DNA of 64,000 bases. Source: Flammeovirgaceae bacterium. GTDB taxonomy: Bacteria > Bacteroidota > Bacteroidia > Cytophagales > Flammeovirgaceae. Below the pieces are notes generated by a model. The model searched no databases and was not told the origin of the DNA. It saw only the letters and a program-made list of their open reading frames with translations. Both the position numbers and the translations under genes were made by a program. Below are positions 1 to 64,000 of the stretch, one piece after another. The stretch is taken from positions 1,324,416-1,388,415 of the forward strand of contig CBDDBK010000002.1 of NCBI GenBank assembly GCA_965225715.1, in the 5' to 3' direction. Each line of letters opens with the position of its first letter. The stretch's first letter is position 1.

Positions 1-2479
1 TCTTCTCGGCATTATAAATGTATATACAGCTTTTAGCGGAAGAAAAAGTCATTTTTGTTTCATTGTTATCTAAATGCTCTAATAAACAAAGTGATATATC
101 CATACCATCGTTGTTATTTTTGTCATATTGCTTGAGAATGTTTTGAATACTAGTATTTAGCTTTTCTAATATCAAATTGGGACAGGTTTGTTTTTGTTCA
201 TTGACTATTTCATTAATAAGACGAATACCAAGTATAGACATAAAGGCAGCAGGTACCCCATGCCCTGTACAATCTCCAACTGCTAAAAGAATAGCCTTTT
301 TATCTATATCTGTGCTAACTTTATTAACCCAGTAAAAGTCTCCTGAAACAATATCTTTAGGTCTATAAAGAACAAAATACTCTCTAAAATACTCTTTAAA
401 TTGCTCCATGCTTGGCAAAATAACATTTTGCATTTTTTGGGCATATAGTAAACTGTCTGTAATTTGTTCATTATTTTGTTTAATAATTTTATAGGCATTA
501 GAGTTTTCAAAAGCCACAGCAAGATAACTACTAAAAGCTCTCAGTATACTAACATCATTTTGAGTATAAGCATCTATTTCAAATTTTTTTACGCCTAAAA
601 CGCCTAATATTTTATCTTTTATTTTTAGAGGTATGTAGATACCTGAATAAATGTTTATGTGAAAGTTTTTTAAATCTGTATAATTTCCTAACTCTTCATT
701 ACTATTTTTAATCACGACTTCTTTTTCTTGTTTGAAACACCAAGACATAATAGTTTGGGTTTCGTTGAGTTTTTCAGTATAGTTAGTCAATTCTTCTTCA
801 TGTAACCTATAAGTAGATACTTCCAAAGCATTATGAAGATTATTATAAATAGCAATTTCAAATTCATTCAATTTAATTAAACCTTGAATACTTTTATAAG
901 CATTTTTTATAACTTTACTTCGCTCTAAATTTGAAGTGATTTTTTGACCGACTTTACTGATAAGTTGAATATTTTTGTAAGCTTTCTCGGTCTTTTGGCG
1001 TTCTATATTAACTAATCCAATTTGATGTTCTAAATTCTTTTTTGAAGTTTGTAAAGCAGAATTACTATCCTCAAGTTGCTTATTCTTTACTCTTATTTTT
1101 CTATCACCATAAATAATAATAACTAAGATGGTTGTTAAGGCAACTATGCTTAAAATAAAAGCAGAAAGGTAACGACGAACATATCTGTTATTATCAATAT
1201 TTCTTTCTTGAGATAAACTTTTTTCTTGTTGGTTTAATATAAAAGCTAAAGTATCAGGATTTTTTTCTATATTATTTTCTATGGTATCTATGAGCATAAT
1301 TGTCTTATGAATAGCATCTTCATAATTACTGTAATTATTTTGAACTTCTTTAGATAAGGCTTCCAGATATCTTAGAAAGTCTTGAGATGACAAACTATCT
1401 CTATCTGTGATATTATTAAATTTTTCTCCAACTTTTAAAATTTGTTGTCTTAAAAAAATACTATGCTCTTCTAAAAATTGCCTTTGAGTTTTAATTTCAT
1501 CGTAAACATTATCAAACTCATCTTTATAAATAGAAGATTGAATTTCTTCTTTTGAGAGAGGTTTAAGATTTTTTTCGACCTTTACTCTTTTAAGGGTTAA
1601 ATAGACTGTCTCTTCTTCTATACTTTTATTAGTGATTGTATAGTTTGGTATTTTAATTTCTTTCTTATTAAAGAAATCAAACTCTATAGGTGGATTAAAA
1701 TAAATCTCTCCTTTAGTATTTGTTCTCAATCTTTTAGTATCAAAAACTGCATCTAATTTAGAAATACTTGTCCCTTTTTCTGATAAACAAATTATTTTTT
1801 CTATTTTAGAAGTAGGCACATCGACTTCCATAAAATCATTTGAAGAAGATTCTTTTTCTGTTTTTTGATTAATATCCTTGAGATTAGTGATGGGTTTCAA
1901 ATCTTGATTTTCTGTATCTGATTGTTTTTGTTGATTTTCATCAACAACTAATGCCATATTAAAATGATATGTTTGAAATTTGATAATAACATCAACTGGT
2001 TTTCTATTATCTATTAGTACATCTTTAAGATCATTTTCATTGGTATTTATAGGTGCCAATAATTTGAATAATCCTTTATTGTTTGTCTTTGTTGTTTTAT
2101 TTATTTTTGGAAAAAATAATGATGTGTTTTTTACGGTTATATTTTGTTTATTTTTGATACGACCAAACACAACTTGTCCTGTTTTTTCAAGATTAACTCT
2201 TATAAGATTATCGTCTTCATAATAGTGCCAGTTTTTTTCTTTGTAACCAAATTTTTTAACAGTCACGAGTTCTATTTCGTCTTTTAAATAAATGCTAAAG
2301 TCGCCTATTGTACCACTTTTTGTATGAATATCGCCATTGATAGTTATATCTGCATTTTGCACAGGTTCACCATCACAAATAACTCTGCCTTTTATGAGTT
2401 TAGCTTCAACAAAAAAGCTATTTGTTAACATGAAAAATAACCCAAAAGATAGTTTGATTATACTTGTATAACGCATCAT
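1..2479 (-). CDS. Membrane-anchored sensor protein with GAF-like module and PP2C/SpoIIE-type serine phosphatase domain (C-terminus runs off the window)
   Basis: Own minus-strand translation from ATG at 2477-2479 (MMRYTSIIKLSFGLFFML...) stays open to position 1. It is absent from the ORF track because it has no in-window stop. N-terminal CarboxypepD_reg-like stretch (GRVICDGEPVQNADITINGD), TM segment (LSAFILSIVALTTILVIIIYG), coiled-coil, GAF-like region, then SpoIIE/PP2C motif SGDFYW...LLAVGDCTGHGVPAAFMS (about 200-330). Confidence 0.75.
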   Translation of the reverse strand, partial: MMRYTSIIKLSFGLFFMLTNSFFVEAKLIKGRVICDGEPVQNADITINGDIHTKSGTIGDFSIYLKDEIELVTVKKFGYKEKNWHYYEDDNLIRVNLEKTGQVVFGRIKNKQNITVKNTSLFFPKINKTTKTNNKGLFKLLAPINTNENDLKDVLIDNRKPVDVIIKFQTYHFNMALVVDENQQKQSDTENQDLKPITNLKDINQKTEKESSSNDFMEVDVPTSKIEKIICLSEKGTSISKLDAVFDTKRLRTNTKGEIYFNPPIEFDFFNKKEIKIPNYTITNKSIEEETVYLTLKRVKVEKNLKPLSKEEIQSSIYKDEFDNVYDEIKTQRQFLEEHSIFLRQQILKVGEKFNNITDRDSLSSQDFLRYLEALSKEVQNNYSNYEDAIHKTIMLIDTIENNIEKNPDTLAFILNQQEKSLSQERNIDNNRYVRRYLSAFILSIVALTTILVIIIYGDRKIRVKNKQLEDSNSALQTSKKNLEHQIGLVNIERQKTEKAYKNIQLISKVGQKITSNLERSKVIKNAYKSIQGLIKLNEFEIAIYNNLHNALEVSTYRLHEEELTNYTEKLNETQTIMSWCFKQEKEVVIKNSNEELGNYTDLKNFHINIYSGIYIPLKIKDKILGVLGVKKFEIDAYTQNDVSILRAFSSYLAVAFENSNAYKIIKQNNEQITDSLLYAQKMQNVILPSMEQFKEYFREYFVLYRPKDIVSGDFYWVNKVSTDIDKKAILLAVGDCTGHGVPAAFMSILGIRLINEIVNEQKQTCPNLILEKLNTSIQNILKQYDKNNNDGMDISLCLLEHLDNNETKMTFSSAKSCIYIYNAEK

Positions 2480-3331
2480 TCTACCAACAAATAAATCTCT
2501 GAAAATGTTGCTTTAAATTTTTGTATAAGTTAAATACCAAGATCCTTTTAATATAACTAACTATAGTAGTCATAAATCTATTAAAAGCACTGCAAAAATT
2601 ATGCTATTACTGGATTATTGATTTAATATAAAAATTAAGATAAGATTTTTTGACAAATTTTGTGATTTTTAAACACCTATCCCAAAATGTCGGTGCTACC
2701 TCTTTCAAAATGACTATCTTTAACTACTATATACTAGTTTCTAATTTTTTTGCATGAAGTAAAAATTTAAATAATACAAATTATTGTAAATCAATTTTTC
2801 TAAAATTAAATTTCTAAAAAAAATACAACACAAGAGTCTATTAAGCCAAAAAAACCTGCTAATTCTTCATATATTTTTTCCATAAGCAATATTTTAAATA
2901 TACTATTTAAATGGCTTTTTAAACAAAAATATTTAAACTTATATAATAAAATAGTCAATGAACCAGAATTAAACCAATAATCTTCAATAGTTTTTTATCT
3001 TAAACTATAGTTCCAGACACTAATAATTTGAAAAAGTGTATAAAGAAGGAACTACTTAATTATAATTCTTTTTACAAAAAAAACAAAAAAACCGTTCAAG
3101 TATTTTTGGAAAGACAGACGGTGCAAATTAAAAAAAAGTTTGCTTAATAGACAAGATAAACTCCTTTTATTGCATAAAAAATACTATTAAATAATTGATT
3201 TCAAATAATTTATACTGTATAGAATAAAAACTAAACACGTTCTTACTTTTAAAACCTTTTCCAAAATTTTACTGTTATTCAAAAAGGTGAAGTTAAGAAC
3301 AAGAAAAAAATTAGCTGCTTGGTATATCTAC

Positions 3332-4430
3332 AAAGGGCTTTCTTATAAACAATTTATGCTCCTAAGCCACTGCAAAAGTTTAGAAAACTTGTCTTGAAAT
3401 AACTGGATCTGAGCAAGCATATTTTTAGTCTTTGTCTTCTTTAGAAGTTTAATTACCAGGGTTCTGCATAGAAATAAAACCCCGGTCACCGCCTTTTCTT
3501 TAGTTCTTATATGATTATTGGTCTCTACTGACCAATGCTCCCGAATAGCCGAAAAATAGTCTTCGTTTTTATCAAAACCTCCGTTAGAAATAGAATAACA
3601 TACCTGACAAGATTGTTCAACACCAGTTAAATCAAAACGCCAACGCTTCACCTTAAAAAGACTCTTAAAGCCACTTGTTCGCCAAGGGCTATCAACATAT
3701 TGACCCGAAATAGCATAATGCTTATACTCTCTTTTTTCTATACCTCCATGCCCTTTATTAAATGTAATTTCTTGATTAACAGGCTTTAATCGCTTCACAT
3801 AGCCGCTCATAGCCGCCAATAATTCTTTTTGATTGGCTTTCGTTTCTTCGAGCAAGTTTTGGAGATAGGGCTGCTCACTTTCTTTTTTACCATTGTAATA
3901 GCCTTTAGCCAAAACCTCTCTGTCTGAGTGTTTGACCAATTGTACTAAAGCCTCTCCACGCTTATCCCCTTTTTTAATACTAACCCTCAATTCTTTCCCA
4001 TCGCCAGCAAACCATGCGCGCTCTTCCGATTTTAGCTCAAGACCAAAATTTTTAAACAGCAGGGCTTCCAAAGGCTCCAAAGCTATTGTTTTTAAAAAAA
4101 ATGGGAGATAAGAACGTGATATAACACGTTTATTATCAAGGCCTAAAAAGGAACACAAGGCTTCGTTAGTATTTTGCATCCCTCGCTGAATACCAGAAAG
4201 CGTAGCATCTCGACCACGTAATAGAGCTATAATCAAACTAAGCAACACAAAGGCAAAGTCCAGCTTCTTACCTCTATTATCCCTTAAATCTAAACCTGAA
4301 TAATTTTGTATTTGCCGATAAAATGATGTTACTTGCATCTTGTGAGTGTAGATTTATATGAATGTTGCGATTAAATAAACATAAATATACACTATTTTAC
4401 ACGCACATTTTTTTTATAAGAAAGCCCTTT
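3332..4430 (-). mobile_element. ISAs1-family-like insertion sequence (about 1.1 kb) with perfect 18-bp terminal inverted repeats
   Basis: AAAGGGCTTTCTTATAAA at 3332-3349 is the exact reverse complement of 4413-4430. A single transposase ORF fills the interior, and its stop codon lies inside the left repeat. Confidence 0.7.
3343..4338 (-). CDS. ISAs1 family (H-repeat-associated) transposase, probably degenerate
   Basis: The 331-aa ORF has the family-typical ...AGDGKELR... and ...AIREHWSVETNNHIR... blocks (compare AIDGKTLR and IRNHWHVEN in E. coli H-repeat proteins, from memory). It looks shorter than typical members across the middle and C-terminal catalytic blocks. Confidence 0.7.
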   Translation of the reverse strand: MQVTSFYRQIQNYSGLDLRDNRGKKLDFAFVLLSLIIALLRGRDATLSGIQRGMQNTNEALCSFLGLDNKRVISRSYLPFFLKTIALEPLEALLFKNFGLELKSEERAWFAGDGKELRVSIKKGDKRGEALVQLVKHSDREVLAKGYYNGKKESEQPYLQNLLEETKANQKELLAAMSGYVKRLKPVNQEITFNKGHGGIEKREYKHYAISGQYVDSPWRTSGFKSLFKVKRWRFDLTGVEQSCQVCYSISNGGFDKNEDYFSAIREHWSVETNNHIRTKEKAVTGVLFLCRTLVIKLLKKTKTKNMLAQIQLFQDKFSKLLQWLRSINCL

Positions 4431-4468
4431 AAATTGAAATTGATAATAAAAAATTTAAATCCAAAAAA

Positions 4469-7400
4469 TCATTCTATTTCTATGTCATCAAGGGCTTTCA
4501 TAAGTTTATCTGTTTGGTATAAAGCCGTAATAATTTTCTGATAATGTTCAATATCATCGTAGCTTAAAGACTGTCCTTTACGGTCTTTGAGCCACTTTTG
4601 AGCAGGCTGATAACCACCGATATAAAAATTCCAAGCCGTTACAGGAATTTTATCAAAATATTGCTTTTCATTTAGCCATATTCTACCGAGTTCCTTTTTT
4701 TTATCAAAAATCTGCCAGTCCTTTTTAGTAATACTGGTAGTAATAGTGTGGTCTCCAGCTTGGGGATAGCTAGCAAACCGGGTGTCTATTTTTATGGATT
4801 CCAATAGATGCAATTGGCGGAGTTTTTGACCAAAATCTACCAGTTGCCAAAATAGTTTTTCATTTTTGGGATAGGGTACTTTTGGAAAGTCTATTTTTAA
4901 AAAGGCTTTGTATTTTTCTCTGTATGAAGGTTTATGTAAAACAGCATAGACATAATCCAAAATATCGATGGGGGCAAAGGTATTTTGAATATTCTTTTTT
5001 TCATTGGTAAATGTCAAATGTATTTTTTTGGCTATTTTAGAAACAATTTTTGAGTCCAAATTAGCTAAACGCTTTTCACCTGTTGGTATTTCTATGCCAT
5101 TGGGATAGAGGTAGAGAGGGCAAATAAAAGGAGATCTGTTTACTGCTGAAAAAATGCTCTGATCAATTATTTTTTGAGTTAAAAAAATATCTGAGTAAAA
5201 ATCTGAACCACTTTGTGCAGGTTTATTTGTTACCAGCCCCACATTTTCACCCTTTAGGAAATGTTGCATGGTTTTATAGCGATCACGTTCTATAAAATGT
5301 TGCATGATTTTTTTGCGAGGCATACAATGAAAGCCTTTCGTTCTTCCAGTATAATATGTCCATCTAAAATCGAAAGGACGATAATGAATCTGACGAAAAT
5401 TGTCTTCTATTAATTTTGTGTCCTTTAAATCTTGTTGGGCTAACTGTACTTTCCAATCCCTTGAATCAGCACCTAAATTGTACTTTAGTCTTGCTTTTTC
5501 GGTATCTAAGTTTACAAAATCGTTAAGGCGTTGTTTTAATATTTTTTTGCTATTATCAATAGAAAATTTATCTCTCCCTGTAACTATTCCCACACTATTC
5601 AAAGGAAATAATTCATTTATTTTGAAACCTTTATCATAAGAACTTTTATATTTGAAACTTTTATGAACCATAAAATACATCGGTGCTTTGTTCGTTAGCT
5701 TCTTAAATGGAGTGGTTTTTAAGTTGTGTTTGGAAAGAAAATCAAACTTGGTTTTCCTATTTCCAAATAAATCGTGATGAAAGACTTTAGCTAAGTCATT
5801 TTGTTTTTTCTTTCCTGTTTTTACAAAAATAGTGATGCTTACGCCTTGCATAATATCGAAGACGTTTTGGTCTTGGCTTCCATCTGGAGCTAGTTCTTTT
5901 TTTTTGCTGTTGCCGTGTAAATCGAGGGTGTAAATTTTATCATACGTTTTTAATATGTTCCAACGCATGCCTCTAAACGTCGGGTTATCTAAGAAACCGT
6001 GGGGCGTGATAAAAGCTAAAATACCGCTGCCGTTTTTTTCAATAAAATACTGCCCATAACGTAAAAATTTAACATAGTCATCGTTGAGCCATTTTGGGTT
6101 GCGCTCTTTGAGTTTTACTTTTCCTCCGGGTTCTTTTTTATAATCCTCCATAAGGTTCATGATCCAAGTACCTTTATTGACACTTTCACCGCTATAAGGT
6201 GGATTTCCAATGATGCACATCACAGGGGTATCGCGTTTTATATGGTTTGCTTCGTTTGCCTCGTTACTTAGCCAACTGGCAAAGAACGTTCGAGTATCCG
6301 GATGGGCTTCTTCTAAACTATTGGTCAGATAAATTTTAAATCTCTGTTGTTCATTTATTTGTCTGTTCTGATTGTTTTTATCACCTCTATCATATCCTGT
6401 TTCTTTGAGCAATACATCGAGTTGTAAATGTGCCATGGCATAACTTGCCATCAAAAGCTCAAAGCCATTAAGGCGAGGCAACAGGTGTTTATCCACGTAG
6501 TTGTTCCAAATACCTTGACGTCCTTCACTTTTTAACTGCTCATATATTTGCTTAACAATTTCGGCTAAAAAGGTGCCTGTTCCCGCTGCTGGATCCAAGA
6601 TTTGGACTTTATGAACTTCTTTTTGTTTTTTGTCTTTAAGATTTATAAGGGTTTTTTGGGTATCGCCTAAGCCATCAGCGAGATCAAAATCATTTTTTAA
6701 AATATCATGAACAGCCCGCACTATAAAGCCGACTACAGGTGCTGGTGTATACCAAACACCCCGGCTTTTTCGCAGCTTAGGGTCATATTGGGCAAGAAAA
6801 TCCTCATAAAAATGAATAATTGGGGCTTCTGTCTGTGTAGATTTGCCATAGTTTTTTAACAACTCTTCTACATCGCAAGCCAAAAAAACTTGTACGAGGT
6901 TATCGACAATCCATCGGATACGGTCGTCAATATCGGGTCCGGCAATGTAACCGAATAGTTTTCGTAAAAAAGGATTGGTTTTGGGGATAAGTTCGGCAGC
7001 CTGTTGTCGGCTAAAAGTATTTGCTTTAGAATCGTTTAAGCGTGCTGCAAAAAGCCCATAAGCAATGGTTTGAGCGTATATATCGGAAAAGGTTTTGGCA
7101 TCAATATCATGAATTAGGAGTTCCTTAAACGCTTGCACCTGTTCTTGCAAAGTGCTGTTCTGTTGTTTATTTTTATCATTGGTCAATGATTTTTCAATCA
7201 CATTGGCAAGCAATCGGGCTTTACCAGCCATTATTTCGGCTAAGTTTTTAGAATTTTTAATTGTTTGACCAAAAGTAGAGCAAAATTCTTTAACAAAATT
7301 TTCAAAAAGAGGGAAATTTTTGGGTAAAGGCGTAATTTTTTGATCGGAAAAGTCAGCAATGGCTATTTTTTTGACAAAAGCTCCATCTCTGTACCAATGA

Positions 7401-7732
7401 AAATGCAAATAGTCGGTAAATATGAGGTTGTTTAAAGAGTCTTTATACCGGTCAAATTGTTCTTTATTACCTGTTTTCTTTTTTCCTTCTAAGTCATTGT
7501 CACCAATATTTTTAGCTTCAATAAAACCTATAGGAATATCCTTTTTTAGGAGGATATAATCGGGTGCGCCACAGGCTTGCCTTTTCGGTTCATTGGTGGC
7601 TTGAACATTGGGTACTAGACTTTCAATAAGTTGTTGCAAATCGCCTCTGTACGAATGTTCAGTAGCTTTACCTGTTTTATAACGCTGAATAATATTTTTC
7701 AGGTATTGAAATGTTGTTGGGGTATTTTCCAT
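4469..7732 (-). CDS. Single-polypeptide type IIG-like restriction-modification enzyme (N-terminal PD-(D/E)xK nuclease, gamma-class N6-adenine methyltransferase, large C-terminal recognition region)
   Basis: 1087 aa. Nuclease-like GAPDYILLKK...IGFIEAKN near residues 55-75, SAM motif ILDPAAGTGTFL followed by catalytic IGNPPYSGES (motif I before IV), and C-terminal FYIGGYQPAQKWLKDRKG. I recall that last motif from C-terminal domains of large YeeA/Type ISP-like methyltransferases. Confidence 0.8.
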   Translation of the reverse strand: MENTPTTFQYLKNIIQRYKTGKATEHSYRGDLQQLIESLVPNVQATNEPKRQACGAPDYILLKKDIPIGFIEAKNIGDNDLEGKKKTGNKEQFDRYKDSLNNLIFTDYLHFHWYRDGAFVKKIAIADFSDQKITPLPKNFPLFENFVKEFCSTFGQTIKNSKNLAEIMAGKARLLANVIEKSLTNDKNKQQNSTLQEQVQAFKELLIHDIDAKTFSDIYAQTIAYGLFAARLNDSKANTFSRQQAAELIPKTNPFLRKLFGYIAGPDIDDRIRWIVDNLVQVFLACDVEELLKNYGKSTQTEAPIIHFYEDFLAQYDPKLRKSRGVWYTPAPVVGFIVRAVHDILKNDFDLADGLGDTQKTLINLKDKKQKEVHKVQILDPAAGTGTFLAEIVKQIYEQLKSEGRQGIWNNYVDKHLLPRLNGFELLMASYAMAHLQLDVLLKETGYDRGDKNNQNRQINEQQRFKIYLTNSLEEAHPDTRTFFASWLSNEANEANHIKRDTPVMCIIGNPPYSGESVNKGTWIMNLMEDYKKEPGGKVKLKERNPKWLNDDYVKFLRYGQYFIEKNGSGILAFITPHGFLDNPTFRGMRWNILKTYDKIYTLDLHGNSKKKELAPDGSQDQNVFDIMQGVSITIFVKTGKKKQNDLAKVFHHDLFGNRKTKFDFLSKHNLKTTPFKKLTNKAPMYFMVHKSFKYKSSYDKGFKINELFPLNSVGIVTGRDKFSIDNSKKILKQRLNDFVNLDTEKARLKYNLGADSRDWKVQLAQQDLKDTKLIEDNFRQIHYRPFDFRWTYYTGRTKGFHCMPRKKIMQHFIERDRYKTMQHFLKGENVGLVTNKPAQSGSDFYSDIFLTQKIIDQSIFSAVNRSPFICPLYLYPNGIEIPTGEKRLANLDSKIVSKIAKKIHLTFTNEKKNIQNTFAPIDILDYVYAVLHKPSYREKYKAFLKIDFPKVPYPKNEKLFWQLVDFGQKLRQLHLLESIKIDTRFASYPQAGDHTITTSITKKDWQIFDKKKELGRIWLNEKQYFDKIPVTAWNFYIGGYQPAQKWLKDRKGQSLSYDDIEHYQKIITALYQTDKLMKALDDIEIE

Positions 7733-8400
7733 ACTTGGGGTTTAAAATCGGGTTTAGTGCTAGCAAAGGCTTTATAAGTTATCGGGTTTTTTAAGGTAAA
7801 GAGCATAAAAAAATAAGAGTTCTGCATAAGTAGGCAAAAGAAGTTTTCGTTTTAAATGCTCTTATAATCAACTCCTTTTAAAAGTTTTTGGAGTTTTTCA
7901 GATCTGTTAATAGTTTGATTAGAAGCAATATTAGGTAAAATTTCTGGTATCAACAAGTGTAAGTGTTTTGAAAAATATTTACCTCAATACTTTTTTTAGT
8001 TTTGAGCTTGAAAATGCAAGTCAATTTTTTACAACTCAAATGCTGTAAGACTTTTATATAAGAATCTAGCGCATCTGCTTTTAAAGAACTTTTGATTTTT
8101 TTTTTACTTTTTAATAAAGTCTTTGAAAATCTGAACTCTTCTCTTCTTTAAAATTAGCATGTGTATCTTGACTATTATGACTTACCAAAAAACTGGAGGC
8201 TGGATACATCTCAATATCTAAATCTAAAAGATCTGCTCTTTTGGTCTCGCGAACTTCTTTCTGACTTTGAACTTGCCCTGTGTTTGAAGATTTCAATTAT
8301 AAAGTTTAAAACTGGCTATTTTTAAGTAAAAAATAAGACCAAAAATACACGATTTTAAAAGTTTATAAGAAAAGATTTACTTTTTAGCAATTTCCTTTTT

Positions 8401-8408
8401 TATATTTG
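8401..8408 (+). promoter_or_regulatory. Bacteroidota -7 promoter box (TAnnTTTG) upstream of the candidate ncRNA
   Basis: TATATTTG at 8401-8408 matches the TAnnTTTG consensus for Bacteroidetes sigma-A promoters. It sits 10-20 nt upstream of the first paired base of the hairpin RNA candidate. Confidence 0.35.
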
Positions 8409-8419
8409 CCCCTAATATA

Positions 8420-8610
8420 TAGAAAAAGCGTCAGCTTATTATTCTCAATTTTCAAGAAGAACCAAACTTTAATGAATTTCCAAGAGAATGATAGATGAAG
8501 TGCCCAGACCGAATGTATTTAGGTGTGGGCTGCTTCCTTGTGTCTATTTGGAAATGGGTATTGGTTCACCTTGAAAATTATGGATAACGGTTGCAGTTCC
8601 ACGCTTTTTT
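8420..8610 (+). ncRNA. Candidate structured ncRNA, about 190 nt long irregular hairpin (6S-RNA-like architecture)
   Basis: Hand-folded helices: 8447-8465 with 8561-8579 (17 of 19 pairs), 8476-8483 with 8548-8555 (8 bp), 8491-8496 with 8542-8547, and 8497-8506 with 8526-8536. The closing stem AAGCG/CGCTT (8426-8430 with 8602-8606) runs into a T6 tract. Asymmetric internal loop 8466-8475 versus 8556-8560. The G-U pairs work only on the plus strand. No ORF. Confidence 0.4.
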
Positions 8611-8664
8611 ATTCGATTACTTTGTATTCTTGGAGACTGGGGTATATTATTATTTTAAGTAAAA

Positions 8665-8841
8665 ATGATTAAATTTAATTATATTTTAAGGTTAACCTTT
8701 CTAATTATCAGTATATTGCTGCTGAACAGTTGTAAATCTAACGATGACCCTAATAATACAGGTCAAGTTATTTTTTGGCAAGATGAAGCAAGTGCTATCG
8801 CGTTTGACCTACTCGGTATAACCAGTTTAACCTATACTTGA
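8665..8841 (+). CDS. Small putative lipoprotein (58 aa), possibly a gene fragment
   Basis: ATG at 8665. MIKFNYILRLTFLIISILLLNSCKSNDDP... carries a lipobox-like LLNSC. Below the ORF-track size cut-off. Confidence 0.3.
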   Translation: MIKFNYILRLTFLIISILLLNSCKSNDDPNNTGQVIFWQDEASAIAFDLLGITSLTYT

Positions 8842-8908
8842 TTATAACTTAATTATAGAAATAGAAAGAAATATCTATTCGAGGTACGTGGATAGTTACT
8901 TCTATTTT

Positions 8909-8956
8909 GAGTCCACTCCGAAAACTATTCGTGTTATCGGAGTGGACTCTTGTTTT
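8909..8956 (+). terminator. Hairpin plus T-tract, putative intrinsic terminator
   Basis: GAGTCCACTCCG (8909-8920) pairs perfectly with CGGAGTGGACTC (8938-8949), followed by TTGTTTT. The 17-nt loop is long for a terminator. Confidence 0.4.
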
Positions 8957-9218
8957 ATAATTTTAGATTTTATTATTTAATAAATTGACTTTCAATTTTA
9001 TATTTTCCTTATTATTAATTGCTGTTGTTAATCCTTATAACCTAACGATATGTCGAACGTTTTGAGAAGTGGCTTTATGCCTTACGTTTTATGGCTAATT
9101 TGGCGGAGCATCCAGCGGTTTATATTATAATCTGACAATAAAACTGTGGAATAAAACCTTAAAAATAACAAAAATATTAAATGATTTACCTCTAGTTATT
9201 TTGATTTACTTTATACAA

Positions 9219-9695
9219 ATGAAAAAAGATTTTGACTACCAAATTAATCTAAGCAATCTAAAAGATAAAAAAAATAAAATTTATACCTTTAGTTTCGATA
9301 AAAGCCTTTTTGAATACTTTAAAATTGATGAACCTTCTGATGGAAAAGGTAAAGTTACGGCTTTTGTTGAAAAAAGAAATAAAAGATCAACGCAAAGCCC
9401 TATTACTGTTAAACTTCATATAAAAGGTTTTATAAAAGTTTGTTGTGATAGAAGTTTGAAAGAATTTAACTTGCCGCTTGATTTAACAGAAATTATTTTT
9501 TTTGAGTGGGCTGAAAAAGCAGAAGATTTAGATATTAATTTTTTTAAAATTCCTTTCGGGCAACAAAATGTAGATTTAAGTCAACTTGTGTATGATATTA
9601 TTATCTCTTCTATACCGATCAAAAAATTACATCCTGATTTTGAAGAAACAGAACATGAAGAAGACTCTAAAATAGTTTATATCAGTAAAGATTAA
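9219..9695 (+). CDS. YceD/DUF177 family protein
   Basis: Size and the CCDRSLKEFNLPLDL block resemble DUF177 proteins. I prefer ATG at 9219 over the TTG at 9201 used in the track. No rpmF follows, which is atypical. Confidence 0.55.
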   Translation: MKKDFDYQINLSNLKDKKNKIYTFSFDKSLFEYFKIDEPSDGKGKVTAFVEKRNKRSTQSPITVKLHIKGFIKVCCDRSLKEFNLPLDLTEIIFFEWAEKAEDLDINFFKIPFGQQNVDLSQLVYDIIISSIPIKKLHPDFEETEHEEDSKIVYISKD

Positions 9696-9833
9696 ATAGT
9701 ACATTTTATAGTTATTTTTTTAAAGTTTACTAAATAGCTATATTTAGCTTTTAAAAAAAAAAAGTTTAACTTTGGATCTATTTTTTAAATTAAGATACTG
9801 TTATTTTATAACTTAATTGACAACCACTTAATT

Positions 9834-10061
9834 ATGACTTTTTTCAAAAGATTAGCCTTTCTCATTTTGTTTATACTTTTATTAGGAAGTTGTGTTGGAC
9901 AGCATAATTCTGCTCCAAATACGGGAAAAAATTTGGATGACGATCGTATTTATGGTATAGGAACAACGCCTCGTCAACTCGAAATGACATACCCAGAAGA
10001 TACAACAGGAGAAGTTGCTACACGAATAAATAAAATTAGAGAAATTCTCTATCCTAAATAG
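9834..10061 (+). CDS. Small secreted lipoprotein, hypothetical
   Basis: Signal peptide with lipobox MTFFKRLAFLILFILLLGSC. Confidence 0.4.
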   Translation: MTFFKRLAFLILFILLLGSCVGQHNSAPNTGKNLDDDRIYGIGTTPRQLEMTYPEDTTGEVATRINKIREILYPK

Positions 10062-10315
10062 TTGTAGCAATGCTGTTATTATCTCAGAAAAATTTATCTC
10101 CATTATCAATGAATTAAAAATTCTAAAAATCCTTTTTTCAAGTAATATAACTATAGAAATTATTTTCTGTTTTAATTTACTAATACCATTCCATAATTAA
10201 TTTTACCTGAATAATAAAAAATGTAATTAATTGATTATCAACTTAAAAATATAAAATACTAAAATTCTATATCAGTAATTTAAAAAAGCTACTATTTTTT
10301 TACATTTAATCTAAA

Positions 10316-10762
10316 ATGGAAAGTATAAGCCCCGAACTGAAGAATTATGTTGGAAGTTTAATCAAAAAAGAGGTCAAAAACTTAATGCCCTCAGACAAAA
10401 ATGGTATTCCAACATCTTTAGATCGTTTTATCATTTTACAGCAAGAAATACTTGTTTTACAACAAGAAACAAAAGCTATAAATGAAAAAATGGATGAAAG
10501 ATTTAAAAGAGTTGATGAACAATTTAAATATCAACGCGAGCTAATAGACCAACGTTTTAAAGCTGTTGACCAACGTTTTAAAGCTGTTGACCAACGTTTT
10601 GAAGATATGAACAAACGTTTTGAAGATATGAACAAACGTTTTGAAGATATGAACAAACGTTTTGAAGATATGAACAAACGCTTTAACGGTATGCAATGGA
10701 TGGTGGGCATTGGCTTTGTAATGACCAACTTATTAATGGTATTTCTTAAAATAATGAGTTAA
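10316..10762 (+). CDS. Tail-anchored coiled-coil protein with tandem heptad repeats
   Basis: 148 aa with 2 x DQRFKAV, 4 x (DQ/NK)RFEDM and a trailing NKRFNGM, then C-terminal TM WMVGIGFVMTNLLMVFL. The architecture recalls DUF1640/Bdr-like repeat proteins. Confidence 0.6.
   Translation: MESISPELKNYVGSLIKKEVKNLMPSDKNGIPTSLDRFIILQQEILVLQQETKAINEKMDERFKRVDEQFKYQRELIDQRFKAVDQRFKAVDQRFEDMNKRFEDMNKRFEDMNKRFEDMNKRFNGMQWMVGIGFVMTNLLMVFLKIMS
10547..10685 (+). repeat. In-frame 21-bp tandem repeats (2 + 4 copies)
   Basis: GACCAACGTTTTAAAGCTGTT x2 followed by GAAGATATGAACAAACGTTTT x4, read directly from the sequence. Confidence 0.9.
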
Positions 10763-10786
10763 GATTAGAATACCCTATAACAAAAT

Positions 10787-12028
10787 ATGAGCTTGAAAGA
10801 TAATGTTTTAAACTCTATAAATACAGAGGACTTAAAACTTAATAAGTATAATTATAGTCTTCCGAGCCAACATATTGCTCATTATCCGCTCAAAGATCGA
10901 GATCAATCAAGGTTATTGGTTTATAAAAATAGAACTATTCGGCATACTTATTTTCATGAACTAAGTAATTTTTTAGAATCAGGAACAACTTTGGTGTTTA
11001 ATGATACTAAAGTCATTCCAGCCCGTTTGTTTTTTACTAAAAATACAGGTAGTAAAATAGAAATTTTACTCTTACAACCTAAATGTAAAAATATAGATCA
11101 AGCTTTTAACAGCCAAAAATCAGCGGATTGGATTTGTTTAATTCGTAATTTAAGGCGTTGGAAAAATGAGATTCTAACAAAAAAATGCCGTATATTAGAT
11201 ATAGATGTTTATTTAAAGGCAGAACTTTTAAATAATATAGATAAAACAGTTCGTTTTACTTGGGAAACAAAACCAGAAACAAATGTTTTATTAAACTTTG
11301 GTCAAATAATTGATTCTGTAGGTATTTTACCTCTTCCACCCTATATAAAACGGGAAGTTGAAAAATCCGATACAATAAATTACCAAACTGTTTACAGCCG
11401 TTCAACAGGTGCTATTGCTGCCCCAACAGCAGGTTTACATTTTACCAAAACTTTATTAAAACGCTTGAAAAATAAGCAATTTAACCTCGAAAACTTAACC
11501 TTGTGGGTAGGCTTAGGTACTTTCAAACCTGTTTTAAATGACAACATTTTAAAACATGATATGCATAAAGAATATTTTAGTATTTCCAGAAAAACTATAG
11601 AAAACTTAGCAAAACAGAATATTATCACAGCTGTTGGTACAACGTCTTTAAGAACTTTAGAAAGTCTATATTGGTTTGCTTTAAGGTCTAATAAAAATTA
11701 TGAAAATATTGATATTAAACAATTTGAACCATATATAAATACTCAAAAACATTTGAGTTATCAAGTTGTTTTTTCCCAGCTAGCTGAAGACATGAAAAAA
11801 GAAAATAGAATTAACTTACAAGGTTATACCTCTATTTTTATTTTCCCGCCTTACCGTTTTCGAGTTTGTAAAGCCCTTATTACCAACTTTCACTTTCCTA
11901 AATCAACACTTTTAATGTTAATAGCCGCTTTTGTAGGTGATAATTGGAAAATGATTTATGATGAAGCATTAGAAAAAAACTACCGCTTTTTAAGCTATGG
12001 AGATAGTTCTTTACTTTTTTTGCATTAA
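10787..12028 (+). CDS. queA: S-adenosylmethionine:tRNA ribosyltransferase-isomerase
   Basis: Conserved QueA blocks YSLPSQHIAHYP, LPLPPYI, AAPTAGLHFT, GTTSLRTLES and FHFPKSTLLMLIAAF. Longer than typical because of an internal insertion. Confidence 0.9.
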   Translation: MSLKDNVLNSINTEDLKLNKYNYSLPSQHIAHYPLKDRDQSRLLVYKNRTIRHTYFHELSNFLESGTTLVFNDTKVIPARLFFTKNTGSKIEILLLQPKCKNIDQAFNSQKSADWICLIRNLRRWKNEILTKKCRILDIDVYLKAELLNNIDKTVRFTWETKPETNVLLNFGQIIDSVGILPLPPYIKREVEKSDTINYQTVYSRSTGAIAAPTAGLHFTKTLLKRLKNKQFNLENLTLWVGLGTFKPVLNDNILKHDMHKEYFSISRKTIENLAKQNIITAVGTTSLRTLESLYWFALRSNKNYENIDIKQFEPYINTQKHLSYQVVFSQLAEDMKKENRINLQGYTSIFIFPPYRFRVCKALITNFHFPKSTLLMLIAAFVGDNWKMIYDEALEKNYRFLSYGDSSLLFLH

Positions 12029-12189
12029 TTCGAAAAAAGTATTTAAGTGATTTAAAAATTTTGATAATGTGGTGTACTGCCATTCAATAGTTGAGTCTGT
12101 AGAAAACTTAAAATATTGCAAATATTTATAAGCCATGTCACTTGAAAAATAGATTTTTTATGTTTACGATTTATTGACATTGAAACTAA

Positions 12190-12419
12190 GAGCGCGTTTA
12201 GTTTTTTATTTTAATTTTGAAAAGAGCGTCAAATTTCACAAGATAGCACTTTTATTTTCACTCTAAATGTAGCTATTGCTTTATGAAAAAGTTAAATTTT
12301 TACATTAGGTTGAGTAAAAATGACGAAAAAACCATCGAATCGGCTTTAGCATTCATTCAAACAGCCTTTATTAACATCCTCTTGAACAGAATAAGGACAA
12401 ATAGAAACTAAACACGCCC
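12190..12419 (+). mobile_element. MITE-like 230-bp internal-deletion derivative of the IS5-like element at 40681-41274
   Basis: The first ~100 bp and last ~100 bp align with the two ends of the 594-bp copy, including the transposase tail ...ESALAFIQTAFINILLNRI. Imperfect terminal inverted repeats GAGCGCGTTTAGTTT / AAACTAAACACGCCC, with TAA on both flanks (12187-12189 and 12420-12422). Confidence 0.65.
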
Positions 12420-12463
12420 TAAAAATTTTACAAAATAAAATAGCAATGCCATAAAAGCAATTT

Positions 12464-13156
12464 TTAGTATAAATCGCTTTTCCATTTTCCACAGAAACAG
12501 GCTTTTTTAAATTTTTTTAAGGTTTTGCTATAAACTTTCGGTTGCAAAAATATTAGGTGAATAATTTGAATAGGTATAGAAATAATGGATGCCATAATAG
12601 TGTATTTATAGTCATCCTCTTTATTATCTTGACTTAAATCTGGAGGTGAAGTAGTGGTTTTAACTGTTGTTCGAAGAACTTCATGAGCATTTTTTACATC
12701 GAAAAGTTTAAAATAAAATGTTTCCCAAGACTCGTCTTTTTCAGGATTATAGGTTTGGTCATAAGGAGATGGCTGAGTTAAAACTATGCCGCGTTCTTGA
12801 AAATCAGGGCTAAAGCCAATAACTAAATAGTAGTCAATATCTGGAAATAAATCACCCATCTTTTTGAAGTCTTCTTGATTGGGTGTAATCTTATTTTCAG
12901 AATTGATAAAATGATTTGCAAGAGTAGAATCGTATCTATCGTAGTCAAGTTTTACAAAATTACAATCTTCCAAACTATTAATAACACTACGGGTTATATA
13001 AGGGTCGAATTCTGCATTGACATTTACACCTTTAACTAATACAGTGGAGGTGTCGCGAATCAAATGCCCGAAAGAAGGAAAAATACTAACTTTACTCGAA
13101 TAACAAGAGGATAAAACGAAAGGAAGGAAAGCCAGCAAGAAGAAAGATATTTTCAT
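12464..13156 (-). CDS. Hypothetical lipoprotein
   Basis: Signal peptide plus lipobox MKISFFLLAFLPFVLSSC. No recognisable catalytic motif. Confidence 0.55.
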   Translation of the reverse strand: MKISFFLLAFLPFVLSSCYSSKVSIFPSFGHLIRDTSTVLVKGVNVNAEFDPYITRSVINSLEDCNFVKLDYDRYDSTLANHFINSENKITPNQEDFKKMGDLFPDIDYYLVIGFSPDFQERGIVLTQPSPYDQTYNPEKDESWETFYFKLFDVKNAHEVLRTTVKTTTSPPDLSQDNKEDDYKYTIMASIISIPIQIIHLIFLQPKVYSKTLKKFKKACFCGKWKSDLY

Positions 13157-13595
13157 GACAATATGTTTTAAGATATTAAAAAAATAGGTAGTCTTGTAGA
13201 AAATATGATATTATGTAAAAATTAACAATCAATAATTTATATCATCATATTTCCTATACTACAACTGCTAAAAATAATAGTTTTTTAAACATGATTTGTA
13301 TATTTAGAATTACTTTTTGGACTTTTAAAAAAATATTTCTAATTAAGTTAAACTGTACTATTCCATCATCGATTTTTTTAATTGAAAGAATAAAACCAAC
13401 TAATTTTAAAATTAAAAATATAATAATATATTTTATTTCATTATCAACAGACTAGAGCCTTCATTCTTTTTCAAGTGGCCTGAATATACTACTATTTCAT
13501 TAATCCTCTCATGAAGCAAAACCGTTATAACTCTTCCGGTGAGCCTCTAAATGTCCAAATGGGAGCTTTAGAAAATTGGACACGTTTGAAGAATA

Positions 13596-15953
13596 ATGAA
13601 ATTGCAGGAAAAACACACCCAGGGCTATTTTAAAATTATTTTTTACACCGCTCATGTAGTGCGTGTGATTGCCCACTACGCCCCTTTAGTTATTCCACCT
13701 TCTTATGCTGTTATTGCTGATCCCAAACCTACTAAAGTTAGTTTCAAAGATTTAGAAACACATTTACTTTATCAAACGAAGCATTTGAGACTGATTATTG
13801 ATAAACAGACATTCACCTTACGTTTTGAAACCATTGATAAACAAATTATCAACGAAGACGACTCAGCTTTTGGCTTGACTTGGACAGGGCAAGAAGCCAC
13901 TGTTTACAAAAAGCTCCAGCCTCAAGAGCGTTTTATAGGTTTAGGAGAAAAGCCGGGCGATCTGAACCGTAAAGGCACCGGACACACCAACTGGAATACC
14001 GATTATTTTGCTTATCCTTTAGAAGCTGATAGTATTTACAGTTCTTTTCCTTTCTATATTGGTATTCATGACAATTTACAATATGGGATATTTTTGGATA
14101 GCAGTTATAAAACTCATTTTAATTTTGGAGCTTCTAATAATCGCTTTTCCAGCTTTAGCACAGAACACGGTCCGCTTGATTATTATTTTATATACGGAAA
14201 AAATACAGAACACATTTTAAAACATTACGGTTACCTAACTGGTACTTGTCCTTTACCGCCTTCTTGGGCTTTGGGTTATCAACAATCCAGATACAGCTAT
14301 TATCCAGATCGAGATGTTTTAACTTTAGCCGAAACATTTAGAAGTAAAAAGATTCCTGCGGATGTTATCTATCTCGACATTCACTATATGGAAGGCTATA
14401 AGCTATTTACATGGGATAAAGAGAACTTTCATGATCCTAAAGCCCTAATCGATAAACTGGCAACTTTGGGTTTTAAATTGGTTGTTATCCTTGATCCCGG
14501 TATTAAAGTTGAAGATAGTTATGATGTTTATCGAGATGGTTTGGAAGCTAATATTTTTATAAAATATCCAGATCAAAGCAACTACACAGCTGGTGTATGG
14601 CCGGGTTGGTGTCATTTTCCTGATTTTACAAATCCAAAAACAAGAGATTGGTGGGCAAAATGGTTGGAAGTTTACACAAAAATTGGAATAAAAGGTTTTT
14701 GGAATGATATGAACGAAATTGCTACTTGGGGGCAGAGACTTCCTGATTTTATTGAATTTAATCATGAAGGTCATAAAGCAACCGCCAAACATATGCGAAA
14801 TGTTTATGGTTTACTGATGTGTAGAAGTACTTTCGAGGGAGCGGAAAAACATCTTCCCAATACGCGTCCATTTTTACTAACTCGGGCTGCTTACCCGGGT
14901 GTACAACGCTATTCGGCTATTTGGACGGGTGATAACGTTTCTTCAGATGACCATATGTTACTGGGTATAAGGCAAATATTGAGTCTTGGGCTTACAGGAG
15001 TCGCTTTTTCAGGATATGACTTTGGCGGTTTTGTTGGAGAAGCTGACGTTCATTTATACGTCCGCTGGTTGACTTTAGCTGTTTTTTCTCCCTTTTTGAG
15101 AAATCACACCATGATCAATACTCGAAGTACAGAGCCTTGGACTTTTGGAGAAGAAGCAGAAGAAATTGCCCGTAATTACATCAATTTTCGATATCAGCTT
15201 TTTCCTTACCTTTACAGTATGTTTTATTTAGCACACAAATGTAATTTGCCTGTTGCTCGATCCTTAGTTCTTGATTATGACGATGACGATGCTATTTATT
15301 CTCCTAAATACCAGAATCAATATTTATTTGGGGCTGCCTTACTTATCATACCCGTTAAAAGTAATGAAAAGATCGCTGATGCCTATTTACCAAATGGCAA
15401 TTGGTATGATCTTTATAATGATACTTTGTTAAAAGGTAATAAAAATCATTTTGTCAAAGCCCCTTTAGAAAGATTACCTGTTTTTGTTAAAGCAGGATCT
15501 ATAATACCCATGCAAGCTGTACAACAAAATCTTAGCCAAAAACCTTCTGACACACTGTATCTACATATTTATAAAGACAATTCGGATACTATTTTTGATT
15601 ATTATGAGGATGATGGAGAAAGTCTTAATTATCAAAAAAAAGAGTACTATAAAAGAAAAGTTTATTATTATGGGAAAATGAATTTTTTGAAGTTTAAAAA
15701 AACTTCTGGGAATTATAAAAGTAAGTTCAAAAAAATTAAGCTCCTATTACACGGCTTCAAGCCTTTAAAAAACATCAACATCAACGGAAAGAATAGTTTA
15801 GTTAAACAAGAAAAACATCAGATTTTTAAACCAATTTCTAATTTTGATCCACTTGGAAAACAAGCCAAAAGTGATAATTTAAACCTCCAAACTATAATAT
15901 TTAGTCTTAAAAATAAGAAAATAGAGATTTGGATAAGATCAATACTTCGGTAA
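13596..15953 (+). CDS. Glycoside hydrolase family 31 alpha-glucosidase
   Basis: GH31 nucleophile block GIKGFWNDMNE, downstream WTGDN block, and the overall 785-aa layout. The 5' end is uncertain (see the frameshift finding). Confidence 0.9.
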   Translation: MKLQEKHTQGYFKIIFYTAHVVRVIAHYAPLVIPPSYAVIADPKPTKVSFKDLETHLLYQTKHLRLIIDKQTFTLRFETIDKQIINEDDSAFGLTWTGQEATVYKKLQPQERFIGLGEKPGDLNRKGTGHTNWNTDYFAYPLEADSIYSSFPFYIGIHDNLQYGIFLDSSYKTHFNFGASNNRFSSFSTEHGPLDYYFIYGKNTEHILKHYGYLTGTCPLPPSWALGYQQSRYSYYPDRDVLTLAETFRSKKIPADVIYLDIHYMEGYKLFTWDKENFHDPKALIDKLATLGFKLVVILDPGIKVEDSYDVYRDGLEANIFIKYPDQSNYTAGVWPGWCHFPDFTNPKTRDWWAKWLEVYTKIGIKGFWNDMNEIATWGQRLPDFIEFNHEGHKATAKHMRNVYGLLMCRSTFEGAEKHLPNTRPFLLTRAAYPGVQRYSAIWTGDNVSSDDHMLLGIRQILSLGLTGVAFSGYDFGGFVGEADVHLYVRWLTLAVFSPFLRNHTMINTRSTEPWTFGEEAEEIARNYINFRYQLFPYLYSMFYLAHKCNLPVARSLVLDYDDDDAIYSPKYQNQYLFGAALLIIPVKSNEKIADAYLPNGNWYDLYNDTLLKGNKNHFVKAPLERLPVFVKAGSIIPMQAVQQNLSQKPSDTLYLHIYKDNSDTIFDYYEDDGESLNYQKKEYYKRKVYYYGKMNFLKFKKTSGNYKSKFKKIKLLLHGFKPLKNININGKNSLVKQEKHQIFKPISNFDPLGKQAKSDNLNLQTIIFSLKNKKIEIWIRSILR

Positions 15954-16000
15954 AAAATCATTTGGATTTAAAATACTATTTTAAAAAGAGATGTATTTTT

Positions 16001-16025
16001 GACAAGGAAAATATACTTCCTTGTC
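16001..16025. terminator. 9-bp hairpin between convergent genes (possible terminator, no U-tract)
   Basis: GACAAGGAA (16001-16009) pairs with TTCCTTGTC (16017-16025). It lies between the GH31 stop (15953) and the rpmA stop (16046). Confidence 0.3.
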
Positions 16026-16045
16026 AAAAAATTATCAGAGAAGAA

Positions 16046-16303
16046 TTATTCTGTAGGAGAAATATGAACAAAAGAGCGTTGTTTATACCCTTTTTTAAAA
16101 GAAACTACGCCATCTTTTAAGGCAAAAAGCGTGTGATCTTTACCAACCCCCACATTTTTACCTGCGTGATGTTTGGTGCCTCTTTGGCGTACAATAATAT
16201 TACCTGCCAAAATTTCTTGACCGCCAAATAATTTTACACCAAGTCGCTTACTATGCGACTCTCTTCCATTTTTAGAACTTCCTACACCTTTTTTATGAGC
16301 CAT
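16046..16303 (-). CDS. rpmA: 50S ribosomal protein L27
   Basis: [24 protein letters not shown]... is the canonical L27 N-terminus. 85 aa. Confidence 0.95.
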
Positions 16304-16419
16304 ATTATTATCTTATAAATGGTGAATACTATTAATTATATTAAATTAGTATATACGTTTTAAAATTATAAAAATCTTGATAACCAACAGATTAAAATAA
16401 TATCTTGAAATTATTAACT

Positions 16420-16740
16420 TTAAGAAATAATAATATCTTGTATTTTGATTTGGGTATATTTTTGACGATGTCCAGTTCTTTTTTGATACCCTTTTCTACG
16501 TTTCTTTTTGAAAATAATAACCTTATCAGCTTTCACTTTTGGAGCAATAACTTTGGCACTCACTTTAACATGACTAAGATAAGGTTCGCCAACTTCAATG
16601 TTTTCTGTATCGTCTTTATAGAGTAAAACATTTTCAAACTCAACTAAATCTTCTGCTTTACTATCTAAGAGCGGAGTAAAAATCTTCTGTTTGGGACTAA
16701 CTTTATATTGCACCCCTTTAATACTCACAATTGCATACAT
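16420..16740 (-). CDS. rplU: 50S ribosomal protein L21
   Basis: MYAIVSIKGVQYKV... is the canonical L21 start. 106 aa, directly upstream of rpmA as in most bacteria. Confidence 0.95.
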   Translation of the reverse strand: MYAIVSIKGVQYKVSPKQKIFTPLLDSKAEDLVEFENVLLYKDDTENIEVGEPYLSHVKVSAKVIAPKVKADKVIIFKKKRRKGYQKRTGHRQKYTQIKIQDIIIS

Positions 16741-16935
16741 AATTTCTTTTACGATAAAATTAATAAAAATTAAAAACTGGGCAAAAATAGTTTTTTTTCT
16801 GGTTTTTATACCGCTTTTATTTATAAAATCTAAATTAGATTTGCTATTTTGCTATATTTAAGCAGAATTTATAAAATTTAATTTAGATTTATTTATATTA
16901 CTTTAGAACTCTTTTAAAATTATAGCCACTAAATT

Positions 16936-18651
16936 ATGATTGCAAAAATAACCTTATTATTGACGTTTATAGGTCTTATTTCTTGTTTTAACATTCAAAC
17001 CGTAGAAGCAGAAACAAAAAATAAGATAGAAAATACACCTTCCAAAATTGATTCCGCTACCCTTTATCTTAACGCTAGCCAAATCAACCGATCTGCTGAA
17101 GTAACTTTAAAAAAAGGAGTTAATGAAGTGTATATCAATAATGTTACCAATAGCATTTTGGATAATAGTCTTCAAATTCAATTACCACTAAAAGTAAAAA
17201 TTATCAGCGTTTTAGTTAAAAAACGGGCTTTTCATATCAACGACTATCCACCTATTAAACAACTTTTCGACTCTATTAATAAGGTAAAAGACGAAATAGA
17301 GCTATTGGAAAATAAAATCTATGTTTTGAAAAAAGAAACAAGTGTGATTCTGAACAATAAAGATGTTATCGCCAAAGAAAATAGTACCATTCAAGATTTA
17401 AAAGATTTAACCGATTTTTACAGTCGTCGATTAAGTGAAATTAAAAAAACAGAATTTGATATAAAAAAAGAAAAACAGGTTAAGGATGCTTTTTTAAAAA
17501 AGTTGAAAGAAAGACATCGGGAAGCTTTAAAGAAATATAGATTAGCAAATAGCCAAATTCAATTGGTGTTAGAGGCAAATGAAAATACCAAAGGAAAACT
17601 TAATTTACAATATTTGGTTAGTAGTGCGGGCTGGTATCCAACTTATACTTTTAAAATAAAAGATATTGACCAAGAAGGTGAACTTGAATATCTTTCAAGT
17701 GTCTACAACAATACGGGCAATGATTGGCAAGATATAAAACTAAATGTTTCTATGGTTAATCCTGTCCAAGATTTGAGTCAGCCTAAACTTTCGTCTTGGT
17801 ATCTTAATTATAGACGAGCTTATGCAAAAGCTAAAAAACAAAATGCCTATCAACAAAGCCAACGTTTAAATCAATCTAAACAGAAACTTAGTATTGCTGA
17901 GAATTTAGAAGCAGAAGAAGGAACAGAATTTGACATTGTGGAAGAATCAGCTTATTTTGAATCTGAAACAAAAACTTTTGATGAAATAGAAGTTGGCAAT
18001 TCGGAAATAACTTTTGATATTCCAAAAACCTATACTATTCCTTCCGACCCAAAAAACTATCATACTATTTATATTCAAAGTGTAGCTATAAAAACGCTTT
18101 ATCGCCATTTGGTTATTCCAAAAGTTAAAGATGGAGCATATTTTATTTTAAGCGTCTTAGATTGGAAAAAATTAGGTTTAATAGATGCTTCTGTAAATTT
18201 ATATTTAAGAGATACTTACTTAGGTGAATCGGAAATTAAAACCCAAACCTTGAAAGATAATCTGGATATATCTTTGGGAAAAGATAATTGGGTAGACGTG
18301 AAGCGGAACAAACTTGTAGAAAAAAGTAGTAAAAAACTGTTGGGTTCTAATGTACAAGAAACACTTAGCTATAAAATAACTGTCAAAAATAATTATAACA
18401 ATGCCATTAATTTGGAAGTTCAAGATCAGATTCCTATTAGTCAGAATAGTGAAATACAGATTAGTAATTACGATTTGGGCGGTGGTCAGTTTAATAAACT
18501 AACAGGTAAAATTACATGGAAACTCAAATTACCCGCTAAAACTCAGAAAACTTTTACCTTTTCATTTGGCATTAAATATCCCAAAAATAAACCCTTAATT
18601 TATAAAACCAATATTCAAAACAACCAACTAAGGGCAAAGTTTCGAAGGTAA
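16936..18651 (+). CDS. DUF4139/DUF4140 (MuiA-like) domain protein, secreted
   Basis: Signal peptide, N-terminal ATLYLNASQINRSAEVTLKKGVNEV, coiled-coil middle and C-terminal beta-rich region. This matches my memory of the DUF4140-DUF4139 architecture. Confidence 0.55.
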   Translation: MIAKITLLLTFIGLISCFNIQTVEAETKNKIENTPSKIDSATLYLNASQINRSAEVTLKKGVNEVYINNVTNSILDNSLQIQLPLKVKIISVLVKKRAFHINDYPPIKQLFDSINKVKDEIELLENKIYVLKKETSVILNNKDVIAKENSTIQDLKDLTDFYSRRLSEIKKTEFDIKKEKQVKDAFLKKLKERHREALKKYRLANSQIQLVLEANENTKGKLNLQYLVSSAGWYPTYTFKIKDIDQEGELEYLSSVYNNTGNDWQDIKLNVSMVNPVQDLSQPKLSSWYLNYRRAYAKAKKQNAYQQSQRLNQSKQKLSIAENLEAEEGTEFDIVEESAYFESETKTFDEIEVGNSEITFDIPKTYTIPSDPKNYHTIYIQSVAIKTLYRHLVIPKVKDGAYFILSVLDWKKLGLIDASVNLYLRDTYLGESEIKTQTLKDNLDISLGKDNWVDVKRNKLVEKSSKKLLGSNVQETLSYKITVKNNYNNAINLEVQDQIPISQNSEIQISNYDLGGGQFNKLTGKITWKLKLPAKTQKTFTFSFGIKYPKNKPLIYKTNIQNNQLRAKFRR

Positions 18652-18724
18652 AAAAAATCTAAGAGTATGTACATACTCTTAGATTAGATAATTTTGTAGA
18701 TACTTAGAAGATTGATATAAAATA

Positions 18725-19378
18725 CTACCTTATTTTTACTTCCGCATTTTTTATTATTCGTTTATGTTCTACTCCGTTAAATCTTGTATGTAATTCAATT
18801 TTCATATCAAAAGTTGTGTTAATAGCTTCTGATAATTTAACTTTAATCCTTTGATGACCATCAAAAGATCTATCTTCGTTAAAGTAGACTTCTATTGATA
18901 TTCTATCATTTAAATTTGAAAAATCTTCAATATAAAAAAGAGAATTAAGATTCGAACCAGCAGAAAGCACTTCTCCTGATCGGATGATTTCTATTTGTTT
19001 ATCTGTAAAAATTTTAATGCCCAAGAGTTCATCAAGAGGTATTGTCACTATTGGACAACCACCATCAGCAAAAGCCGAAGGTATAAGTGAAAAATGAGGT
19101 TTTCTATGAGGCGTTTTAACCAAAAATGCGTTTTCGTCAAAAAATAGATGCCAACTTATTTGATCAAAATTAAAAAGTGAATCTTGAAGCAAAGTATCAT
19201 AAAAAAAGCGATATTCACCATTATTAAAAGATTTTAGGGTATCAGAGGCACTTACATTTAATAAAGCTGCATCTCTGATACTAAAATATTCTTTGATTTC
19301 CTCACAATTTGAACAGCTGTATCCCAAATTAAACATAAGAAAACTAAAAAGTAGGATAATAAAAATTTTTGATTTCAT
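18725..19378 (-). CDS. Hypothetical lipoprotein
   Basis: MKSKIFIILLFSFLMFNLGYSC signal/lipobox. No known motif recognised. Confidence 0.5.
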   Translation of the reverse strand: MKSKIFIILLFSFLMFNLGYSCSNCEEIKEYFSIRDAALLNVSASDTLKSFNNGEYRFFYDTLLQDSLFNFDQISWHLFFDENAFLVKTPHRKPHFSLIPSAFADGGCPIVTIPLDELLGIKIFTDKQIEIIRSGEVLSAGSNLNSLFYIEDFSNLNDRISIEVYFNEDRSFDGHQRIKVKLSEAINTTFDMKIELHTRFNGVEHKRIIKNAEVKIR

Positions 19379-19495
19379 TTTAAGATAATTTTAAAGTTAT
19401 TTTTATACTAAAATGGTAATTAAATTTTATGGTATTCAATAATACTCATTTTTTAATTATTAGTAGAAACCTTTGAATAAGTTATTGGTAATTTT

Positions 19496-19744
19496 TCAAG
19501 TTTTGATTTTATAATTTTTTTTAAAATTTTGAGCTAAAAAAGTTCTATTGCGTTCAGTTAAAATTTTCTTAATCAAATATTTTGTGTTATCGCTCACAAC
19601 TTTTTTGTCTGGCTGAAGTACAAATTGTCCCCCGCAGGATTTGCAAAGGTAGTCTTTCTTTCCTCTACGCTTACCCTTTTTGATATATTGACAGGAACGA
19701 GCAGACTGGAGATTGAGGAATCCAAGTCGTTTTTTAAAATTAGT
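19496..19744 (-). pseudogene. Start-less remnant of an IS1/IS1595-type transposase zinc-ribbon N-terminus
   Basis: Minus-strand frame reads ...SCQYIKKGKRRGKKDYLCKSCGGQFVLQPDKKVVSDNTKYLIKKILTERN... (CxxC ribbon half plus helix-turn-helix-like tail). It has no start codon and is bounded by stops. Confidence 0.3.
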
Positions 19745-19832
19745 TTATCTTTTAGAACAAAAATTTTTATATTACAAAGTAAACTGATTTTAGGTATTTT
19801 ATCAGTTTTATCATTATTTTATAACACTACCC

Positions 19833-21590
19833 CTAATTAGACCAAGTGTCTAATTTCTTTTTAATATCTAATTGATCGGCAGGTTCTGCTAAGTCTAAAG
19901 ATTTCTTCCATAATTTTATAGCTCTTTCCTTTTGGTCTAATTTGAAAAGTACATCTGCCAAATGATCCAAGATGACATAATTAGAATCAGTATCCAATTT
20001 TACTGCTTTTTCTAAATAAATAAGGGCTTCTTTAAAGTTATCAGACTGGTATAAAACCCAACCATGCGTGTCAAGATAAGTAGGGCTATTGGGTTCTAAA
20101 TCGATAAGTTTTTTGGACATTGTTTTTGCTAGATTTAAGTTTTGTTTTTTTAGTGATAAGTAATAGCTGTAATTATTAAGAGCGTGAATATTATCTTCAT
20201 CTTGATTTAAAATTTCTTGATAAGTATTGAAGGCTTTATCATAAAGTTCTAATTGATAATAAATATCGGCTAAAAGACTGTTAAATTGTTTAATATTTGA
20301 AGAATCGTAGCCTGAAGTATTGAGCAAAATAGATTTTCCAAACTCTAAGGATTCTTTAGCTTTTTTGTAATTTTTTAAAATAAGGTGTCCATTGCCCAAA
20401 AAAAGATAAAGTTGAGAATTATTGGGAAAATATTCTATGGCATTATTAGCATCTAAAATAAGGCTATCGTATTGATTTAATTTAAAGTCTAATTCAAGCA
20501 CTATATACCAAATGTCAAGACGATCTCCATTGACAGCCAACGATTTTTTATAATGATAACGAGAAGAAGTAGGATCACTTTCTTGTAAACTAGTAGCGTT
20601 TAAAATATTAATTTCATCACTATCAGGATGATACTTTGCCATAATTTTGGTATATTCGGCTAATAGCTCTGTTTGATAACCGTAGTTTTCTAACAAAAAG
20701 AATAAAACTAATTTTAATTCTATATTAAAATTTGGCTTGTTAAATATTTGTAAAGCAATATTTTCAGCTTTTTCTGTTTTGTTTTGTTCATTATAGAGTT
20801 TGCATAATAAAAATTGGGCAAGTTCTTCTTCGGCATTATTTTTTAAAAGATCATTTAAAAGTATTTCTGTTTCATCATATTTTTCTACATCCAAAAGAAG
20901 TTGGGCTTGAGAAAGTTTATATTCAGTTATATAAGGATAATTTTTTATTAGTTTTTCACCTTGTATTAAAGCATTATCATATTCTTTTAGAAGTTTATAA
21001 AGCTGTAATTTTTGATACATAAGTGATGTATTCCAGCCAAACTCTTTTTCAGCAACTTCTATAATCTCCAATGCTTTTTTATGATTGCCTAAAGATGAAG
21101 CTATACTGCTATACTGAAGATAATAGGATAAAGGTGGGTCTTTAACTTTATTCAAAATCAAGTCATAGACACTTAAAGTTTCATCATACTCACCATTTAG
21201 TAATCTTATTTCTAACAAAATATCATAATAATGAATATTGTCTTCTTCGAGTTTGAGCGCTTTTTGAATATAAACCAAACTTTTATCGTATTGGTTGAGT
21301 TCTAAGTAAATACGGGCAATAATATAAAAGACTGTACTTGATTGATTGTCTTTTTTTTCATATTCTAAAAAATAGACTAAAGATTTTTCAGGTCTTTCTA
21401 AGAGGAAATAATGAAGTCCTTCAAAGAAAAGGTTTTCTGTTTCGTTGGCTTTTTTGCCTCCTTGTTTTTTTGTTGAAGCTTTTCCTTTAGATTTTCTACG
21501 TTGTTTTTGAGCTTGTAATTCAGAAGAAAAAAAAAGTAAAACTAAAATGATAAAGATATTTAAGAAACTAACTTTGAAGTTATAAAACAT
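19833..21590 (-). CDS. Tetratricopeptide (TPR) repeat protein, secreted
   Basis: Many TPR-like units (e.g. YNALIQGEKLIKNYP, AIKLWKKSLDL). I prefer the internal start MFYNFKVSFLNIFIILVLLFFSSELQAQ (signal peptide) over the track start at 21638. Confidence 0.7.
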   Translation of the reverse strand: MFYNFKVSFLNIFIILVLLFFSSELQAQKQRRKSKGKASTKKQGGKKANETENLFFEGLHYFLLERPEKSLVYFLEYEKKDNQSSTVFYIIARIYLELNQYDKSLVYIQKALKLEEDNIHYYDILLEIRLLNGEYDETLSVYDLILNKVKDPPLSYYLQYSSIASSLGNHKKALEIIEVAEKEFGWNTSLMYQKLQLYKLLKEYDNALIQGEKLIKNYPYITEYKLSQAQLLLDVEKYDETEILLNDLLKNNAEEELAQFLLCKLYNEQNKTEKAENIALQIFNKPNFNIELKLVLFFLLENYGYQTELLAEYTKIMAKYHPDSDEINILNATSLQESDPTSSRYHYKKSLAVNGDRLDIWYIVLELDFKLNQYDSLILDANNAIEYFPNNSQLYLFLGNGHLILKNYKKAKESLEFGKSILLNTSGYDSSNIKQFNSLLADIYYQLELYDKAFNTYQEILNQDEDNIHALNNYSYYLSLKKQNLNLAKTMSKKLIDLEPNSPTYLDTHGWVLYQSDNFKEALIYLEKAVKLDTDSNYVILDHLADVLFKLDQKERAIKLWKKSLDLAEPADQLDIKKKLDTWSN

Positions 21591-22046
21591 AATAATTATA
21601 ATAAATTTAAAATCTGCAAACCAAAGTTTTATAATCAATTGGTTTTATGGAAAATATTATTGGTTTTTAATAAGTTCTAAAGATTCTGTAAAGTTTAAGT
21701 AATATTAAATTAAAAAAACTTGACAGCTTATAAATTTTAATAACCAAAAATTTATAATATAGTTAGTTATCATAATTAGGTTTGTGGCAAATATACAAAT
21801 TGAAAATAAACAATAGCTTTAGCAATATAATTGATATGAATGTTTCTTTGTTAAAAAAATAAAAAAGTGTTAAATAGTTTTCATATTTATCATATTAAAA
21901 ATATACTAAAGATTTAGTCTAAAAATTTTGTTAGAAATAAAATTGGATTGTTAAGTTTGGAACATTATTGTACAAAAATAGTACATTGGAAATTTCATTT
22001 TTATTTGAACAGTTTTAAATATTACTCACTCAATTTTAATATTAGT

Positions 22047-22997
22047 TTGAAAATAGCGAAAGAAATACAAGTTGCTCTAGTTACCCTAATTGGTATTACT
22101 GCATTATATTTTGGATTTGGCTACTTAAAAGGACAAAATATTTTTTCAAATACAAATACTTTTTATACTATATATGAAAAAATAGAAGGTTTAAAAATAT
22201 CTAACTCTGTGACTATAAATGGATTAAAAGTTGGTCAGATTGAAGATATTCAACTTTTAGAACAGAAAAATAACAAAATTATAGTTACTTTAGAAATTAA
22301 AGGGACGATAAAATTAGCTAGTGGCACCAAAGCCTTACTAACTGATGGTGGATTATTTGGTGATAAGATTATAGAATTAGTGACCTCTTCTTATGGTGAA
22401 TCTTATCAAGATATTGAAGATACTTTAATAGGGATTAAGGAAAAAGGACTAACTGATATTGTTCAAGAACGTGCTATACCGCTTCTGATTCATTTAGATT
22501 CTACTATTATTCAAATTAATCAAATTGCTAAATTTATCGCTGGACAAGAAGAAAAAGTGCAGAAAATAGCAGGGAATTTAGCTAATTTAACCGATCAATT
22601 GCAAGGTATAGCCCAGAGTGCTAATAAAAATTTAGCTTCAGTATTAACACAAACAAATATTATTACTCAAAACCTTAATAAATCGAGCCATAATTTCCCT
22701 AAAATTACCGAAAACTTGATCCAATTTTCTGATAGCCTTAAAGCTATTCCTATTATCGAAATTTCAAATCATCTAAAATACAGTACCCAAAATTTAAGTG
22801 AAATAATTGCTAATATAAATACTAATAAAAGTACTTTGGGATTGTTAACACGAGATGATTCTTTATATAGAAATTTGAATAATGTTTTTAGAGATTTAGA
22901 TATATTACTTACCGATATAAAGAAAAATCCTAAAAAATATGTTCATTTTTCGGCTTTTGGAAAAAAAGATAAAAAAGAAGAATTTGAAAAAAAATAA
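22047..22997 (+). CDS. MlaD/MCE family protein
   Basis: (L/M)KIAKEIQVALVTLIGITALYFGFGYLKGQNIF... plus ISNSVTINGLKVGQIEDIQL are typical of an MlaD N-terminus. I prefer the in-frame TTG at 22047 to the track start at 21948, which adds an implausible leader. Confidence 0.7.
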   Translation: MKIAKEIQVALVTLIGITALYFGFGYLKGQNIFSNTNTFYTIYEKIEGLKISNSVTINGLKVGQIEDIQLLEQKNNKIIVTLEIKGTIKLASGTKALLTDGGLFGDKIIELVTSSYGESYQDIEDTLIGIKEKGLTDIVQERAIPLLIHLDSTIIQINQIAKFIAGQEEKVQKIAGNLANLTDQLQGIAQSANKNLASVLTQTNIITQNLNKSSHNFPKITENLIQFSDSLKAIPIIEISNHLKYSTQNLSEIIANINTNKSTLGLLTRDDSLYRNLNNVFRDLDILLTDIKKNPKKYVHFSAFGKKDKKEEFEKK

Positions 22998-23179
22998 TTA
23001 TGCTATTTTTATTTTGAAAATATTCATTTTTAAAATAAACACGTTTAAAAACTCCAAAAATCCTTTTTTCAAGTGACGTGACTATATTTCAAATAGAAAA
23101 AGTATTTTTTAGATATTGAAGTCGTTGATAAGAAAATATTCTATATTTAATAGCAAAGCTATGGTCATTAAACTTAAAA

Positions 23180-23212
23180 GTTGACAGGTTTTTAAAACCT
23201 ATCAACTTTTTT
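23180..23212. terminator. Bidirectional intrinsic terminator
   Basis: GTTGACAGGTT / AACCTATCAAC stem (one mismatch) flanked by an A-run upstream and T6 downstream, so both strands see a hairpin plus U-tract. It sits 15 nt beyond the stop of the minus-strand gene at 23227. Confidence 0.55.
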
Positions 23213-23226
23213 AAAAACATAGATAG

Positions 23227-23766
23227 TTATTCTTCGCAAAGGACTTTTAATTTATTTAATGCTTTTTTAAACTCTTCACCTAGCTCTTTTTCAGGATCTA
23301 ACCATAGATTCATAAAATTAAGAGGATAGGGTATTTGGCTATGCACTTCCCAAGTTACTTGGGTTTCATGTCCAGTTTCCAAAAGTTTAATATAACCTTT
23401 AGCTTTTGATTCATAAGGTGTATAAAATTCTATATCCATATTTATCGATTCAAAAGGTACGACTTCAGTGATGGTTTGCATCCCCGAACCAACTTTTTTA
23501 ACTTCACTTTCCCAAGATGTTGTTGACCCTACGACACCATCTTCACCAGTGAATGTTTTTTTTATATTTGGGTCGTAATCATTCCAAGGGCTCCATTGAT
23601 CCAAGGCGTGAAAAGAATTAACATTATGCCAAACATTATCAGCCGATGATGTTATAGTAATAGAAGTTTCGTAATCAAAGTCTTTAGAGATAAAAAGGGC
23701 AGAAATTAAAGGTATACCAATGAATACTGCTAAAACGATACCAACAATTTTTAATACTTTTTTCAT
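23227..23766 (-). CDS. SRPBCC (polyketide cyclase/START-like) family protein with N-terminal membrane anchor
   Basis: N-terminal TM, then VWHNVNSFHALDQWSPW and a size and pattern typical of SRPBCC proteins. Assigned from memory. Confidence 0.45.
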   Translation of the reverse strand: MKKVLKIVGIVLAVFIGIPLISALFISKDFDYETSITITSSADNVWHNVNSFHALDQWSPWNDYDPNIKKTFTGEDGVVGSTTSWESEVKKVGSGMQTITEVVPFESINMDIEFYTPYESKAKGYIKLLETGHETQVTWEVHSQIPYPLNFMNLWLDPEKELGEEFKKALNKLKVLCEE

Positions 23767-23943
23767 ATTAAATTTATTTAAATGGTGATTAAATGAATAG
23801 TATTTGTTTTCAATAATTAGGCACTATGAAAAGCAAAATATTAAAAACCAATACTAAGTATTTGGTTTATTAATATGTTAAAAAAGTTTACCAAAACTAT
23901 TGAAGTTTAAAAAATAATAACTAAAATCACGACAATAATAAAA

Positions 23944-23992
23944 AATAATCGGTTTTTAAAGTATTTTTGTAACTTTATAGAAACCGATTATT
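23944..23992 (-). terminator. Putative terminator of gap
   Basis: A 12-bp perfect stem (AATAATCGGTTT / AAACCGATTATT) is followed on the minus strand by a T-run. The loop is long (25 nt). Confidence 0.4.
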
Positions 23993-24046
23993 AAAAAGTT
24001 TAGGTTAAGTATAAACTTAATTTAGACAGTATAGAATATATTCTTT

Positions 24047-25045
24047 TTAATTCAAAATTGCTATTTTGGCAATTAAATCAACTACTCTTTGGGCATAACC
24101 CGCTTCATTATCATACCAACCAACAATTTTAACTAAATTACCATTAGCACTTGTGAGCATAGAATCAAAGATACAAGATGCTGAGTTACCGACAATATCA
24201 ATAGAAACAATAGGCTCAGTACAATAAGATAAAACACCTTTCATGTGATTATTGGCAGCGGCTTTTACAGTTGTATTAATTTCTTGTGCGGTAGTTTCTT
24301 TTTTCAATACAGCGGTTAAATCAGTTAAAGAACCAGCTGGGATAGGAACACGCATAGCACAACCATCTAATTTGCCCTTAAGATGAGGTAAAACCAAACC
24401 AACGGCTTTAGCAGCACCAGTAGTTGTAGGTATAATTGAATAAGCTGCAGCTCTAGAGCGTCGCAAATCGGAATGAGGTGAGTCCTGTAAACGTTGGTCG
24501 GCAGTATAAGCATGTATAGTTGTCATATAACCTTTTTCAATACCAAAAGTGTCGTCCAAAATTTTTGCCATAGGAGCTAAGCAGTTTGTGGTACAAGAGG
24601 CATTAGAAAGTATTTGGTCATCAGCAGAAATAACATTATCATTAACCCCTAAAACTATTGTTTTTACATCACCTTTGGCAGGTGCTGAGATAATAACTTT
24701 TTTAGCTCCAGCTTGTAAATGTAAACCAGCACCTTCTTTACTAACAAAACGTCCTGTAGATTCCAAAACAATATCCACCTTTAGATCTTTCCAAGGTAAG
24801 TTTTTAGGATCCTTTTCAGAATAAATAGGAATATTTTTACCGTTAACCGTAAGATTCGTTCCTTCAAAAGATGCCGTTCCATTAAAACCGCCCTGAGCAG
24901 AATCATATTTTAATAAATGACATAAGGTCTTTGGTTCAGTTAAGTCATTGATAGCAACAATCTCTAAATTTGTTCCAAGTAAATTTCTAAAGGCTAAACG
25001 ACCAATACGACCGAAACCATTAATAGCGACACGTGTTTTAGGCAT
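24047..25045 (-). CDS. gap: Type I glyceraldehyde-3-phosphate dehydrogenase
   Basis: INGFGRIGR Rossmann motif and active-site SNASCTTNCLAP. 332 aa. Confidence 0.95.
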   Translation of the reverse strand: MPKTRVAINGFGRIGRLAFRNLLGTNLEIVAINDLTEPKTLCHLLKYDSAQGGFNGTASFEGTNLTVNGKNIPIYSEKDPKNLPWKDLKVDIVLESTGRFVSKEGAGLHLQAGAKKVIISAPAKGDVKTIVLGVNDNVISADDQILSNASCTTNCLAPMAKILDDTFGIEKGYMTTIHAYTADQRLQDSPHSDLRRSRAAAYSIIPTTTGAAKAVGLVLPHLKGKLDGCAMRVPIPAGSLTDLTAVLKKETTAQEINTTVKAAANNHMKGVLSYCTEPIVSIDIVGNSASCIFDSMLTSANGNLVKIVGWYDNEAGYAQRVVDLIAKIAILN

Positions 25046-25593
25046 ACCTTGCTAAGTTTATTATATTTATAAATCAGAAATTAAAATTGATATTTTGCAA
25101 AAATAGTTTAAAAGCATTTTTTATTTCTAAAAAATAAGATTAATTTTATAGAAATAGTTGTTCATAAAATCATGTAATTAATATTTGATATTCATACTTT
25201 ATTATAAAACTATTTAAATTCGGGATTAAAAAAGTTGAAATATTGAAAATAAAAAAACATATAAATATTTGGTTATTAATATATAAAAAAAAATAACAAA
25301 TTATAATAATCTTTAACCTTCTTTTTAAAACAAATGTCCTTACTTTCTTTTTTTTTAAGTATTGTAGAAATAGAAAATGTGCTTGTCAATATAACAATTT
25401 AGAAAGATTGGAAAAATAATAGACTTGAACTTATTTTATAATCAGTGTTTTAAATAGTTTTTAAGATTAGCAATACTTCAAAAATTTGGCCTTGAAATGC
25501 TGTACAGAAATTTCAGTGATGTCTATCTTTAAAACACTTATGCACAAAACTGGACATATCTTCTTGATTAGCGGATTTTTGGTTGGGTTTTTT

Positions 25594-28230
25594 TCAAACC
25601 CGATTTTTAAGAATTTCTAATTTATTCTGTGCATCTTCAGCTTTTTTCCTTTCTCTTACTATAACAGCTTCGGGAGCATTATTGAGAAAAGTAGGGTTAT
25701 TTAGTTTTTTTTCTATACTTGCCAAAAATTTTTCAGTATGTATTAATTCTTTTTGACGTTTTTTTTTCTCATCAGCTGTATTTTCATTTTTCTTTATAGG
25801 TATAAAGACCTCATCACTTTTATGAATGAAATAGCTGTAGGTATCATCAGGTTTTATTTGAGAAAATGTTAGACTCTCTAAGTTAGCTAATTTAATAATC
25901 AAAGGTTTTAAACGCTCATAAATAGAACTTTTTTGAGTTTTAAGGATAATTTTTAGAGGTATTTTGGGAGAAAGTTGGTTTTTTATCTTAATATTCCGCA
26001 AAAAACTGACTAAAGAAAAGGCCATATCAAAATCTTCAAGTTGTTTATTGTCGATGGTTTTATGTTCATCAGATCGTTTTATTTGGGGATAAAGACTTAT
26101 CATAATACTTTCATTTTCTTGCCTTTTTTTTATTAAATGCCAAAGTTCTTCGGTAATAAAAGGCATAAAAGGATGTAGTATTTTTAATAGTGTTTCTAAA
26201 AAAATAATAGTTTGTTCATGCGTTTTTAGATCAATAGTTTTTGAGGCATTGGGCTTGATACTTTCCAAAAACCAAGAACAAAAACTATCCCATATCAAAC
26301 GGTATACATGAATGAGAATATCAGAAATTTTATATTTTTTGTATAAATTTGCACTCAAATCAAGAATGTCATTGATTTTAGTTTCAAACCACTGACAAGC
26401 CAATTGATTTTCCAAAGGTGTTTGGTGTTTTTCTTCAGGTATCCAAGATTGGATAAGTCTAAAAGCATTCCATATTTTATTAGAGAAGTTTCGTCCCTGT
26501 TGGCAAAGCTTTTCGTCGAAAAGCAAATCATTACCTGCTGGCGAAGAAAATAACATTCCGACTCTAACTCCATCAGCACCATATTTTTTCATGAGTTCTA
26601 TAGGATCGGGAGAATTACCTAGTTGCTTAGACATTTTTCGTCTCTTTTTATCCCGCACTATGCCTGTGAGGTACACATTTTTAAAAGGCGCTTCTCCTAA
26701 ATATTCATAACCAAATATGATCATTCGAGCAATCCAAAAAAACAGAATTTCAGGTGCTGTAACAATATCATTAGTAGGATAGTAGTAATTTATATCTTTA
26801 TTTTCAGGTGAAATAATTCCGTCAAAAACCGACAGGGGCCATAATCCCGAAGAAAACCACGTATCCAACACATCAGGATCTTGCTTCAAATCTTTAGCCT
26901 GAATATCAGGATTTTGACTTTGGGCTTTTTTAAGTGCTTGTGTTTCATTTTCTGCCACTACATAAGCTCCTGAAGGTAAATAATAAACAGGAATTTGATG
27001 CCCCCACCATAATTGCCGAGAAATACACCAATCGCGTACATTGTTCATCCATTGGAAATAGGTATTTTTAAATTTATCTGGGTAAAATTTTATGGTGCCA
27101 TTCTCAACAGCTTTTAGAGCTGGACTAACTAACTTTTCCATCTTTACAAACCATTGTTTCGAAAGTTTAGGTTCAATAACGGCATTAGTTCTTTCAGATA
27201 ATCCTATATTATGGGTATGATTTTCAATTTTAATCAAATAGCCTTTTTCTTTAAGCTCTTTAGCAATTTCTTTTCGGGCTACAAAACGGTCTTTACCAAT
27301 ATATAACTGGGCTTCTTGATTGAGTTTGCCTGATTCGTCCAAAATATCTATACATGGTAAATTGTGTTTTTTGCCTAGCTCGTAGTCGTTTATATCATGA
27401 GCTGGGGTTACCTTTAAAGCTCCTGTTCCAAATTCCATAGTAATATAGTCATCAGCAAGCACAGGAATAGCTTTATTTAATAAGGGGATAAAAACTTTTT
27501 TGCCAAGCAAATGCTTATAACGCGTATCATGAGGGTGGACAGCAATAGCAGAATCGGCAAAAATTGTTTCGGGACGAGTTGTTGCAATTGTAATTTTACC
27601 GTTCCCGTCTGTAAAAGGATAGGCAATATAATAGAGTTTAGACTGGCGTTCTTGATGTATAACTTCATCATCGGCAATAGCAGTTTTTCCTTCAGGGTCC
27701 CAATTAATCATTCGGCTTCCTTTATAAATATAGCCTTTTTCATGGAGCCTAATAAAGGTCTTAATAACACTTTGAGAAAGGTCTTTTTCCATAGTGAACC
27801 GGGTTCTATCCCAATCACAAGAAGCACCTAATTTTTTAAGTTGTTCTAATATAACACCTCCGTATTTTTCCTTCCATATCCAAGCATGTTCCAAAAATTT
27901 CTTCCGACCAATATCTTCTTTTTTAAGATTATATTCATTTTTTAACATATTAACGACCTTAGCTTCTGTAGCTATAGAAGCATGGTCAGTACCTGGTACC
28001 CAAAGAGCCTCTTTACCTTCCATACGGGCTTTACGAATAAGTATATCTTGAATGGTATTGTTGAGCATATGTCCCATATGAAGAACACCTGTAACATTTG
28101 GAGGAGGAATCAAAATGGTATAAGGAGTTTTAGAAGTCTGAGGTGAAGAAGCAAAAAAGTGCCTATCCAGCCAATATTGATACCACTTTTTCTCAATGTG
28201 TTCGGGTTGATATTTCTTTGATAGTTCCAT
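25594..28230 (-). CDS. valS: Valine--tRNA ligase
   Basis: Class I HIGH-type motif PPPNVTGVLHMGH, KMSKS motif (KMSKQLGN), C-terminal coiled-coil. 878 aa. Confidence 0.97.
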   Translation of the reverse strand: MELSKKYQPEHIEKKWYQYWLDRHFFASSPQTSKTPYTILIPPPNVTGVLHMGHMLNNTIQDILIRKARMEGKEALWVPGTDHASIATEAKVVNMLKNEYNLKKEDIGRKKFLEHAWIWKEKYGGVILEQLKKLGASCDWDRTRFTMEKDLSQSVIKTFIRLHEKGYIYKGSRMINWDPEGKTAIADDEVIHQERQSKLYYIAYPFTDGNGKITIATTRPETIFADSAIAVHPHDTRYKHLLGKKVFIPLLNKAIPVLADDYITMEFGTGALKVTPAHDINDYELGKKHNLPCIDILDESGKLNQEAQLYIGKDRFVARKEIAKELKEKGYLIKIENHTHNIGLSERTNAVIEPKLSKQWFVKMEKLVSPALKAVENGTIKFYPDKFKNTYFQWMNNVRDWCISRQLWWGHQIPVYYLPSGAYVVAENETQALKKAQSQNPDIQAKDLKQDPDVLDTWFSSGLWPLSVFDGIISPENKDINYYYPTNDIVTAPEILFFWIARMIIFGYEYLGEAPFKNVYLTGIVRDKKRRKMSKQLGNSPDPIELMKKYGADGVRVGMLFSSPAGNDLLFDEKLCQQGRNFSNKIWNAFRLIQSWIPEEKHQTPLENQLACQWFETKINDILDLSANLYKKYKISDILIHVYRLIWDSFCSWFLESIKPNASKTIDLKTHEQTIIFLETLLKILHPFMPFITEELWHLIKKRQENESIMISLYPQIKRSDEHKTIDNKQLEDFDMAFSLVSFLRNIKIKNQLSPKIPLKIILKTQKSSIYERLKPLIIKLANLESLTFSQIKPDDTYSYFIHKSDEVFIPIKKNENTADEKKKRQKELIHTEKFLASIEKKLNNPTFLNNAPEAVIVRERKKAEDAQNKLEILKNRV

Positions 28231-28410
28231 ATATATCTCAATTAAATAGAGGAATGTCTGAAAAGTTGTATATAGGTTTTATTAAATGCGATTTTATTAA
28301 TATATAGTTTTTACAAAACTTTGATTATTAGATATTTATATTATATTTAATTTTTTAAATTTAATTAAAATAGCAATTTTATTTTTAATTTACTTTTGAA
28401 ACTGACCTCT

Positions 28411-28532
28411 ATGAAAAAAGGAACATAATGATATAAACGATGCTCTTTAGGCAAAGATAAAAAATTATTTTTCTTATTTCAAAGGCAAAAGAAAATCGCC
28501 TCAAAAAGATATAGTTAATGCTTGCTTATTCA
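28411..28532 (+). pseudogene. Internal fragment of the IS5-like transposase N-terminus (same family as 40681-41274)
   Basis: Reads INDAL*AKIKNYFSYFKGKRKSPQKDIVNACLFIT, versus IDDALWTKIERYFPHAKHKRKYKQKDVFNACLFVT in the 40.8 kb copy. The Trp codon has become TAG. Confidence 0.5.
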
Positions 28533-29065
28533 TAACTATAATAAATATACAATTATTTCAATACTAATAAAGACAAGCCTTTGATTACTCTTGTTTACTT
28601 TTATATTAACATTCAATACAATAGCTAAGAGTATGAAAAATAGTATTTTTTTCAAGGATATATAATACCATTCTATATTGTTCTGTTAAAACTGTTAAAA
28701 TTTAACTATGTAATGGTATAATTAAAGTGGAAACTATAATTGAGCAGATTGGGATAGACAATAACAATAGAAGTTCTTGGTTTTAGTAAAAATTTTTAGT
28801 TTTGCCACAAAATATAAAAAGTAAGACTTTAATAATACTAAAGTCTTACCCATAAACACCACACTTTACCTTTTACTTTACTCGTATTATTTTTTTAAAA
28901 TTTATGGTACCTTTAGTTTATTATTCTTATTGGTCTAAATACGTTTCCTTTTATTTAAATGTTTCATAATAACCGAATAAAAATAAAGAATATAGCATTT
29001 TAAGAAAAAAATTATAAGCCTAAATCATCTGTTTTTTTTTTAATTTTAATCCTAACTGTTAAATT

Positions 29066-30310
29066 ATGAGATTCAATTTTTCTTATAAAAAAGAAACATT
29101 CTCGACAAAACTACTAGTTATTTTAGCTATCATAGTAGGTATTTTTTCTTTTGCATTTACCAGTTTTTTGGTGAGTAAGTTAGCAGAGGTTGAAAAATAT
29201 CATATTCATTTATATGCTAAAAGTCAAGAATTTTTAACTAATAATCATCAAAACAATGAAAATGTGGATATTTTCATCTGGCAAGAAATTATTCATGTCG
29301 ATCACACCATACCTGTTATTCTAACTGATACCAATAAAAATGTAAAGTATCATAGAAATATTAATATTCCTGAGTCATTTACCGAAGAGGAAAAAAAGAA
29401 TTATTTATTAGGTAAAATGGATAAAATGGTAACACATTATAAGCCCATACCTGTTTATGAAGCTAATAATACCTTAATAGAATATATCTATTATGATGAT
29501 TCACCACTTTTATATTTATTAAAATATTTTCCAGAAGTTCAGGTTTCTGTTATCATAATGGGTTTAATTGTCTTTTTTCTATTATTTTCTTATTCTCGTC
29601 GGGCAGAACAAAATAAAATATGGGCTGGAATGGCAAAAGAAACTGCTCACCAGTTAGCGACTCCAATTTCTGGTCTAAATGGTTGGTTAAGTTTTTTAGA
29701 AGATGTTAAAGAAATAGAACCTACTGTCCTTGAAGAAATAATGAAAGATATCAATCGATTAGAAATAATTACAGAACGTTTTTCTAATGTTGGGGCAAAA
29801 CCAACTTTTAAGGAGATAAATTTAATTGAAGTCATTCAAGATATTATTAATTATTTAAGGAAACGAATTTCTCAAAGAATAGAAATTTATTTCCTTTATA
29901 GACGCAATAGAGAATACAATTGCTTTTTAAACATTTCTCTTTTTAGTTGGGTTATTGAAAATATCTGTAAAAATGCTGTTAATGCTATTCCAAAAAAAGG
30001 CAAAATTAGTGTCTATATTAATCATACCAACACTAATTTTATTTCAATAGCTATTCAAGATACAGGGATAGGTATAAAAAAATCTCAATTCAAGAAAATA
30101 TTTGAGCCTGGTTATACAACTCGGGAAGATGGATGGGGATTGGGATTAAGTTTAGCAAAGCGTATTATAGAAGAGTATCATGAAGGTAAAATTTGGGTAT
30201 ATAAGTCTAAAATTGGCTTAGGGACAACCTTCCGAATACTTATTCCCTATAAAGAGATTAACAAAAGAAAAAGCATCCACCTTTTTAAATGGATGCTTAA
30301 TAAAAATTAG
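29066..30310 (+). CDS. Sensor histidine kinase (two TM segments, HisKA + HATPase_c)
   Basis: H-box ETAHQLATPISGL. N, G1 and G2 blocks NAVNAIPKKGKI, QDTGIGI and GWGLGLSLAKRIIEEY. No adjacent response regulator. Confidence 0.85.
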   Translation: MRFNFSYKKETFSTKLLVILAIIVGIFSFAFTSFLVSKLAEVEKYHIHLYAKSQEFLTNNHQNNENVDIFIWQEIIHVDHTIPVILTDTNKNVKYHRNINIPESFTEEEKKNYLLGKMDKMVTHYKPIPVYEANNTLIEYIYYDDSPLLYLLKYFPEVQVSVIIMGLIVFFLLFSYSRRAEQNKIWAGMAKETAHQLATPISGLNGWLSFLEDVKEIEPTVLEEIMKDINRLEIITERFSNVGAKPTFKEINLIEVIQDIINYLRKRISQRIEIYFLYRRNREYNCFLNISLFSWVIENICKNAVNAIPKKGKISVYINHTNTNFISIAIQDTGIGIKKSQFKKIFEPGYTTREDGWGLGLSLAKRIIEEYHEGKIWVYKSKIGLGTTFRILIPYKEINKRKSIHLFKWMLNKN

Positions 30311-30329
30311 ACAACATAAAATTAACCTT

Positions 30330-30770
30330 CTAATTAAAAAATAGAACATCGACCTCACGGTCAAAAGATTCTATGGCTTCTTGACGGGCAGTTAAAGCTA
30401 ATTGATGAGAAGCATAATAACGCTCTACATAATTTATATCAATTTTAAAAAGCAAACCTGGATAATTATGTTCCAGTTGCTGATGAAAATTGAAAACTAA
30501 TTCATCCCATTCTAAAACTAATTCATCGACATTAACTTCGTATATAGGCGAAAGAATAGTCTTATCTTGACCATTCCAAGTTGTATTGTGCGCCACAAAA
30601 AATATATACGAAATACTCGGCAAAATATTTTGTACGTCAGCTTCCTGATCCATCTGGACATTATTTCCAGACTTAGGAAGAGGATCAGTTTCCAGTTGTA
30701 AAAAACTTAAAAACGAACCCATAAGGATTATAATAAACATTAATTCAATTGTATTTGGTAAAATTGTCAA
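30330..30770 (-). CDS. Hypothetical protein with N-terminal hydrophobic segment
   Basis: ORF only. No motif recognised. Confidence 0.35.
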   Translation of the reverse strand: MTILPNTIELMFIIILMGSFLSFLQLETDPLPKSGNNVQMDQEADVQNILPSISYIFFVAHNTTWNGQDKTILSPIYEVNVDELVLEWDELVFNFHQQLEHNYPGLLFKIDINYVERYYASHQLALTARQEAIESFDREVDVLFFN

Positions 30771-31224
30771 AATATAAAAAAAGGTGTAAACTGTAAATTA
30801 ACACCCAAAAGCTTTTACATGTTTTAGCGTATAAAATAAGGATCAAAATTAGCAAAGAACTAAGTTATAGATTGTATAATTAGAGTTCTAAAGCACAATC
30901 TAAGAAGAAATTTAATAAAATACAAAATAGTTTATTTTTTTATTTAGGATTACAGTCCAACGTTAAGGTTAATATTAAAATAATAAACCTTGCTGTTAGA
31001 AATATTTTCATATAAAATATGAATCTCTTATAGAGATTTTCTAATATGTTTTTTGTTTTAAATTAAATTTTATGAATTATTAAGGTTCAATGAAACAAGA
31101 TTATAATAATTTAGTCTTTTTATAAAAATAAAATATTTATTATGTTTAAAACTTCAATAGAGCATTTATTACTTGTTTTTTAAACAGAAATCATACTTAT
31201 ATGTTTTAAAATTGTATCATTTTT

Positions 31225-32274
31225 TTATTTTTTGCTTTTATTCGCCAATTGTCCACAAGCTGCTGCTATATCTTCTCCCCGACTTTTTCTTATGTTTACA
31301 TTCAAATCACAACTTTCCAAATAACTGACAAAGTGTTCTAATTGTTTTGGAGAAGTGTTTATAAAATTATTTTTTTCTATATTATTATATTCTATAATAT
31401 TAATTTTAGAAGGTACATGTTTGCTAAATGAATAGAGTGCTTCTGCATCTTTAAGGGTATCATTAAAGTCTTTAAAAATAATATATTCAAATGTTACTAA
31501 TTTTTTAACTTTACTATAATAGTATTTCAAAGCATCTCTAAGAGTCGTTAAATTATTGCTCTGGTTAATAGGCATAATACTATTTCGTTTTTTATCGTCA
31601 ACGGCATGAAGTGATAAAGCAAGTTTACATTTAATTTTATCATCACCAAGTTTACGAATCATTTTAGCAATCCCTGCTGTGGAAATAGTAATCCGTTCTT
31701 TTGAAAACCCTAAGCCTTTTTCGGTCAAATAATCTAAAGATTTTATAACTTCTGAATAATTTAAGAGAGGTTCTCCCATACCCATATAAACTATATTTGT
31801 GAGCTTATGTTTATAAATTTCTAACGCTTTCTGATTAATGAGTCGTACTTGATCGTATATTTCAGAGGCTTCAAGGTTGCGTATACGCGGTAAAAATCCA
31901 GTGGCACAAAACTTACATGTTAAGGCACAACCTACTTGCGAAGAGATACAAGCAGTAAAACGATTAGACATTGGAATAAGTACACCTTCCACATGATGCC
32001 CATCAAAGAGTTCAAATAAAAATTTTAGTGTTCCATCTTTAGATTTTTGTTCTTTAACGATTTTGACAGGGTAAAAATTAAAATTATCCTTTAACAAAGA
32101 TCTTATCTTTTTTGATAAATTAGTCATACTATCAAAATCTATATTTCCCTTTTTCCACAACCATTCCTGAATCTGTTTGCTTCTAAACGTTGATTCTTCG
32201 TGCTTTTGCAAAAACAGCTCTAAATCCTTTGATTCTATTTTCCGGATGTCCTTTTTGAGTTTAGTAGAGAGCAT
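31225..32274 (-). CDS. rlmN: 23S rRNA (adenine2503-C2)/tRNA methyltransferase, radical SAM
   Basis: Radical-SAM cluster CALTCKFCATG, downstream GMGEPLLN, and C-terminal AACGQL typical of RlmN. Confidence 0.92.
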   Translation of the reverse strand: MLSTKLKKDIRKIESKDLELFLQKHEESTFRSKQIQEWLWKKGNIDFDSMTNLSKKIRSLLKDNFNFYPVKIVKEQKSKDGTLKFLFELFDGHHVEGVLIPMSNRFTACISSQVGCALTCKFCATGFLPRIRNLEASEIYDQVRLINQKALEIYKHKLTNIVYMGMGEPLLNYSEVIKSLDYLTEKGLGFSKERITISTAGIAKMIRKLGDDKIKCKLALSLHAVDDKKRNSIMPINQSNNLTTLRDALKYYYSKVKKLVTFEYIIFKDFNDTLKDAEALYSFSKHVPSKINIIEYNNIEKNNFINTSPKQLEHFVSYLESCDLNVNIRKSRGEDIAAACGQLANKSKK

Positions 32275-32815
32275 TTTTAAATAAATTAGACAATATTAAA
32301 ATTACAATAATTAAAATTTATAGTTTATAAATTTTTTATTTTCAAATATTTATATGATTTTAAGCTGTAAATCTAAATTTTAGATTTGTAGTAATAATCT
32401 CTAAAATAAGTGTATTTAACCTCATGTAACTTTCAAATATTTTTTTTATTTTTAAAGTTTACTCTTAATTATTATATAGTATAGAGCAAAATAAAATCTG
32501 TCACTTATAGGTTTTTTTTAATTTTTACATCGAAACTTATCATGGAGAACTTTAAAGACATGTTGATTTTTTTGAACACTAAGAACGTGTTTAGGTTTTA
32601 TTTTTAACAGTATAAATAATTTATACTGTTGTTTTTTAATTTTTTTTCCATACAATACATGATCGATAATCAGAAAATTATCGTTTAAAAACGAGATAAA
32701 AAAATAGTTTATTTAATATTTTATATCTTTATATTCTTATAAGCAAAAAATTTAGTACTCTTCTATTCTTTATAGGTTTTAGCTGCCATTTTTTAAATTT
32801 TAAACTTTATTTATC

Positions 32816-35539
32816 ATGAAAAAAATCACTTTTTTTATACTCTTTTTTTCCTTTTTTACAGCAAAAGCGCAAGTTAATACGCAAGATTCTTTAGCTTTAT
32901 TAGCTTTATACAACAGTACTAACGGTGCTAACTGGAACACCACCTGGAATTTAAACAATCCTGTTGGCAGCTGGCATGGAGTCACTACAACAAATGGGCG
33001 AGTTGTAGAGCTTGATTTTTTTTTTAATAATCTCAATGGTTCCATTCCGTCGGAGTTGGGCAATCTAACTGCTTTAACAAGTTTAAATTTATCTATCAAT
33101 GACCTTACAGGTTCCATTCCGTCGGAGTTGGGCAATTTAACTGCTTTAACAAATTTAAATTTATCTATCAATCTACTTACAGGTTCCATTCCATCGGAGT
33201 TGGGCAATCTAACTGCTTTAACAAATGTAGATTTATCTCTCAATGACCTTACAGGTTCCATTCCGTCGGAGTTGGGCAATTTAACTGCTTTAACAAATTT
33301 AAATTTATTTTTCAATCTACTTACAGGTTCCATTCCACAAGAGTTGGGCAATTTAGTAAATTTGAGAGAATTAAATTTATCTGGCAATCTACTTACAGGT
33401 TTCATTCCGTCGGAGTTGGGCAATCTAACTGCTTTAACAAATTTAGATTTATCTTTCAATCAATTTACAGGTTTCATTCCGTCGGAGTTGGGCAATCTAA
33501 CTGCTTTAACAAGTTTAAATTTATCTAACAATCAACTTACAGGTTCCATTCCATCGGAGTTGGGCAATTTAACTGCTTTAACAACATTGGACTTAGATAA
33601 CAATCAATTTACGGGTTCCATTCCTCCGGAGTTGGGTAATCTAACTGCTTTAACAATATTAAATTTAGATGAGAATCAATTTACAGATTTACCGGATTTA
33701 TCACATTTAGCAGGTATAATGGATGATTTTCGTGTTCAAAACAATTTTTTAGATTTTGAAGACATAGAACCCAATCTGGCTAATTTAGCTTCTGCTTCTA
33801 ATTATTCGCCTCAAGGACCGGTAAGAGAAGGGGATTTTTATTCTAATCCTATAGGTACAGATATAGTGCTTTCGGTTGCAGTCAATGGTACCGGGAATGT
33901 ATACCAATGGTTTTTAAATGGTGTAGCTATAGGAGGCGAAAGTAATTCTGATTTAAACCTAACCAATATACAAGAAGCCAATTTTGGTCTTTACTATTGT
34001 GAAATTACCAATCCCAATGTACCCGGTCTTACCTTGAGGTCTTTGCCCGATATTGTTGGCAATCCCTTTCCAAGCGATATAGTAACATCAGATTTTTTGA
34101 TTCTTTTAAATCTATACAACAACACTAATGGAGCTGGATGGAATACAACTTGGGATTTAGCGTTATCTCCAACAAACTGGGGCGGGATAACATTAGAAAA
34201 TCAAAGAGTAGTAGCTATTGATTTGGCTAATAATAACTTATTGGGAACATTAGCTTCTGATTTAGGTCTTTTAGATAGTTTGCAAACTTTAGATTTAGGC
34301 ACTAATGAGTTGAGTGGCGCTATTCCGGCAGAACTCGGCAATTTAGCTGCTTTAACGACTTTAGAATTAGATAGCAATCAACTTACGGGTTCCATTCCTC
34401 CGGAGTTGGGCAACTTAGCTGCTTTAACAACTTTAGACTTAGGCAATAATGAGTTGAGTGGCGTCCTTCCGGCAGAACTTGGCAACTTAGCTGCTTTAAC
34501 AACTTTAGACTTAGGCAATAATGAGTTGAGTGGCGCTCTGCCTAATACATTAGCTAACTTGACTAACTTACTTAATTTAAAACTGGAAAACAATGCTTTT
34601 ACCGGTCTATCTGATTTAACTGCCTTAACTCAACTTGTTGTTTTTAGTGTTCAAAATAATTTTTTAGATTTTGGAGACATAGAACCCAATCGGGCTAATT
34701 TAGGTTCTGCTTCTAATTATTCGCCTCAAGGACCGGTAAGAGAAGGCGAAAACTATACTTTGCCAAGTGGGTCAAATTTAATGCTTTCTGTCGATGTAGG
34801 CGGTACAGGAAATCGTTATCAATGGTTTTATAATAGTAATCCTATAGCTAATGCTAGTAATTCCAGTCTTGATTTAATGGACCTTCAAGCTGAAGAGTCC
34901 GGTCTTTATTATTGTGAGATTAGCAATCCCAATGTACCGAGTTTGATTTTAACTTCTTCAGCAGATACTTTAAAGGTAGTGCCTAATGCAGCTCCGACAG
35001 GCATAGCCCTTTCGAACAACAGCATAGAAGAAAACTTAGCTATAGGAACTTTAATAGGTCTTTTTTCCACAACAGACGCTAATCCAACTGATAAGCATAC
35101 CTATACAATTTCTGATAACACCAATTTTCAAATCAGTGCGGATAGTTTATATGCTAATATTTCCTTTGATTATGAAACAATAGAAAGCTATAACTTAACA
35201 GTAACAAGTACAGACTTAGGAGGGTTAACCTATTCGGATGATTTGATTATCAGCATTATAGATGGTGATGATGGTGGTTTGGTAACAGGTATTGAGGATG
35301 TTTTTACTCAAACTGAAACCGTATTGTATCCGAATCCAAGCACAAATTTTTTACATATAAGGGGCTTGAAAAAGATAGGGGTCGTGGAACTTCTATTTTA
35401 TAACCTTCAAGGTCAAATAGTAAAGGAATACAGTGAGATTCAAGATGTTTATGATGTTAGCGATTTGCCTAAGGGTTTCTATATAGCGCTTATCAAAACG
35501 TTAAATTTTGAAAAAACCATTAATTTTATTATCAACTAG
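32816..35539 (+). CDS. Secreted multi-domain protein: two blocks of plant-type 24-residue LRRs, each followed by an Ig-like module, then a cadherin-like domain and a T9SS C-terminal sorting domain
   Basis: Signal peptide. LRR cap ALLALYNSTNGANWNTTW...WHGVTT. Repeats of the form LTGSIPSELGNLTALTNLNLSxN. GLYYCEI(T/S)NPNVP Ig-like blocks, cadherin-like NAAPTGIALSNNSIEEN...FDYE, and T9SS tail VLYPNPSTNFLHI. Confidence 0.85.
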   Translation: MKKITFFILFFSFFTAKAQVNTQDSLALLALYNSTNGANWNTTWNLNNPVGSWHGVTTTNGRVVELDFFFNNLNGSIPSELGNLTALTSLNLSINDLTGSIPSELGNLTALTNLNLSINLLTGSIPSELGNLTALTNVDLSLNDLTGSIPSELGNLTALTNLNLFFNLLTGSIPQELGNLVNLRELNLSGNLLTGFIPSELGNLTALTNLDLSFNQFTGFIPSELGNLTALTSLNLSNNQLTGSIPSELGNLTALTTLDLDNNQFTGSIPPELGNLTALTILNLDENQFTDLPDLSHLAGIMDDFRVQNNFLDFEDIEPNLANLASASNYSPQGPVREGDFYSNPIGTDIVLSVAVNGTGNVYQWFLNGVAIGGESNSDLNLTNIQEANFGLYYCEITNPNVPGLTLRSLPDIVGNPFPSDIVTSDFLILLNLYNNTNGAGWNTTWDLALSPTNWGGITLENQRVVAIDLANNNLLGTLASDLGLLDSLQTLDLGTNELSGAIPAELGNLAALTTLELDSNQLTGSIPPELGNLAALTTLDLGNNELSGVLPAELGNLAALTTLDLGNNELSGALPNTLANLTNLLNLKLENNAFTGLSDLTALTQLVVFSVQNNFLDFGDIEPNRANLGSASNYSPQGPVREGENYTLPSGSNLMLSVDVGGTGNRYQWFYNSNPIANASNSSLDLMDLQAEESGLYYCEISNPNVPSLILTSSADTLKVVPNAAPTGIALSNNSIEENLAIGTLIGLFSTTDANPTDKHTYTISDNTNFQISADSLYANISFDYETIESYNLTVTSTDLGGLTYSDDLIISIIDGDDGGLVTGIEDVFTQTETVLYPNPSTNFLHIRGLKKIGVVELLFYNLQGQIVKEYSEIQDVYDVSDLPKGFYIALIKTLNFEKTINFIIN

Positions 35540-36429
35540 AAGTTGTTTACAAATTAATTTGGAAAAATAAAAAAACATGGGCAAATTTGTAAGTATTTAG
35601 CTTTTAAATAGTTATCTAAACAAATTAAGCCCATGTCCATCGTAAAAACAATGATAACACAAAAAGATTTTCAGCCAAAAATTTTACCCCATATTTTGAG
35701 TATAAGGTTGTCTTCAAGAGGTAAAAAATCTAAAATCGGTTATTATAAACTTTATTGTTATATGCTTTACAAAGCGAAATCAGGCTGTCAATGGAGAATG
35801 TTATCTATTGATAATAAGGAAATTACTAATTTTTTTGAAAAGATTTTCAAGGCTTCTGTAGCCCTTTTGAAAAGTGATCATCTAGCTGGTCAATTATCTG
35901 AAATTAATTTAGATGGCACGCATAGTCTAGCTAAAAATGGTGCTGAAGCAGTAGCTTATTAGAGGCGTAAAAAAGGCAAGACGACTAACTTATTGTTTTT
36001 GACAAATGGGAAGGGTAAAGTGCTTGGTATAAGCGAAGGTATAGCTGGTAAGCACAATGATTTATATGAGGTAAAAAGGTATACTAAGAAGATGTTAAAG
36101 GATTTAAAAAAGTGGGGGTATACATTGCAAAATGTTTTATTTTAGTCAGACAAAGGTTTTGATAGCAAGCTCTTTAGAAAGTTTTTATTTAATCAAGGCT
36201 TGAAGCCAAATATTGATGAAAACAAACGCAATCGTAAAAAACCAAAGCGGGGGAGGAAACGCTTTTTTGATATAAGAACGTTATAAAAATCGTTTACCAA
36301 TGAGCGTACTTTTGCTTGGATAGATGGCTTTAAAAACATTCTCATACGCTTTGATAAGAAAGTCCAAAATTGGCTAGCTTGAAATCAAATTGCTGCTAGC
36401 CTTATAAATTTTAAGTTGTAAACAACTTC
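35539..36429 (+). mobile_element. IS5-family-like insertion sequence (891 bp) with 14-bp perfect inverted repeats; transposase pseudogenised
   Basis: GAAGTTGTTTACAA at 35539-35552 is the reverse complement of 36416-36429. The transposase frame (DUF4096-like N-terminus CQWRML, DDE-like ...DKGFDS...NERTFAWIDGFK...) is broken by in-frame stops near 35960, 36143, 36284 and 36381. It also has a ~40-nt deletion relative to the copy at 60433. Confidence 0.75.
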
Positions 36430-36764
36430 ATTACAAAATATGTGATCTATAGTCTCACTACCAGGGAAAATAGTTAATGTATAAGTTATTAAAATGGCTT
36501 GCTCGTTTTCCCACTCACAGTAAAAGTCAAGTGGTTCATTATCTTCAGATAAGCTATGACGAATAGAATAATAGTGTCGAGATTCTAAGTTATAAGGTTC
36601 TCTGGAAGGTTAAAAGAATTTATTAATTTAGAAAAATGATTTAAACCTTCAAGAAAATTGCTTTTTCCTAAATTATTTGATCTGATGAGTAGAGTTAACT
36701 CATCTAAATCGACAGTAGAATCTTTATGACTTTTAAAGTTTTTTAATCTAAATTTTCTAAACAT
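36430..36764 (-). pseudogene. Frameshifted, 3'-truncated remnant of an AAA_15/AAA_21-type (OLD/RecF-like) ATPase gene
   Basis: Minus strand from ATG 36762-36764 reads MFRKFRLKNFKSHKDSTVDLDELTLLIRSNNLGKSNFLEGL..., a decayed Walker A (compare GxNxSGKSN). It stops at 36585, continues in another frame, and runs straight into the IS end at 36429. Confidence 0.4.
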
Positions 36765-36808
36765 GCTATAACTAATTGAATTACATAAATATGGTTATTG
36801 TGATATTA

Positions 36809-37888
36809 TCAGTTTATTTTATTAAGATTAGCTTGTAGATAAAAATCCATGATGACCAGAGCCGCCATAGCTTCAACAATTGGAACTGCTCTTGGAACAA
36901 CACAAGGATCATGTCGCCCTTTGCCTTTGACAGTAATAGGTTCTCCTTTCTCATTCAGACTTATTTGATCAGTCATGATAGTAGCTACGGGTTTAAAAGC
37001 AACTTTGAAATAAATGTCTTCTCCATTTGAAATTCCCCCTTGTACACCTCCAGAATGATTGGTCTGGGTAGAAATATTACCTTTATTATCTTTGATAAAT
37101 AAGTCATTGTGTTGTGAACCCAACATTTTAACCCCTTCAAAACCACTTCCATATTCAAAACCTTTTACTGCATTAATACCCATCATAGCATGGGCTAAAG
37201 CAGCATGCAATTTATCAAAAACAGGTTCTCCCAAGCCAGAAGGCACATTTTTAATAACACCTAAAACACAACCTCCAATAGTATCTTTATTCTTTCTTGT
37301 TTGGTCAATAAGATCGATCATCTTTTCCGCTATTTCCAAATCAGGACATCTTACAATGGTATCCTCTGTTTTTTCTAAATCCAAGTCCTTATAGCTTTTT
37401 TGAACAGCTATATCTCCAACCTGACAAACGTATGCTTGGCTTTTGATACCCAATTTATTTAAATACATTTTAGCTATACTCCCGGCAGCTACTCTCGCTA
37501 ATGTCTCGCGAGCAGAACTTCTACCACCTCCTCGATAGTCTCTTATGCCGTATTTAGAAAAGTACGTGTAATCGGCATGGGAAGGTCTAAACTGATCTTT
37601 GATATGAGTATAATCTTTACTCTTTGCATCTTTGTTATAAACTAATAAAGTGATAGGCATACCCGTTGTTTTTCCTTCAAAAATGCCCGACATAAATTCT
37701 ATTTTGTCGCTTTCCTGACGTTGAGTCGTAATTTTTGACTGACCAGGACGTCTTCTCTGCATTTCCAATTGGATAAAATCTTCGTCAATTACTAAACCTA
37801 CCGGGCAACCATCAATGATTACACCAACGGCAGTTCCATGTGATTCTCCAAAAGTTGTGATTCTAAAAATCCGACCAAATGAATTCAT
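36809..37888 (-). CDS. aroC: Chorismate synthase
   Basis: [18 protein letters not shown]..., [10 protein letters not shown] and [17 protein letters not shown] are signature AroC blocks. Confidence 0.95.
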
Positions 37889-38160
37889 TTCAAAATTAAA
37901 TTTTGGTATTTTATGTCATCTCAAATAAAAAAAGGGTTTTTGAAGTGCTTAAGTTATTGACAACGAAAAAATGTTCTCTCCTTATTTTTAATAGCAAGGC
38001 TATAAAATATAGAATTGTATAACTTTGTTCATAAAATAAAATTAAGAAACCCTCAAAATTAGTTCATAATACAAAAATACTTCTGTAAATAGGATAGTTT
38101 TTAACAAAATAATTGACAATGTTATGTCTGAAAACAGCCCCTCTTAATTAATATATTGCT

Positions 38161-38424
38161 ATGAATTTAATTAAAATAAGCAGAGCAAAGTACATAGAAA
38201 ACTATAAAGTCCACTTACACTTTTCAGATGGATTAACAGGAATAGTTGATTTAGAAGCTGAAATTTATGGAGAAGTTTTTGAGCCCTTAAAGGATAAGAA
38301 TTATTTCAAATCATTTGTTAAAGATAGATGGACAATTGGCTGGGCATGTGGAGCGGACTTTGCCCCTGAGTTTCTTCACGAACTGACCCAAAAACAGAAT
38401 AAAGACAATCGCAATTTTAGATAG
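38161..38424 (+). CDS. DUF2442 domain protein (orphan, no DUF4160 partner)
   Basis: YKVHLHFSDGLTGIVDLE...WACGADFAPEFLHEL matches the DUF2442 pattern and the paralog at 59163-59438. Confidence 0.7.
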   Translation: MNLIKISRAKYIENYKVHLHFSDGLTGIVDLEAEIYGEVFEPLKDKNYFKSFVKDRWTIGWACGADFAPEFLHELTQKQNKDNRNFR

Positions 38425-38510
38425 TTTATTCATTTTTCTGAATCAGAAATATAACAAAATATCTTGAAAGTTAAAGGTTTATAAAAAAGTATAGAGATTT
38501 TAAGGTTGTA

Positions 38511-40421
38511 TTAATAAATCAATAATTTACGCTCTAAAATTTTATTTCCCAAATCAATAAAAAGAATGTAAAGTCCGGAGGGTATTTTTTCGAGTTTGAA
38601 AACAGGGTTTTGTTCTGATAAGTTATTTTTCTCTAAAATTTTATTCCCATAAACCGTGTACAGCTTTATGCCTCTAACAGGCTGTTTACTTTGAATTTTG
38701 AAAAAATTACTAGCTGGATTGGGATATACCAAAATATCAGGCTCTTCCGATGTAGGATTAGGCTCTAAGGCGGTAACTATATCTAATTTTTCAAAAATAG
38801 GTCTTAACATTAGGCTACCATTTAGACTTTTGTTTTGTTGCCACTGGGAAGAGACATTAAAAAATATATTATTCCCACCTTTTGTATTCATATCAAAACC
38901 TAAAATTAAAGGTTCTTGAGACCGCTGACGTACTCCAATATAAAAAGTATCGGAAAGTATTAAGCCCGCTCCAAAACCATTATCAACTTCATATCTTTGA
39001 AAAGTATTTAACCCCTCCGAATAATTTATGGTAATGTTGCGACTAAAAAGGATTTCATCATTGGCATCGTTAAGAGCATCAATTTTTTTCCAAACGAACA
39101 AATCAAAAGTCTCTGAAGATAAATCATTTTCATTGCGAGGTAGATGAATATCTATGTGAGTTAAAGTATCCGGGTTGTCTAAAATAAAACGGTGAGCAAG
39201 GCTTCCAAAAAACACATTGACACTCACACCTGCTTCGGCAGTCCCATCATCATAACTAAAATAATCTTCCAAGATATTAAGGGATCTTAATGTATCATTG
39301 TTTTGGGTTGGAATAATAAAATTGGGAGAAGTCGGGCTATTTTCAACCGCATCAATTCTAAACTCATGTCTAATTTTAGTTGGGGCTTGTAAATTATAAA
39401 AAGGTAACCCAGTATTATTAATGGCTGAAAGTTGGGCAGATTCATTATTTAGAAGTAACACAACATTCTGACTGCTTGGTGTTTGGCTTTGGGTAAAAAG
39501 CTGAAAAATTGAAACAGTATCTTGGGTTGTTAGATCTGTTAAATGAAACCCAAGCCGAATAGGACTTGGAATAACCGGGCTTAAATTATTTAAACGTACC
39601 GTAATAGTATCTCTTAGAAAGAAAGTAGGGTCATTTTGAAAATGGTTAAAAGGAATGGCGTAATAGTTTTTAAATAAACCATTGGAGTTTCCGGATAAAG
39701 CGACATCTACCCTTTGACTCGGCTTGTCGGCAGCTGAATCATATACATAAACATAATCTATGTTCCAATGGTCAAAAGCTCCAGATTGTCGCCCATAATT
39801 TGTAAAACGAAATTGGAATCCATTGTAAAAAAAATCTGAATTATTAAGCGTAACTTCAATCCTATTAAAGGTATCTTGAAGACTTAAAGGGTTGGAACCG
39901 GAAACACTCCAAAGGTTTATCCAGAGTCCATCGATTTGTTTAATTTGAAGAATCAAAGAGTCTTCAGCATTGGGTGATTCACCTCTTCCACCTGCCTGCC
40001 ACCAAAAACTAAACACCAAAGTTTCGAGATTAGTTATATCTTCTAGAGCCAAAGGGCAAGAGGTTAACTTATCATTTAGACCAACGGCAAATGGACTATT
40101 GGTCACGTATGGCTGCCCATTTTGAAGCAAGCCATCAAAAGTAGCTATATTTGACGTAGGATGATCGCTGCTAAAACCATTATTTATGAAAACATCTTCA
40201 CTATTTTGCCATAAACTACTATCCGGTAAAATAAAACTGGTACTAAAATCATCGAAAAATGGTAGGGGTATTGTATCGCTTCCTGTTGTTCTTAATAGAT
40301 TTGGGCGGAATATTTTTGAAGGTAAAGGGTATAACATAGGTTGAGCTAAACACTTTCCAACCAAAGATAACCCCCATAACCCAAAATGAAGTTTTAAAAA
40401 TAACTTTAAAAAAGTGTTCAT
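38511..40421 (-). CDS. Secreted protein with T9SS C-terminal sorting domain, function unknown
   Basis: Signal peptide and C-terminal ILVYPNPASNFFKIQ...GLYILFI (Por secretion tail pattern). Confidence 0.65.
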   Translation of the reverse strand: MNTFLKLFLKLHFGLWGLSLVGKCLAQPMLYPLPSKIFRPNLLRTTGSDTIPLPFFDDFSTSFILPDSSLWQNSEDVFINNGFSSDHPTSNIATFDGLLQNGQPYVTNSPFAVGLNDKLTSCPLALEDITNLETLVFSFWWQAGGRGESPNAEDSLILQIKQIDGLWINLWSVSGSNPLSLQDTFNRIEVTLNNSDFFYNGFQFRFTNYGRQSGAFDHWNIDYVYVYDSAADKPSQRVDVALSGNSNGLFKNYYAIPFNHFQNDPTFFLRDTITVRLNNLSPVIPSPIRLGFHLTDLTTQDTVSIFQLFTQSQTPSSQNVVLLLNNESAQLSAINNTGLPFYNLQAPTKIRHEFRIDAVENSPTSPNFIIPTQNNDTLRSLNILEDYFSYDDGTAEAGVSVNVFFGSLAHRFILDNPDTLTHIDIHLPRNENDLSSETFDLFVWKKIDALNDANDEILFSRNITINYSEGLNTFQRYEVDNGFGAGLILSDTFYIGVRQRSQEPLILGFDMNTKGGNNIFFNVSSQWQQNKSLNGSLMLRPIFEKLDIVTALEPNPTSEEPDILVYPNPASNFFKIQSKQPVRGIKLYTVYGNKILEKNNLSEQNPVFKLEKIPSGLYILFIDLGNKILERKLLIY

Positions 40422-40680
40422 TTAAATCAATTATAAGTTACTGTAAACAATATTTTTTATGTGCTATGGATGATTATCGAATACAATTTATTTTATCTTA
40501 ATTGTAATATCATGTTTTTCTACAAAATCTTTCACAATATCTGCGATTTTAATCCAATAACTCATCTGATGCTTCATTGGTTGGCTGCCGTGTATGAATT
40601 ACTAATTTAGGGAACACTTTATTTTTGTTTTCCACCGCATAATGAATCCATATTTTATTTCCTACTTTACCACAAACTAA

Positions 40681-41274
40681 GAGCGTGTTTAGTTTTTTAT
40701 TTTAATTTTGAAAAGAGCGTCAAATTTCATAAAAGAGCACTTTAATTTTCACTTTAAATGGTGCTAGCGCTTTATGGAAAAGAAACACGTTTCTAAACAA
40801 AAAAAAACATAATGCTATAGATGACGCCCTATGGACAAAGATAGAAAGATATTTTCCTCATGCCAAACACAAGAGAAAATACAAACAAAAAGATGTTTTT
40901 AATGCTTGCTTATTTGTTACTGCCGCTAACACATATGATGGTAAAGAAGGTGTAAACTTACTCGACAAGCTACGCGGACGTATAAAAGAAAAGACTTTAT
41001 TTTGCGTTGATAAGAGTTATCGGGGTGATTTTGTTAAGGCGGTGGATTCTTTAAATTGTCCTATTGATGTTGGTCAGCCACCTCCTTCAGAGCTTGGTTT
41101 TGTACCCAGAAAGGGACGCTGGCAAGTAGAGCGGAGTTTTTCTTGGTTAAATTTTTACCGTAGATTGAGTAAATATTACGAAAAAACTGTAGAATCAGCT
41201 TTAGCATTCATTCAAATAGCATTTATTAACATCCTTTTGAACAGAATAAGGGTAAATAAAAACTAAACACGCTC
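40681..41274 (+). mobile_element. Degenerate IS5-like element (594 bp) with near-perfect terminal inverted repeats and TAA flanks
   Basis: GAGCGTGTTTAGTTTTT (40681-40697) is the reverse complement of 41258-41274, with TAA on both sides. Only transposase fragments remain, e.g. RWQVERSFSWLNFYRRLSKYYEKTVESALAFIQIAFINILLNRI (ORF 41042-41266), and upstream frames are broken. Confidence 0.7.
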
Positions 41275-41275
41275 T

Positions 41276-41322
41276 AAAGCCCCATAAACATAGCTTTGGG
41301 TTTTTGAAAACTTTGCATTCAT
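41276..41322 (-). pseudogene. 5' stump (first ~15 codons) of a fifth cadherin/beta-propeller paralog, cut at the IS boundary
   Basis: The minus strand reads ATGAATGCAAAGTTTTCAAAAACCCAAAGCTATGTTTATGGGGCT (MNAKFSKTQSYVYGA), identical to the starts of the four full genes. It is preceded by the same spacer, and homology stops within 1-2 nt of the IS end at 41274. Confidence 0.7.
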
Positions 41323-41567
41323 AAGGTTCTATTAAATTTAATATTAAAAAAATAAAATGACTTGTATATAAAGGTTTTTTGTTTTTATTTTGAGGAATGA
41401 CTTAGTTTTGTAATTCATTATAGTTCATTATTTTAAATAACACACTATCCAAAAAAAGTTAGATAAAATAGGCCGGAATAAATTTCTTTTCAAAGTAAAG
41501 AATTTGGCGATGTACCAGAGTAAGGTTTCCTCTTTTGAATACACCGCCAAGCTAAATTTTTTGTTTC

Positions 41568-43652
41568 TCAGTCTATGACCCGAAATACACTGACGCCATC
41601 ATCAATATTCCCAGATACAAAAAGATAGGTATTTCCTTCAATAACAGCCGTAGATACATCAGCAGCTCCATCCAATTCTAAAGTGGCATTATCGGAGACA
41701 TCGTCAACCGAGGTTAAAGTTCCGTCAGCAGCGACTGAAAACACACTGATGCCATCATCATCAAATCCAGCTACAAAAAGATAGGTGCTTTCCCCAATGA
41801 CTGCTGTAGATAGAGCAATAGCCCCCTCCAATTCTAAATCGGCATTATCGGAGACATCGTCAACCGAGGTTAAAGTTCCGTCAGCAGCGACTGAAAACAC
41901 ACTGACGCCATGATCAAACACCCTAGCTACAAAAAGATAAGTTGTTCCTCCAACAACTGCTGTAGATAAACCACTGGCCCCATCCAATTCTAAATCGGCA
42001 TTATCGGAGACATCGTCAACCGAGGTTAAGGTTCCATCGGCAGCGACCGAAAATACACTGACCCCATCATCAAACACCCCAGCTACAAAAAGATAGGTGC
42101 TTCCTCCAACGACTGCTGTAGATAAACCAGTGGCTCTATCCAGTTTTAAAACGGCATTGTCGGAGACATCGTCAACCGAGGTTAAGGTTCCATCAGCAGC
42201 GACCGAAAATACACTGACCCCATCATCAACACCCCCAGCTACAAAAAGATAGGTACTTTCCTCAATAACTGCTGTATACGTATAAGTAACCCCATCCAAT
42301 TCTAAAGCGGCATTGTCAGAGACATCATCAACCGAGGTTAAAGTTCCATCAGAAGCGACAGAAAATACACTGACCCCATCATCAATAAACCCAGCTACAA
42401 AAAGATAGGTTGTTCCCTCAACGACTGCTGTAGATAAACCACGGGCTCCATCCAATTTTAAATCGGTATCATCGGAGACATCGTCAGCCGAAATTAAAGT
42501 TCCATCAGAAGCGACCGAAAATACACTGGCCCCATTATCAGTATCCCCACATACAAAAAGATAAGTTGTTCCTCCAACAACTGCTGTAGATAAACCACTG
42601 GCTCCATCCAGTTGTAAAGTGGCATCATCGGAGACATCGTCAACCGAGAGCAATTGAAATGAATCTCGAACCGTAATGCTAATAGAAGTTTCAGAACGAT
42701 TGCCGTCCAAATCGAAAACTGCGACTCCCAAATCATAGAGGGCTAAAGTTTCATAATCTAAGGCATTAGAAATGAGCAAATAACCTGAATTAGAAAGGCT
42801 GAAAGCTCCTCCAACATTACCCGAAAACAAAGCATAAGAGGCAATGTCTAAGTCGTCAGTGGCTACAACTTGGCCCACTGTATCGCCAATAGCACTGAAC
42901 TCGGATATCGAAAACACACTATTCTTTATGCTCAAACTAGGCGCATCAACTACAGCAATCGTAAAAGCCATTTCAAAGGTGCCGCCGTTACCGTCGTCCG
43001 TTTGCACCCGAATAGAATGACTGGCTTGACTTTCAAAATCAAAACTTATGTTGCTTTTTAAGCTATCGCCAGAAATAATAAAATTGGCATTATTACTAGA
43101 CCCATCCCCTTCTTGGAAACTATAGGTAAAAGCCTCTGAATCCGCATCTGTGGAACTAAAAGTTCCTATCAAACTTCCAATGGGTTCATTTTCAGAAATA
43201 CTATTGGCGCTTAAAGCAATAGATATAGGATTTTCATTGGTATTGCTTACCGTTATGGTAAAAACCATCTGAAAGGTGCCGCCATTTCCATCATCCGTTT
43301 GCACCCGAATAGAGTGACTGGCTTGACTTTCAAAATCAAAACTTATGTTGCTTTTTAAACTATCCCCAGAAATACTAAAATTAGCATTATCACTAGACCC
43401 ATCCCCTTCTTGGAAACTATAGGTAAAAGCCTCTGAATCTACGTCTGTGGAACTAAAAATTCCTATCAAACTTCCAATAGGTTCATTTTCAGAAATACTA
43501 TTGGCGCTCAAAACAATAGATGTAGGAGGTGAATTCGTTTCAGATGGAGGCTCTACCACAGGGCTATCGTCACATTTTCCTGCAATGGTTAAAATAAAAA
43601 GAACCAAAGCCCCATAAACATAGCTTTGGATTTTTGAAAACTTTGCATTCAT
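41568..43652 (-). CDS. Surface lipoprotein paralog A: 3 cadherin-like domains + 7-bladed beta-propeller
   Basis: Signal peptide ending ...LTIAGKC, followed by acidic DDSP. Cadherin-like units (ANSISENEPIGSLIG...FDFESQASHSIRVQTDDGNGG). Seven ~48-aa repeats DDVSDNxxLELDGAxxxSTAVVGGxTYLFVxGxxDDGVSVFSVAxDGTLTS. Confidence 0.8.
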   Translation of the reverse strand: MNAKFSKIQSYVYGALVLFILTIAGKCDDSPVVEPPSETNSPPTSIVLSANSISENEPIGSLIGIFSSTDVDSEAFTYSFQEGDGSSDNANFSISGDSLKSNISFDFESQASHSIRVQTDDGNGGTFQMVFTITVSNTNENPISIALSANSISENEPIGSLIGTFSSTDADSEAFTYSFQEGDGSSNNANFIISGDSLKSNISFDFESQASHSIRVQTDDGNGGTFEMAFTIAVVDAPSLSIKNSVFSISEFSAIGDTVGQVVATDDLDIASYALFSGNVGGAFSLSNSGYLLISNALDYETLALYDLGVAVFDLDGNRSETSISITVRDSFQLLSVDDVSDDATLQLDGASGLSTAVVGGTTYLFVCGDTDNGASVFSVASDGTLISADDVSDDTDLKLDGARGLSTAVVEGTTYLFVAGFIDDGVSVFSVASDGTLTSVDDVSDNAALELDGVTYTYTAVIEESTYLFVAGGVDDGVSVFSVAADGTLTSVDDVSDNAVLKLDRATGLSTAVVGGSTYLFVAGVFDDGVSVFSVAADGTLTSVDDVSDNADLELDGASGLSTAVVGGTTYLFVARVFDHGVSVFSVAADGTLTSVDDVSDNADLELEGAIALSTAVIGESTYLFVAGFDDDGISVFSVAADGTLTSVDDVSDNATLELDGAADVSTAVIEGNTYLFVSGNIDDGVSVFRVID

Positions 43653-43878
43653 AAGGTTGTATTATTTAAGGTTAAAAAAATAAAATTAGTTGTATATAAA
43701 GTAGTTAAAGGTTTTTTGTTGAAAAAAAGTTAGATAAAAATAGGTTAGTATAACATAAGCAATGATAAAATTGATAAAATAGGCCGGAATAAATTTCTTT
43801 TCAAAGTAAAGAATTTGGCGATGTACCAGAGTAAGGTTTCCTCTTTTGAATACACCGCCAAGCTAAATTTTTTGTTTC

Positions 43879-45963
43879 TTAGTCTATGACCCGAAATACA
43901 CTGACGCCATCATCACCAAACCCAGCTACAAAAAGATAGGTACTTTCCCCAACAACTGCCGTAGATACAGCAATAGCTCCGTCCAATTCTAAAGTGGCAT
44001 TATCGGAGACATTGTAAATAGAGGTTAAAGTTCCATCAGAAGCGACTGAAAATACACTGACGCCATCATCATCAAACCCAGCTACAAAAAGATAGGTTGT
44101 TGCTCCAACAACTGCCGTAGATACACTGTAAGCCCCATCCAGTTGTAAAGCGGCATTGTCGGAGACATCGTCAACCGAGGTTAAAGTTCCATCAGAAGCG
44201 ACCGAAAATACACTGACGCCATCATCATCATACCCAGCTACAAAAAGATAGGTGCTTCCTCCAACAACTGCTGTAGATACATCAATAGATCCAGCCAGTT
44301 GTAAAGTGGCATTGTCGGAGACATCATCAACCGAGGTTAAAGTTCCATCAGAAGCGACCGAAAATACACTGACGCCATCATCAATATCCCCAGCTACAAA
44401 AAGATAGGTATTTCCTCCAACAACTGCCGTAGATACACTGTAAGCCCCATCCAATTCTAAAGCGGCATTATCAGAGACATCATCAACCGAGGTTAAAGTT
44501 CCATCGGCAGCGACCGAAAATACACTGACCCCATCATCGTCATACCCAGATACAAAAAGATAAGTTGTTCCCTCAACAACTGCTGTAGATACACTGTAAA
44601 CCCCATCCAATTCTAAAGTGGCATTGTCGGAGACATCATCAACCGAGGTTAAAGTTCCATCGGCAGCGACCGAAAATACACTGACGCCATCATCGTCATA
44701 CCCAGATACAAAAAGATAAGTTGTTCCTCCAATGATTGCTGTAGATAAACCACTGGCTCCATCCAATTCTAAAGTGGCATTGTCGGAGACATCGTCAGCC
44801 GAGGTTAAGGTGCCATCAGAAGCGACCGAAAATACGCTGACGCCATCATCATTATACCCAGCTACAAAAAGATAGGTGCTTCCTCCGATAACTGCCGTAG
44901 ATATAGGGAAAGCCCTCTCCAATTCTAAATTGGCATCGTCGGAGACATCGTCAACGGAGAGCAATTGAAATGAATCTCGAACCGTAATGCTAATAGAAGT
45001 TTCAGAACGATTGCCATCCAAATCGAAAACTGCGACTCCCAAATCATAGAGGGCTAAAGTTTCATAATCTAAGGCATTAGAAACGAGTAAATAACCTGAA
45101 TTAGAAAGGCTGAAAGCTCCTCCAACATTACCCGAAAACAAAGCATAAGAGGCAATGTCTAAGTCGTCAGTGGCTACAACTTGGCCCACTGTATCGCCAA
45201 TAGCACTGAACTCGGATATCGAAAACACACTATTCTTTATGCTCAAACTAGGCGCATCAACTACAGCAATCGTAAAAGCCATTTCAAAGGTGCCGCCGTT
45301 ACCGTCGTCCGTTTGCACCCGAATAGAATGACTGGCTTGACTTTCAAAATCAAAACTTATGTTGCTTTTTAAGCTATCGCCAGAAATAATAAAATTGGCA
45401 TTATTACTAGACCCATCCCCTTCTTGGAAACTATAAGTAAAAGCCTCTGAATCTACGTCTGTGGAACTAAAAGTTCCTATGAAACTTCCAATGGGTTCAT
45501 TTTCAGAAATACTATTGGCGCTTAAAGCAATAGATATAGGATTTTCATTGGTATTGCTTACCGTTATGGTAAAAACCATCTGAAAGGTGCCGCCATTTCC
45601 ATCATCCGTTTGCACCCGAATAGAGTGACTGGCTTGACTTTCAAAATCAAAACTTATGTTGCTTTTTAAACTATCCCCAGAAATACTAAAATTAGCATTA
45701 TCACTAGACCCATCCCCTTCTTGGAAACTATAGGTAAAAGCCTCTGAATCTACATCGGTGGAACTAAAAATTCCTATCAAACTTCCAATAGGTTCATTTT
45801 CAGAAATACTATTGGCGCTCAAAACAATAGATGTAGGAGGTGAATTCGTTTCAGATGGAGGCTCTACCACAGGGGTATCGTCACATTTTCCTGCAATGGT
45901 TAAAATAAAAAGAACCAAAGCCCCATAAACATAGCTTTGGGTTTTTGAAAACTTTGCATTCAT
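43879..45963 (-). CDS. Surface lipoprotein paralog B: 3 cadherin-like domains + 7-bladed beta-propeller
   Basis: Same architecture as paralog A. I count about five substitutions versus A in the first ~340 residues, with many in the propeller half. Confidence 0.8.
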   Translation of the reverse strand: MNAKFSKTQSYVYGALVLFILTIAGKCDDTPVVEPPSETNSPPTSIVLSANSISENEPIGSLIGIFSSTDVDSEAFTYSFQEGDGSSDNANFSISGDSLKSNISFDFESQASHSIRVQTDDGNGGTFQMVFTITVSNTNENPISIALSANSISENEPIGSFIGTFSSTDVDSEAFTYSFQEGDGSSNNANFIISGDSLKSNISFDFESQASHSIRVQTDDGNGGTFEMAFTIAVVDAPSLSIKNSVFSISEFSAIGDTVGQVVATDDLDIASYALFSGNVGGAFSLSNSGYLLVSNALDYETLALYDLGVAVFDLDGNRSETSISITVRDSFQLLSVDDVSDDANLELERAFPISTAVIGGSTYLFVAGYNDDGVSVFSVASDGTLTSADDVSDNATLELDGASGLSTAIIGGTTYLFVSGYDDDGVSVFSVAADGTLTSVDDVSDNATLELDGVYSVSTAVVEGTTYLFVSGYDDDGVSVFSVAADGTLTSVDDVSDNAALELDGAYSVSTAVVGGNTYLFVAGDIDDGVSVFSVASDGTLTSVDDVSDNATLQLAGSIDVSTAVVGGSTYLFVAGYDDDGVSVFSVASDGTLTSVDDVSDNAALQLDGAYSVSTAVVGATTYLFVAGFDDDGVSVFSVASDGTLTSIYNVSDNATLELDGAIAVSTAVVGESTYLFVAGFGDDGVSVFRVID

Positions 45964-46208
45964 AAGGTTATGTTAAATTTAATATTAAAAAAATAAAATG
46001 AGTTGTATATAAAGGTTTTTTGTTTTTATTTTGAGGAATGACTTCCTTTTGTAATTCATTATAGTTCATTATTTTAAATAACACACTATCCAAAAAAAGT
46101 TAGATAAAATAGGCTGGAATAAATTTCTTTTCAAAGTAAAGAATTTGGCGATGTACCAGAGTAAGGTTTCCTCTTTTGAATACACCGCCAAGCTAAATTT
46201 TTTGTTTC

Positions 46209-48293
46209 TCAGTCTATGACCCGAAATACACTGACCCCATCATCATTAAACCCAGCTACAAAAAGATAGGTATTTCCTTCAATAACAGCCGTAGACACAT
46301 CGGCAATTCCATCCAATTCTAAAGTGGCATTATCGGAGACATTGTAAATAGAGGTTAAGGTGCCATCAGAAGCGACCGAAAATACACTGACCCCATTATC
46401 ACTAAATCCAGCTACAAAAAGATAGGTGCTTTCTCCAACAACTGCTGTAGATACACTGTAAGCCCCATTCAATTCTAAATCAGCATCGTCAGAGACATCA
46501 TCAACCGAGGTTAACGTTCCGTCAGCAGCGACTGAAAACACACTGAAGCCATCATCAATATTCCCAGCTACAAAAAGATAGGTGCTTCCTCCAACAACTG
46601 CTGTAGATACAGCGAAAGCCCCATCCAATTCTAAATCAGCATCGTCGGAGACATCATCAACCGAGGTTAAAGTTCCATCGGAAGTAATCGAAAATACACT
46701 GACGCCATCATCATTACGCCCAGCCACAAAAAGATAGGTGTTTCCCCCAACAACTGCCGTAGATAAACCAATAGCCCCATCCAATTCTAAAGCGGCATTA
46801 TCAGAGACAGTGTCAACCGAGGTTAAAGTTCCATCAGCAGCGACCGAAAATACACTGACCCCATCATCTAACTCTCCAGTTACAAAAAGATAGGTTGTTC
46901 CTCCAACAACTGCTGTAGATAAACCACTGGCTCCATCCAATTCTAAATCGGCATTGTCAGAGACATCGTCAACCGAGGTTAAGGTTCCATCGGCAGCGAC
47001 CGAAAATACACTGACGCCATCATCGTCATACCCAGTTACAAAAAGATAGGTTGTTCCTCCAATAACTGCTGTAGATACATCAGCAGCTCCATCCAATTCT
47101 AAAGTGGCATTGTCGGAGACATCGTCAACCGAGGTTAAGGTGCCATCAGAAGCGACCGAAAATACACTGACCCCATCATCATTATACCCAGTTACAAAAA
47201 GATAGGTTGTTCCTCCAACAACTGCTGTAGATAAACCACTGGCTCCATCCAATTCTAAATCGGCATTGTCAGAGACATCGTCAACCGAGAGCAATTGGAA
47301 TGAATCTCGAACCATAATGCTAATAGAAGTTTCAAAACGATTGCCATTTGGATCAAAAACTGCGACTCCCAAATCATAGAGGGCTAAAGTTTCATAATCT
47401 AAGGCATTAGAAACGAGTAAATAACCTGAATTAGAAAGGCTGAAAGCTCCTCCAACATTACCCGAAAACAAAGCATAAGAGGCAATGTCTAAGTCGTCAG
47501 TGGCTACAACTTGACCCGCTGTATCGCCAATAGCACTGAACTCGGATATCGAAAACACACTATTCTTTATGCTCAAATTAGGGACATCAAGGACAGTAAT
47601 GGTAAAAACCATTTGAAAAGTGCCGCCATTGCCATCGTCCGTTTGCACCCGAATAGAATGACTGGCTTGACTTTCAAAATCAAAACGTATGTTGCTTTTT
47701 AGACTATCCCCAGAAATACTAAAATTGGCATTATCATCAGCCCCATCTCCTTCTTGGAAACTATAAGTAAAAGCCTCTGAATCTACGTCTGTGGAATTAA
47801 AAGTTCCTATGAAACTTCCAATGGGTTCATTTTCAGAAATACTATTGGCGCTTAAAGCAATAGATATAGGATTTTCATTGGTATTGCTTACCGTTATGGT
47901 AAAAACCATCTGAAAGGTGCCGCCATTTCCATCGTCCGTTTGCACCCGAATAGAATGACTGGCTTGACCTTCAAAATCGAAACTTATGTTGCTTTTTAGA
48001 CTATCGCCAGAAATACTAAAATTGGCATTATCACTAGACCCATCCCCTTCTTGGAAACTATAGGTAAAAGCCTCTGAATCCGCATCTGTGGAACTAAAAG
48101 TTCCTATCAAACTTCCAACGGGTTCATTTTCAGAAATACTATCGGCACTTATAGCTAAAGCTGTTGGAGGTGAATTCGTTTCAGATGGAGGCTCTACCAC
48201 AGGGCTATCGTCACATTTTCCTGCAATGGTTAAAATAAAAAGAACCAAAGCCCCATAAACATAGCTTTGGATTTTTGAAAACTTTGCATTCAT
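46209..48293 (-). CDS. Surface lipoprotein paralog C: 3 cadherin-like domains + 7-bladed beta-propeller
   Basis: Same architecture. It shares variant blocks (QEGDGADDNANFSISGD, TVLDVPNLSIKN) with paralog D rather than with A or B. Confidence 0.8.
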   Translation of the reverse strand: MNAKFSKIQSYVYGALVLFILTIAGKCDDSPVVEPPSETNSPPTALAISADSISENEPVGSLIGTFSSTDADSEAFTYSFQEGDGSSDNANFSISGDSLKSNISFDFEGQASHSIRVQTDDGNGGTFQMVFTITVSNTNENPISIALSANSISENEPIGSFIGTFNSTDVDSEAFTYSFQEGDGADDNANFSISGDSLKSNIRFDFESQASHSIRVQTDDGNGGTFQMVFTITVLDVPNLSIKNSVFSISEFSAIGDTAGQVVATDDLDIASYALFSGNVGGAFSLSNSGYLLVSNALDYETLALYDLGVAVFDPNGNRFETSISIMVRDSFQLLSVDDVSDNADLELDGASGLSTAVVGGTTYLFVTGYNDDGVSVFSVASDGTLTSVDDVSDNATLELDGAADVSTAVIGGTTYLFVTGYDDDGVSVFSVAADGTLTSVDDVSDNADLELDGASGLSTAVVGGTTYLFVTGELDDGVSVFSVAADGTLTSVDTVSDNAALELDGAIGLSTAVVGGNTYLFVAGRNDDGVSVFSITSDGTLTSVDDVSDDADLELDGAFAVSTAVVGGSTYLFVAGNIDDGFSVFSVAADGTLTSVDDVSDDADLELNGAYSVSTAVVGESTYLFVAGFSDNGVSVFSVASDGTLTSIYNVSDNATLELDGIADVSTAVIEGNTYLFVAGFNDDGVSVFRVID

Positions 48294-48538
48294 AAGGTTC
48301 TATTAAATTTAATATTAAAAAAATAAAATGAGTTGTATATAAAGGTTTTTTGTTTTTATTTTGAGGAATGACTTCCTTTTGTAATTCATTATAGTTCATT
48401 ATTTTAAATAACACACTATCCAAAAAAAGTTAGATAAAATAGGCTGGAATAAATTTCTTTTCAAAGTAAAGAATTTGGCGATGTACCAGAGTAAGGTTTC
48501 CTCTTTTGAATACACCGCCAAGCTAAATTTTTTGTTTC

Positions 48539-50623
48539 TTAGTCTATGACCCGAAATACACTAACGCCATCATCAACAAACCCAGTTACAAAAAGATAGG
48601 TGCTTTCCCCAACGACTGCCGTAGATACATCAGCAGCTCCATCCAATTCTAAAGCGGCATTATCGGAGACATTGTAAATAGAGGTTAAGGTGCCATCAGA
48701 AGCGACCGAAAATACACTGACCCCATCATCAAAAAACCCAGCTACAAAAAGATAGGTGCTCCCTCCGACAATTGCCGTAGATACACTGTAAGCCCCATCC
48801 AGTTGTAAAGCGGCATTGTCAGAAACATCATCAACCGAGGTTAAAGTTCCATCAGCAGCGACCGAAAATACACTGACGCCATCATCATCAAATCCAGTCA
48901 CAAAAAGATAGGTGCTTCCTCCAACGACTGCTGTAGATAAACCAAAGGCCCCATCCAATTCTAAAGCGGCATTGTCGGAGACATCGTCAACCGAGGTTAA
49001 AGTTCCATCGGAAGCGACCGAAAATACACTGACGCCATCATCAGTATCCCCAGCTACAAAAAGATAGGTGTTTCCCCCAACAACTGCTGTCGATAAACCA
49101 ATAGCCCCATCCAATTCTAAATCAGCATCGTCGGAGACATCGTCAGCCGAGGTTAAAGTTCCGTCATCAGCAACCGAAAATACGCTGATACCATCATCAT
49201 TAAGTCCAGTCACAAAAAGATAGGTTGTTCCTCCAACAACTGCTGTAGATACAGCGAAAGCCCCATCCAATTCTAAATCGGCATCATCGGAGACGTTGTC
49301 AGCCGAGGTTAAGTTTCCATCGGCAGCGACCGAAAATACGCTGACGCCATCATCAACAAACCCAGCTACAAAAAGATAGGTTGTTCCCTTAACGACTGCT
49401 GTAGATAAACCATTAGCTCCATCCAATTCTAAAGTGGCATTGTCGGAGACATGGTCAGCCGAGGTTAAAGTTCCATCAGAAGCGACCGAAAATACACTGA
49501 CCCCATCATCATCAGACCCAGCTACAAAAAGATAGGTTGTTCCCTCAACGACTGCTGTAGATATAGGGAAAGCCCCATCCAATTCTAAATTGGCATCATC
49601 GGAGACATCGTCAACCGAGAGCAATTGAAATGAATCTCGAACCGTAATGCTAATAGAAGTTTCAGAACGATTGCCATCCAAATCGAAAACCGCCAGCCCC
49701 AAATCATAGAGGGCTAAAGTTTCATAATCTAAGGCATTAGAAACGAGTAAATAACCTGAATTAGAAAGGCTGAAAGCTCCTCCGACATTACCTGAAAATA
49801 AAGCATAAGAGGCAATGTCTAAGTCGTCAGTGGCTACAACTTGACCCACTGTATCGCCAATAGCACTGAACTCGGATATCGAAAACACACTATTCTTTAT
49901 GCTCAAATTAGGGACATCAAGGACAGTAATGGTAAAAACCATTTGAAAAGTGCCGCCATTGCCATCGTCCGTTTGCACCCGAATAGAATGACTGGCTTGA
50001 CCTTCAAAATCAAAACTTATGTTGATTTTTAGACTATCCCCAGAAATACTAAAATTGGCATTATCATCAGCCCCATCTCCTTCTTGGAAACTATAAGTAA
50101 AAGCCTCTGAATCTACGTCTGTGGAATTAAAAGTTCCTATCAAACTTCCAATGGGTTCATTTTCAGAAATACTATTGGCGCTTAACGCAATAGACGTAGG
50201 AGCTTCATTGGTATTGCTTACCGTTATGGTAAAAACCATCTGAAAGGTGCCGCCATTTCCATCATCAGTTTGCACCCGAATAGAATGACTGGCTTGACTT
50301 TCAAAATCAAAACTTATGTTGCTTTTTAAGCTATCGCCAGAAATACTAAAATTGGCATGATCAGTATCGCCTTCACCGGATACTAAACTGTAGGTAAAAG
50401 CCTCTGAATCTACATCGGTGGAACTAAAAGTTCCTATCAAACTTCCAACGGGTTCATTTTCAGAAATACTATTGGCGCTCAAAACAATAGCTGTTGGAGG
50501 TGAATTTGTTTCAGATGGAGGCTCTACCACAGGGCTATCGTCACATTTTCCTGCAATGGTTAAAATAAAAAGAACCAAAGCCCCATAAACATAGCTTTGG
50601 ATTTTTGAAAAGTTTGCATTCAT
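48539..50623 (-). CDS. Surface lipoprotein paralog D: 3 cadherin-like domains + 7-bladed beta-propeller
   Basis: Same architecture, with a unique first-cadherin variant YSLVSGEGDTDHANFSISGD. It is the first gene of the array in the transcription direction. Confidence 0.8.
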   Translation of the reverse strand: MNANFSKIQSYVYGALVLFILTIAGKCDDSPVVEPPSETNSPPTAIVLSANSISENEPVGSLIGTFSSTDVDSEAFTYSLVSGEGDTDHANFSISGDSLKSNISFDFESQASHSIRVQTDDGNGGTFQMVFTITVSNTNEAPTSIALSANSISENEPIGSLIGTFNSTDVDSEAFTYSFQEGDGADDNANFSISGDSLKINISFDFEGQASHSIRVQTDDGNGGTFQMVFTITVLDVPNLSIKNSVFSISEFSAIGDTVGQVVATDDLDIASYALFSGNVGGAFSLSNSGYLLVSNALDYETLALYDLGLAVFDLDGNRSETSISITVRDSFQLLSVDDVSDDANLELDGAFPISTAVVEGTTYLFVAGSDDDGVSVFSVASDGTLTSADHVSDNATLELDGANGLSTAVVKGTTYLFVAGFVDDGVSVFSVAADGNLTSADNVSDDADLELDGAFAVSTAVVGGTTYLFVTGLNDDGISVFSVADDGTLTSADDVSDDADLELDGAIGLSTAVVGGNTYLFVAGDTDDGVSVFSVASDGTLTSVDDVSDNAALELDGAFGLSTAVVGGSTYLFVTGFDDDGVSVFSVAADGTLTSVDDVSDNAALQLDGAYSVSTAIVGGSTYLFVAGFFDDGVSVFSVASDGTLTSIYNVSDNAALELDGAADVSTAVVGESTYLFVTGFVDDGVSVFRVID

Positions 50624-51023
50624 AAGGTTATGTTAAATTTAATATTAAAAAAATAAAATGAGTTGTATATAAAGGTTTTTTGTTTTTATTTTGAGGAATG
50701 ACTTCCTTTTGTAATTTAGAAGATTTTGAATAACCTATTTTTGTCCAAAATTAAAAAAATATGAAATGCTCATTTATTATAGATCGTCGCTTTGGTGGTA
50801 ACAAATCACACAAAAATAAAGTTAGATTAAAAAGGTACTTTTATAGCAAAGCTATTTTATTTTGCGAAACGGTCTGTTTCAAAATGAATAAATTAGAAGC
50901 CTAAAAAATCTTTTTTTAAGTAATTTGAGTATAAAAGATATTACTCCATAATTCTATCCCTAAAACTTTAGTTATTACAAATGAGTTAAAACTTTAATTT
51001 TTTTTTAAATAAAGTAACTATAA

Positions 51024-54000
51024 TTAATTAACCTCCACCCATTGGCCTTCTGTTTTGGCGTATATGGTATTATCGTACATATCTTCTACTAAAATAGCAG
51101 GTAAATAATAACGCCCTTTAAAACTTGTATTAACTTGAACCCCAAATATTTTTGTTTTGCCTTTGCCGAGTTTAAAATAAGTTAATACCCTGTCGTCTCG
51201 AATGTCTTGATAGTCAAAATTTTGCTTTGATGAGCCAGATGACTTATTTAAACGGGTGTTTAATATTTCCCATCCCGAAGGAAAAATTTGGGTAAGCGCT
51301 AGATTTTGATAAGACTTAAGACCTTTATGGGTAACAGCTATTGCAGCGATTAAATCAGTGCCTGGAGCGACTTTTTTGGGATCTATAGGTTTATTATTAC
51401 TGTCAAAATAAGCGACTTTAATTGCCAGGCCCTGACTAGAAGCTTTATTTAAATTTTCTAACGCTTTGCCTCTTTGGATAATGCGAAGGTAGACGATACC
51501 TTTTCCTTTATTTTTAACATATAATTTTCCTTCAGGAGAAACTGACTGACGTACAATTTGAAAGGTTGAGTTTATATTTTGTACTTGCCCTTTTTCTTTA
51601 AGCTCAACCTGAATATGGGTGTTTGTTTTGGTATTAATAAGAAATTTGGAAGTTGCCAACAAAGCATAAGCCATTTCCTGTGTGTTGAGCCAACGTTCTT
51701 TAGAAAGTGTTTCATTAATGTTGTTTGCCAAGGTGAAAGCCTGTGTTTTATTGCCTAATAGGGTTAATGTTTCTAAAATCATAGCTGATTCTCTCAAAGG
51801 TGTGCTGTAATGATATTCAAAATGCTGAGTAGGCTGTGGACTTTCTGAACTAATATTTTTAATAATGCTTTCGGCTATTGATTTTTGACCTATCAAAGCA
51901 TAAGCAGCTGCCAGTCGCCATTTGGAAAGCGGGTTTTTAGGGTTGGATTCTTTGAATCGATTCATGAGTCCTAAAGGTCTCCCACCAGCCAATGCTAACG
52001 TGAATAAGCGGTAAGCCTGAACAAAATCATCGTTGTAACCGACTTTATTTTTTTGCCATATATTGGCTTGTTGTCTTTGAAATTTTTGCCATTTTTTCAA
52101 AACGCGCTTATTTACTGTGTATCCTTTATTTTTACATTCTATCATGAAATGGCCTGCATAATTGGTTAACCAATAATTGAATTGGCTATTACCTGTCCAT
52201 AAGGTAAAAGCCCCCTCACCTGTCTGAAAAGCAATTATCTTTTTAAGGGCTTCTTTAATATTATTTTCGATCTTAATTTTCTGTTTTTTGTCCAGTTCTA
52301 CCAACTCTCCGACATAAAGTTGAGGAAAGGCTTTGCTGATAGTTTGTTCCAAACAACCATGTGGATAATTGATAAGATAGTTGAGTCGATGTTCGATTTT
52401 GGCAGATTTTAAGGTGCTGAATTCTACAACAGCGCTGTTTGTACCGGCTGTACCAAAGGCCTGTAAATCGTAATTAAACTCTTCACCTACCATTAAAATT
52501 TTATCGTAGAGTTTGGTAGATAGAGGGTTAGGATTGCGACTTTGGATTTCAATTTCATGAGTTGCTTTTCCTTTATTGCTTTCGGCTTCTATATAGATTT
52601 TTCCATGACCTTCTTGCTTCATGACCTCTAAATTAAAATCTATAAACTTATCGCCAATTTCCTGAATATTAATCGTTTTAGAAGCACTACCTTCAAGTTT
52701 TACAACTCCATCTGTTTTTACGTTTATGCGTACATTTCCAAGGTTTGCTTCGGTTGCCAATAAGGAGACGGGCAATTTAACCTTTTCGCCCGGTCCAAGC
52801 ACACGAGGTAAAGACCCTAAAACCATTAAAGGCTGTCGGACAGGGACTGTTTTCTCAGAACTTCCATAACGCGAATCATAGCCTGATACGATCATTGCCC
52901 GAACGGAACCAATATAAGCCGGTAACTTGAACGTATGTTTTTTAGTTTGGTTTTTATCGAGAAAAAAAGGACCTAAATAAATAGCTACTGGCTTGAAACG
53001 ATTTGGTTTAGGTTTTTTATTTTTCTCATAATAATCACTTCCTCCAATTGCTAAAAGCCGATCTATTTGTCCTCCAAAAGCTCCGATAACATCACTATAT
53101 AAATCCCAAGTTTTTACGCCTAAACCTTCTTTAGAATAAAAATAGGACCAAGGATCAGGTGTTTTGTAATTGGTTAAATCTAAAAGACCTTCATCTACTA
53201 TAGCAATAGAATAAGCCATTGCTTGTCCATTTTTTTCCTTAACATTTAAAACAACTTCGCTGGAAGGTTGTAACTCTTGAGGCAATGAAATTTCGGGATA
53301 AAGTTTGGTATTTTCATCTATGACATCTATACCTCTAATGCCATAAAGACGTATAGGTAGATTATTTTCGGTTTGTGCATGAGGCTGAATAAGCGTTGTA
53401 TTAATATAAATATTGGGCGTCATGTCAGCTGTTGCTTTGAGGTTAATTTTGGTGTTGGTTTTTTTGGTATCTACCCAAAATTTATCAATAATTTTAGATC
53501 CATTTTCTATTGATACCAGAGCTTTCCCTACTTGAGTACTCGGAATGAGTAATTCTATATTTTCTCCGACTTTATATGATTTTTTATCAGTTTCTATACT
53601 TAGAAAAGCAGAACCCAATCCTTTTTTGCTTTTAGATGCCCAGCCCGGCCAGTCCATATAGATGACTTTCCCAGAACAGTGCCCGCCTTCATCACAAACT
53701 TTGACATAGTAGCGTCCCCAATCGGGATAATTAATCTTAAAATCAACTGATCCAAGACCATTAATGGTAGAAACTTTAGAGGTGAAAACCTTTTTGCGAA
53801 GTTCCGAACCTACGTAATTAGCTTTGTTGTTTGATTGATCCCACCACCATTTCCATGTCATTTTATAAACAGTTACCGAAATATTTTTTCGATTAACTTT
53901 TTGTCCATCAGTGTTTAGAGTAACTATATTGATTTTGTGATTTTTATCGGTCAAAAGCATACCTCTACTGTCGCCTTCGGGCAGGGTTAAACCGACATAA

Positions 54001-56543
54001 GTACGGTAAGGATAGTAAGGAATAGAAAAACGAGCTATGCTGAAATTGCCGCCCCGCTCAAAAACTTTACCACTAATAATGGCTTTCAAAAAACCAGATG
54101 CTCTATTTAACTTACCCAACTTGCTCATTTTGTAGTTAATAGATGCTTTTCCGCTAGGGTCTAAGGTACTTTCAAAGATTGTTTGAGGCTTGAAATCAAA
54201 ATTTTTGGAGAAGTCGGTAAAAATATAGTTGCTATAGCCTTTAAATAGAGTAGGGGAGGGTACCAGTTGAAGGTCAAACTTGGCTTTTAATCCTCCAGCC
54301 TCGACTCCTGTCAACCATTTTGTTTTTAGTTCTGCTTTAAGATTTAAATCTGAGGCGCTGAGATAGGTTTTTTCAAAAGTCATTTCGCTTTTTAAGCGGT
54401 TAGGTCTTATTGTCTCTACTTTTAAAGATTTTTGAAAAACAGTTTGACCTATGCGGATGCTGGCTTTCCAAACTCCTGTTAAATCTTCAGATTCAGTTGG
54501 AAGGTTAAAAGCGTACATGCTTTTTGCATTGTGTTGGGTGTTTAATTTTACTTTTAAGTTGCCTAAAGGGTCAGTAAGTTCTACAACGATAGGATGTCCG
54601 AGGGGTAAACGCTTTTCTTTGTCTTCTAAAAGAAGGGTCAAATGAATAGTATCACCGGGTCGCCAAACGCCTCTTTCGCCATAAATAAATCCTTTTAGTC
54701 CTTCTTTAATGGCTAAACCAGCAACATCAAAATTGCTTAAGGACAAAGACGAGCCATCGTCTAAGCGCAAATAAGCGTATTGCCCATTTTTTTTAACAAC
54801 AGCTAAAAAAGGTTTAATTTCTGTTTTTAAAGTTATAAAACCTTCAGAGTCACTCTGACCACTTGCTAGAGGTTGAAGTTGGAAATCTAATAATTCCACA
54901 TGTGCCTTTTCTTCGGGTTCAGCATTTAATAAATTGGTAACGATGAGATTAATATTTCGATCGTTCCCGATTTTAGCAATCAAACCTAAATCCGAAGCGA
55001 TGATATTTTGAGCTACTTTACGTTTTGACGTGTAATAAGACACATGACAAGGGTTTTTTCTTTCTTTCCATTTATAGCCTTCAGGAACATAATAGTTATC
55101 CCAATATGAATATTCAGAATAGTCGTCTTTCCATTCTTTTTTTAAATACAAATCCTGATTATCAACAAATTCAGCTTCGTCATCGCAAGGGTAGAGAGAT
55201 TGGTGTTGACGAAAAGATAATTCAACTCGGTAGATAGCACCTTTAGATTGGGTGATTAGGGTGTTTAAATCCAAATAAAAGCGATTCCAATTTTGAAGAT
55301 CGGTATGACCAAATGTTTCTAGAGAAATGGTTTTTTTAACAACATCTTTACCTACCCGTTTCATCTGTTTGCTGCCAGAAAGTCTATTATTTTGAAGAAA
55401 TTGAGGTACATTGGTATCGAAGATTTTAATAATCGTAACGTCCACTGATTTTAAGTTAACCGCTTCGAAAGGCAAAACAATACCTTTTTTTGAAGAAGGT
55501 AGAATCGTTCCTTTACCCACAAATTTTAGGGCTGGTTTTTCGGGTGTAAACCTCAAATCTTGACGGTGAGTTGTTTGATAAACTCGATTGCTTTTACTTT
55601 TTATGCCTTCATGAACAGTTAGTTTTTTCTTACCTACAATGGGACGACCCAAGTAGACCTTAATTTCGTTTTTATCTATTTCGAAGGTTAAATTTTTGTT
55701 GTTTTCAACTTCTATTAAGCCTTGTAAGTTTTGGTTTGGATCTAAAGGGTCGGAAAAAGTAATGGATATATATTTGGCGGGTTCGGAAATAAATTTAGCG
55801 GAGAGTAAAGTAAAAGTTTTGGAGGAAACAACCTTAATTCTATCTTTTATTAACTTGTCTATTCCAATGAATTTACCATTAATTTTATAACTAACATATC
55901 GATCTTTTTCTTTATCTCTTTGAATGTTGCTGACGGTAAAATAATGACTTTCTTCTTGGTGTTCCCAAACGATCTCTACGGGAAAATTGCTTTTAGGCTG
56001 GTTTAATGACAGCATTTTTTCGATTGATTCATTGGAGACTTTATCAGCAGTGAGCAATTTTCCACTAAGCTCATTATCTTGATTATTTTCGCCAAAACGC
56101 AAGGGTTCGAAGGAAACGCTAAAATCTTGTTTTAAAGTTTCAAAAGCAAAATCAAAAATGGTTAAGGGCTTTTTTATGTCCCAAAAAAGTTTTTTTAAAT
56201 GCAGTTCAGCCGAATAATAGACTCCATTTTCCAAAGGCTGGGCTGGAGTGAAAATAAGTGTTCTATTGTTAAATTTTTTTAATTCTCCATCTATATTTGG
56301 TGAAAAGGTCAATACTTTAGAACTTAAATAGTCTTCGTTTTCTGGAAGGTCTTTATTGAGTTCTACAATAATTTCGGATTGATTTGAAATCGTTCCTGTG
56401 GTGTACGAAGCGATATAATTCAAAAAATCCCGATCCTGATTCAAAATTTTTGCTTTCTGCTGGTTTAGATCTTTTTTGCCACAAGAAAACAAGATTAAAA
56501 GAATTAAAAAAGGTAGTTTGTTGAGCATATTTTGAGGGGACAT
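51024..56543 (-). CDS. Bacterial alpha-2-macroglobulin family lipoprotein with thioester motif
   Basis: 1839 aa. Lipobox ILLILFSCGKK, MG-domain-rich layout, and thioester motif YPHGCLEQ (GCLEQ encoded at complement 52344-52358). Confidence 0.9.
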   Translation of the reverse strand: MSPQNMLNKLPFLILLILFSCGKKDLNQQKAKILNQDRDFLNYIASYTTGTISNQSEIIVELNKDLPENEDYLSSKVLTFSPNIDGELKKFNNRTLIFTPAQPLENGVYYSAELHLKKLFWDIKKPLTIFDFAFETLKQDFSVSFEPLRFGENNQDNELSGKLLTADKVSNESIEKMLSLNQPKSNFPVEIVWEHQEESHYFTVSNIQRDKEKDRYVSYKINGKFIGIDKLIKDRIKVVSSKTFTLLSAKFISEPAKYISITFSDPLDPNQNLQGLIEVENNKNLTFEIDKNEIKVYLGRPIVGKKKLTVHEGIKSKSNRVYQTTHRQDLRFTPEKPALKFVGKGTILPSSKKGIVLPFEAVNLKSVDVTIIKIFDTNVPQFLQNNRLSGSKQMKRVGKDVVKKTISLETFGHTDLQNWNRFYLDLNTLITQSKGAIYRVELSFRQHQSLYPCDDEAEFVDNQDLYLKKEWKDDYSEYSYWDNYYVPEGYKWKERKNPCHVSYYTSKRKVAQNIIASDLGLIAKIGNDRNINLIVTNLLNAEPEEKAHVELLDFQLQPLASGQSDSEGFITLKTEIKPFLAVVKKNGQYAYLRLDDGSSLSLSNFDVAGLAIKEGLKGFIYGERGVWRPGDTIHLTLLLEDKEKRLPLGHPIVVELTDPLGNLKVKLNTQHNAKSMYAFNLPTESEDLTGVWKASIRIGQTVFQKSLKVETIRPNRLKSEMTFEKTYLSASDLNLKAELKTKWLTGVEAGGLKAKFDLQLVPSPTLFKGYSNYIFTDFSKNFDFKPQTIFESTLDPSGKASINYKMSKLGKLNRASGFLKAIISGKVFERGGNFSIARFSIPYYPYRTYVGLTLPEGDSRGMLLTDKNHKINIVTLNTDGQKVNRKNISVTVYKMTWKWWWDQSNNKANYVGSELRKKVFTSKVSTINGLGSVDFKINYPDWGRYYVKVCDEGGHCSGKVIYMDWPGWASKSKKGLGSAFLSIETDKKSYKVGENIELLIPSTQVGKALVSIENGSKIIDKFWVDTKKTNTKINLKATADMTPNIYINTTLIQPHAQTENNLPIRLYGIRGIDVIDENTKLYPEISLPQELQPSSEVVLNVKEKNGQAMAYSIAIVDEGLLDLTNYKTPDPWSYFYSKEGLGVKTWDLYSDVIGAFGGQIDRLLAIGGSDYYEKNKKPKPNRFKPVAIYLGPFFLDKNQTKKHTFKLPAYIGSVRAMIVSGYDSRYGSSEKTVPVRQPLMVLGSLPRVLGPGEKVKLPVSLLATEANLGNVRINVKTDGVVKLEGSASKTINIQEIGDKFIDFNLEVMKQEGHGKIYIEAESNKGKATHEIEIQSRNPNPLSTKLYDKILMVGEEFNYDLQAFGTAGTNSAVVEFSTLKSAKIEHRLNYLINYPHGCLEQTISKAFPQLYVGELVELDKKQKIKIENNIKEALKKIIAFQTGEGAFTLWTGNSQFNYWLTNYAGHFMIECKNKGYTVNKRVLKKWQKFQRQQANIWQKNKVGYNDDFVQAYRLFTLALAGGRPLGLMNRFKESNPKNPLSKWRLAAAYALIGQKSIAESIIKNISSESPQPTQHFEYHYSTPLRESAMILETLTLLGNKTQAFTLANNINETLSKERWLNTQEMAYALLATSKFLINTKTNTHIQVELKEKGQVQNINSTFQIVRQSVSPEGKLYVKNKGKGIVYLRIIQRGKALENLNKASSQGLAIKVAYFDSNNKPIDPKKVAPGTDLIAAIAVTHKGLKSYQNLALTQIFPSGWEILNTRLNKSSGSSKQNFDYQDIRDDRVLTYFKLGKGKTKIFGVQVNTSFKGRYYLPAILVEDMYDNTIYAKTEGQWVEVN

Positions 56544-56680
56544 AAGGTTAGAAAATCATTAATATTACAATAGACTCTATGTTGTAAAGTTTTTATTCCG
56601 TACAAAAAAATAAGGAAATAGTGTCTAAGAATCAAACATTTGTTTTTTTATTCCAAAGTGCTTATTTAGAAACGGTAAAA

Positions 56681-57280
56681 TTAGATATGAGGTTTAATAC
56701 TAAAATCAAATATCTTTTCTAAGTTAAACTCAAGGTCTTGAAACAAGAATGATTTTAACCGTTCATCTTCAGAAAACGATTTTGCTACATAGTATTTGCC
56801 TTCTTGATTCAAAGAATGGAGGATAACTAACTTTTCAATTGGATAAACTATCCAATATTCTTTTATTTTAGCTTCTTGGTAAAGGTAAAACTTATCGTGA
56901 AGGTCTGTTTTTGAATTATTTGGAGATAAAATTTCCACTACCAGATCGGGGGCTCCGATGGCGCCTCTTATGTCTATTTTGCTGTCATCACAAATCACAC
57001 ATAGATCAGGTTGCACGACGGTATGTAACTTATTGCCTTTAGGAATAGGTAAGCGAACATCGAAAGGCGCTGCGAATATTTGACAAGGTCGATCTTCAAG
57101 ACAATATATAAATCGAGATGTTAAGAGTGATGATATTGACTGATGCCGACTTGATGGGGCAGCCATCTTAAAAATTTTGCCTTTGAGCAACTCTACGCGC
57201 TCTTCAAATTTCCAAGACAAATAATCCGTATAGGTGTACAGCTTATCAAGATTTAGCTGATTGAATTGAGTAATTTCCAT
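56681..57280 (-). CDS. Uma2 (DUF820) family putative endonuclease, paralog 1
   Basis: YTDYLSWKFEERVELLKGKIFKMAAPSSRHQ, VQPDLCV and GAPDLVVEILSPNNSKTDLHDKFYLYQEAKIKEYWIV match the PD-(D/E)xK Uma2 pattern. Confidence 0.8.
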   Translation of the reverse strand: MEITQFNQLNLDKLYTYTDYLSWKFEERVELLKGKIFKMAAPSSRHQSISSLLTSRFIYCLEDRPCQIFAAPFDVRLPIPKGNKLHTVVQPDLCVICDDSKIDIRGAIGAPDLVVEILSPNNSKTDLHDKFYLYQEAKIKEYWIVYPIEKLVILHSLNQEGKYYVAKSFSEDERLKSFLFQDLEFNLEKIFDFSIKPHI

Positions 57281-57623
57281 AATTTATGCTCTATTAATAT
57301 ATTCAATTTATTGATTATCAGTATTATATCATTTAAATAAACAATGAAAAATAATTAATATTTTGATGATTAATTTTGTGGACATGGTCATTTACTTTTG
57401 GTTATACTCAAATTACTTAAAAAAAATATTTTTTCGGATTCCAACTTATTAATATTGAAAACCAACGTTTCGCAAAATAAAATAGCTTTGTTATAATTAG
57501 GAACTAAACTTGTTTTAGGTTTTTTATTGAAATTACCCAAACCTAACTAAAAAGGCAGAGAATGAAATAAAAAATTAGCTTGTTAAGGTTTGCCACTCAA
57601 TTTTTTGGAGCATCTATTTTTGA

Positions 57624-58160
57624 TCAAGTATTTTTAAAATCATCTTCGGTATATGCACTTGCGCCTTCATCAATGTTACTTTTAGCTATTCTGTAATCTT
57701 TGCCAGTTGTTGCTAGTTTAAAATCAGTGAGTTTACATTGTAAATCAGTAAGCTCGTCGACTTTTCTACTTATTTCACTTACTCCAATTATATTATCCTC
57801 AACTTGTGCTTCAATGTTTTTAGCTTTTTTATACAAATTGAGATAACCGTTGGCTGCTTTTACGTATTCATGCCAAAGGTCTTTATTTTTTGCTTTCAAT
57901 AGGTAAACGCTTATCCCAATTCCGAATAGAGATAACGCTCCAATGGCTATTTGGGAAAAATAAAAGGCAACACTTGATAGGGTTGCTACACTTATTACAA
58001 CTGAAATAATTTCTAAGTTATTGCGTTTAGATTCTAAATTCATTTCCTTGGCTTTAACTCTTTCGGCTGCTGCAAAAAATAAATTTTTTGAATAGGCAAA
58101 ATCCACTCTTAATTCCTGAAGACGCTTGTAAATATTGCTGTTTTTTGCTTCGTTTTCCAT
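57624..58160 (-). CDS. Two-TM effector-like protein (SLATT-like: SMODS and SLOG-associating 2TM)
   Basis: 178 aa: a helical N-terminus, two adjacent TM helices (IISVVISVATLSSVAFYF and IAIGALSLFGIGISVYLL) and a helical C-terminus. It starts 17 nt after the upstream nucleotidyltransferase gene on the same strand. Confidence 0.55.
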   Translation of the reverse strand: MENEAKNSNIYKRLQELRVDFAYSKNLFFAAAERVKAKEMNLESKRNNLEIISVVISVATLSSVAFYFSQIAIGALSLFGIGISVYLLKAKNKDLWHEYVKAANGYLNLYKKAKNIEAQVEDNIIGVSEISRKVDELTDLQCKLTDFKLATTGKDYRIAKSNIDEGASAYTEDDFKNT

Positions 58161-58177
58161 AGGGCATTTAAATTAAT

Positions 58178-58927
58178 TTATTTTGGGAAATCATTTCCAA
58201 ATAGTGTTTCTCTACAGTATTTGCCAAAGGTATCATCAGTCATGATTTTTAATTCTTGTAACTTATTTGAATCAAACCATTTGTAAATTTCAAATAATCT
58301 TGTAACTCCTTGACGATAAGAATCGATAGGTCCAAGTCGTTCTATCGCTAGAATTTCCATTTCAAAAGAGGGGAGTTTTGCCCATTTATTTATTTGTTTA
58401 CATCGTTTCATCATTTTGATTAATGGGACAAGCATTGGATTTTTTTTGTTTGCTTGGGTAAGATATTCTCTAAGCCTGTCTGGGTCTTCAATACATTTCC
58501 AAGCCTTTAAATCAGAGCTTGGAATCTTATAACATTTAACATCTGAAATATCATTTTCTAGTGCTGGTGTAAGCTCAAATTTGCAGTGTTTAAAATCAAG
58601 AACTACGCATGGTTTGTCTTGTCTAATTGCTGTATTGGAATACCTACTACGTAAATCCTTTTTTAACTTGTTGAAAACAGATTGAGGTGTTGGATTATCA
58701 GGTTCATGATATAGATAATCCATGATGACGAAAATATCAACATCATTCATTGGTCTAATTATTGTCTTTCTTTTATATGAACCTGTTAGTATAGTATTCA
58801 TGACATAGTCTAATTTTTGGAGTATATCCTGGCGCAAGTGTTTATGGGAATTAATCACTTTTTTTATCTCATTATCAGTTGGTTCAATAGCTTGTTTGAA
58901 TGTTTCAAACTTGGTTTGTAGACTCAT
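58178..58927 (-). CDS. SMODS/CD-NTase-like minimal nucleotidyltransferase
   Basis: Pol-beta-fold signature TGSYKRKTIIRPMNDVDIFV (GS...DxD, encoded around 58736-58783), a third acidic site in CVVLDFKHCKFELTPAL, then a helical C-terminal half. 249 aa. Confidence 0.6.
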   Translation of the reverse strand: MSLQTKFETFKQAIEPTDNEIKKVINSHKHLRQDILQKLDYVMNTILTGSYKRKTIIRPMNDVDIFVIMDYLYHEPDNPTPQSVFNKLKKDLRSRYSNTAIRQDKPCVVLDFKHCKFELTPALENDISDVKCYKIPSSDLKAWKCIEDPDRLREYLTQANKKNPMLVPLIKMMKRCKQINKWAKLPSFEMEILAIERLGPIDSYRQGVTRLFEIYKWFDSNKLQELKIMTDDTFGKYCRETLFGNDFPK

Positions 58928-59162
58928 GTCTTCAATTTTTTATGCTGTAAGTTTAAATAATGTTTGTAAAAAACTATTTTTCAATGCAAATTTAAAATAA
59001 CACAAAATTACCAAATCTAACCAAAAAAACGATGAAGAGCAACTCAAAAAAAGAGTTAGTTTTTCTTATAATAAAGTGCTACTTTTGCTGATTTGATGTA
59101 ATTTTGATTCAAGTTTTTTATTTAAAAAGTTGATTATAATAGTTTTATAAATTTATAAAAAA

Positions 59163-59438
59163 TCATTCACAGTTCATTGTTTTAGAGACTTTCTGTTTCA
59201 ATGTTTGTTGATTAGCCAACTCATACAGATATTCCGGGGCGAAATCAGCCCCATTTGACCATTCAATTGTGTTGTAGGGAATTGTAAAAGTTTTAAAATA
59301 GGAAACAACTTTTAGGGCTTCAAATACTTTTCCTTTAAGTTCGTATTCAAGATTGACTATTTTATACTTGCCATTGTTGAAATGTAATTCCAACTCATAG
59401 CCTTTGATGTATTTTGCCTTGATAATTTCCAAAAACAT
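59163..59438 (-). CDS. DUF2442 domain protein
   Basis: YELELHFNNGKYKIVNLE...WSNGADFAPEYLYEL. 7-nt gap after the DUF4160 gene. Confidence 0.75.
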   Translation of the reverse strand: MFLEIIKAKYIKGYELELHFNNGKYKIVNLEYELKGKVFEALKVVSYFKTFTIPYNTIEWSNGADFAPEYLYELANQQTLKQKVSKTMNCE

Positions 59439-59445
59439 AATTATA

Positions 59446-59703
59446 TTACTTTAGAGGTTCGATAGAATCTAATTTATCTCCTTTTTGAGCTTTTTGCCAA
59501 GATAGTGTTAATTCTTCGCTATGCAGTTCCAACCAGTCGAATATTAACTTTAAAGCTCTTTTAGGCATCTCACCTTTGACTATGCCTTCTTTTATTGAAA
59601 TACTGATTTTGTATTCTCCATACCATGCATGAAAGTGAGGAGGTGCATGGTCTTTATAATTCATCAAAATTTTTATTCCGTAGAATCTGCTAATTTCTGG
59701 CAT
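59446..59703 (-). CDS. DUF4160 domain protein
   Basis: MPEISRFYGIKILMNYKDHAPPHFHAWYGEYK...LPKRALKLIFDWLELH-type pattern characteristic of DUF4160. Confidence 0.75.
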   Translation of the reverse strand: MPEISRFYGIKILMNYKDHAPPHFHAWYGEYKISISIKEGIVKGEMPKRALKLIFDWLELHSEELTLSWQKAQKGDKLDSIEPLK

Positions 59704-59806
59704 TTTATATCAGTGATTTGTACAAATAAGATAGTTTGTTGAGCATATTTTAGGGGGAACTAGTTTATAAAATAACATAATGATAGTCATATTTTTTGTT
59801 TTTCTT

Positions 59807-60388
59807 CTAAAAATCAAAAATAGTTTTTAGTTCAAATTGAAGCCCTTCAAAAATAACGGATTGAACCTTGTTATCTTCTGTAAATGGCTTTAGGCCAATA
59901 TATTTACCTTCTTTATTTAAAATATAAATAAATAAAGTTTTTTCATAAGGTTGAACAATCCAATATTCTTTTACGCCAACTTCTTCATAGATATTGAATT
60001 TATCATCAAGGTCTCTTTTTGAATTTCCCGGAGACACAATTTCTATAATTAAATCGGGAGCGCCATTTCCTCCGCGTTTATCTATTTTACTTTTATCGCA
60101 AAACACACATAAATCGGGTTGAACAACCGTGTAAGCCTTATTGCCTTTAGGAATAGGCAAGCGAACATCAAAAGGCGCATGGTACACCTCACAAGGGCTA
60201 CCATGCAGTATGTTATCAAGTGCAACTATTAAATTTTTTGAGATTCTTTGATGCCTCGAACTTGGCGCTGCCATTTTGAAAACTTTGCCTTTGATAAGCT
60301 CCACACGCTCTTCAAATTTCCAAGATAAATAATCTGTGTAAGTATACAGCTTGTCAAGGTTCAGCTGATTGAATTGAGTAATTTCCAT
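59807..60388 (-). CDS. Uma2 (DUF820) family putative endonuclease, paralog 2
   Basis: The first 31 residues are identical to paralog 1. GAPDLIIEIVSPGNSKRDLDDKFNIYEEVGVKEYWIV core. Confidence 0.8.
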   Translation of the reverse strand: MEITQFNQLNLDKLYTYTDYLSWKFEERVELIKGKVFKMAAPSSRHQRISKNLIVALDNILHGSPCEVYHAPFDVRLPIPKGNKAYTVVQPDLCVFCDKSKIDKRGGNGAPDLIIEIVSPGNSKRDLDDKFNIYEEVGVKEYWIVQPYEKTLFIYILNKEGKYIGLKPFTEDNKVQSVIFEGLQFELKTIFDF

Positions 60389-60432
60389 GATGTTAAGTTT
60401 ATGCTTTTTGTTAATTACTAAATACTATTAAA

Positions 60433-60930
60433 GAAGTTGTTTACAAATTAATTTGGAAAAATAAAAAAACATGGGCAAATTTGTAAGTATTTAGCTTTTA
60501 AATAGTTATCTAAACAAATTAAGCCCATGTCTATTGTAAAAACAATGATAACACAAAAAGATTTTCAGCCAAAAATTTTACCCCATATTCTGAGTATAAG
60601 GTTGTCTTCAAGAGGTAAAAAATCTAAAATTGGTTCTTATAAACTTTATTGTTATATGCTTTACAAAGCGAAATCAGGCTGTCAATGGAGAATGTTAGCT
60701 ATTGAAAATAAGGAAATTACATAGAATGGAGTGTATTCTACTTTTAGCAGATGGTCTAAGCATAATGTTTTTGAAAAGATTTTCAAGGCTTCTGTAGGCC
60801 ATTTAAAAAGTGATCCTATAGCTGGTCAATTATCTGAAATTAATTTAGATGGCACCCATAGTCTAGCTAAGAATGGTGCTGAAGCAGTAGCTTATCAGAG
60901 GCGTAAAAAAGGCAAAACGACTAACTTATT
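60433..60930 (+). mobile_element. 3'-truncated second copy of the IS at 35539-36429
   Basis: Same left inverted repeat and leader (AGAAGTTGTTTACAAATTAATTTGG...). Homology to copy 1 ends after CTAACTTATT at 60930. The transposase reading frame is split (ORFs 60527-60724 and 60731-60961) by a TAG and a frame change. Confidence 0.75.
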
Positions 60931-61052
60931 AGTGAAAATTAAATATAATTATAATTTTTGATTCCCTAATTTTTAGAAAATTTTAATAAAATAAAAAAAG
61001 CTTTAAAATAAAAATGTATCTTGCTTTTCATAAATAATTTCATTTAATTGAG

Positions 61053-61850
61053 GTGATGGAAGAAACAGCAAGTTTAGAAATTAGAATAATTGGTCAAGCT
61101 GGCAATAAAGAATTAAAGCCGGTGCATTATGATATCAAAGAACTTAGCGCTTTGTTCAAAAGCGTGGGGAGCTTGTTGCGTCCTGACACTAAAAATCAAG
61201 AAACTATAATTTCATACCTTCTTCAAGAGGGTTCTGTCCGAAATACTTTTACAACTTCAAAAAAGCATATAGAAGCTATCCAAAAAATCCTTCTAACCCT
61301 ATTTGCTCAAAAAACTATTGATTTTTTATTAGAAAATGAAGAAAATGAAAAGATAGCTTTAGCTATTGAATCTCTTCAAGAAGAAGCCTATAAGAAAGAA
61401 AGAACTTTTGAGTTAAAAACAAGTTTAGGAATTGATAAAGAGCTTGTTATATCTCCTAAAACAAATTATATAAGACCAGAATCTTACTGGTTCGATTCGG
61501 AATTTTATTTGTATGGCGAATTGCAAAACATTGGAGGGAAAAAAAAATGCAACATTCATATTGGAAGTGATGAATATGGAGATCTTATTGTACAAACTGA
61601 TAAAACGACTATAGAGCATTTAAAAGAGAATCTGTTGTACAAAACGATAGGCATTAGGGCAAGTGGAAAGGAAAATATAAAGGGTGAGTTTAAGAAAAAT
61701 AGTTTAAAACTAATAGAATTTTTGGATTACAATCCGACTTATGACCAAAATTATATCAATCAATGGATTGCCAAAGCAGGAAAACACTGGAAAGGTGTTG
61801 ACCCTGAAAAATGGTTATCTGAATTAAGAGGCGATTATGATGACTTATAG
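61053..61850 (+). CDS. Hypothetical 265-aa protein, translationally coupled to the downstream PIN gene
   Basis: No motif recognised. Its last 14 nt overlap the PIN ORF start. C-terminal ...KHWKGVDPEKWLSELRGDYDDL. Confidence 0.5.
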   Translation: MMEETASLEIRIIGQAGNKELKPVHYDIKELSALFKSVGSLLRPDTKNQETIISYLLQEGSVRNTFTTSKKHIEAIQKILLTLFAQKTIDFLLENEENEKIALAIESLQEEAYKKERTFELKTSLGIDKELVISPKTNYIRPESYWFDSEFYLYGELQNIGGKKKCNIHIGSDEYGDLIVQTDKTTIEHLKENLLYKTIGIRASGKENIKGEFKKNSLKLIEFLDYNPTYDQNYINQWIAKAGKHWKGVDPEKWLSELRGDYDDL

Positions 61851-62334
61851 TGTATTGTTAGACACCAGTTTTCTGATTCATTTTTTTAATAAAGATGCAA
61901 ACTTGCACCAAAATGCGCAAGACTATTTTAAATATTTTCAAGACCACAGTATTAAGATTGTAGTTTCAGCAATTGCCGCATGGGAATATTGTGTGAAAGG
62001 CAAAATAGATGATATTATCACGCCCCAGTTTCAATCCATTGATTTTAGAATGCGCCACGCAAAAGAAGCGGGTTTATTTACCAAAATACTTGAACATAAA
62101 AAAGAACTAAAAGAGCACGAATTATGGGATAGAACATGCGTTAAGAATGATACCCTTTTATTTACCCAAGCGCATGTGAGCAAAAACATTAAATATTTTG
62201 TAACAGCAGATAAAAAATGTCAAAAAAAATATACCATTTTGCAAAATAAAATCAAACTTGATTTTGAAATTTTAGATATTCATATATCCTACAACGTAAA
62301 ATTTGATATTTCTAATTCTACAGACTTATTCTAA
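61837..62334 (+). CDS. PIN-domain nuclease
   Basis: Four spaced acidic residues in PIN-typical contexts: LLDTSFLI (D9), AAWEY (E50), KNDTLLF (D105) and VTADKK (D124). 165 aa. Confidence 0.6.
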   Translation: MMTYSVLLDTSFLIHFFNKDANLHQNAQDYFKYFQDHSIKIVVSAIAAWEYCVKGKIDDIITPQFQSIDFRMRHAKEAGLFTKILEHKKELKEHELWDRTCVKNDTLLFTQAHVSKNIKYFVTADKKCQKKYTILQNKIKLDFEILDIHISYNVKFDISNSTDLF

Positions 62335-63851
62335 ACCTTCACCGCTCCATTAATATTCAAATCAAGCACTTCTAAGTTTTCTAAACCTTCTTTATCAATA
62401 ACTTTAACGGCTATTTGGTGAGCACCAGCCTTAAATTTACAGTTCTGTTTACCTGTTTTGTCAAATAAGATTTGGGGATTAAAACCTTTATTTTCAAAGT
62501 ATTTTAAATCCCATGTAAAGAATTCTATACCGCTTTCGCTTTGGGCTTCTGCTTGAAATTTAACTTCGCGCAAGCCTTTAGCATCTATGCCTAAATCTTC
62601 AAAAGTTAAATGCAGCTTGGGCTTTTGAGCTATGGGCACAATATCAGAAACAGAAAGCAATTCGATGCGTATATTTTCTTTATTTTTTAGACGAGCAACT
62701 TCTTGAATAGCACCTTTTCCAAAACTAAAAGCAATGATATAGCCGATAGGTTTTTCAGATTCGATATTTTGGTCATAGTGTTTTTTATCAAAACGCCGAA
62801 CAGCAGATACAAAATTATCGATAACATTTCTACCGATAGTATCGCTTCGCTTGACTTGAATAGGGGTATTTGTTTTTGTTTTTCCATCAATACCATAATC
62901 GTTTCGTTGTTTAACATTGGGAATAGCATTAAATTGTTCAATTATCCATGTTTCAAACTCAAAAGCAGGTTTATTACGCAAAATATCGTAATCGTATTTA
63001 TGCAGCTGAACGGCAAAAGGTTTCGAATATAAATTGGCGTTTTTTTGTAGCCGTAATTCAGTTACTTTTATGGCTTGTACAGATTGGTCTATACCTATCC
63101 ATTGACGGTTTAGTTTTTCGGCAACAGCTAGGGTTGTTCCGCCTCCGACAAAAGGGTCTAAAATAATGTCGCCCTCGTTGGAACTGGCTTTAATAATGCG
63201 TTCTAAAAGTTTTTCGGGTTTTTGAGTAGGGTAGCCGATGCGCTCATGTTTAGATATTTGCCCACCTGCATGAATATCATACCACCAATCAAAAGGAATT
63301 TTCCCTTGAAGATATTGAGTAAATTCTTTACCTTTAAATTTAATACCTTTCTTTTTAGTTTCTGCATATTTTCTACGTTTTAAAGTAGTTTCGTCATAAG
63401 GTATTAAAATAGATTCTTTATTAAAAATGTATGTATTACTTTTAGAATAGCTATAAATGGTATCGTGTTTTTTTGGAAAATTTTTGCTCACATTTGATGG
63501 TCCATTATAACACCATATAATTTCTCCTCTAAGATTCTTTATCCCAAAAATTTTATCTAAAATATCAACTCGGATATAGGCGTTGGCATGCCAATCACAA
63601 TGTAAATATAATGATCCTGTGGGTTTTAAAAGTCTGTACAGCTCTTCTATACGTTCTTTAAGCCACGCGATATAATGGTCTATTCCTCCAGACCAGCGGT
63701 CTTTAAAAGATCGAATTTCACCCTCATCGCCCCAAATAACTTCATAATTACGGTTACTAAAAAAAGGCGGATCCAAATAAATTAAATCTATAGATTCGCT
63801 GTCTATTTTTTTTAAAATCTCTAAATTGTCTCCAAGGATGAGTTGATTCAT
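62331..63851 (-). CDS. Beta-class DNA methyltransferase fused to an Mrr/PD-(D/E)xK-like nuclease module and a C-terminal Ig/PKD-like domain
   Basis: Motif IV LIYLDPPFF near the N-terminus and motif I ILDPFVGGGTT later (beta-class order). Then FEFETWIIEQF...DYGIDGKTKTNTPIQVKRSDTIGRNVIDNF (Mrr-cat-like D...D-x-K pattern) and a C-terminal beta-rich tail AGAHQIAVKVIDKEG. Confidence 0.75.
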   Translation of the reverse strand: MNQLILGDNLEILKKIDSESIDLIYLDPPFFSNRNYEVIWGDEGEIRSFKDRWSGGIDHYIAWLKERIEELYRLLKPTGSLYLHCDWHANAYIRVDILDKIFGIKNLRGEIIWCYNGPSNVSKNFPKKHDTIYSYSKSNTYIFNKESILIPYDETTLKRRKYAETKKKGIKFKGKEFTQYLQGKIPFDWWYDIHAGGQISKHERIGYPTQKPEKLLERIIKASSNEGDIILDPFVGGGTTLAVAEKLNRQWIGIDQSVQAIKVTELRLQKNANLYSKPFAVQLHKYDYDILRNKPAFEFETWIIEQFNAIPNVKQRNDYGIDGKTKTNTPIQVKRSDTIGRNVIDNFVSAVRRFDKKHYDQNIESEKPIGYIIAFSFGKGAIQEVARLKNKENIRIELLSVSDIVPIAQKPKLHLTFEDLGIDAKGLREVKFQAEAQSESGIEFFTWDLKYFENKGFNPQILFDKTGKQNCKFKAGAHQIAVKVIDKEGLENLEVLDLNINGAVKV

Positions 63852-64000
63852 GAAAAGTTGCTACTTTTTAAATAATTTATCTCAGCCAAATAGTCAGTCT
63901 GTTTGAAAAAAAGATTTTTGGAGGTTTTAAGCCTGTTAATATTGAAAATGAATGCTTCCAAGATAAAAATAGCATTCTTATAAAATCAAAAATTCTTTTT

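Follow-up and report, generated by a model that had tools for sequence, protein, structure and literature searches.

A tandem array of mosaic cadherin and beta-propeller genes in a Flammeovirgaceae bacterium

Layout of the gene array and its truncated fifth copy

We analyzed a window of 64,000 nucleotides, that is, the whole stretch of DNA presented above, in which four paralogous genes, designated A to D, span positions 41568 to 50623 of the minus strand. As a sequence-only reading of this DNA had reported, the genes are equal in length (2085 bp each, including the stop codon), and their start codons are spaced 2311, 2330, and 2330 bp apart (Table 1). The pairwise nucleotide identity of the coding sequences is 88.1–91.2%, with 184–248 differences per pair. 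The first 340 or so codons had been described as almost invariant. This is the case for A and B, which differ there at 13 nucleotides and 5 amino acids, but not for the other pairs, which differ at 57–73 nucleotides. The repetition is nested at three levels: the 156-nt blades of the propeller, which were recognized as direct-repeat families at 156-nt spacing, a 297-nt repeat formed by cadherin domains 1 and 2, and gene units of 2.3 kb.

Table 1 Features of the array and its flanks (positions in the window).
Feature	Position	Strand	Description
Gene D	48539–50623	−	694-aa ORF; first in the direction of transcription
Gene C	46209–48293	−	694-aa ORF, paralogue; 90.7% nucleotide identity to D
Gene B	43879–45963	−	694-aa ORF, paralogue; codons 1–340 98.7% identical to A
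Gene A	41568–43652	−	694-aa ORF, paralogue; most divergent propeller of the array, 79 private sites
Propeller-coding parts	D 48539–49633; C 46209–47303; B 43879–44973; A 41568–42662	−	Seven 156-nt repeats
D–C spacer	48294–48538	−	Hairpin at 48475–48521, T-rich tract, then conserved upstream region of the next gene
Spacers equivalent to D–C	45964–46208; 43653–43878 (divergent); 41323–41567	−	Located by alignment
Fifth gene copy, first 47 nt	41276–41322	−	ATG at 41322; cut short where the IS remnant ends
IS5-like remnant, 596 bp	40680–41275		Perfect 18-bp terminal inverted repeats (40680–40697 / 41258–41275)
Upstream segment of D	50624–50716	−	93 nt matching the spacer at 100% identity; left-hand end of the repeat unit as transcribed

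The spacers had been described as conserved except between A and B, and alignment agreed with this: three spacers of 245 nt differ at 2–5 positions, and the A–B spacer is 226 nt long with a rearranged middle part. A 47-nt hairpin is identical at four sites (41504–41550, 43815–43861, 46145–46191, and 48475–48521). Together with the T-rich tract, it is probably a terminator; a strict terminator scan was silent on it because its loop is longer than 8 nt. Homology upstream of D stops 93 nt before the ATG, which accounts for the right limit (50716) of the sequence-only reading. This segment may function as a promoter. A promoter scan based on a sigma-70 consensus, in which Bacteroidota promoters are not modelled, gave no more matches than chance, and an Rfam search of the window gave no match. 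Every unit comes with an upstream region and a terminator-like hairpin of its own, which makes independent expression of the copies probable.

At least five units make up the tandem array; four of them are intact, and one was destroyed by an insertion sequence (IS). The sequence ATGAATGCAAAGTTTTCAAAAA was found five times, and the ATG of the fifth occurrence (41322) lies 2330 bp from the start of A. The IS5-like remnant marks the point at which this fifth copy is truncated, and the fragment accounts for the left limit (41276) of the sequence-only reading. No further part of this gene was found downstream of the remnant. The remnant carries a plus-strand ORF (41042–41266) ending in ...RWQVERSFSWLNFYRRLSKYYE, which we take to be the C-terminus of a transposase; the assignment is based on the terminal repeats and this motif. 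A related MITE of 232 bp is located at 12189–12420. The sequence-only reading had included neither the IS-truncated copy nor the 297-nt repeat of cadherins 1 and 2, nor the blade triad described below.

Metagenome assemblies often err at repeat arrays, and strain variants of a single gene might have been joined in tandem. Such an artefact is very improbable here, as every pair of copies differs at the number of positions given above, both array ends have unique junctions, one of which is the IS boundary, and one spacer (A–B) differs structurally. All four proteins are also placed on one 1,419,133-bp contig in the NCBI/ENA records.

Recent horizontal transfer was considered, as the GC content of the array is 40% against about 30% around it, and was rejected. 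GC3 is 0.30–0.32 versus 0.26 for the pooled neighbours (0.20–0.31); codon positions 1 and 2 account for the excess, which thus reflects amino acid composition.

Domain architecture, fold, and N terminus

Gene D encodes a signal peptide, Cys27, a Pro-rich linker, three cadherin domains, and a seven-bladed propeller (amino acids 331–694), whose last strand forms the C terminus of the proteins. This architecture, already proposed by the sequence-only reading, was recovered by both Pfam and structure prediction. Three stretches of A–D matched Pfam Cadherin (PF00028) with 71.9–74 bits (73.9 in D), exceeding the cut-off of 28.8, and PF10282 (Lactonase) matched with 46–48 bits (48 in D; gathering cut-off, 21.7). 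A faint match to YrzR_Zn_ribbon, the precomputed label PF27112, was discarded as not meaningful. Prediction of the structure of one paralogue had been proposed as a check, and the AlphaFold2 model of D contains 28 strands forming seven four-stranded blades (pLDDT, 87.2 over the full length and 95.9 in the propeller; propeller pTM, 0.93). Each blade consists of 52 amino acids, with strands at blade positions 4–11, 21–29, 32–39, and 44–50, and the N-terminal propeller strand completes the last blade in the model (3 + 1 closure).

By sequence, the cadherin part matched CELSR1, cadherin-23, and protocadherins in the PDB; by structure, Foldseek matched it with cadherin ectodomains. Read from the sequence, the linker between cadherins 1 and 2 (SNTNENP) resembles the Ca2+ motif DxNDNxP, and that between cadherins 2 and 3 (VVDAPS or VLDVPN) appears degenerate. 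The proteins are like bacterial cadherin-repeat adhesins in having PF00028 domains as an extended, putatively extracellular stalk and acidic linkers (SNTNENP, DxD) that may recall Ca2+ sites. They are unlike them in their short stalk of three repeats, in bearing a propeller head in place of more repeats, and in their putative anchoring, which would depend on a Cys-containing leader at the N terminus and not on T1SS, T9SS, or autotransporter signals.

The best Foldseek match of the propeller was the EPTP domain of LGI1 (PDB 5y2z and 9kzc; TM, 0.78–0.85), a likewise seven-bladed propeller that is extracellular and binds protein. As the identity is 8–10%, the likeness is at the level of the fold only, and we claim no homology. 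The next matches, and the best ones with real sequence similarity, were the lactonase-family structures 3hfq and 1ri6 (19–20% identity).

The proteins could be surface-tethered enzymes, that is, hydrolases resembling lactonase or 6-phosphogluconolactonase, with the paralogues differing in substrate range. The PF10282 score above the gathering cut-off, the weak similarity to YbhE/Pgl (1ri6), 3hfq, and PpgL, and a partial match to NCBIfam NF008258 (6-phosphogluconolactonase) point in this direction. The NF008258 match, however, covered only a partial stretch and scored 39.6 bits against a cut-off of 370. The blades are 66–94% identical in nucleotide sequence, and their median amino acid identity within one protein is 71–75% (up to 90%); seven such near-copies leave no room for a differentiated active site, and differentiation is confined to the hypervariable residues described below. 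The same propeller module is joined to adhesin-type domains (cadherin, FG-GAP/VCBS, RTX, and Ig) in hundreds of proteins. We therefore consider an enzymatic role improbable.

The sequence-only reading had not recognized the architecture as a described family, but it is no orphan. About 15 proteins combining cadherin domains with the same propeller were found in other assemblies, some of them spirochaete-like; genomes of other uncultured Bacteroidota-like organisms and of spirochaetes carry the architecture. For the propeller module, 533 cluster representatives (clustered at 50% identity) were obtained at E ≤ 1e-30, and some of the proteins are 3000–5000 residues long. A scan of the GTDB representative genomes with protein D, a collection from which the source genome is absent, gave only two distant propeller proteins, one from an alphaproteobacterium and one from a Spirochaetia MAG. 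A profile of the last cadherin domain and its junction retrieved 41 loci from JGI metagenome contigs. None of these was an array, and all were generic cadherin proteins without a propeller (identity ≤ 45%).

As described previously, the N-terminal sequence is ...LTIAGKC-DD(S/T)P. The case for lipoproteins is weaker than had been suggested: the proteins have a hydrophobic leader and the conserved Cys27, but the lipobox A-G-K-C, with Lys at −1, fails the PROSITE rule PS51257. The anchor may thus be different or absent. Four other ORFs in the window, including alpha-2-macroglobulin, passed this rule (LSSC, LISC, YSC, and FSC). Cys27 is kept in at least 90% of 19 aligned family members, and in members with a canonical lipobox it corresponds to the lipobox Cys. 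In close homologues the lipobox reads SG[KEN]C; distant members have canonical VGC or LGC lipoboxes, and the spirochaete-type homologues pass the rule.

Lipoprotein export signals tested in Bacteroidota are C-X-K-(D/E)2, SDDDD, and SDDFE, in which at least two acidic residues come after a polar or Lys residue at about +3 to +5 from the Cys, and their position is critical (PMC5080379). The proposed resemblance of CDD(S/T)P to such a signal is only partial, as the acidic pair is located at +2/+3 and is not preceded by a polar or Lys residue. The C-terminal sorting domain of the T9SS (PF18962/TIGR04183, Por_Secre_tail) gave no match in A–D and is present in the neighbours at 38511–40421 and 32816–35539. 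We infer from the leader and Cys27 that the proteins are secreted and tethered N-terminally at the cell surface, possibly by a lipid anchor.

Mosaic structure and variation at three blade positions

The genes form a recombinational mosaic, as had been proposed. Neighbouring informative sites were concordant in 68 cases against 36.0 ± 4.4 expected, a number reached in 0 of 20,000 permutations, and incompatible sites were clustered; in the propeller alone, 39 concordant neighbours were observed against 21.8 ± 3.5 expected. The synonymous divergence (dS) between A and B is uneven, rising from 0.039 in the cadherin part to 0.288 in the propeller. Pairwise sharing of blocks was likewise found: 32 of the 34 two-by-two informative sites in the first 1000 nt group A with B and C with D. 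In the propeller part, all three two-by-two partitions are present as clustered blocks.

Exchange extends to single blades. Identical 21-nt loop cassettes are common to blades at different positions (A1/B2/C1/C3, A7/C2/D7, B4/B6/D6, and C5/D3), and some blades are nearest to out-of-register blades (A5–C3 and B4–D6, 92% each). Blades at the same position are 86% identical and other blades 81%, in keeping with duplication of the propeller gene as a whole. The term concerted evolution, which the sequence-only reading had applied to the whole array, may fit the 5′ half and the spacers only, as the propeller halves diverge and exchange blades. Three processes would act together: duplication of the whole unit, homogenization of leader, stalk, and spacers by gene conversion or crossing-over, and swapping of blade segments between blades and between copies, by which the variable loops would be reshuffled. 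A scan of 23 other ORFs with a length of 100 amino acids or more (12 shorter ORFs were left out) gave no match to an invertase, recombinase, or reverse transcriptase family. A diversity-generating retroelement was rejected on this reverse transcriptase result for the scanned ORFs.

Variation lies mainly at blade positions 22, 40, and 41. Position 22 opens the innermost strand, and the other two belong to the loop that follows the second strand. The within-protein blade entropy of 55 homologues from other genomes peaks at the same positions, 22, 41, and 40 (about 2 bits; the next value is 1.4). All 28 blades of A–D bear distinct triads, and 43% of the amino acid differences between paralogues fall on 6 of the 52 blade positions. 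The triad codons were chosen independently, from the homologues in other genomes, and their pN/pS is 1.10 versus 0.36 in the rest of the propeller and 0.30 in the cadherin part, a simple pairwise estimate whose assumptions are violated by recombination. A value of about 1.1 may also reflect relaxed constraint and is no proof of positive selection. Judged from its pN/pS of 0.19, the blade framework is under purifying selection.

A neutral history could be read from part of these data: recent tandem duplication would have left redundant copies whose loop positions vary for want of constraint. The triad pN/pS is about 1 and not clearly higher, an IS has already destroyed one copy, and homologues elsewhere are single dispersed genes. 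However, four ORFs have stayed intact at a propeller dS of 0.24–0.32 with the framework constrained as above, the 55 homologues, which come from several phyla, vary at the same three positions, and no triad is repeated among the 28. The genome also retains further family members on the same contig (P0013, P0019, P0020, and P0089). We regard the neutral explanation as unlikely. Among these members, P0089 has the same leader and cadherins 1–2 but a Kelch propeller, indicating that stalk and head are modular.

Proposed function of the proteins and meaning for the family

Surface binding proteins maintained as an array, as the sequence-only reading had suggested, remains the best reading of the locus, with surface location and binding deduced from the features above. 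We think it fairly probable that A–D are a diversifying family of secreted, tethered surface proteins, each with a propeller binding head on a cadherin stalk. The Pro-rich linker would be flexible, the three cadherin-like domains would serve as the stalk, and the seven-bladed propeller would be the head. Three freely varying positions per blade would give 21 residues in a seven-fold arrangement, which strand topology predicts to lie on one face around the central channel. This face is the usual ligand-binding face of propellers. The array would then constitute a small repertoire of heads that differ in specificity and are directed at a surface ligand, be it on a host, prey, particle, or polymer.

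The variation might instead serve evasion. The proteins would be exposed targets of phage, predators, or host immunity, and the array would feed antigenic variation, perhaps with only one copy expressed at any time. The mosaic, cassette-like sharing of loop segments, the confinement of variation to exposed loops, and the defence genes and mobile elements nearby are consistent with this. However, upstream region, start codon, leader, and terminator hairpin are preserved alike in all four copies, and thus none looks like a silent cassette. A search for invertible-promoter repeats gave only weak AT-rich matches, and the scanned ORFs lack the invertase, recombinase, and reverse transcriptase families named above. 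We accordingly give evasion a small chance and retain binding heads on a stalk as the preferred interpretation.

A similar combination is known from Leptospira, whose surface antigen Lp49 is a lipoprotein with an N-terminal Ig-like domain and a lactonase-type seven-bladed propeller that putatively binds protein. Lp49 has differentiated blades and one Ig-like domain where A–D have three cadherin domains, and it is not known to form a tandem array. Lp49, which is cited in PMC9218822, was absent among the best 50 Foldseek matches listed.

Highly repetitive beta-propellers, including two lactonase-like families, have been catalogued (Pereira & Lupas 2022, PMC9218822). As in those propellers, the blades of A–D are near copies at both the protein and DNA levels and match PF10282. 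Unlike in those propellers, the whole propeller gene is duplicated here with blade-level exchange superimposed, a cadherin stalk is joined to the propeller, the genes stand in a tandem array, and the variation falls on a triad fixed throughout the family. In the fungal HNWD or HET-E/D/R proteins, the WD40 repeats, which are propeller repeats too, are very highly conserved internally and recombine often, both within a paralogue and from one paralogue to another, and recognition specificity is set by the repeat domain (Chevanne et al. 2010, PMC2873952). The logic of a framework plus variable positions is shared with A–D. The fungal proteins are cytoplasmic eukaryotic STAND WD40 proteins whose repeat instability has been shown by experiment, whereas A–D are bacterial, predicted to be extracellular, and seven-bladed in all copies. 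The locus represents no new category of biology, as repetitive propellers, cadherin stalks, and gene-converting paralogue arrays all have precedent.

We tentatively raise one further possibility, which we hold to be less likely than not: the 52-residue blade may be a natural scaffold of consensus repeats that serves bacteria of different phyla as a programmable binder outside the cell. Seven near-fixed frameworks would present 21 variable residues on one face, and shuffling of 156-nt cassettes within tandem genes and from gene to gene would give new specificities quickly. If so, it would be a bacterial extracellular counterpart of the fungal NLR repeats of high internal conservation or of the lamprey VLRs, and the array would be a locus caught in the act. 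This framework-plus-triad pattern could appeal to protein engineers as a natural repeat scaffold. If our reading of the array is right, it would show a small-genome, uncultured Bacteroidota (Cytophagales-like) lineage diversifying a surface recognition head, and the putative binding surface, three positions per blade, would be common to a large uncharacterized propeller family.

Bounds of the tandem array and its surroundings

Four intact genes of equal length, A to D, lie head to tail on the minus strand, with D first in the direction of transcription. The start-to-start distances were 2311, 2330, and 2330 bp, and both the gene number and the spacing were as described from the sequence alone. 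The start motif ATGAATGCAAAGTTTTCAAAAA occurred a fifth time at 41322, 2330 bp from A, and opened a further copy that ended at 41276, where a 596-bp element begins; the remainder of this gene was sought past the element, and none was found. Upstream of D, the likeness to the spacers stopped at 50716, which is 93 nt ahead of the start codon. From these two limits, the interval of 41276 to 50716 assigned to the array in the sequence-only reading represents the exact bounds of the repeated DNA. The array formerly contained at least five units.

The 596-bp element carries an ORF on the plus strand with the end RWQVERSFSWLNFYRRLSKYYE, which we take to be a motif of IS5-type transposases, making the ORF a candidate transposase. 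IS5-like remnants and MITEs in the window form a family with the common terminal repeat AGAGCGTGTTTAGTTTTT, to which six matches were detected at two or fewer mismatches against 0 expected. The fifth array gene is cut by one member of this family.

Three spacers are 245 nt each and differ at 2–5 positions, and the A–B spacer is 226 nt with a rearranged middle, matching the earlier description of one divergent spacer among near-identical ones. Each stop codon is followed by a 47-nt hairpin (13-bp outer stem), identical throughout, and then by a T-rich tract, which together probably act as a terminator. The final ~90 nt before every ATG is conserved and is also present ahead of D. Each gene would thus constitute its own transcription unit. 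An assembly artefact is extremely improbable as the source of the array, since any two copies differ at 184–248 sites, the junctions are unique, one spacer is structurally different, and all four genes are located on one megabase contig (1,419,133 bp in both NCBI and ENA).

The array (41000–50700) has 40–41% GC and a strongly negative GC skew, compared with 26–36% GC in the rest of the window. GC3 was only slightly raised (0.30–0.32 vs 0.26), so the excess mostly reflects amino-acid composition (repeats rich in Gly, Asp, Val, Ala, and Ser) and gives no evidence of recent transfer. Surface proteins are abundant in the neighbourhood; the alpha-2-macroglobulin is complete in its MG, bait-region, and TED domains and carries the canonical lipobox LFSC. 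The ValRS encoded in the window reached no more than 65% identity to any database entry, and about 60% to sequences from Fulvivirga, Rapidithrix, and Cyclobacteriaceae. Together with the nearby T9SS cargo genes and the GC content outside the array, this places the source among the Cytophagales-like Bacteroidota, as an uncultured bacterium whose genome is probably small.

Features of the array and its neighbourhood (positions in the window)
Feature	Position	Strand	Remarks
Gene A	41568-43652	-	ORF, 694 codons
Gene B	43879-45963	-	ORF, 694 codons
Gene C	46209-48293	-	ORF, 694 codons
Gene D	48539-50623	-	ORF, 694 codons
Cadherin 1-2 repeat in D	about 49886-50497		third nested repetition level
Fifth gene copy, first 47 nt only	41322 down to 41276	-	start motif match
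IS5-like remnant, 596 bp	40680-41275		perfect 18-bp terminal inverted repeats
Miniature copy, 232 bp	12189-12420		related to both ends of the 596-bp element
Further AGAGCGTGTTTAGTTTTT family sites	3226-3243 and 32582-32599
T9SS cargo protein	32816-35539	+	many LRRs, Ig, cadherin-like stretch, Por_Secre_tail
T9SS cargo protein	38511-40421	-	sorting domain alone recognisable
Bacterial alpha-2-macroglobulin, 1839 aa	51024-56543	-	directly upstream of array
Defence-type cluster	56681-63851
Two Uma2/PDC-S03 paralogues	56681-57280 and 59807-60388		N termini near-identical
2TM effector	57624-58160		weak match; adjoins CBASS-like cyclase
CBASS-like oligonucleotide cyclase	58178-58927		PADLOC Cyclase 1e-36
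Type II/III-like methyltransferase	62331-63851
Type ISP restriction-modification enzyme	4469-7732

Domain architecture and N-terminal leader

The four proteins begin with a hydrophobic leader ending in ...LTIAGKC, followed by DD(S/T)PVVEPPSETNSPPT, a stretch that is disordered in the AlphaFold2 model. The stalk consists of three cadherin domains (Pfam 72–74 bits; cut-off 28.8), the first two of which are a 297-nt tandem repeat with 83–88% nucleotide identity, and its structural matches in Foldseek were cadherin and protocadherin ectodomains. Domain 1 of D contains a private patch, YSLVSGEGDTDH, in agreement with the consensus of the non-array family members, which suggests that it was either retained from an ancestor or acquired by conversion with an unlinked paralogue as donor. 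The head comprises seven 52-residue repeats (blades) starting at residue 331 and was assigned to PF10282 'Lactonase, 7-bladed beta-propeller' (Pfam 46–48 bits; cut-off 21.7). AlphaFold2 gave a pLDDT of 87 for the whole protein (alignment of 19 family members) and a pLDDT of 95.9 with a pTM of 0.93 for the head alone (14 propeller sequences). The head model has 28 strands, at positions 4–11, 21–29, 32–39, and 44–50 of each repeat, and a 3+1 closure in which the N-terminal strand completes the last blade. Pfam and the models thus confirmed the proposed architecture of three cadherin domains and seven blades. The best Foldseek match of the head was the LGI1 EPTP domain (TM 0.78–0.85, identity 8–10%), followed by the lactonase-family structures 3hfq, 1ri6, and 6igb (19–22% identity). 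It is nevertheless quite unlikely that A–D act as enzymes, because the blades are near-identical and the NCBIfam equivalog score of 39.6 lies below the cut-off of 370.

Canonical lipoboxes (LSSC, LISC, YSC, and FSC) are present in four further ORFs of the window, one of which is the adjacent alpha-2-macroglobulin. The corresponding region is AGKC in A–D and SG[KEN]C in close relatives. The view of A–D as lipoproteins drew mixed support: Lys at −1 does not fit the PROSITE lipobox pattern, but at least 90% of the family retain the leader Cys, which aligned with its counterpart in the canonical lipoboxes, leaving lipidation plausible. Tested Bacteroidota export signals are C-X-K-(D/E)2, SDDDD, and SDDFE, in which position is critical (PMC5080379). 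The suggested resemblance of C-D-D-S/T-P to such signals extends to the acidic pair, but the pair is shifted and is not preceded by a polar or Lys residue. Pfam and NCBIfam profile searches revealed no T9SS sorting domain in A–D. Based on the leader, the proteins are likely secreted and tethered by the N terminus.

Mosaic copies and a hypervariable triad

The coding sequences of A–D are 88–91% identical, with 84–88% in the propeller halves. In the 5′ 1020 nt, A and B are 98.7% identical and the remaining pairs 93–94%, so the almost invariant ~340 codons reported previously apply to A and B but not to the other pairs. There are 96 two-against-two informative sites. The first 1000 nt contain 34 of them, and 32 of these group AB/CD, so that the proposed sharing of blocks holds there, but in the propeller blocks of AC/BD, AD/BC, and AB/CD alternate. 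A single tree cannot accommodate two different partitions of four sequences. Clustering went far beyond what chance would give: concordant neighbouring sites numbered 68 over the whole gene (36.0±4.4 expected; 20000 permutations) and 39 in the propeller alone (21.8±3.5 expected by permutation). The dS between A and B rose from 0.039 in the cadherin part to 0.288 in the propeller, a difference for which one duplication date cannot account. The clustered incompatible sites and the uneven dS support the gene-conversion mosaic put forward earlier, and the leader, stalk, and spacers are the homogenised portions. Strict concerted evolution means that paralogues are closer to each other than to orthologues; no orthologous array in a related genome was found in the GTDB representative genomes and JGI metagenome contigs scanned.

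Pairwise nucleotide identity among the 28 blades was 66–94%. Mean identity was 86.3% for same-position blades across paralogues, and 81.5% within and 81.2% between paralogues for different positions, indicating that the seven-blade gene was duplicated whole. WRAP propellers, in contrast, are described as independent amplifications (PMC9218822). Some blades had their nearest relatives out of register: blade 5 of A (A5) with C3 (92%), and B4 with D6 and B6 (92%). The 21-nt segment encoding blade positions 19–25 is base-for-base identical in A1, B2, C1, and C3, and likewise in A7/C2/D7, in B4/B6/D6, and in C5/D3. Out-of-register exchange among blades is visible in these patterns.

Amino-acid variation clusters at blade positions 15, 22–24, and 40–41, and to a lesser degree at 30–32 and 38; six of the 52 positions (15, 22–24, 40, and 41) hold 43% of the propeller differences between paralogues. 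The triad of positions 22, 40, and 41 is distinct in all 28 blades. To avoid circularity, variable positions were defined on 55 homologues from other genomes with at least five clean blades each, and within-protein entropy was highest at 22, 41, and 40 (~2 bits each; next position, 1.4). In A–D, pN/pS was 0.36 for the propeller minus the triad, 0.19 for the propeller framework (leaving out 11 variable positions chosen on A–D), and 0.30 for the cadherin part. The triad (21 codons) is under strongly relaxed or diversifying selection, its pN/pS of 1.10 falling short of proving positive selection. Neutral redundancy of recent tandem copies is improbable, as the ORFs are intact at dS of about 0.25–0.3 and the variable positions are the same family-wide.

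Position 22 opens the innermost strand directly after the long D–A loop, and 40–41 lie in the B–C loop. Judging from strand order, all three would be on one side of the propeller, the 'top' face surrounding the channel, to which ligands of propellers usually bind. Variation could instead serve evasion rather than ligand choice, which we consider unlikely. Against classic antigenic variation with silent cassettes, every copy is a complete unit, a search for invertible-promoter repeats found none, and none of the 23 other window ORFs of at least 100 aa that were scanned matched a recombinase family. A DGR was also not indicated in the window (0 of these 23 matched a reverse transcriptase family).

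Relatives and the putative binding repertoire

The A–D proteins are on record without names, and their 1.42-Mb contig encodes four additional family members. P0020 (701 aa) has the A–D architecture with 54% identity. P0013 and P0019 (about 900 aa each) have four Pfam cadherin domains, with a propeller at residues 526–894 and partial blade matches, respectively. P0089 (630 aa) has the A–D-type leader, linker, and cadherins 1–2, with a Kelch propeller replacing the lactonase-type head; its identity to D is 60% over the leader and cadherin part, peaking in cadherins 1–2. P0089 resembles a 'head swap' on a shared stalk; the stalk-plus-head design is thus modular in this genome.

Proteins combining cadherin repeats with an A–D-type propeller were found in about 15 other assemblies, and the homologues inspected there occur singly and scattered. 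P0047 and P0056, two of these, have canonical lipoboxes and share a contig that flaA suggests to be from a spirochaete. P0031 and P0033, a 93% identical pair (three cadherin domains, propeller, GKC leader) on one 753-kb contig of another genome, have many differences in the blade loops, suggesting similar recent duplications in other lineages. At E ≤ 0.001 the propeller module alone matched 2687 cluster representatives, and at E ≤ 1e-30 it matched 533; across phyla, 55–67% identity to the query was common. Its fusion partners are FG-GAP/VCBS, RTX, Ig, or T9SS domains, and some proteins of 3000–5000 residues carry several copies. None of these relatives has a functional name.

Highly repetitive lactonase-like propellers (PMC9218822) and repeat-domain diversification through recombination in HNWD genes (PMC2873952) are already known, and cadherin stalks and paralogue arrays with gene conversion are likewise known parts and processes. 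As far as our searches went, the cadherin-propeller family is not described in the literature; the same appears to be true of a fixed set of three hypervariable positions on a consensus-like blade and of its bacterial tandem expansion with blade exchange.

A family of surface binding proteins, as first proposed, remains the best-supported reading. The propeller face would gain diversity from changes at three sites in each blade and further from recombination among blades and copies, while the leader, stalk, and regulatory DNA would be held uniform. The array would thus provide a repertoire of putative binding proteins at the cell surface.

Follow-up and report, generated by a model that had tools for sequence, protein, structure and literature searches.

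Two adjacent genes in the window (the whole 64,000-nt stretch of DNA analysed here) raise the question of whether a compact nucleotidyltransferase and a small membrane protein form a defence signalling system and, if so, of which kind. A preliminary description had proposed a minimal CBASS-like pair, comprising a SMODS-like nucleotidyltransferase and a SLATT-like effector, and had called the module uncharacterised. The sources that hold the two proteins give neither of them a name, and exact-sequence look-ups of the cyclase, the effector and the protein P0024 returned no record. Both genes lie on the minus strand. The cyclase gene (58178..58927) encodes 249 aa from an ATG start and ends at an FGxxFP motif, and the effector gene (57624..58160) encodes 178 aa, also from an ATG. 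Between the cyclase stop and the effector start is a spacer of exactly 17 nt (58161..58177, minus strand), so the lengths, gap and shared strand given in the preliminary description were all confirmed. The pair is not a chance one, because homologues of both the cyclase and the effector exist and the two genes adjoin in other assemblies.

Three TAnnTTTG motifs (58987..59019, minus strand) are located 59–84 nt upstream of the cyclase ATG, and may mark a promoter belonging to the operon itself. The motif, which we take to be the Bacteroidota −7 promoter-type consensus, has three matches in this 235-nt intergenic region, whereas the window as a whole averages approximately one match per kb on each strand. 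A sigma-70 promoter scan gave predictions no better than those obtained in shuffles, and the accompanying terminator scan found none.

The family membership of the 249-aa protein was assessed with profile models. The Pfam SMODS model (PF18144) matches it with 98.4 bits against a GA of 26.5 (E = 6.7e-28, model positions 1–155 of 164), as do 33 PADLOC CBASS ‘Cyclase’ models, among them PDLC00823 at 1.2e-36. The AF2 model of the protein (pLDDT 92.3, pTM 0.87) displays the cGAS/DncV-like bilobal fold, with an NTase core and a C-terminal helical bundle, and the protein has no TM segment. When this model was used in a Foldseek search, ranks 1–36 were all occupied by bacterial CD-NTases, with cGAS appearing from rank 37. 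The best fold matches were the PaCdnD entries 6p8u, 6p82 and 6p8j (E~1e-12, TM 0.77–0.80), and a profile search against the PDB gave BcCdnD (1.2e-21) and PaCdnD (4e-20) as the best hits. Profiles and predicted fold together indicate that the 249-aa protein is a bona fide CD-NTase, and the SMODS-like label originally proposed for it is upheld.

The cyclase is also matched by the NCBIfam equivalog model CBASS_cyclase_b (NF041117), over model positions 1–191 of 275. Because the score of 127.2 bits is below the cut-off of 200, the cyclase is not assigned to that family as an equivalog, and it appears instead to belong to a related but distinct compact clade. Approximately 50 homologues share 45–66% identity with the cyclase, and nearly all of these are 248–270 aa in length, the shared FGxxFP motif marking the end of the compact clade; PF18144 is precomputed on 52 of 52 homologues. 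Cyclases of ~250 aa are found in Bacteroidota, in Campylobacterota (Arcobacter and Halarcobacter), in a Cloacimonadota MAG and in metagenomes. The small size is a trait of the clade, not an oddity of this one protein. The earlier statement that the enzyme is much smaller than canonical CD-NTases is overstated, since the whole clade is of this size and PADLOC cyclase models go down to 236–261 positions.

We then considered the catalytic residues. The pol-β signature G-S...D-x-D was correctly recognised at the outset, and lies within residues 48–67 (TGSYKRKTIIRPMNDVDIFV). The codons from G49-S50 to D62-x-D64 occupy 58736..58783 on the minus strand, and by alignment these residues would contact the donor phosphate and ligate Mg2+. 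No substitution of G49, S50, D62 or D64 is seen among 28 homologues or 13 further relatives. The two Asp residues align with D73/D75 of BcCdnD and with the catalytic D62/D64 of P. aeruginosa CdnD, an enzyme whose PDB entry 6P8J carries ‘D62N/D64N mutant’ in its title. A third acidic site had been assigned to the motif VVLDF. This motif is present, but its Asp (D111) varies within the family, and related CBASS cyclases carry T, V or N there, so D111 was rejected in favour of E118. This residue, found in the motif KFELTP (codon 58574..58576, minus strand), is invariant in the 28 homologues, and its counterpart in B. cereus CdnD is D123, which is the second Mg2+ (Mg-B) ligand by crystallography (PMC13424991). 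All of the 287–331-aa CBASS relatives have Asp at the aligned site. The third catalytic carboxylate of the window cyclase is thus probably E118, a Glu in place of the usual Asp.

The donor site is conserved, as are the three metal ligands, with S50, R/K53, K174 and F188 aligning with S53, R56, K178 and F194 of BcCdnD. The acceptor site differs, having P106-C107 where BcCdnD has R111-S112, and the nature of the product therefore cannot be read from homology. Four residues at or near the acceptor pocket, C107, H114, C115 and C238, are invariant and clade-specific in the cyclase family.

For the 178-aa protein, SLATT_4 is the best match in both Pfam (PF18186, 17.1 bits against a GA of 27) and NCBIfam (NF033632, 1.4e-10, 41.3 bits against a cut-off of 55). 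Because both proteins score below curated cut-offs, namely the NCBIfam equivalog cut-off for the cyclase and those of SLATT_4 for the effector, we regard them as divergent members of their families. The effector orthologue at the related locus L010 scores 27.0 bits, equal to the GA, and all 24 effector homologues (53–72% identity, one of them from Tenacibaculum maritimum) match SLATT_4, the best at 5.5e-11. Four PADLOC CBASS ‘2TM effector’ models also match near full length, including PDLC00712 (8.7e-7, over positions 8–168 of 171). The proteins returned by a profile search are mostly stand-alone and 170–200 aa long. These profile matches, together with the modelled topology, support the assignment of the protein as a SLATT_4-family two-TM effector, and agree with the SLATT-like identity first suggested.

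The Kyte-Doolittle plot of the effector contains a single hydrophobic block, at residues ~48–90, and the AF2 model places helices at residues 9–65 and 70–89, with the remainder also helical. Two adjacent TM helices are thus the only hydrophobic feature of the protein, as had been noted. The codons of this hairpin occupy 57891..58019 on the minus strand, with TM1 at residues ~50–68, a turn of 2–4 residues, and TM2 at ~70–88. The flanks on both sides of the hairpin are rich in K/R, and by the positive-inside rule the N- and C-terminal helical parts are likely cytoplasmic; this cytosolic helical part is confidently modelled by AF2. Seven residues of the TM1–TM2 loop that are found in most homologues are missing from the window effector, and the same loop-deleted form of 178 aa is seen in P0063. 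Neither profiles nor fold searches revealed a recognisable nucleotide-sensor domain in the effector, which is in line with the preliminary description. To our knowledge, SLATT effectors in general have no recognisable sensor domain. For the effector, PDB searches using sequence, profile and fold returned nothing above chance level, and no SLATT protein with a solved structure or demonstrated nucleotide binding is known to us. The K+ channel segments, MerF and CdvB2 that were returned were discarded as meaningless.

The pairing of the two genes is conserved. A scan of genome contigs for relatives of the cyclase found 0 loci using a single-protein query, and 9 loci using an alignment-based query. 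A SLATT_4-like 2TM gene lies directly downstream of the cyclase in seven of eight related loci (L001, L002, L003, L010, L011, L013 and L014), while L012 has no 2TM gene in this position. The gaps between cyclase and effector in related loci are 1 to 7 nt (3 and 6 nt in L010 and L013, respectively). In L001–L009 the downstream 2TM proteins were seen as SLATT_4-like only via the family HMM and NCBIfam, and a phmmer search with the window effector found no match among the ORFs of these loci. Sub-clades of the cyclase pair congruently with two effector sub-families, and more distant cyclase relatives of 287–288 aa, one annotated as ‘CBASS oligonucleotide cyclase’, pair with S-4TM effectors. The genes upstream differ among the related loci and are not conserved.

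The neighbours of the operon in the window encode Uma2, DUF2442, DUF4160, a second Uma2, an IS fragment, an unknown protein, a PIN-like protein and a methyltransferase. Cap2 (E1/E2), Cap3 (JAB), HORMA, Trip13 and other ancillary genes are absent among these neighbours. The Uma2 genes on either side of the operon are hits of the PADLOC candidate PDC-S03, the methyltransferase is close by, and homologous operons elsewhere adjoin AbiJ-like and type I R-M genes. The operon lies in a small defence island of the Bacteroidota chromosome. Because two Uma2 genes flank it, we considered whether it forms a mobile cassette with direct-repeat ends. This appears less likely, as the similarity (73–85%) is confined to the Uma2 coding regions, apart from one 35-nt fragment, a pattern that suggests paralogous or locally duplicated genes more than the defined ends of an element. 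Scanning the window for Rfam families and tRNA genes gave no hits. T9SS sorting domains, a GC content of ~32% and the effector homologue from Tenacibaculum maritimum all point to a Bacteroidota source.

Overall, we consider it probable that the operon is a type I CBASS, comprising a CD-NTase and a SLATT_4 two-TM effector without accessory genes. The proposal of a minimal CBASS-like pair has held up well, in that cyclase and 2TM effector models of the PADLOC CBASS set match the two proteins, the nucleotidyltransferase fell outside the MNT and aminoglycoside types, and its partner did match SLATT. The description of the module as uncharacterised has to be withdrawn, as operons of a CD-NTase and a SLATT protein are already catalogued as type I CBASS; this is a known kind of system and a slightly unusual member of it, and not a new system type. 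In such a system, the compact CD-NTase would be kept inactive in the uninfected cell, and phage infection would switch it on via some cue. The two-metal site formed by GS, D62-x-D64 and E118 would then join NTPs into a cyclic oligonucleotide. By analogy, a cyclic trinucleotide is our tentative best guess for this product, because the nearest relatives with solved structures belong to clade D, in which BcCdnD is a synthase of cA3 (cyclic tri-AMP) (PMC13424991). The nucleotide is predicted to bind the SLATT_4 protein at its cytoplasmic bundle of helices, made up of the N-terminal helix and three C-terminal helices and rich in invariant Arg, Lys and Tyr. Oligomerisation of the two-TM hairpins could then permeabilise or depolarise the inner membrane, leading to growth arrest or cell death before phage progeny mature, i.e. 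to abortive infection.

Other readings of the same features have to be weighed against a conventional type I CBASS. There is a small but appreciable chance that the ~250-aa cyclases stand apart as a distinct CD-NTase clade with an obligate SLATT_4-like partner, a core trimmed at FGxxFP, a Glu metal ligand, and the arrangement P-C107...H114-C115...C238; such enzymes could make an undescribed signal, be regulated through Cys/His chemistry (metal or redox), or use inhibition of the Panoptes type.

It is unlikely that the logic of the operon is inverted as a whole, such that constitutive synthesis of a nucleotide by the cyclase keeps the SLATT protein in an OFF state, and the effector is released when phage sponges or nucleases (Acb1/Acb2-type) deplete that nucleotide. 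A minimal synthase does work with a 2TM effector in this way in the mCpol and S-2TM-β pair of Panoptes, and signalling polarity is opposite in the closely related effectors OptE and Cap15 (PMC12657218). The window cyclase is moreover a bare catalytic core ending at FGxxFP, without an obvious sensor extension. However, this operon has a CD-NTase in place of mCpol and a SLATT_4 effector in place of S-2TM-β. The nucleotides of CBASS are said to regulate their effectors positively (PMC12657218), and the cited type I operons, including those with SLATT6, are described as restricting phage as CBASS systems (bioRxiv 10.1101/2023.05.21.541620).

We find it improbable that the cyclase gates the SLATT protein directly, by protein contact or covalent nucleotidylation, and without a diffusible cyclic nucleotide. 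An effector with no recognisable nucleotide-sensor domain would fit such an arrangement, as would the co-variation of cyclase and effector sub-families and the clade’s own invariant surface features (C107, H114, C115 and C238). The wider cyclase family has nonetheless swapped effectors, between SLATT_4 sub-families and S-4TM, which is typical of a diffusible signal and not of a tailored contact surface, and the catalytic and donor-site residues show the conservation seen in enzymes that release cyclic oligonucleotides.

The seven-residue loop deletion relative to most orthologues, the lower SLATT_4 score of the window effector, and the setting amid IS fragments and duplicated Uma2 genes might instead suggest a decayed or silent remnant, with intact ORFs but no function in this genome. 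We judge this improbable too, as both ORFs are full length and keep every family-invariant residue, the same loop-deleted 178-aa form recurs in P0063, and promoter-like motifs lie upstream. Scarcely credible is a non-signalling pol-β NTase (an MNT antitoxin, an aminoglycoside/kanamycin NTase or a CCA-adding-like enzyme) that neighbours a membrane protein by chance: there are sub-threshold matches to NTP_transf_2 (17.4 bits against a GA of 21) and to the archaeal CCA-adding enzyme (29 bits, where the cut-off is 281), and kanamycin NTase also has Glu as its third metal ligand, but an MNT/ANT-type identity is contradicted by the SMODS score of 98 bits, the 33 CBASS cyclase models, a CD-NTase fold whose 36 best PDB matches are all bacterial CD-NTases, the lack of an adjacent HEPN gene, and a SLATT_4-like partner conserved across seven related loci.

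The main gain from this analysis is one of annotation, in that two nameless proteins can now be labelled as the CD-NTase and SLATT_4 effector of a probable type I CBASS. With a cyclase of 249 aa and an effector of 178 aa, this is approximately the smallest such system, and would be convenient for structural work and for reconstituting nucleotide recognition by a two-TM protein that has no sensor domain. If the ~250-aa cyclases do prove to be a clade apart, the operon would offer a minimal system in which to solve how a sensor-less SLATT protein achieves such recognition.

Finally, the operon can be compared with known systems. DRT10/UG17 likewise has a 2TM protein of the SLATT family as its presumed toxic effector, but combines SLATT_5 and an ncRNA with a reverse transcriptase making tandem-repeat cDNA, where the present operon has a CD-NTase and SLATT_4; SLATT activation was called an open question in the same 2026 preprint (bioRxiv 10.64898/2026.04.29.721553). 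Neither an RT nor an ncRNA is found at the window operon, the Rfam scan having given no hits. Panoptes (OptS, an mCpol, with OptE, an S-2TM-β protein) is also a two-gene operon of a minimal synthase and a two-TM membrane-disrupting effector, but signals constitutively to inhibit its effector (PMC12657218). Its synthase has an mCpol/Cas10 palm instead of a pol-β CD-NTase core, and its effector has a β-barrel sensor whereas the SLATT protein is all-helical. Membership of Panoptes is therefore rejected for the SMODS/CD-NTase and SLATT_4 pair described here, and Panoptes serves only as a mechanistic rival.

The clade D enzymes PaCdnD (6P82/6P8J/6P8U) and BcCdnD (9SA4/9SA5) are the best sequence and fold matches of the window cyclase in the PDB. 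PaCdnD and the window cyclase have the same numbering of the catalytic Asp pair, and donor-site residues are conserved. The two clade D enzymes are only ~20–30% identical to the window cyclase, are longer at 300–340 aa, and differ in acceptor-site and lid residues, so the product may differ as well. PaCdnD was crystallised with a HORMA protein (6P8U title), and BcCdnD signals to the nuclease Cap4 and not to a membrane protein.

The nearest annotated family is represented by the CBASS_cyclase_b and S-4TM pair of Methylocystis iwaonis plasmid pSS37A-Re-3 (WP_281932723.1 / WP_281932724.1), in which the cyclase is 29% identical to that of the window and colinear over residues 2–245. Cyclases of this type share GS, DxD, the third carboxylate, K174, F188 and FGxxFP, and their operons too are of the two-gene type I kind and encode a membrane effector. 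They differ in their length of 287–331 aa, with 35–80 aa beyond FGxxFP, in having Asp at the E118 site, and in lacking C107/H114/C115. Their partner is an S-4TM pore-forming protein of ~280–310 aa, not a SLATT_4 2TM protein.

The layout is shared most fully with EcCdnF04-SLATT6 and EcCdnF05-SLATT6 (bioRxiv 10.1101/2023.05.21.541620), which likewise consist of two genes, a CD-NTase followed by a small SLATT two-TM protein, without accessories. The window operon is distinguished by a SLATT_4-like instead of a SLATT_6 effector, by a Bacteroidota host instead of E. coli, and by a cyclase that, among solved structures, is nearest to those of clade D, in a comparison without a clade F reference. The literature searched yielded no experimental work on a SLATT_4 CBASS. 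SLATT4 and SLATT6 are both listed as CBASS effector classes, and membrane proteins, SLATT4 included, are the largest class, at >40% of CBASS effectors (PMC12480259). Type I operons of the CdnF-SLATT6 kind restrict phage strongly and broadly, by at least 10,000-fold (bioRxiv 10.1101/2023.05.21.541620).

The two open reading frames lie on the minus strand exactly where the preliminary description placed them: the cyclase (249 aa) at 58178..58927 and the effector (178 aa) at 57624..58160, each with an ATG start, with a 17-nt spacer (58161-58177) between them. The peptide quoted there for the nucleotidyltransferase motif, TGSYKRKTIIRPMNDVDIFV, corresponds to cyclase residues 48-67. Homologues of the cyclase form 52 clusters, nearly all of 248-270 aa and with 45-66% identity over the full length, and those of the effector form 24 clusters with 53-72% identity. 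Judged by this sequence conservation, both are real, conserved genes.

The Pfam family SMODS (PF18144) scores 98 bits on the cyclase (cut-off 26.5), with NTP_transf_2 below threshold, and 33 PADLOC models for the CBASS ‘Cyclase’ also match (best 1.2e-36). The NCBIfam model CBASS_cyclase_b scores 127 bits, under its equivalog cut-off of 200; the sources containing the pair name neither protein, and the cyclase falls under the NCBIfam cut-off that a name requires. When the PDB was searched with the cyclase family profile, the sole matches were CD-NTases, led by the clade D enzymes CdnD from B. cereus (BcCdnD, 9SA4, 1.2e-21) and P. aeruginosa (PaCdnD, 6P82/6P8U, ~4e-20). The AF2 model of the cyclase is confident (pLDDT 92.3, pTM 0.87), retaining the NTase core and, C-terminal to it, a bundle of six helices, and in Foldseek its first 36 ranks are all bacterial CD-NTases (CdnD, CdnB, CdnC, CdnE and CdnG), followed by human cGAS, with TM-scores of up to 0.80.

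The pol-beta signature proposed for the active site is borne out, in that G49, S50, D62 and D64 are invariant among homologues, and the two Asp residues line up with catalytic D62/D64 in PaCdnD (named in the 6P8J title) and D73/D75 of BcCdnD. The third acidic site had been assigned to D111 in the motif VVLDF, but this position is variable, occupied by K, G, H or E in part of the family and by T, V or N in CBASS cyclases related to it. The invariant carboxylate is instead E118 in the motif KFELTP, which aligns with BcCdnD D123 (chain residue 130, given a 7-residue tag offset) and is replaced by Asp in every 287-331-aa relative aligned. BcCdnD D123 coordinates the second Mg2+ in crystal structures (PMC13424991). 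Donor-site residues S50, R/K53, K174 and F188 are conserved, and correspond to S53, R56, K178 and F194 of BcCdnD, whereas the acceptor-site pair R111-S112 of that enzyme is P106-C107 here, so the product cannot be confidently deduced. As BcCdnD makes cA3 (PMC13424991), analogy offers this molecule as a weak prior.

The cyclase was initially considered much smaller than canonical CD-NTases, but ~250 aa falls within the known range, towards its lower limit, since PADLOC includes cyclase models with 236-261 positions. A 287-aa ‘CBASS oligonucleotide cyclase’ from Methylocystis aligns colinearly as far as residue 245. The compact clade ends directly after the motif FGxxFP, which is internal in longer relatives; the BcCdnD counterpart, SIFGPRFPK, sits 36 residues before the C-terminus. 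The short length is a property of the clade, not a truncation in this genome, and what compact cyclases lack is chiefly the C-terminal tail, along with some loops. We also see four residues with complete or near-complete conservation in the 250-aa clade, namely C107, H114, C115 and C238 (minus strand, approximately 58607-58609, 58583-58588 and 58214-58216). The first three are missing from the 287-331-aa CBASS cyclases, where C238 recurs only in locus L008, and C107 aligns with the BcCdnD acceptor-site residue S112. A metal or redox site is possible, and the clade-specific active-site differences might reflect another product or another way of regulating the enzyme.

The effector has one hydrophobic block, at residues ~48-90, which its AF2 model (24 homologues, pLDDT 82) splits into the two adjacent transmembrane helices originally described: a long helix (9-65) and a second (70-89) are joined by a 2-4-residue turn, with three further helices after the hairpin. 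By the positive-inside rule, the K/R-rich sequences flanking the hairpin on both sides would place the N- and C-termini in the cytoplasm. SLATT_4 ranks first in Pfam and in NCBIfam, with scores below the respective cut-offs (17 bits against the GA of 27, and 41 bits against 55), and four PADLOC models for a CBASS ‘2TM effector’ match nearly end to end (best 8.7e-7). As all 24 homologues match SLATT_4 (best 5.5e-11) and the orthologue at locus L010 reaches the gathering score, the low score looks to be that of the window sequence alone and not of the family. The TM1-TM2 loop carries a 7-residue deletion common to one other homologue. Residues R13, R18, R34, Y99, Y106, Y110, K111, K114, K160 and Y170 are invariant in the homologue alignment, and no similar solved structure was found by sequence, profile or fold searches of the PDB.

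A SLATT_4-like two-TM gene lies directly downstream of the cyclase, at gaps of 1-7 nt, in seven related loci, and among those examined only L012 lacks one. Two of the seven (L010 and L013) encode 185-aa orthologues of the effector, and five (L001, L002, L003, L011 and L014) encode a second family of 157-171 aa with SLATT_4 as best NCBIfam match (E 1e-8 to 1e-4). Sub-clades of the cyclase and sub-families of the effector are congruent in their pairing. The more distant cyclases of 287-288 aa are partnered by S-4TM effectors (L009 and a Methylocystis plasmid), which is the effector swapping expected of CBASS. This conserved pairing, with the SMODS and SLATT_4 matches, supports the initial reading of a SMODS-like nucleotidyltransferase with a SLATT-like effector. 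Genes upstream of the cyclase are not conserved across the loci, which makes this a two-gene system, and since no Cap2, Cap3, HORMA or Trip13 gene occurs among the operon neighbours, it is of type I. Three TAnnTTTG motifs occur in the 59-84 nt preceding the cyclase start codon, compared with a background of ~1 per kb per strand, and suggest that the operon has its own promoter. Homologous operons adjoin AbiJ-like and type I R-M genes; L001 and L002 also have, at 7270-8036 in each, what is probably an adjacent HEPN-MNT toxin-antitoxin module.

Directly upstream of the operon, across a 235-nt intergenic region, lie DUF2442 (91 aa, 59163-59438) and DUF4160 (85 aa, 59446-59703) genes, both minus, which have no PADLOC match and are not conserved beside homologous operons. 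This pair and the operon are flanked by two Uma2 (PF05685) paralogues (56681-57280 and 59807-60388, both minus), which are 3108 nt apart in direct orientation, share 73-85% nucleotide identity peaking at their 5' ends, and match PADLOC defence candidate PDC-S03 (E 7e-50 and 2e-55). A 35-nt direct repeat (89% identity) places one copy (56506-56540) at the 5' end of an alpha-2-macroglobulin-like gene and the other (59724-59758) in the interval from DUF4160 to the second Uma2 gene. The repeat hints that a ~3.1-kb block of Uma2, DUF4160/DUF2442 and CBASS genes originated in a local duplication or insertion. Beside the island, a pair of short ORFs (65 and 76 aa; 60527-60961, plus) weakly matches DUF4096 (IS4/IS5 transposase N-terminal) and probably represents a broken IS element. 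Beyond them, a 265-aa protein (61053-61850, plus) that neither Pfam nor PADLOC matches has a 14-nt overlap with the gene for a 165-aa PIN-like protein (61837-62334, plus; PF01850, 22.6 bits, just below GA), and together they are a possible toxin-antitoxin or defence pair. The window has two more defence genes, encoding a 506-aa N6/N4 DNA methyltransferase (62331-63851, minus; PADLOC MTase_II 2e-68, weak C-terminal Mrr_cat-like match) and a 1087-aa Type ISP/IIG-like restriction-modification protein (4469-7732, minus; Type_ISP_C 7.6e-83). Adjacent to the island, the 1839-aa product of 51024-56543 (minus) resembles, as judged from its sequence alone, a bacterial alpha-2-macroglobulin-type protein. 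Four tandem 694-aa ORFs at ~2.3-kb spacing (41568-50623, minus) are a recent expansion of a probable surface protein; the first and last, the two scanned, have a cadherin domain and beta-propeller (lactonase-like) repeats and are 84% identical with no gaps. T9SS sorting domains elsewhere in the window indicate a Bacteroidota chromosome.

By analogy, the canonical type I CBASS mechanism is the most likely for this operon. The parts list and its conservation are demonstrated here, and all dynamic steps are taken from the family: infection would activate the CD-NTase via an unspecified cue, a cyclic oligonucleotide would be produced, the SLATT_4 protein would read it through its cytoplasmic helical bundle, which is rich in invariant Arg/Lys/Tyr, and the TM hairpins, once oligomerised, would breach the inner membrane and abort the infection. 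Inhibitory nucleotide signalling like that of Panoptes, which combines mCpol with S-2TM-beta (PMC12657218), is very unlikely to operate in its place. We consider it highly improbable that the cyclase gates the effector directly at the protein level, and just as improbable that the operon is a silent remnant. A non-signalling NTase is effectively excluded by the SMODS score and the unbroken run of CD-NTase fold matches.

The pair had been put forward as a candidate for an uncharacterised module, but it belongs to a known kind. In type I CBASS operons the most frequent combination is a cyclase of clade D, E or F and an effector with 2 or 4 TM segments, and CdnF-SLATT6 operons restrict phage at least 10^4-fold (bioRxiv 10.1101/2023.05.21.541620). 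Membrane effectors, SLATT4 and SLATT6 included, are the largest CBASS effector class (PMC12480259). The mechanism of SLATT activation has been termed an open question (bioRxiv 10.64898/2026.04.29.721553), and a very small CD-NTase/SLATT_4 pair should be useful for working it out. In short, with PADLOC models for a CBASS cyclase and a 2TM effector matching its respective proteins, the operon is a new, divergent member of type I CBASS.
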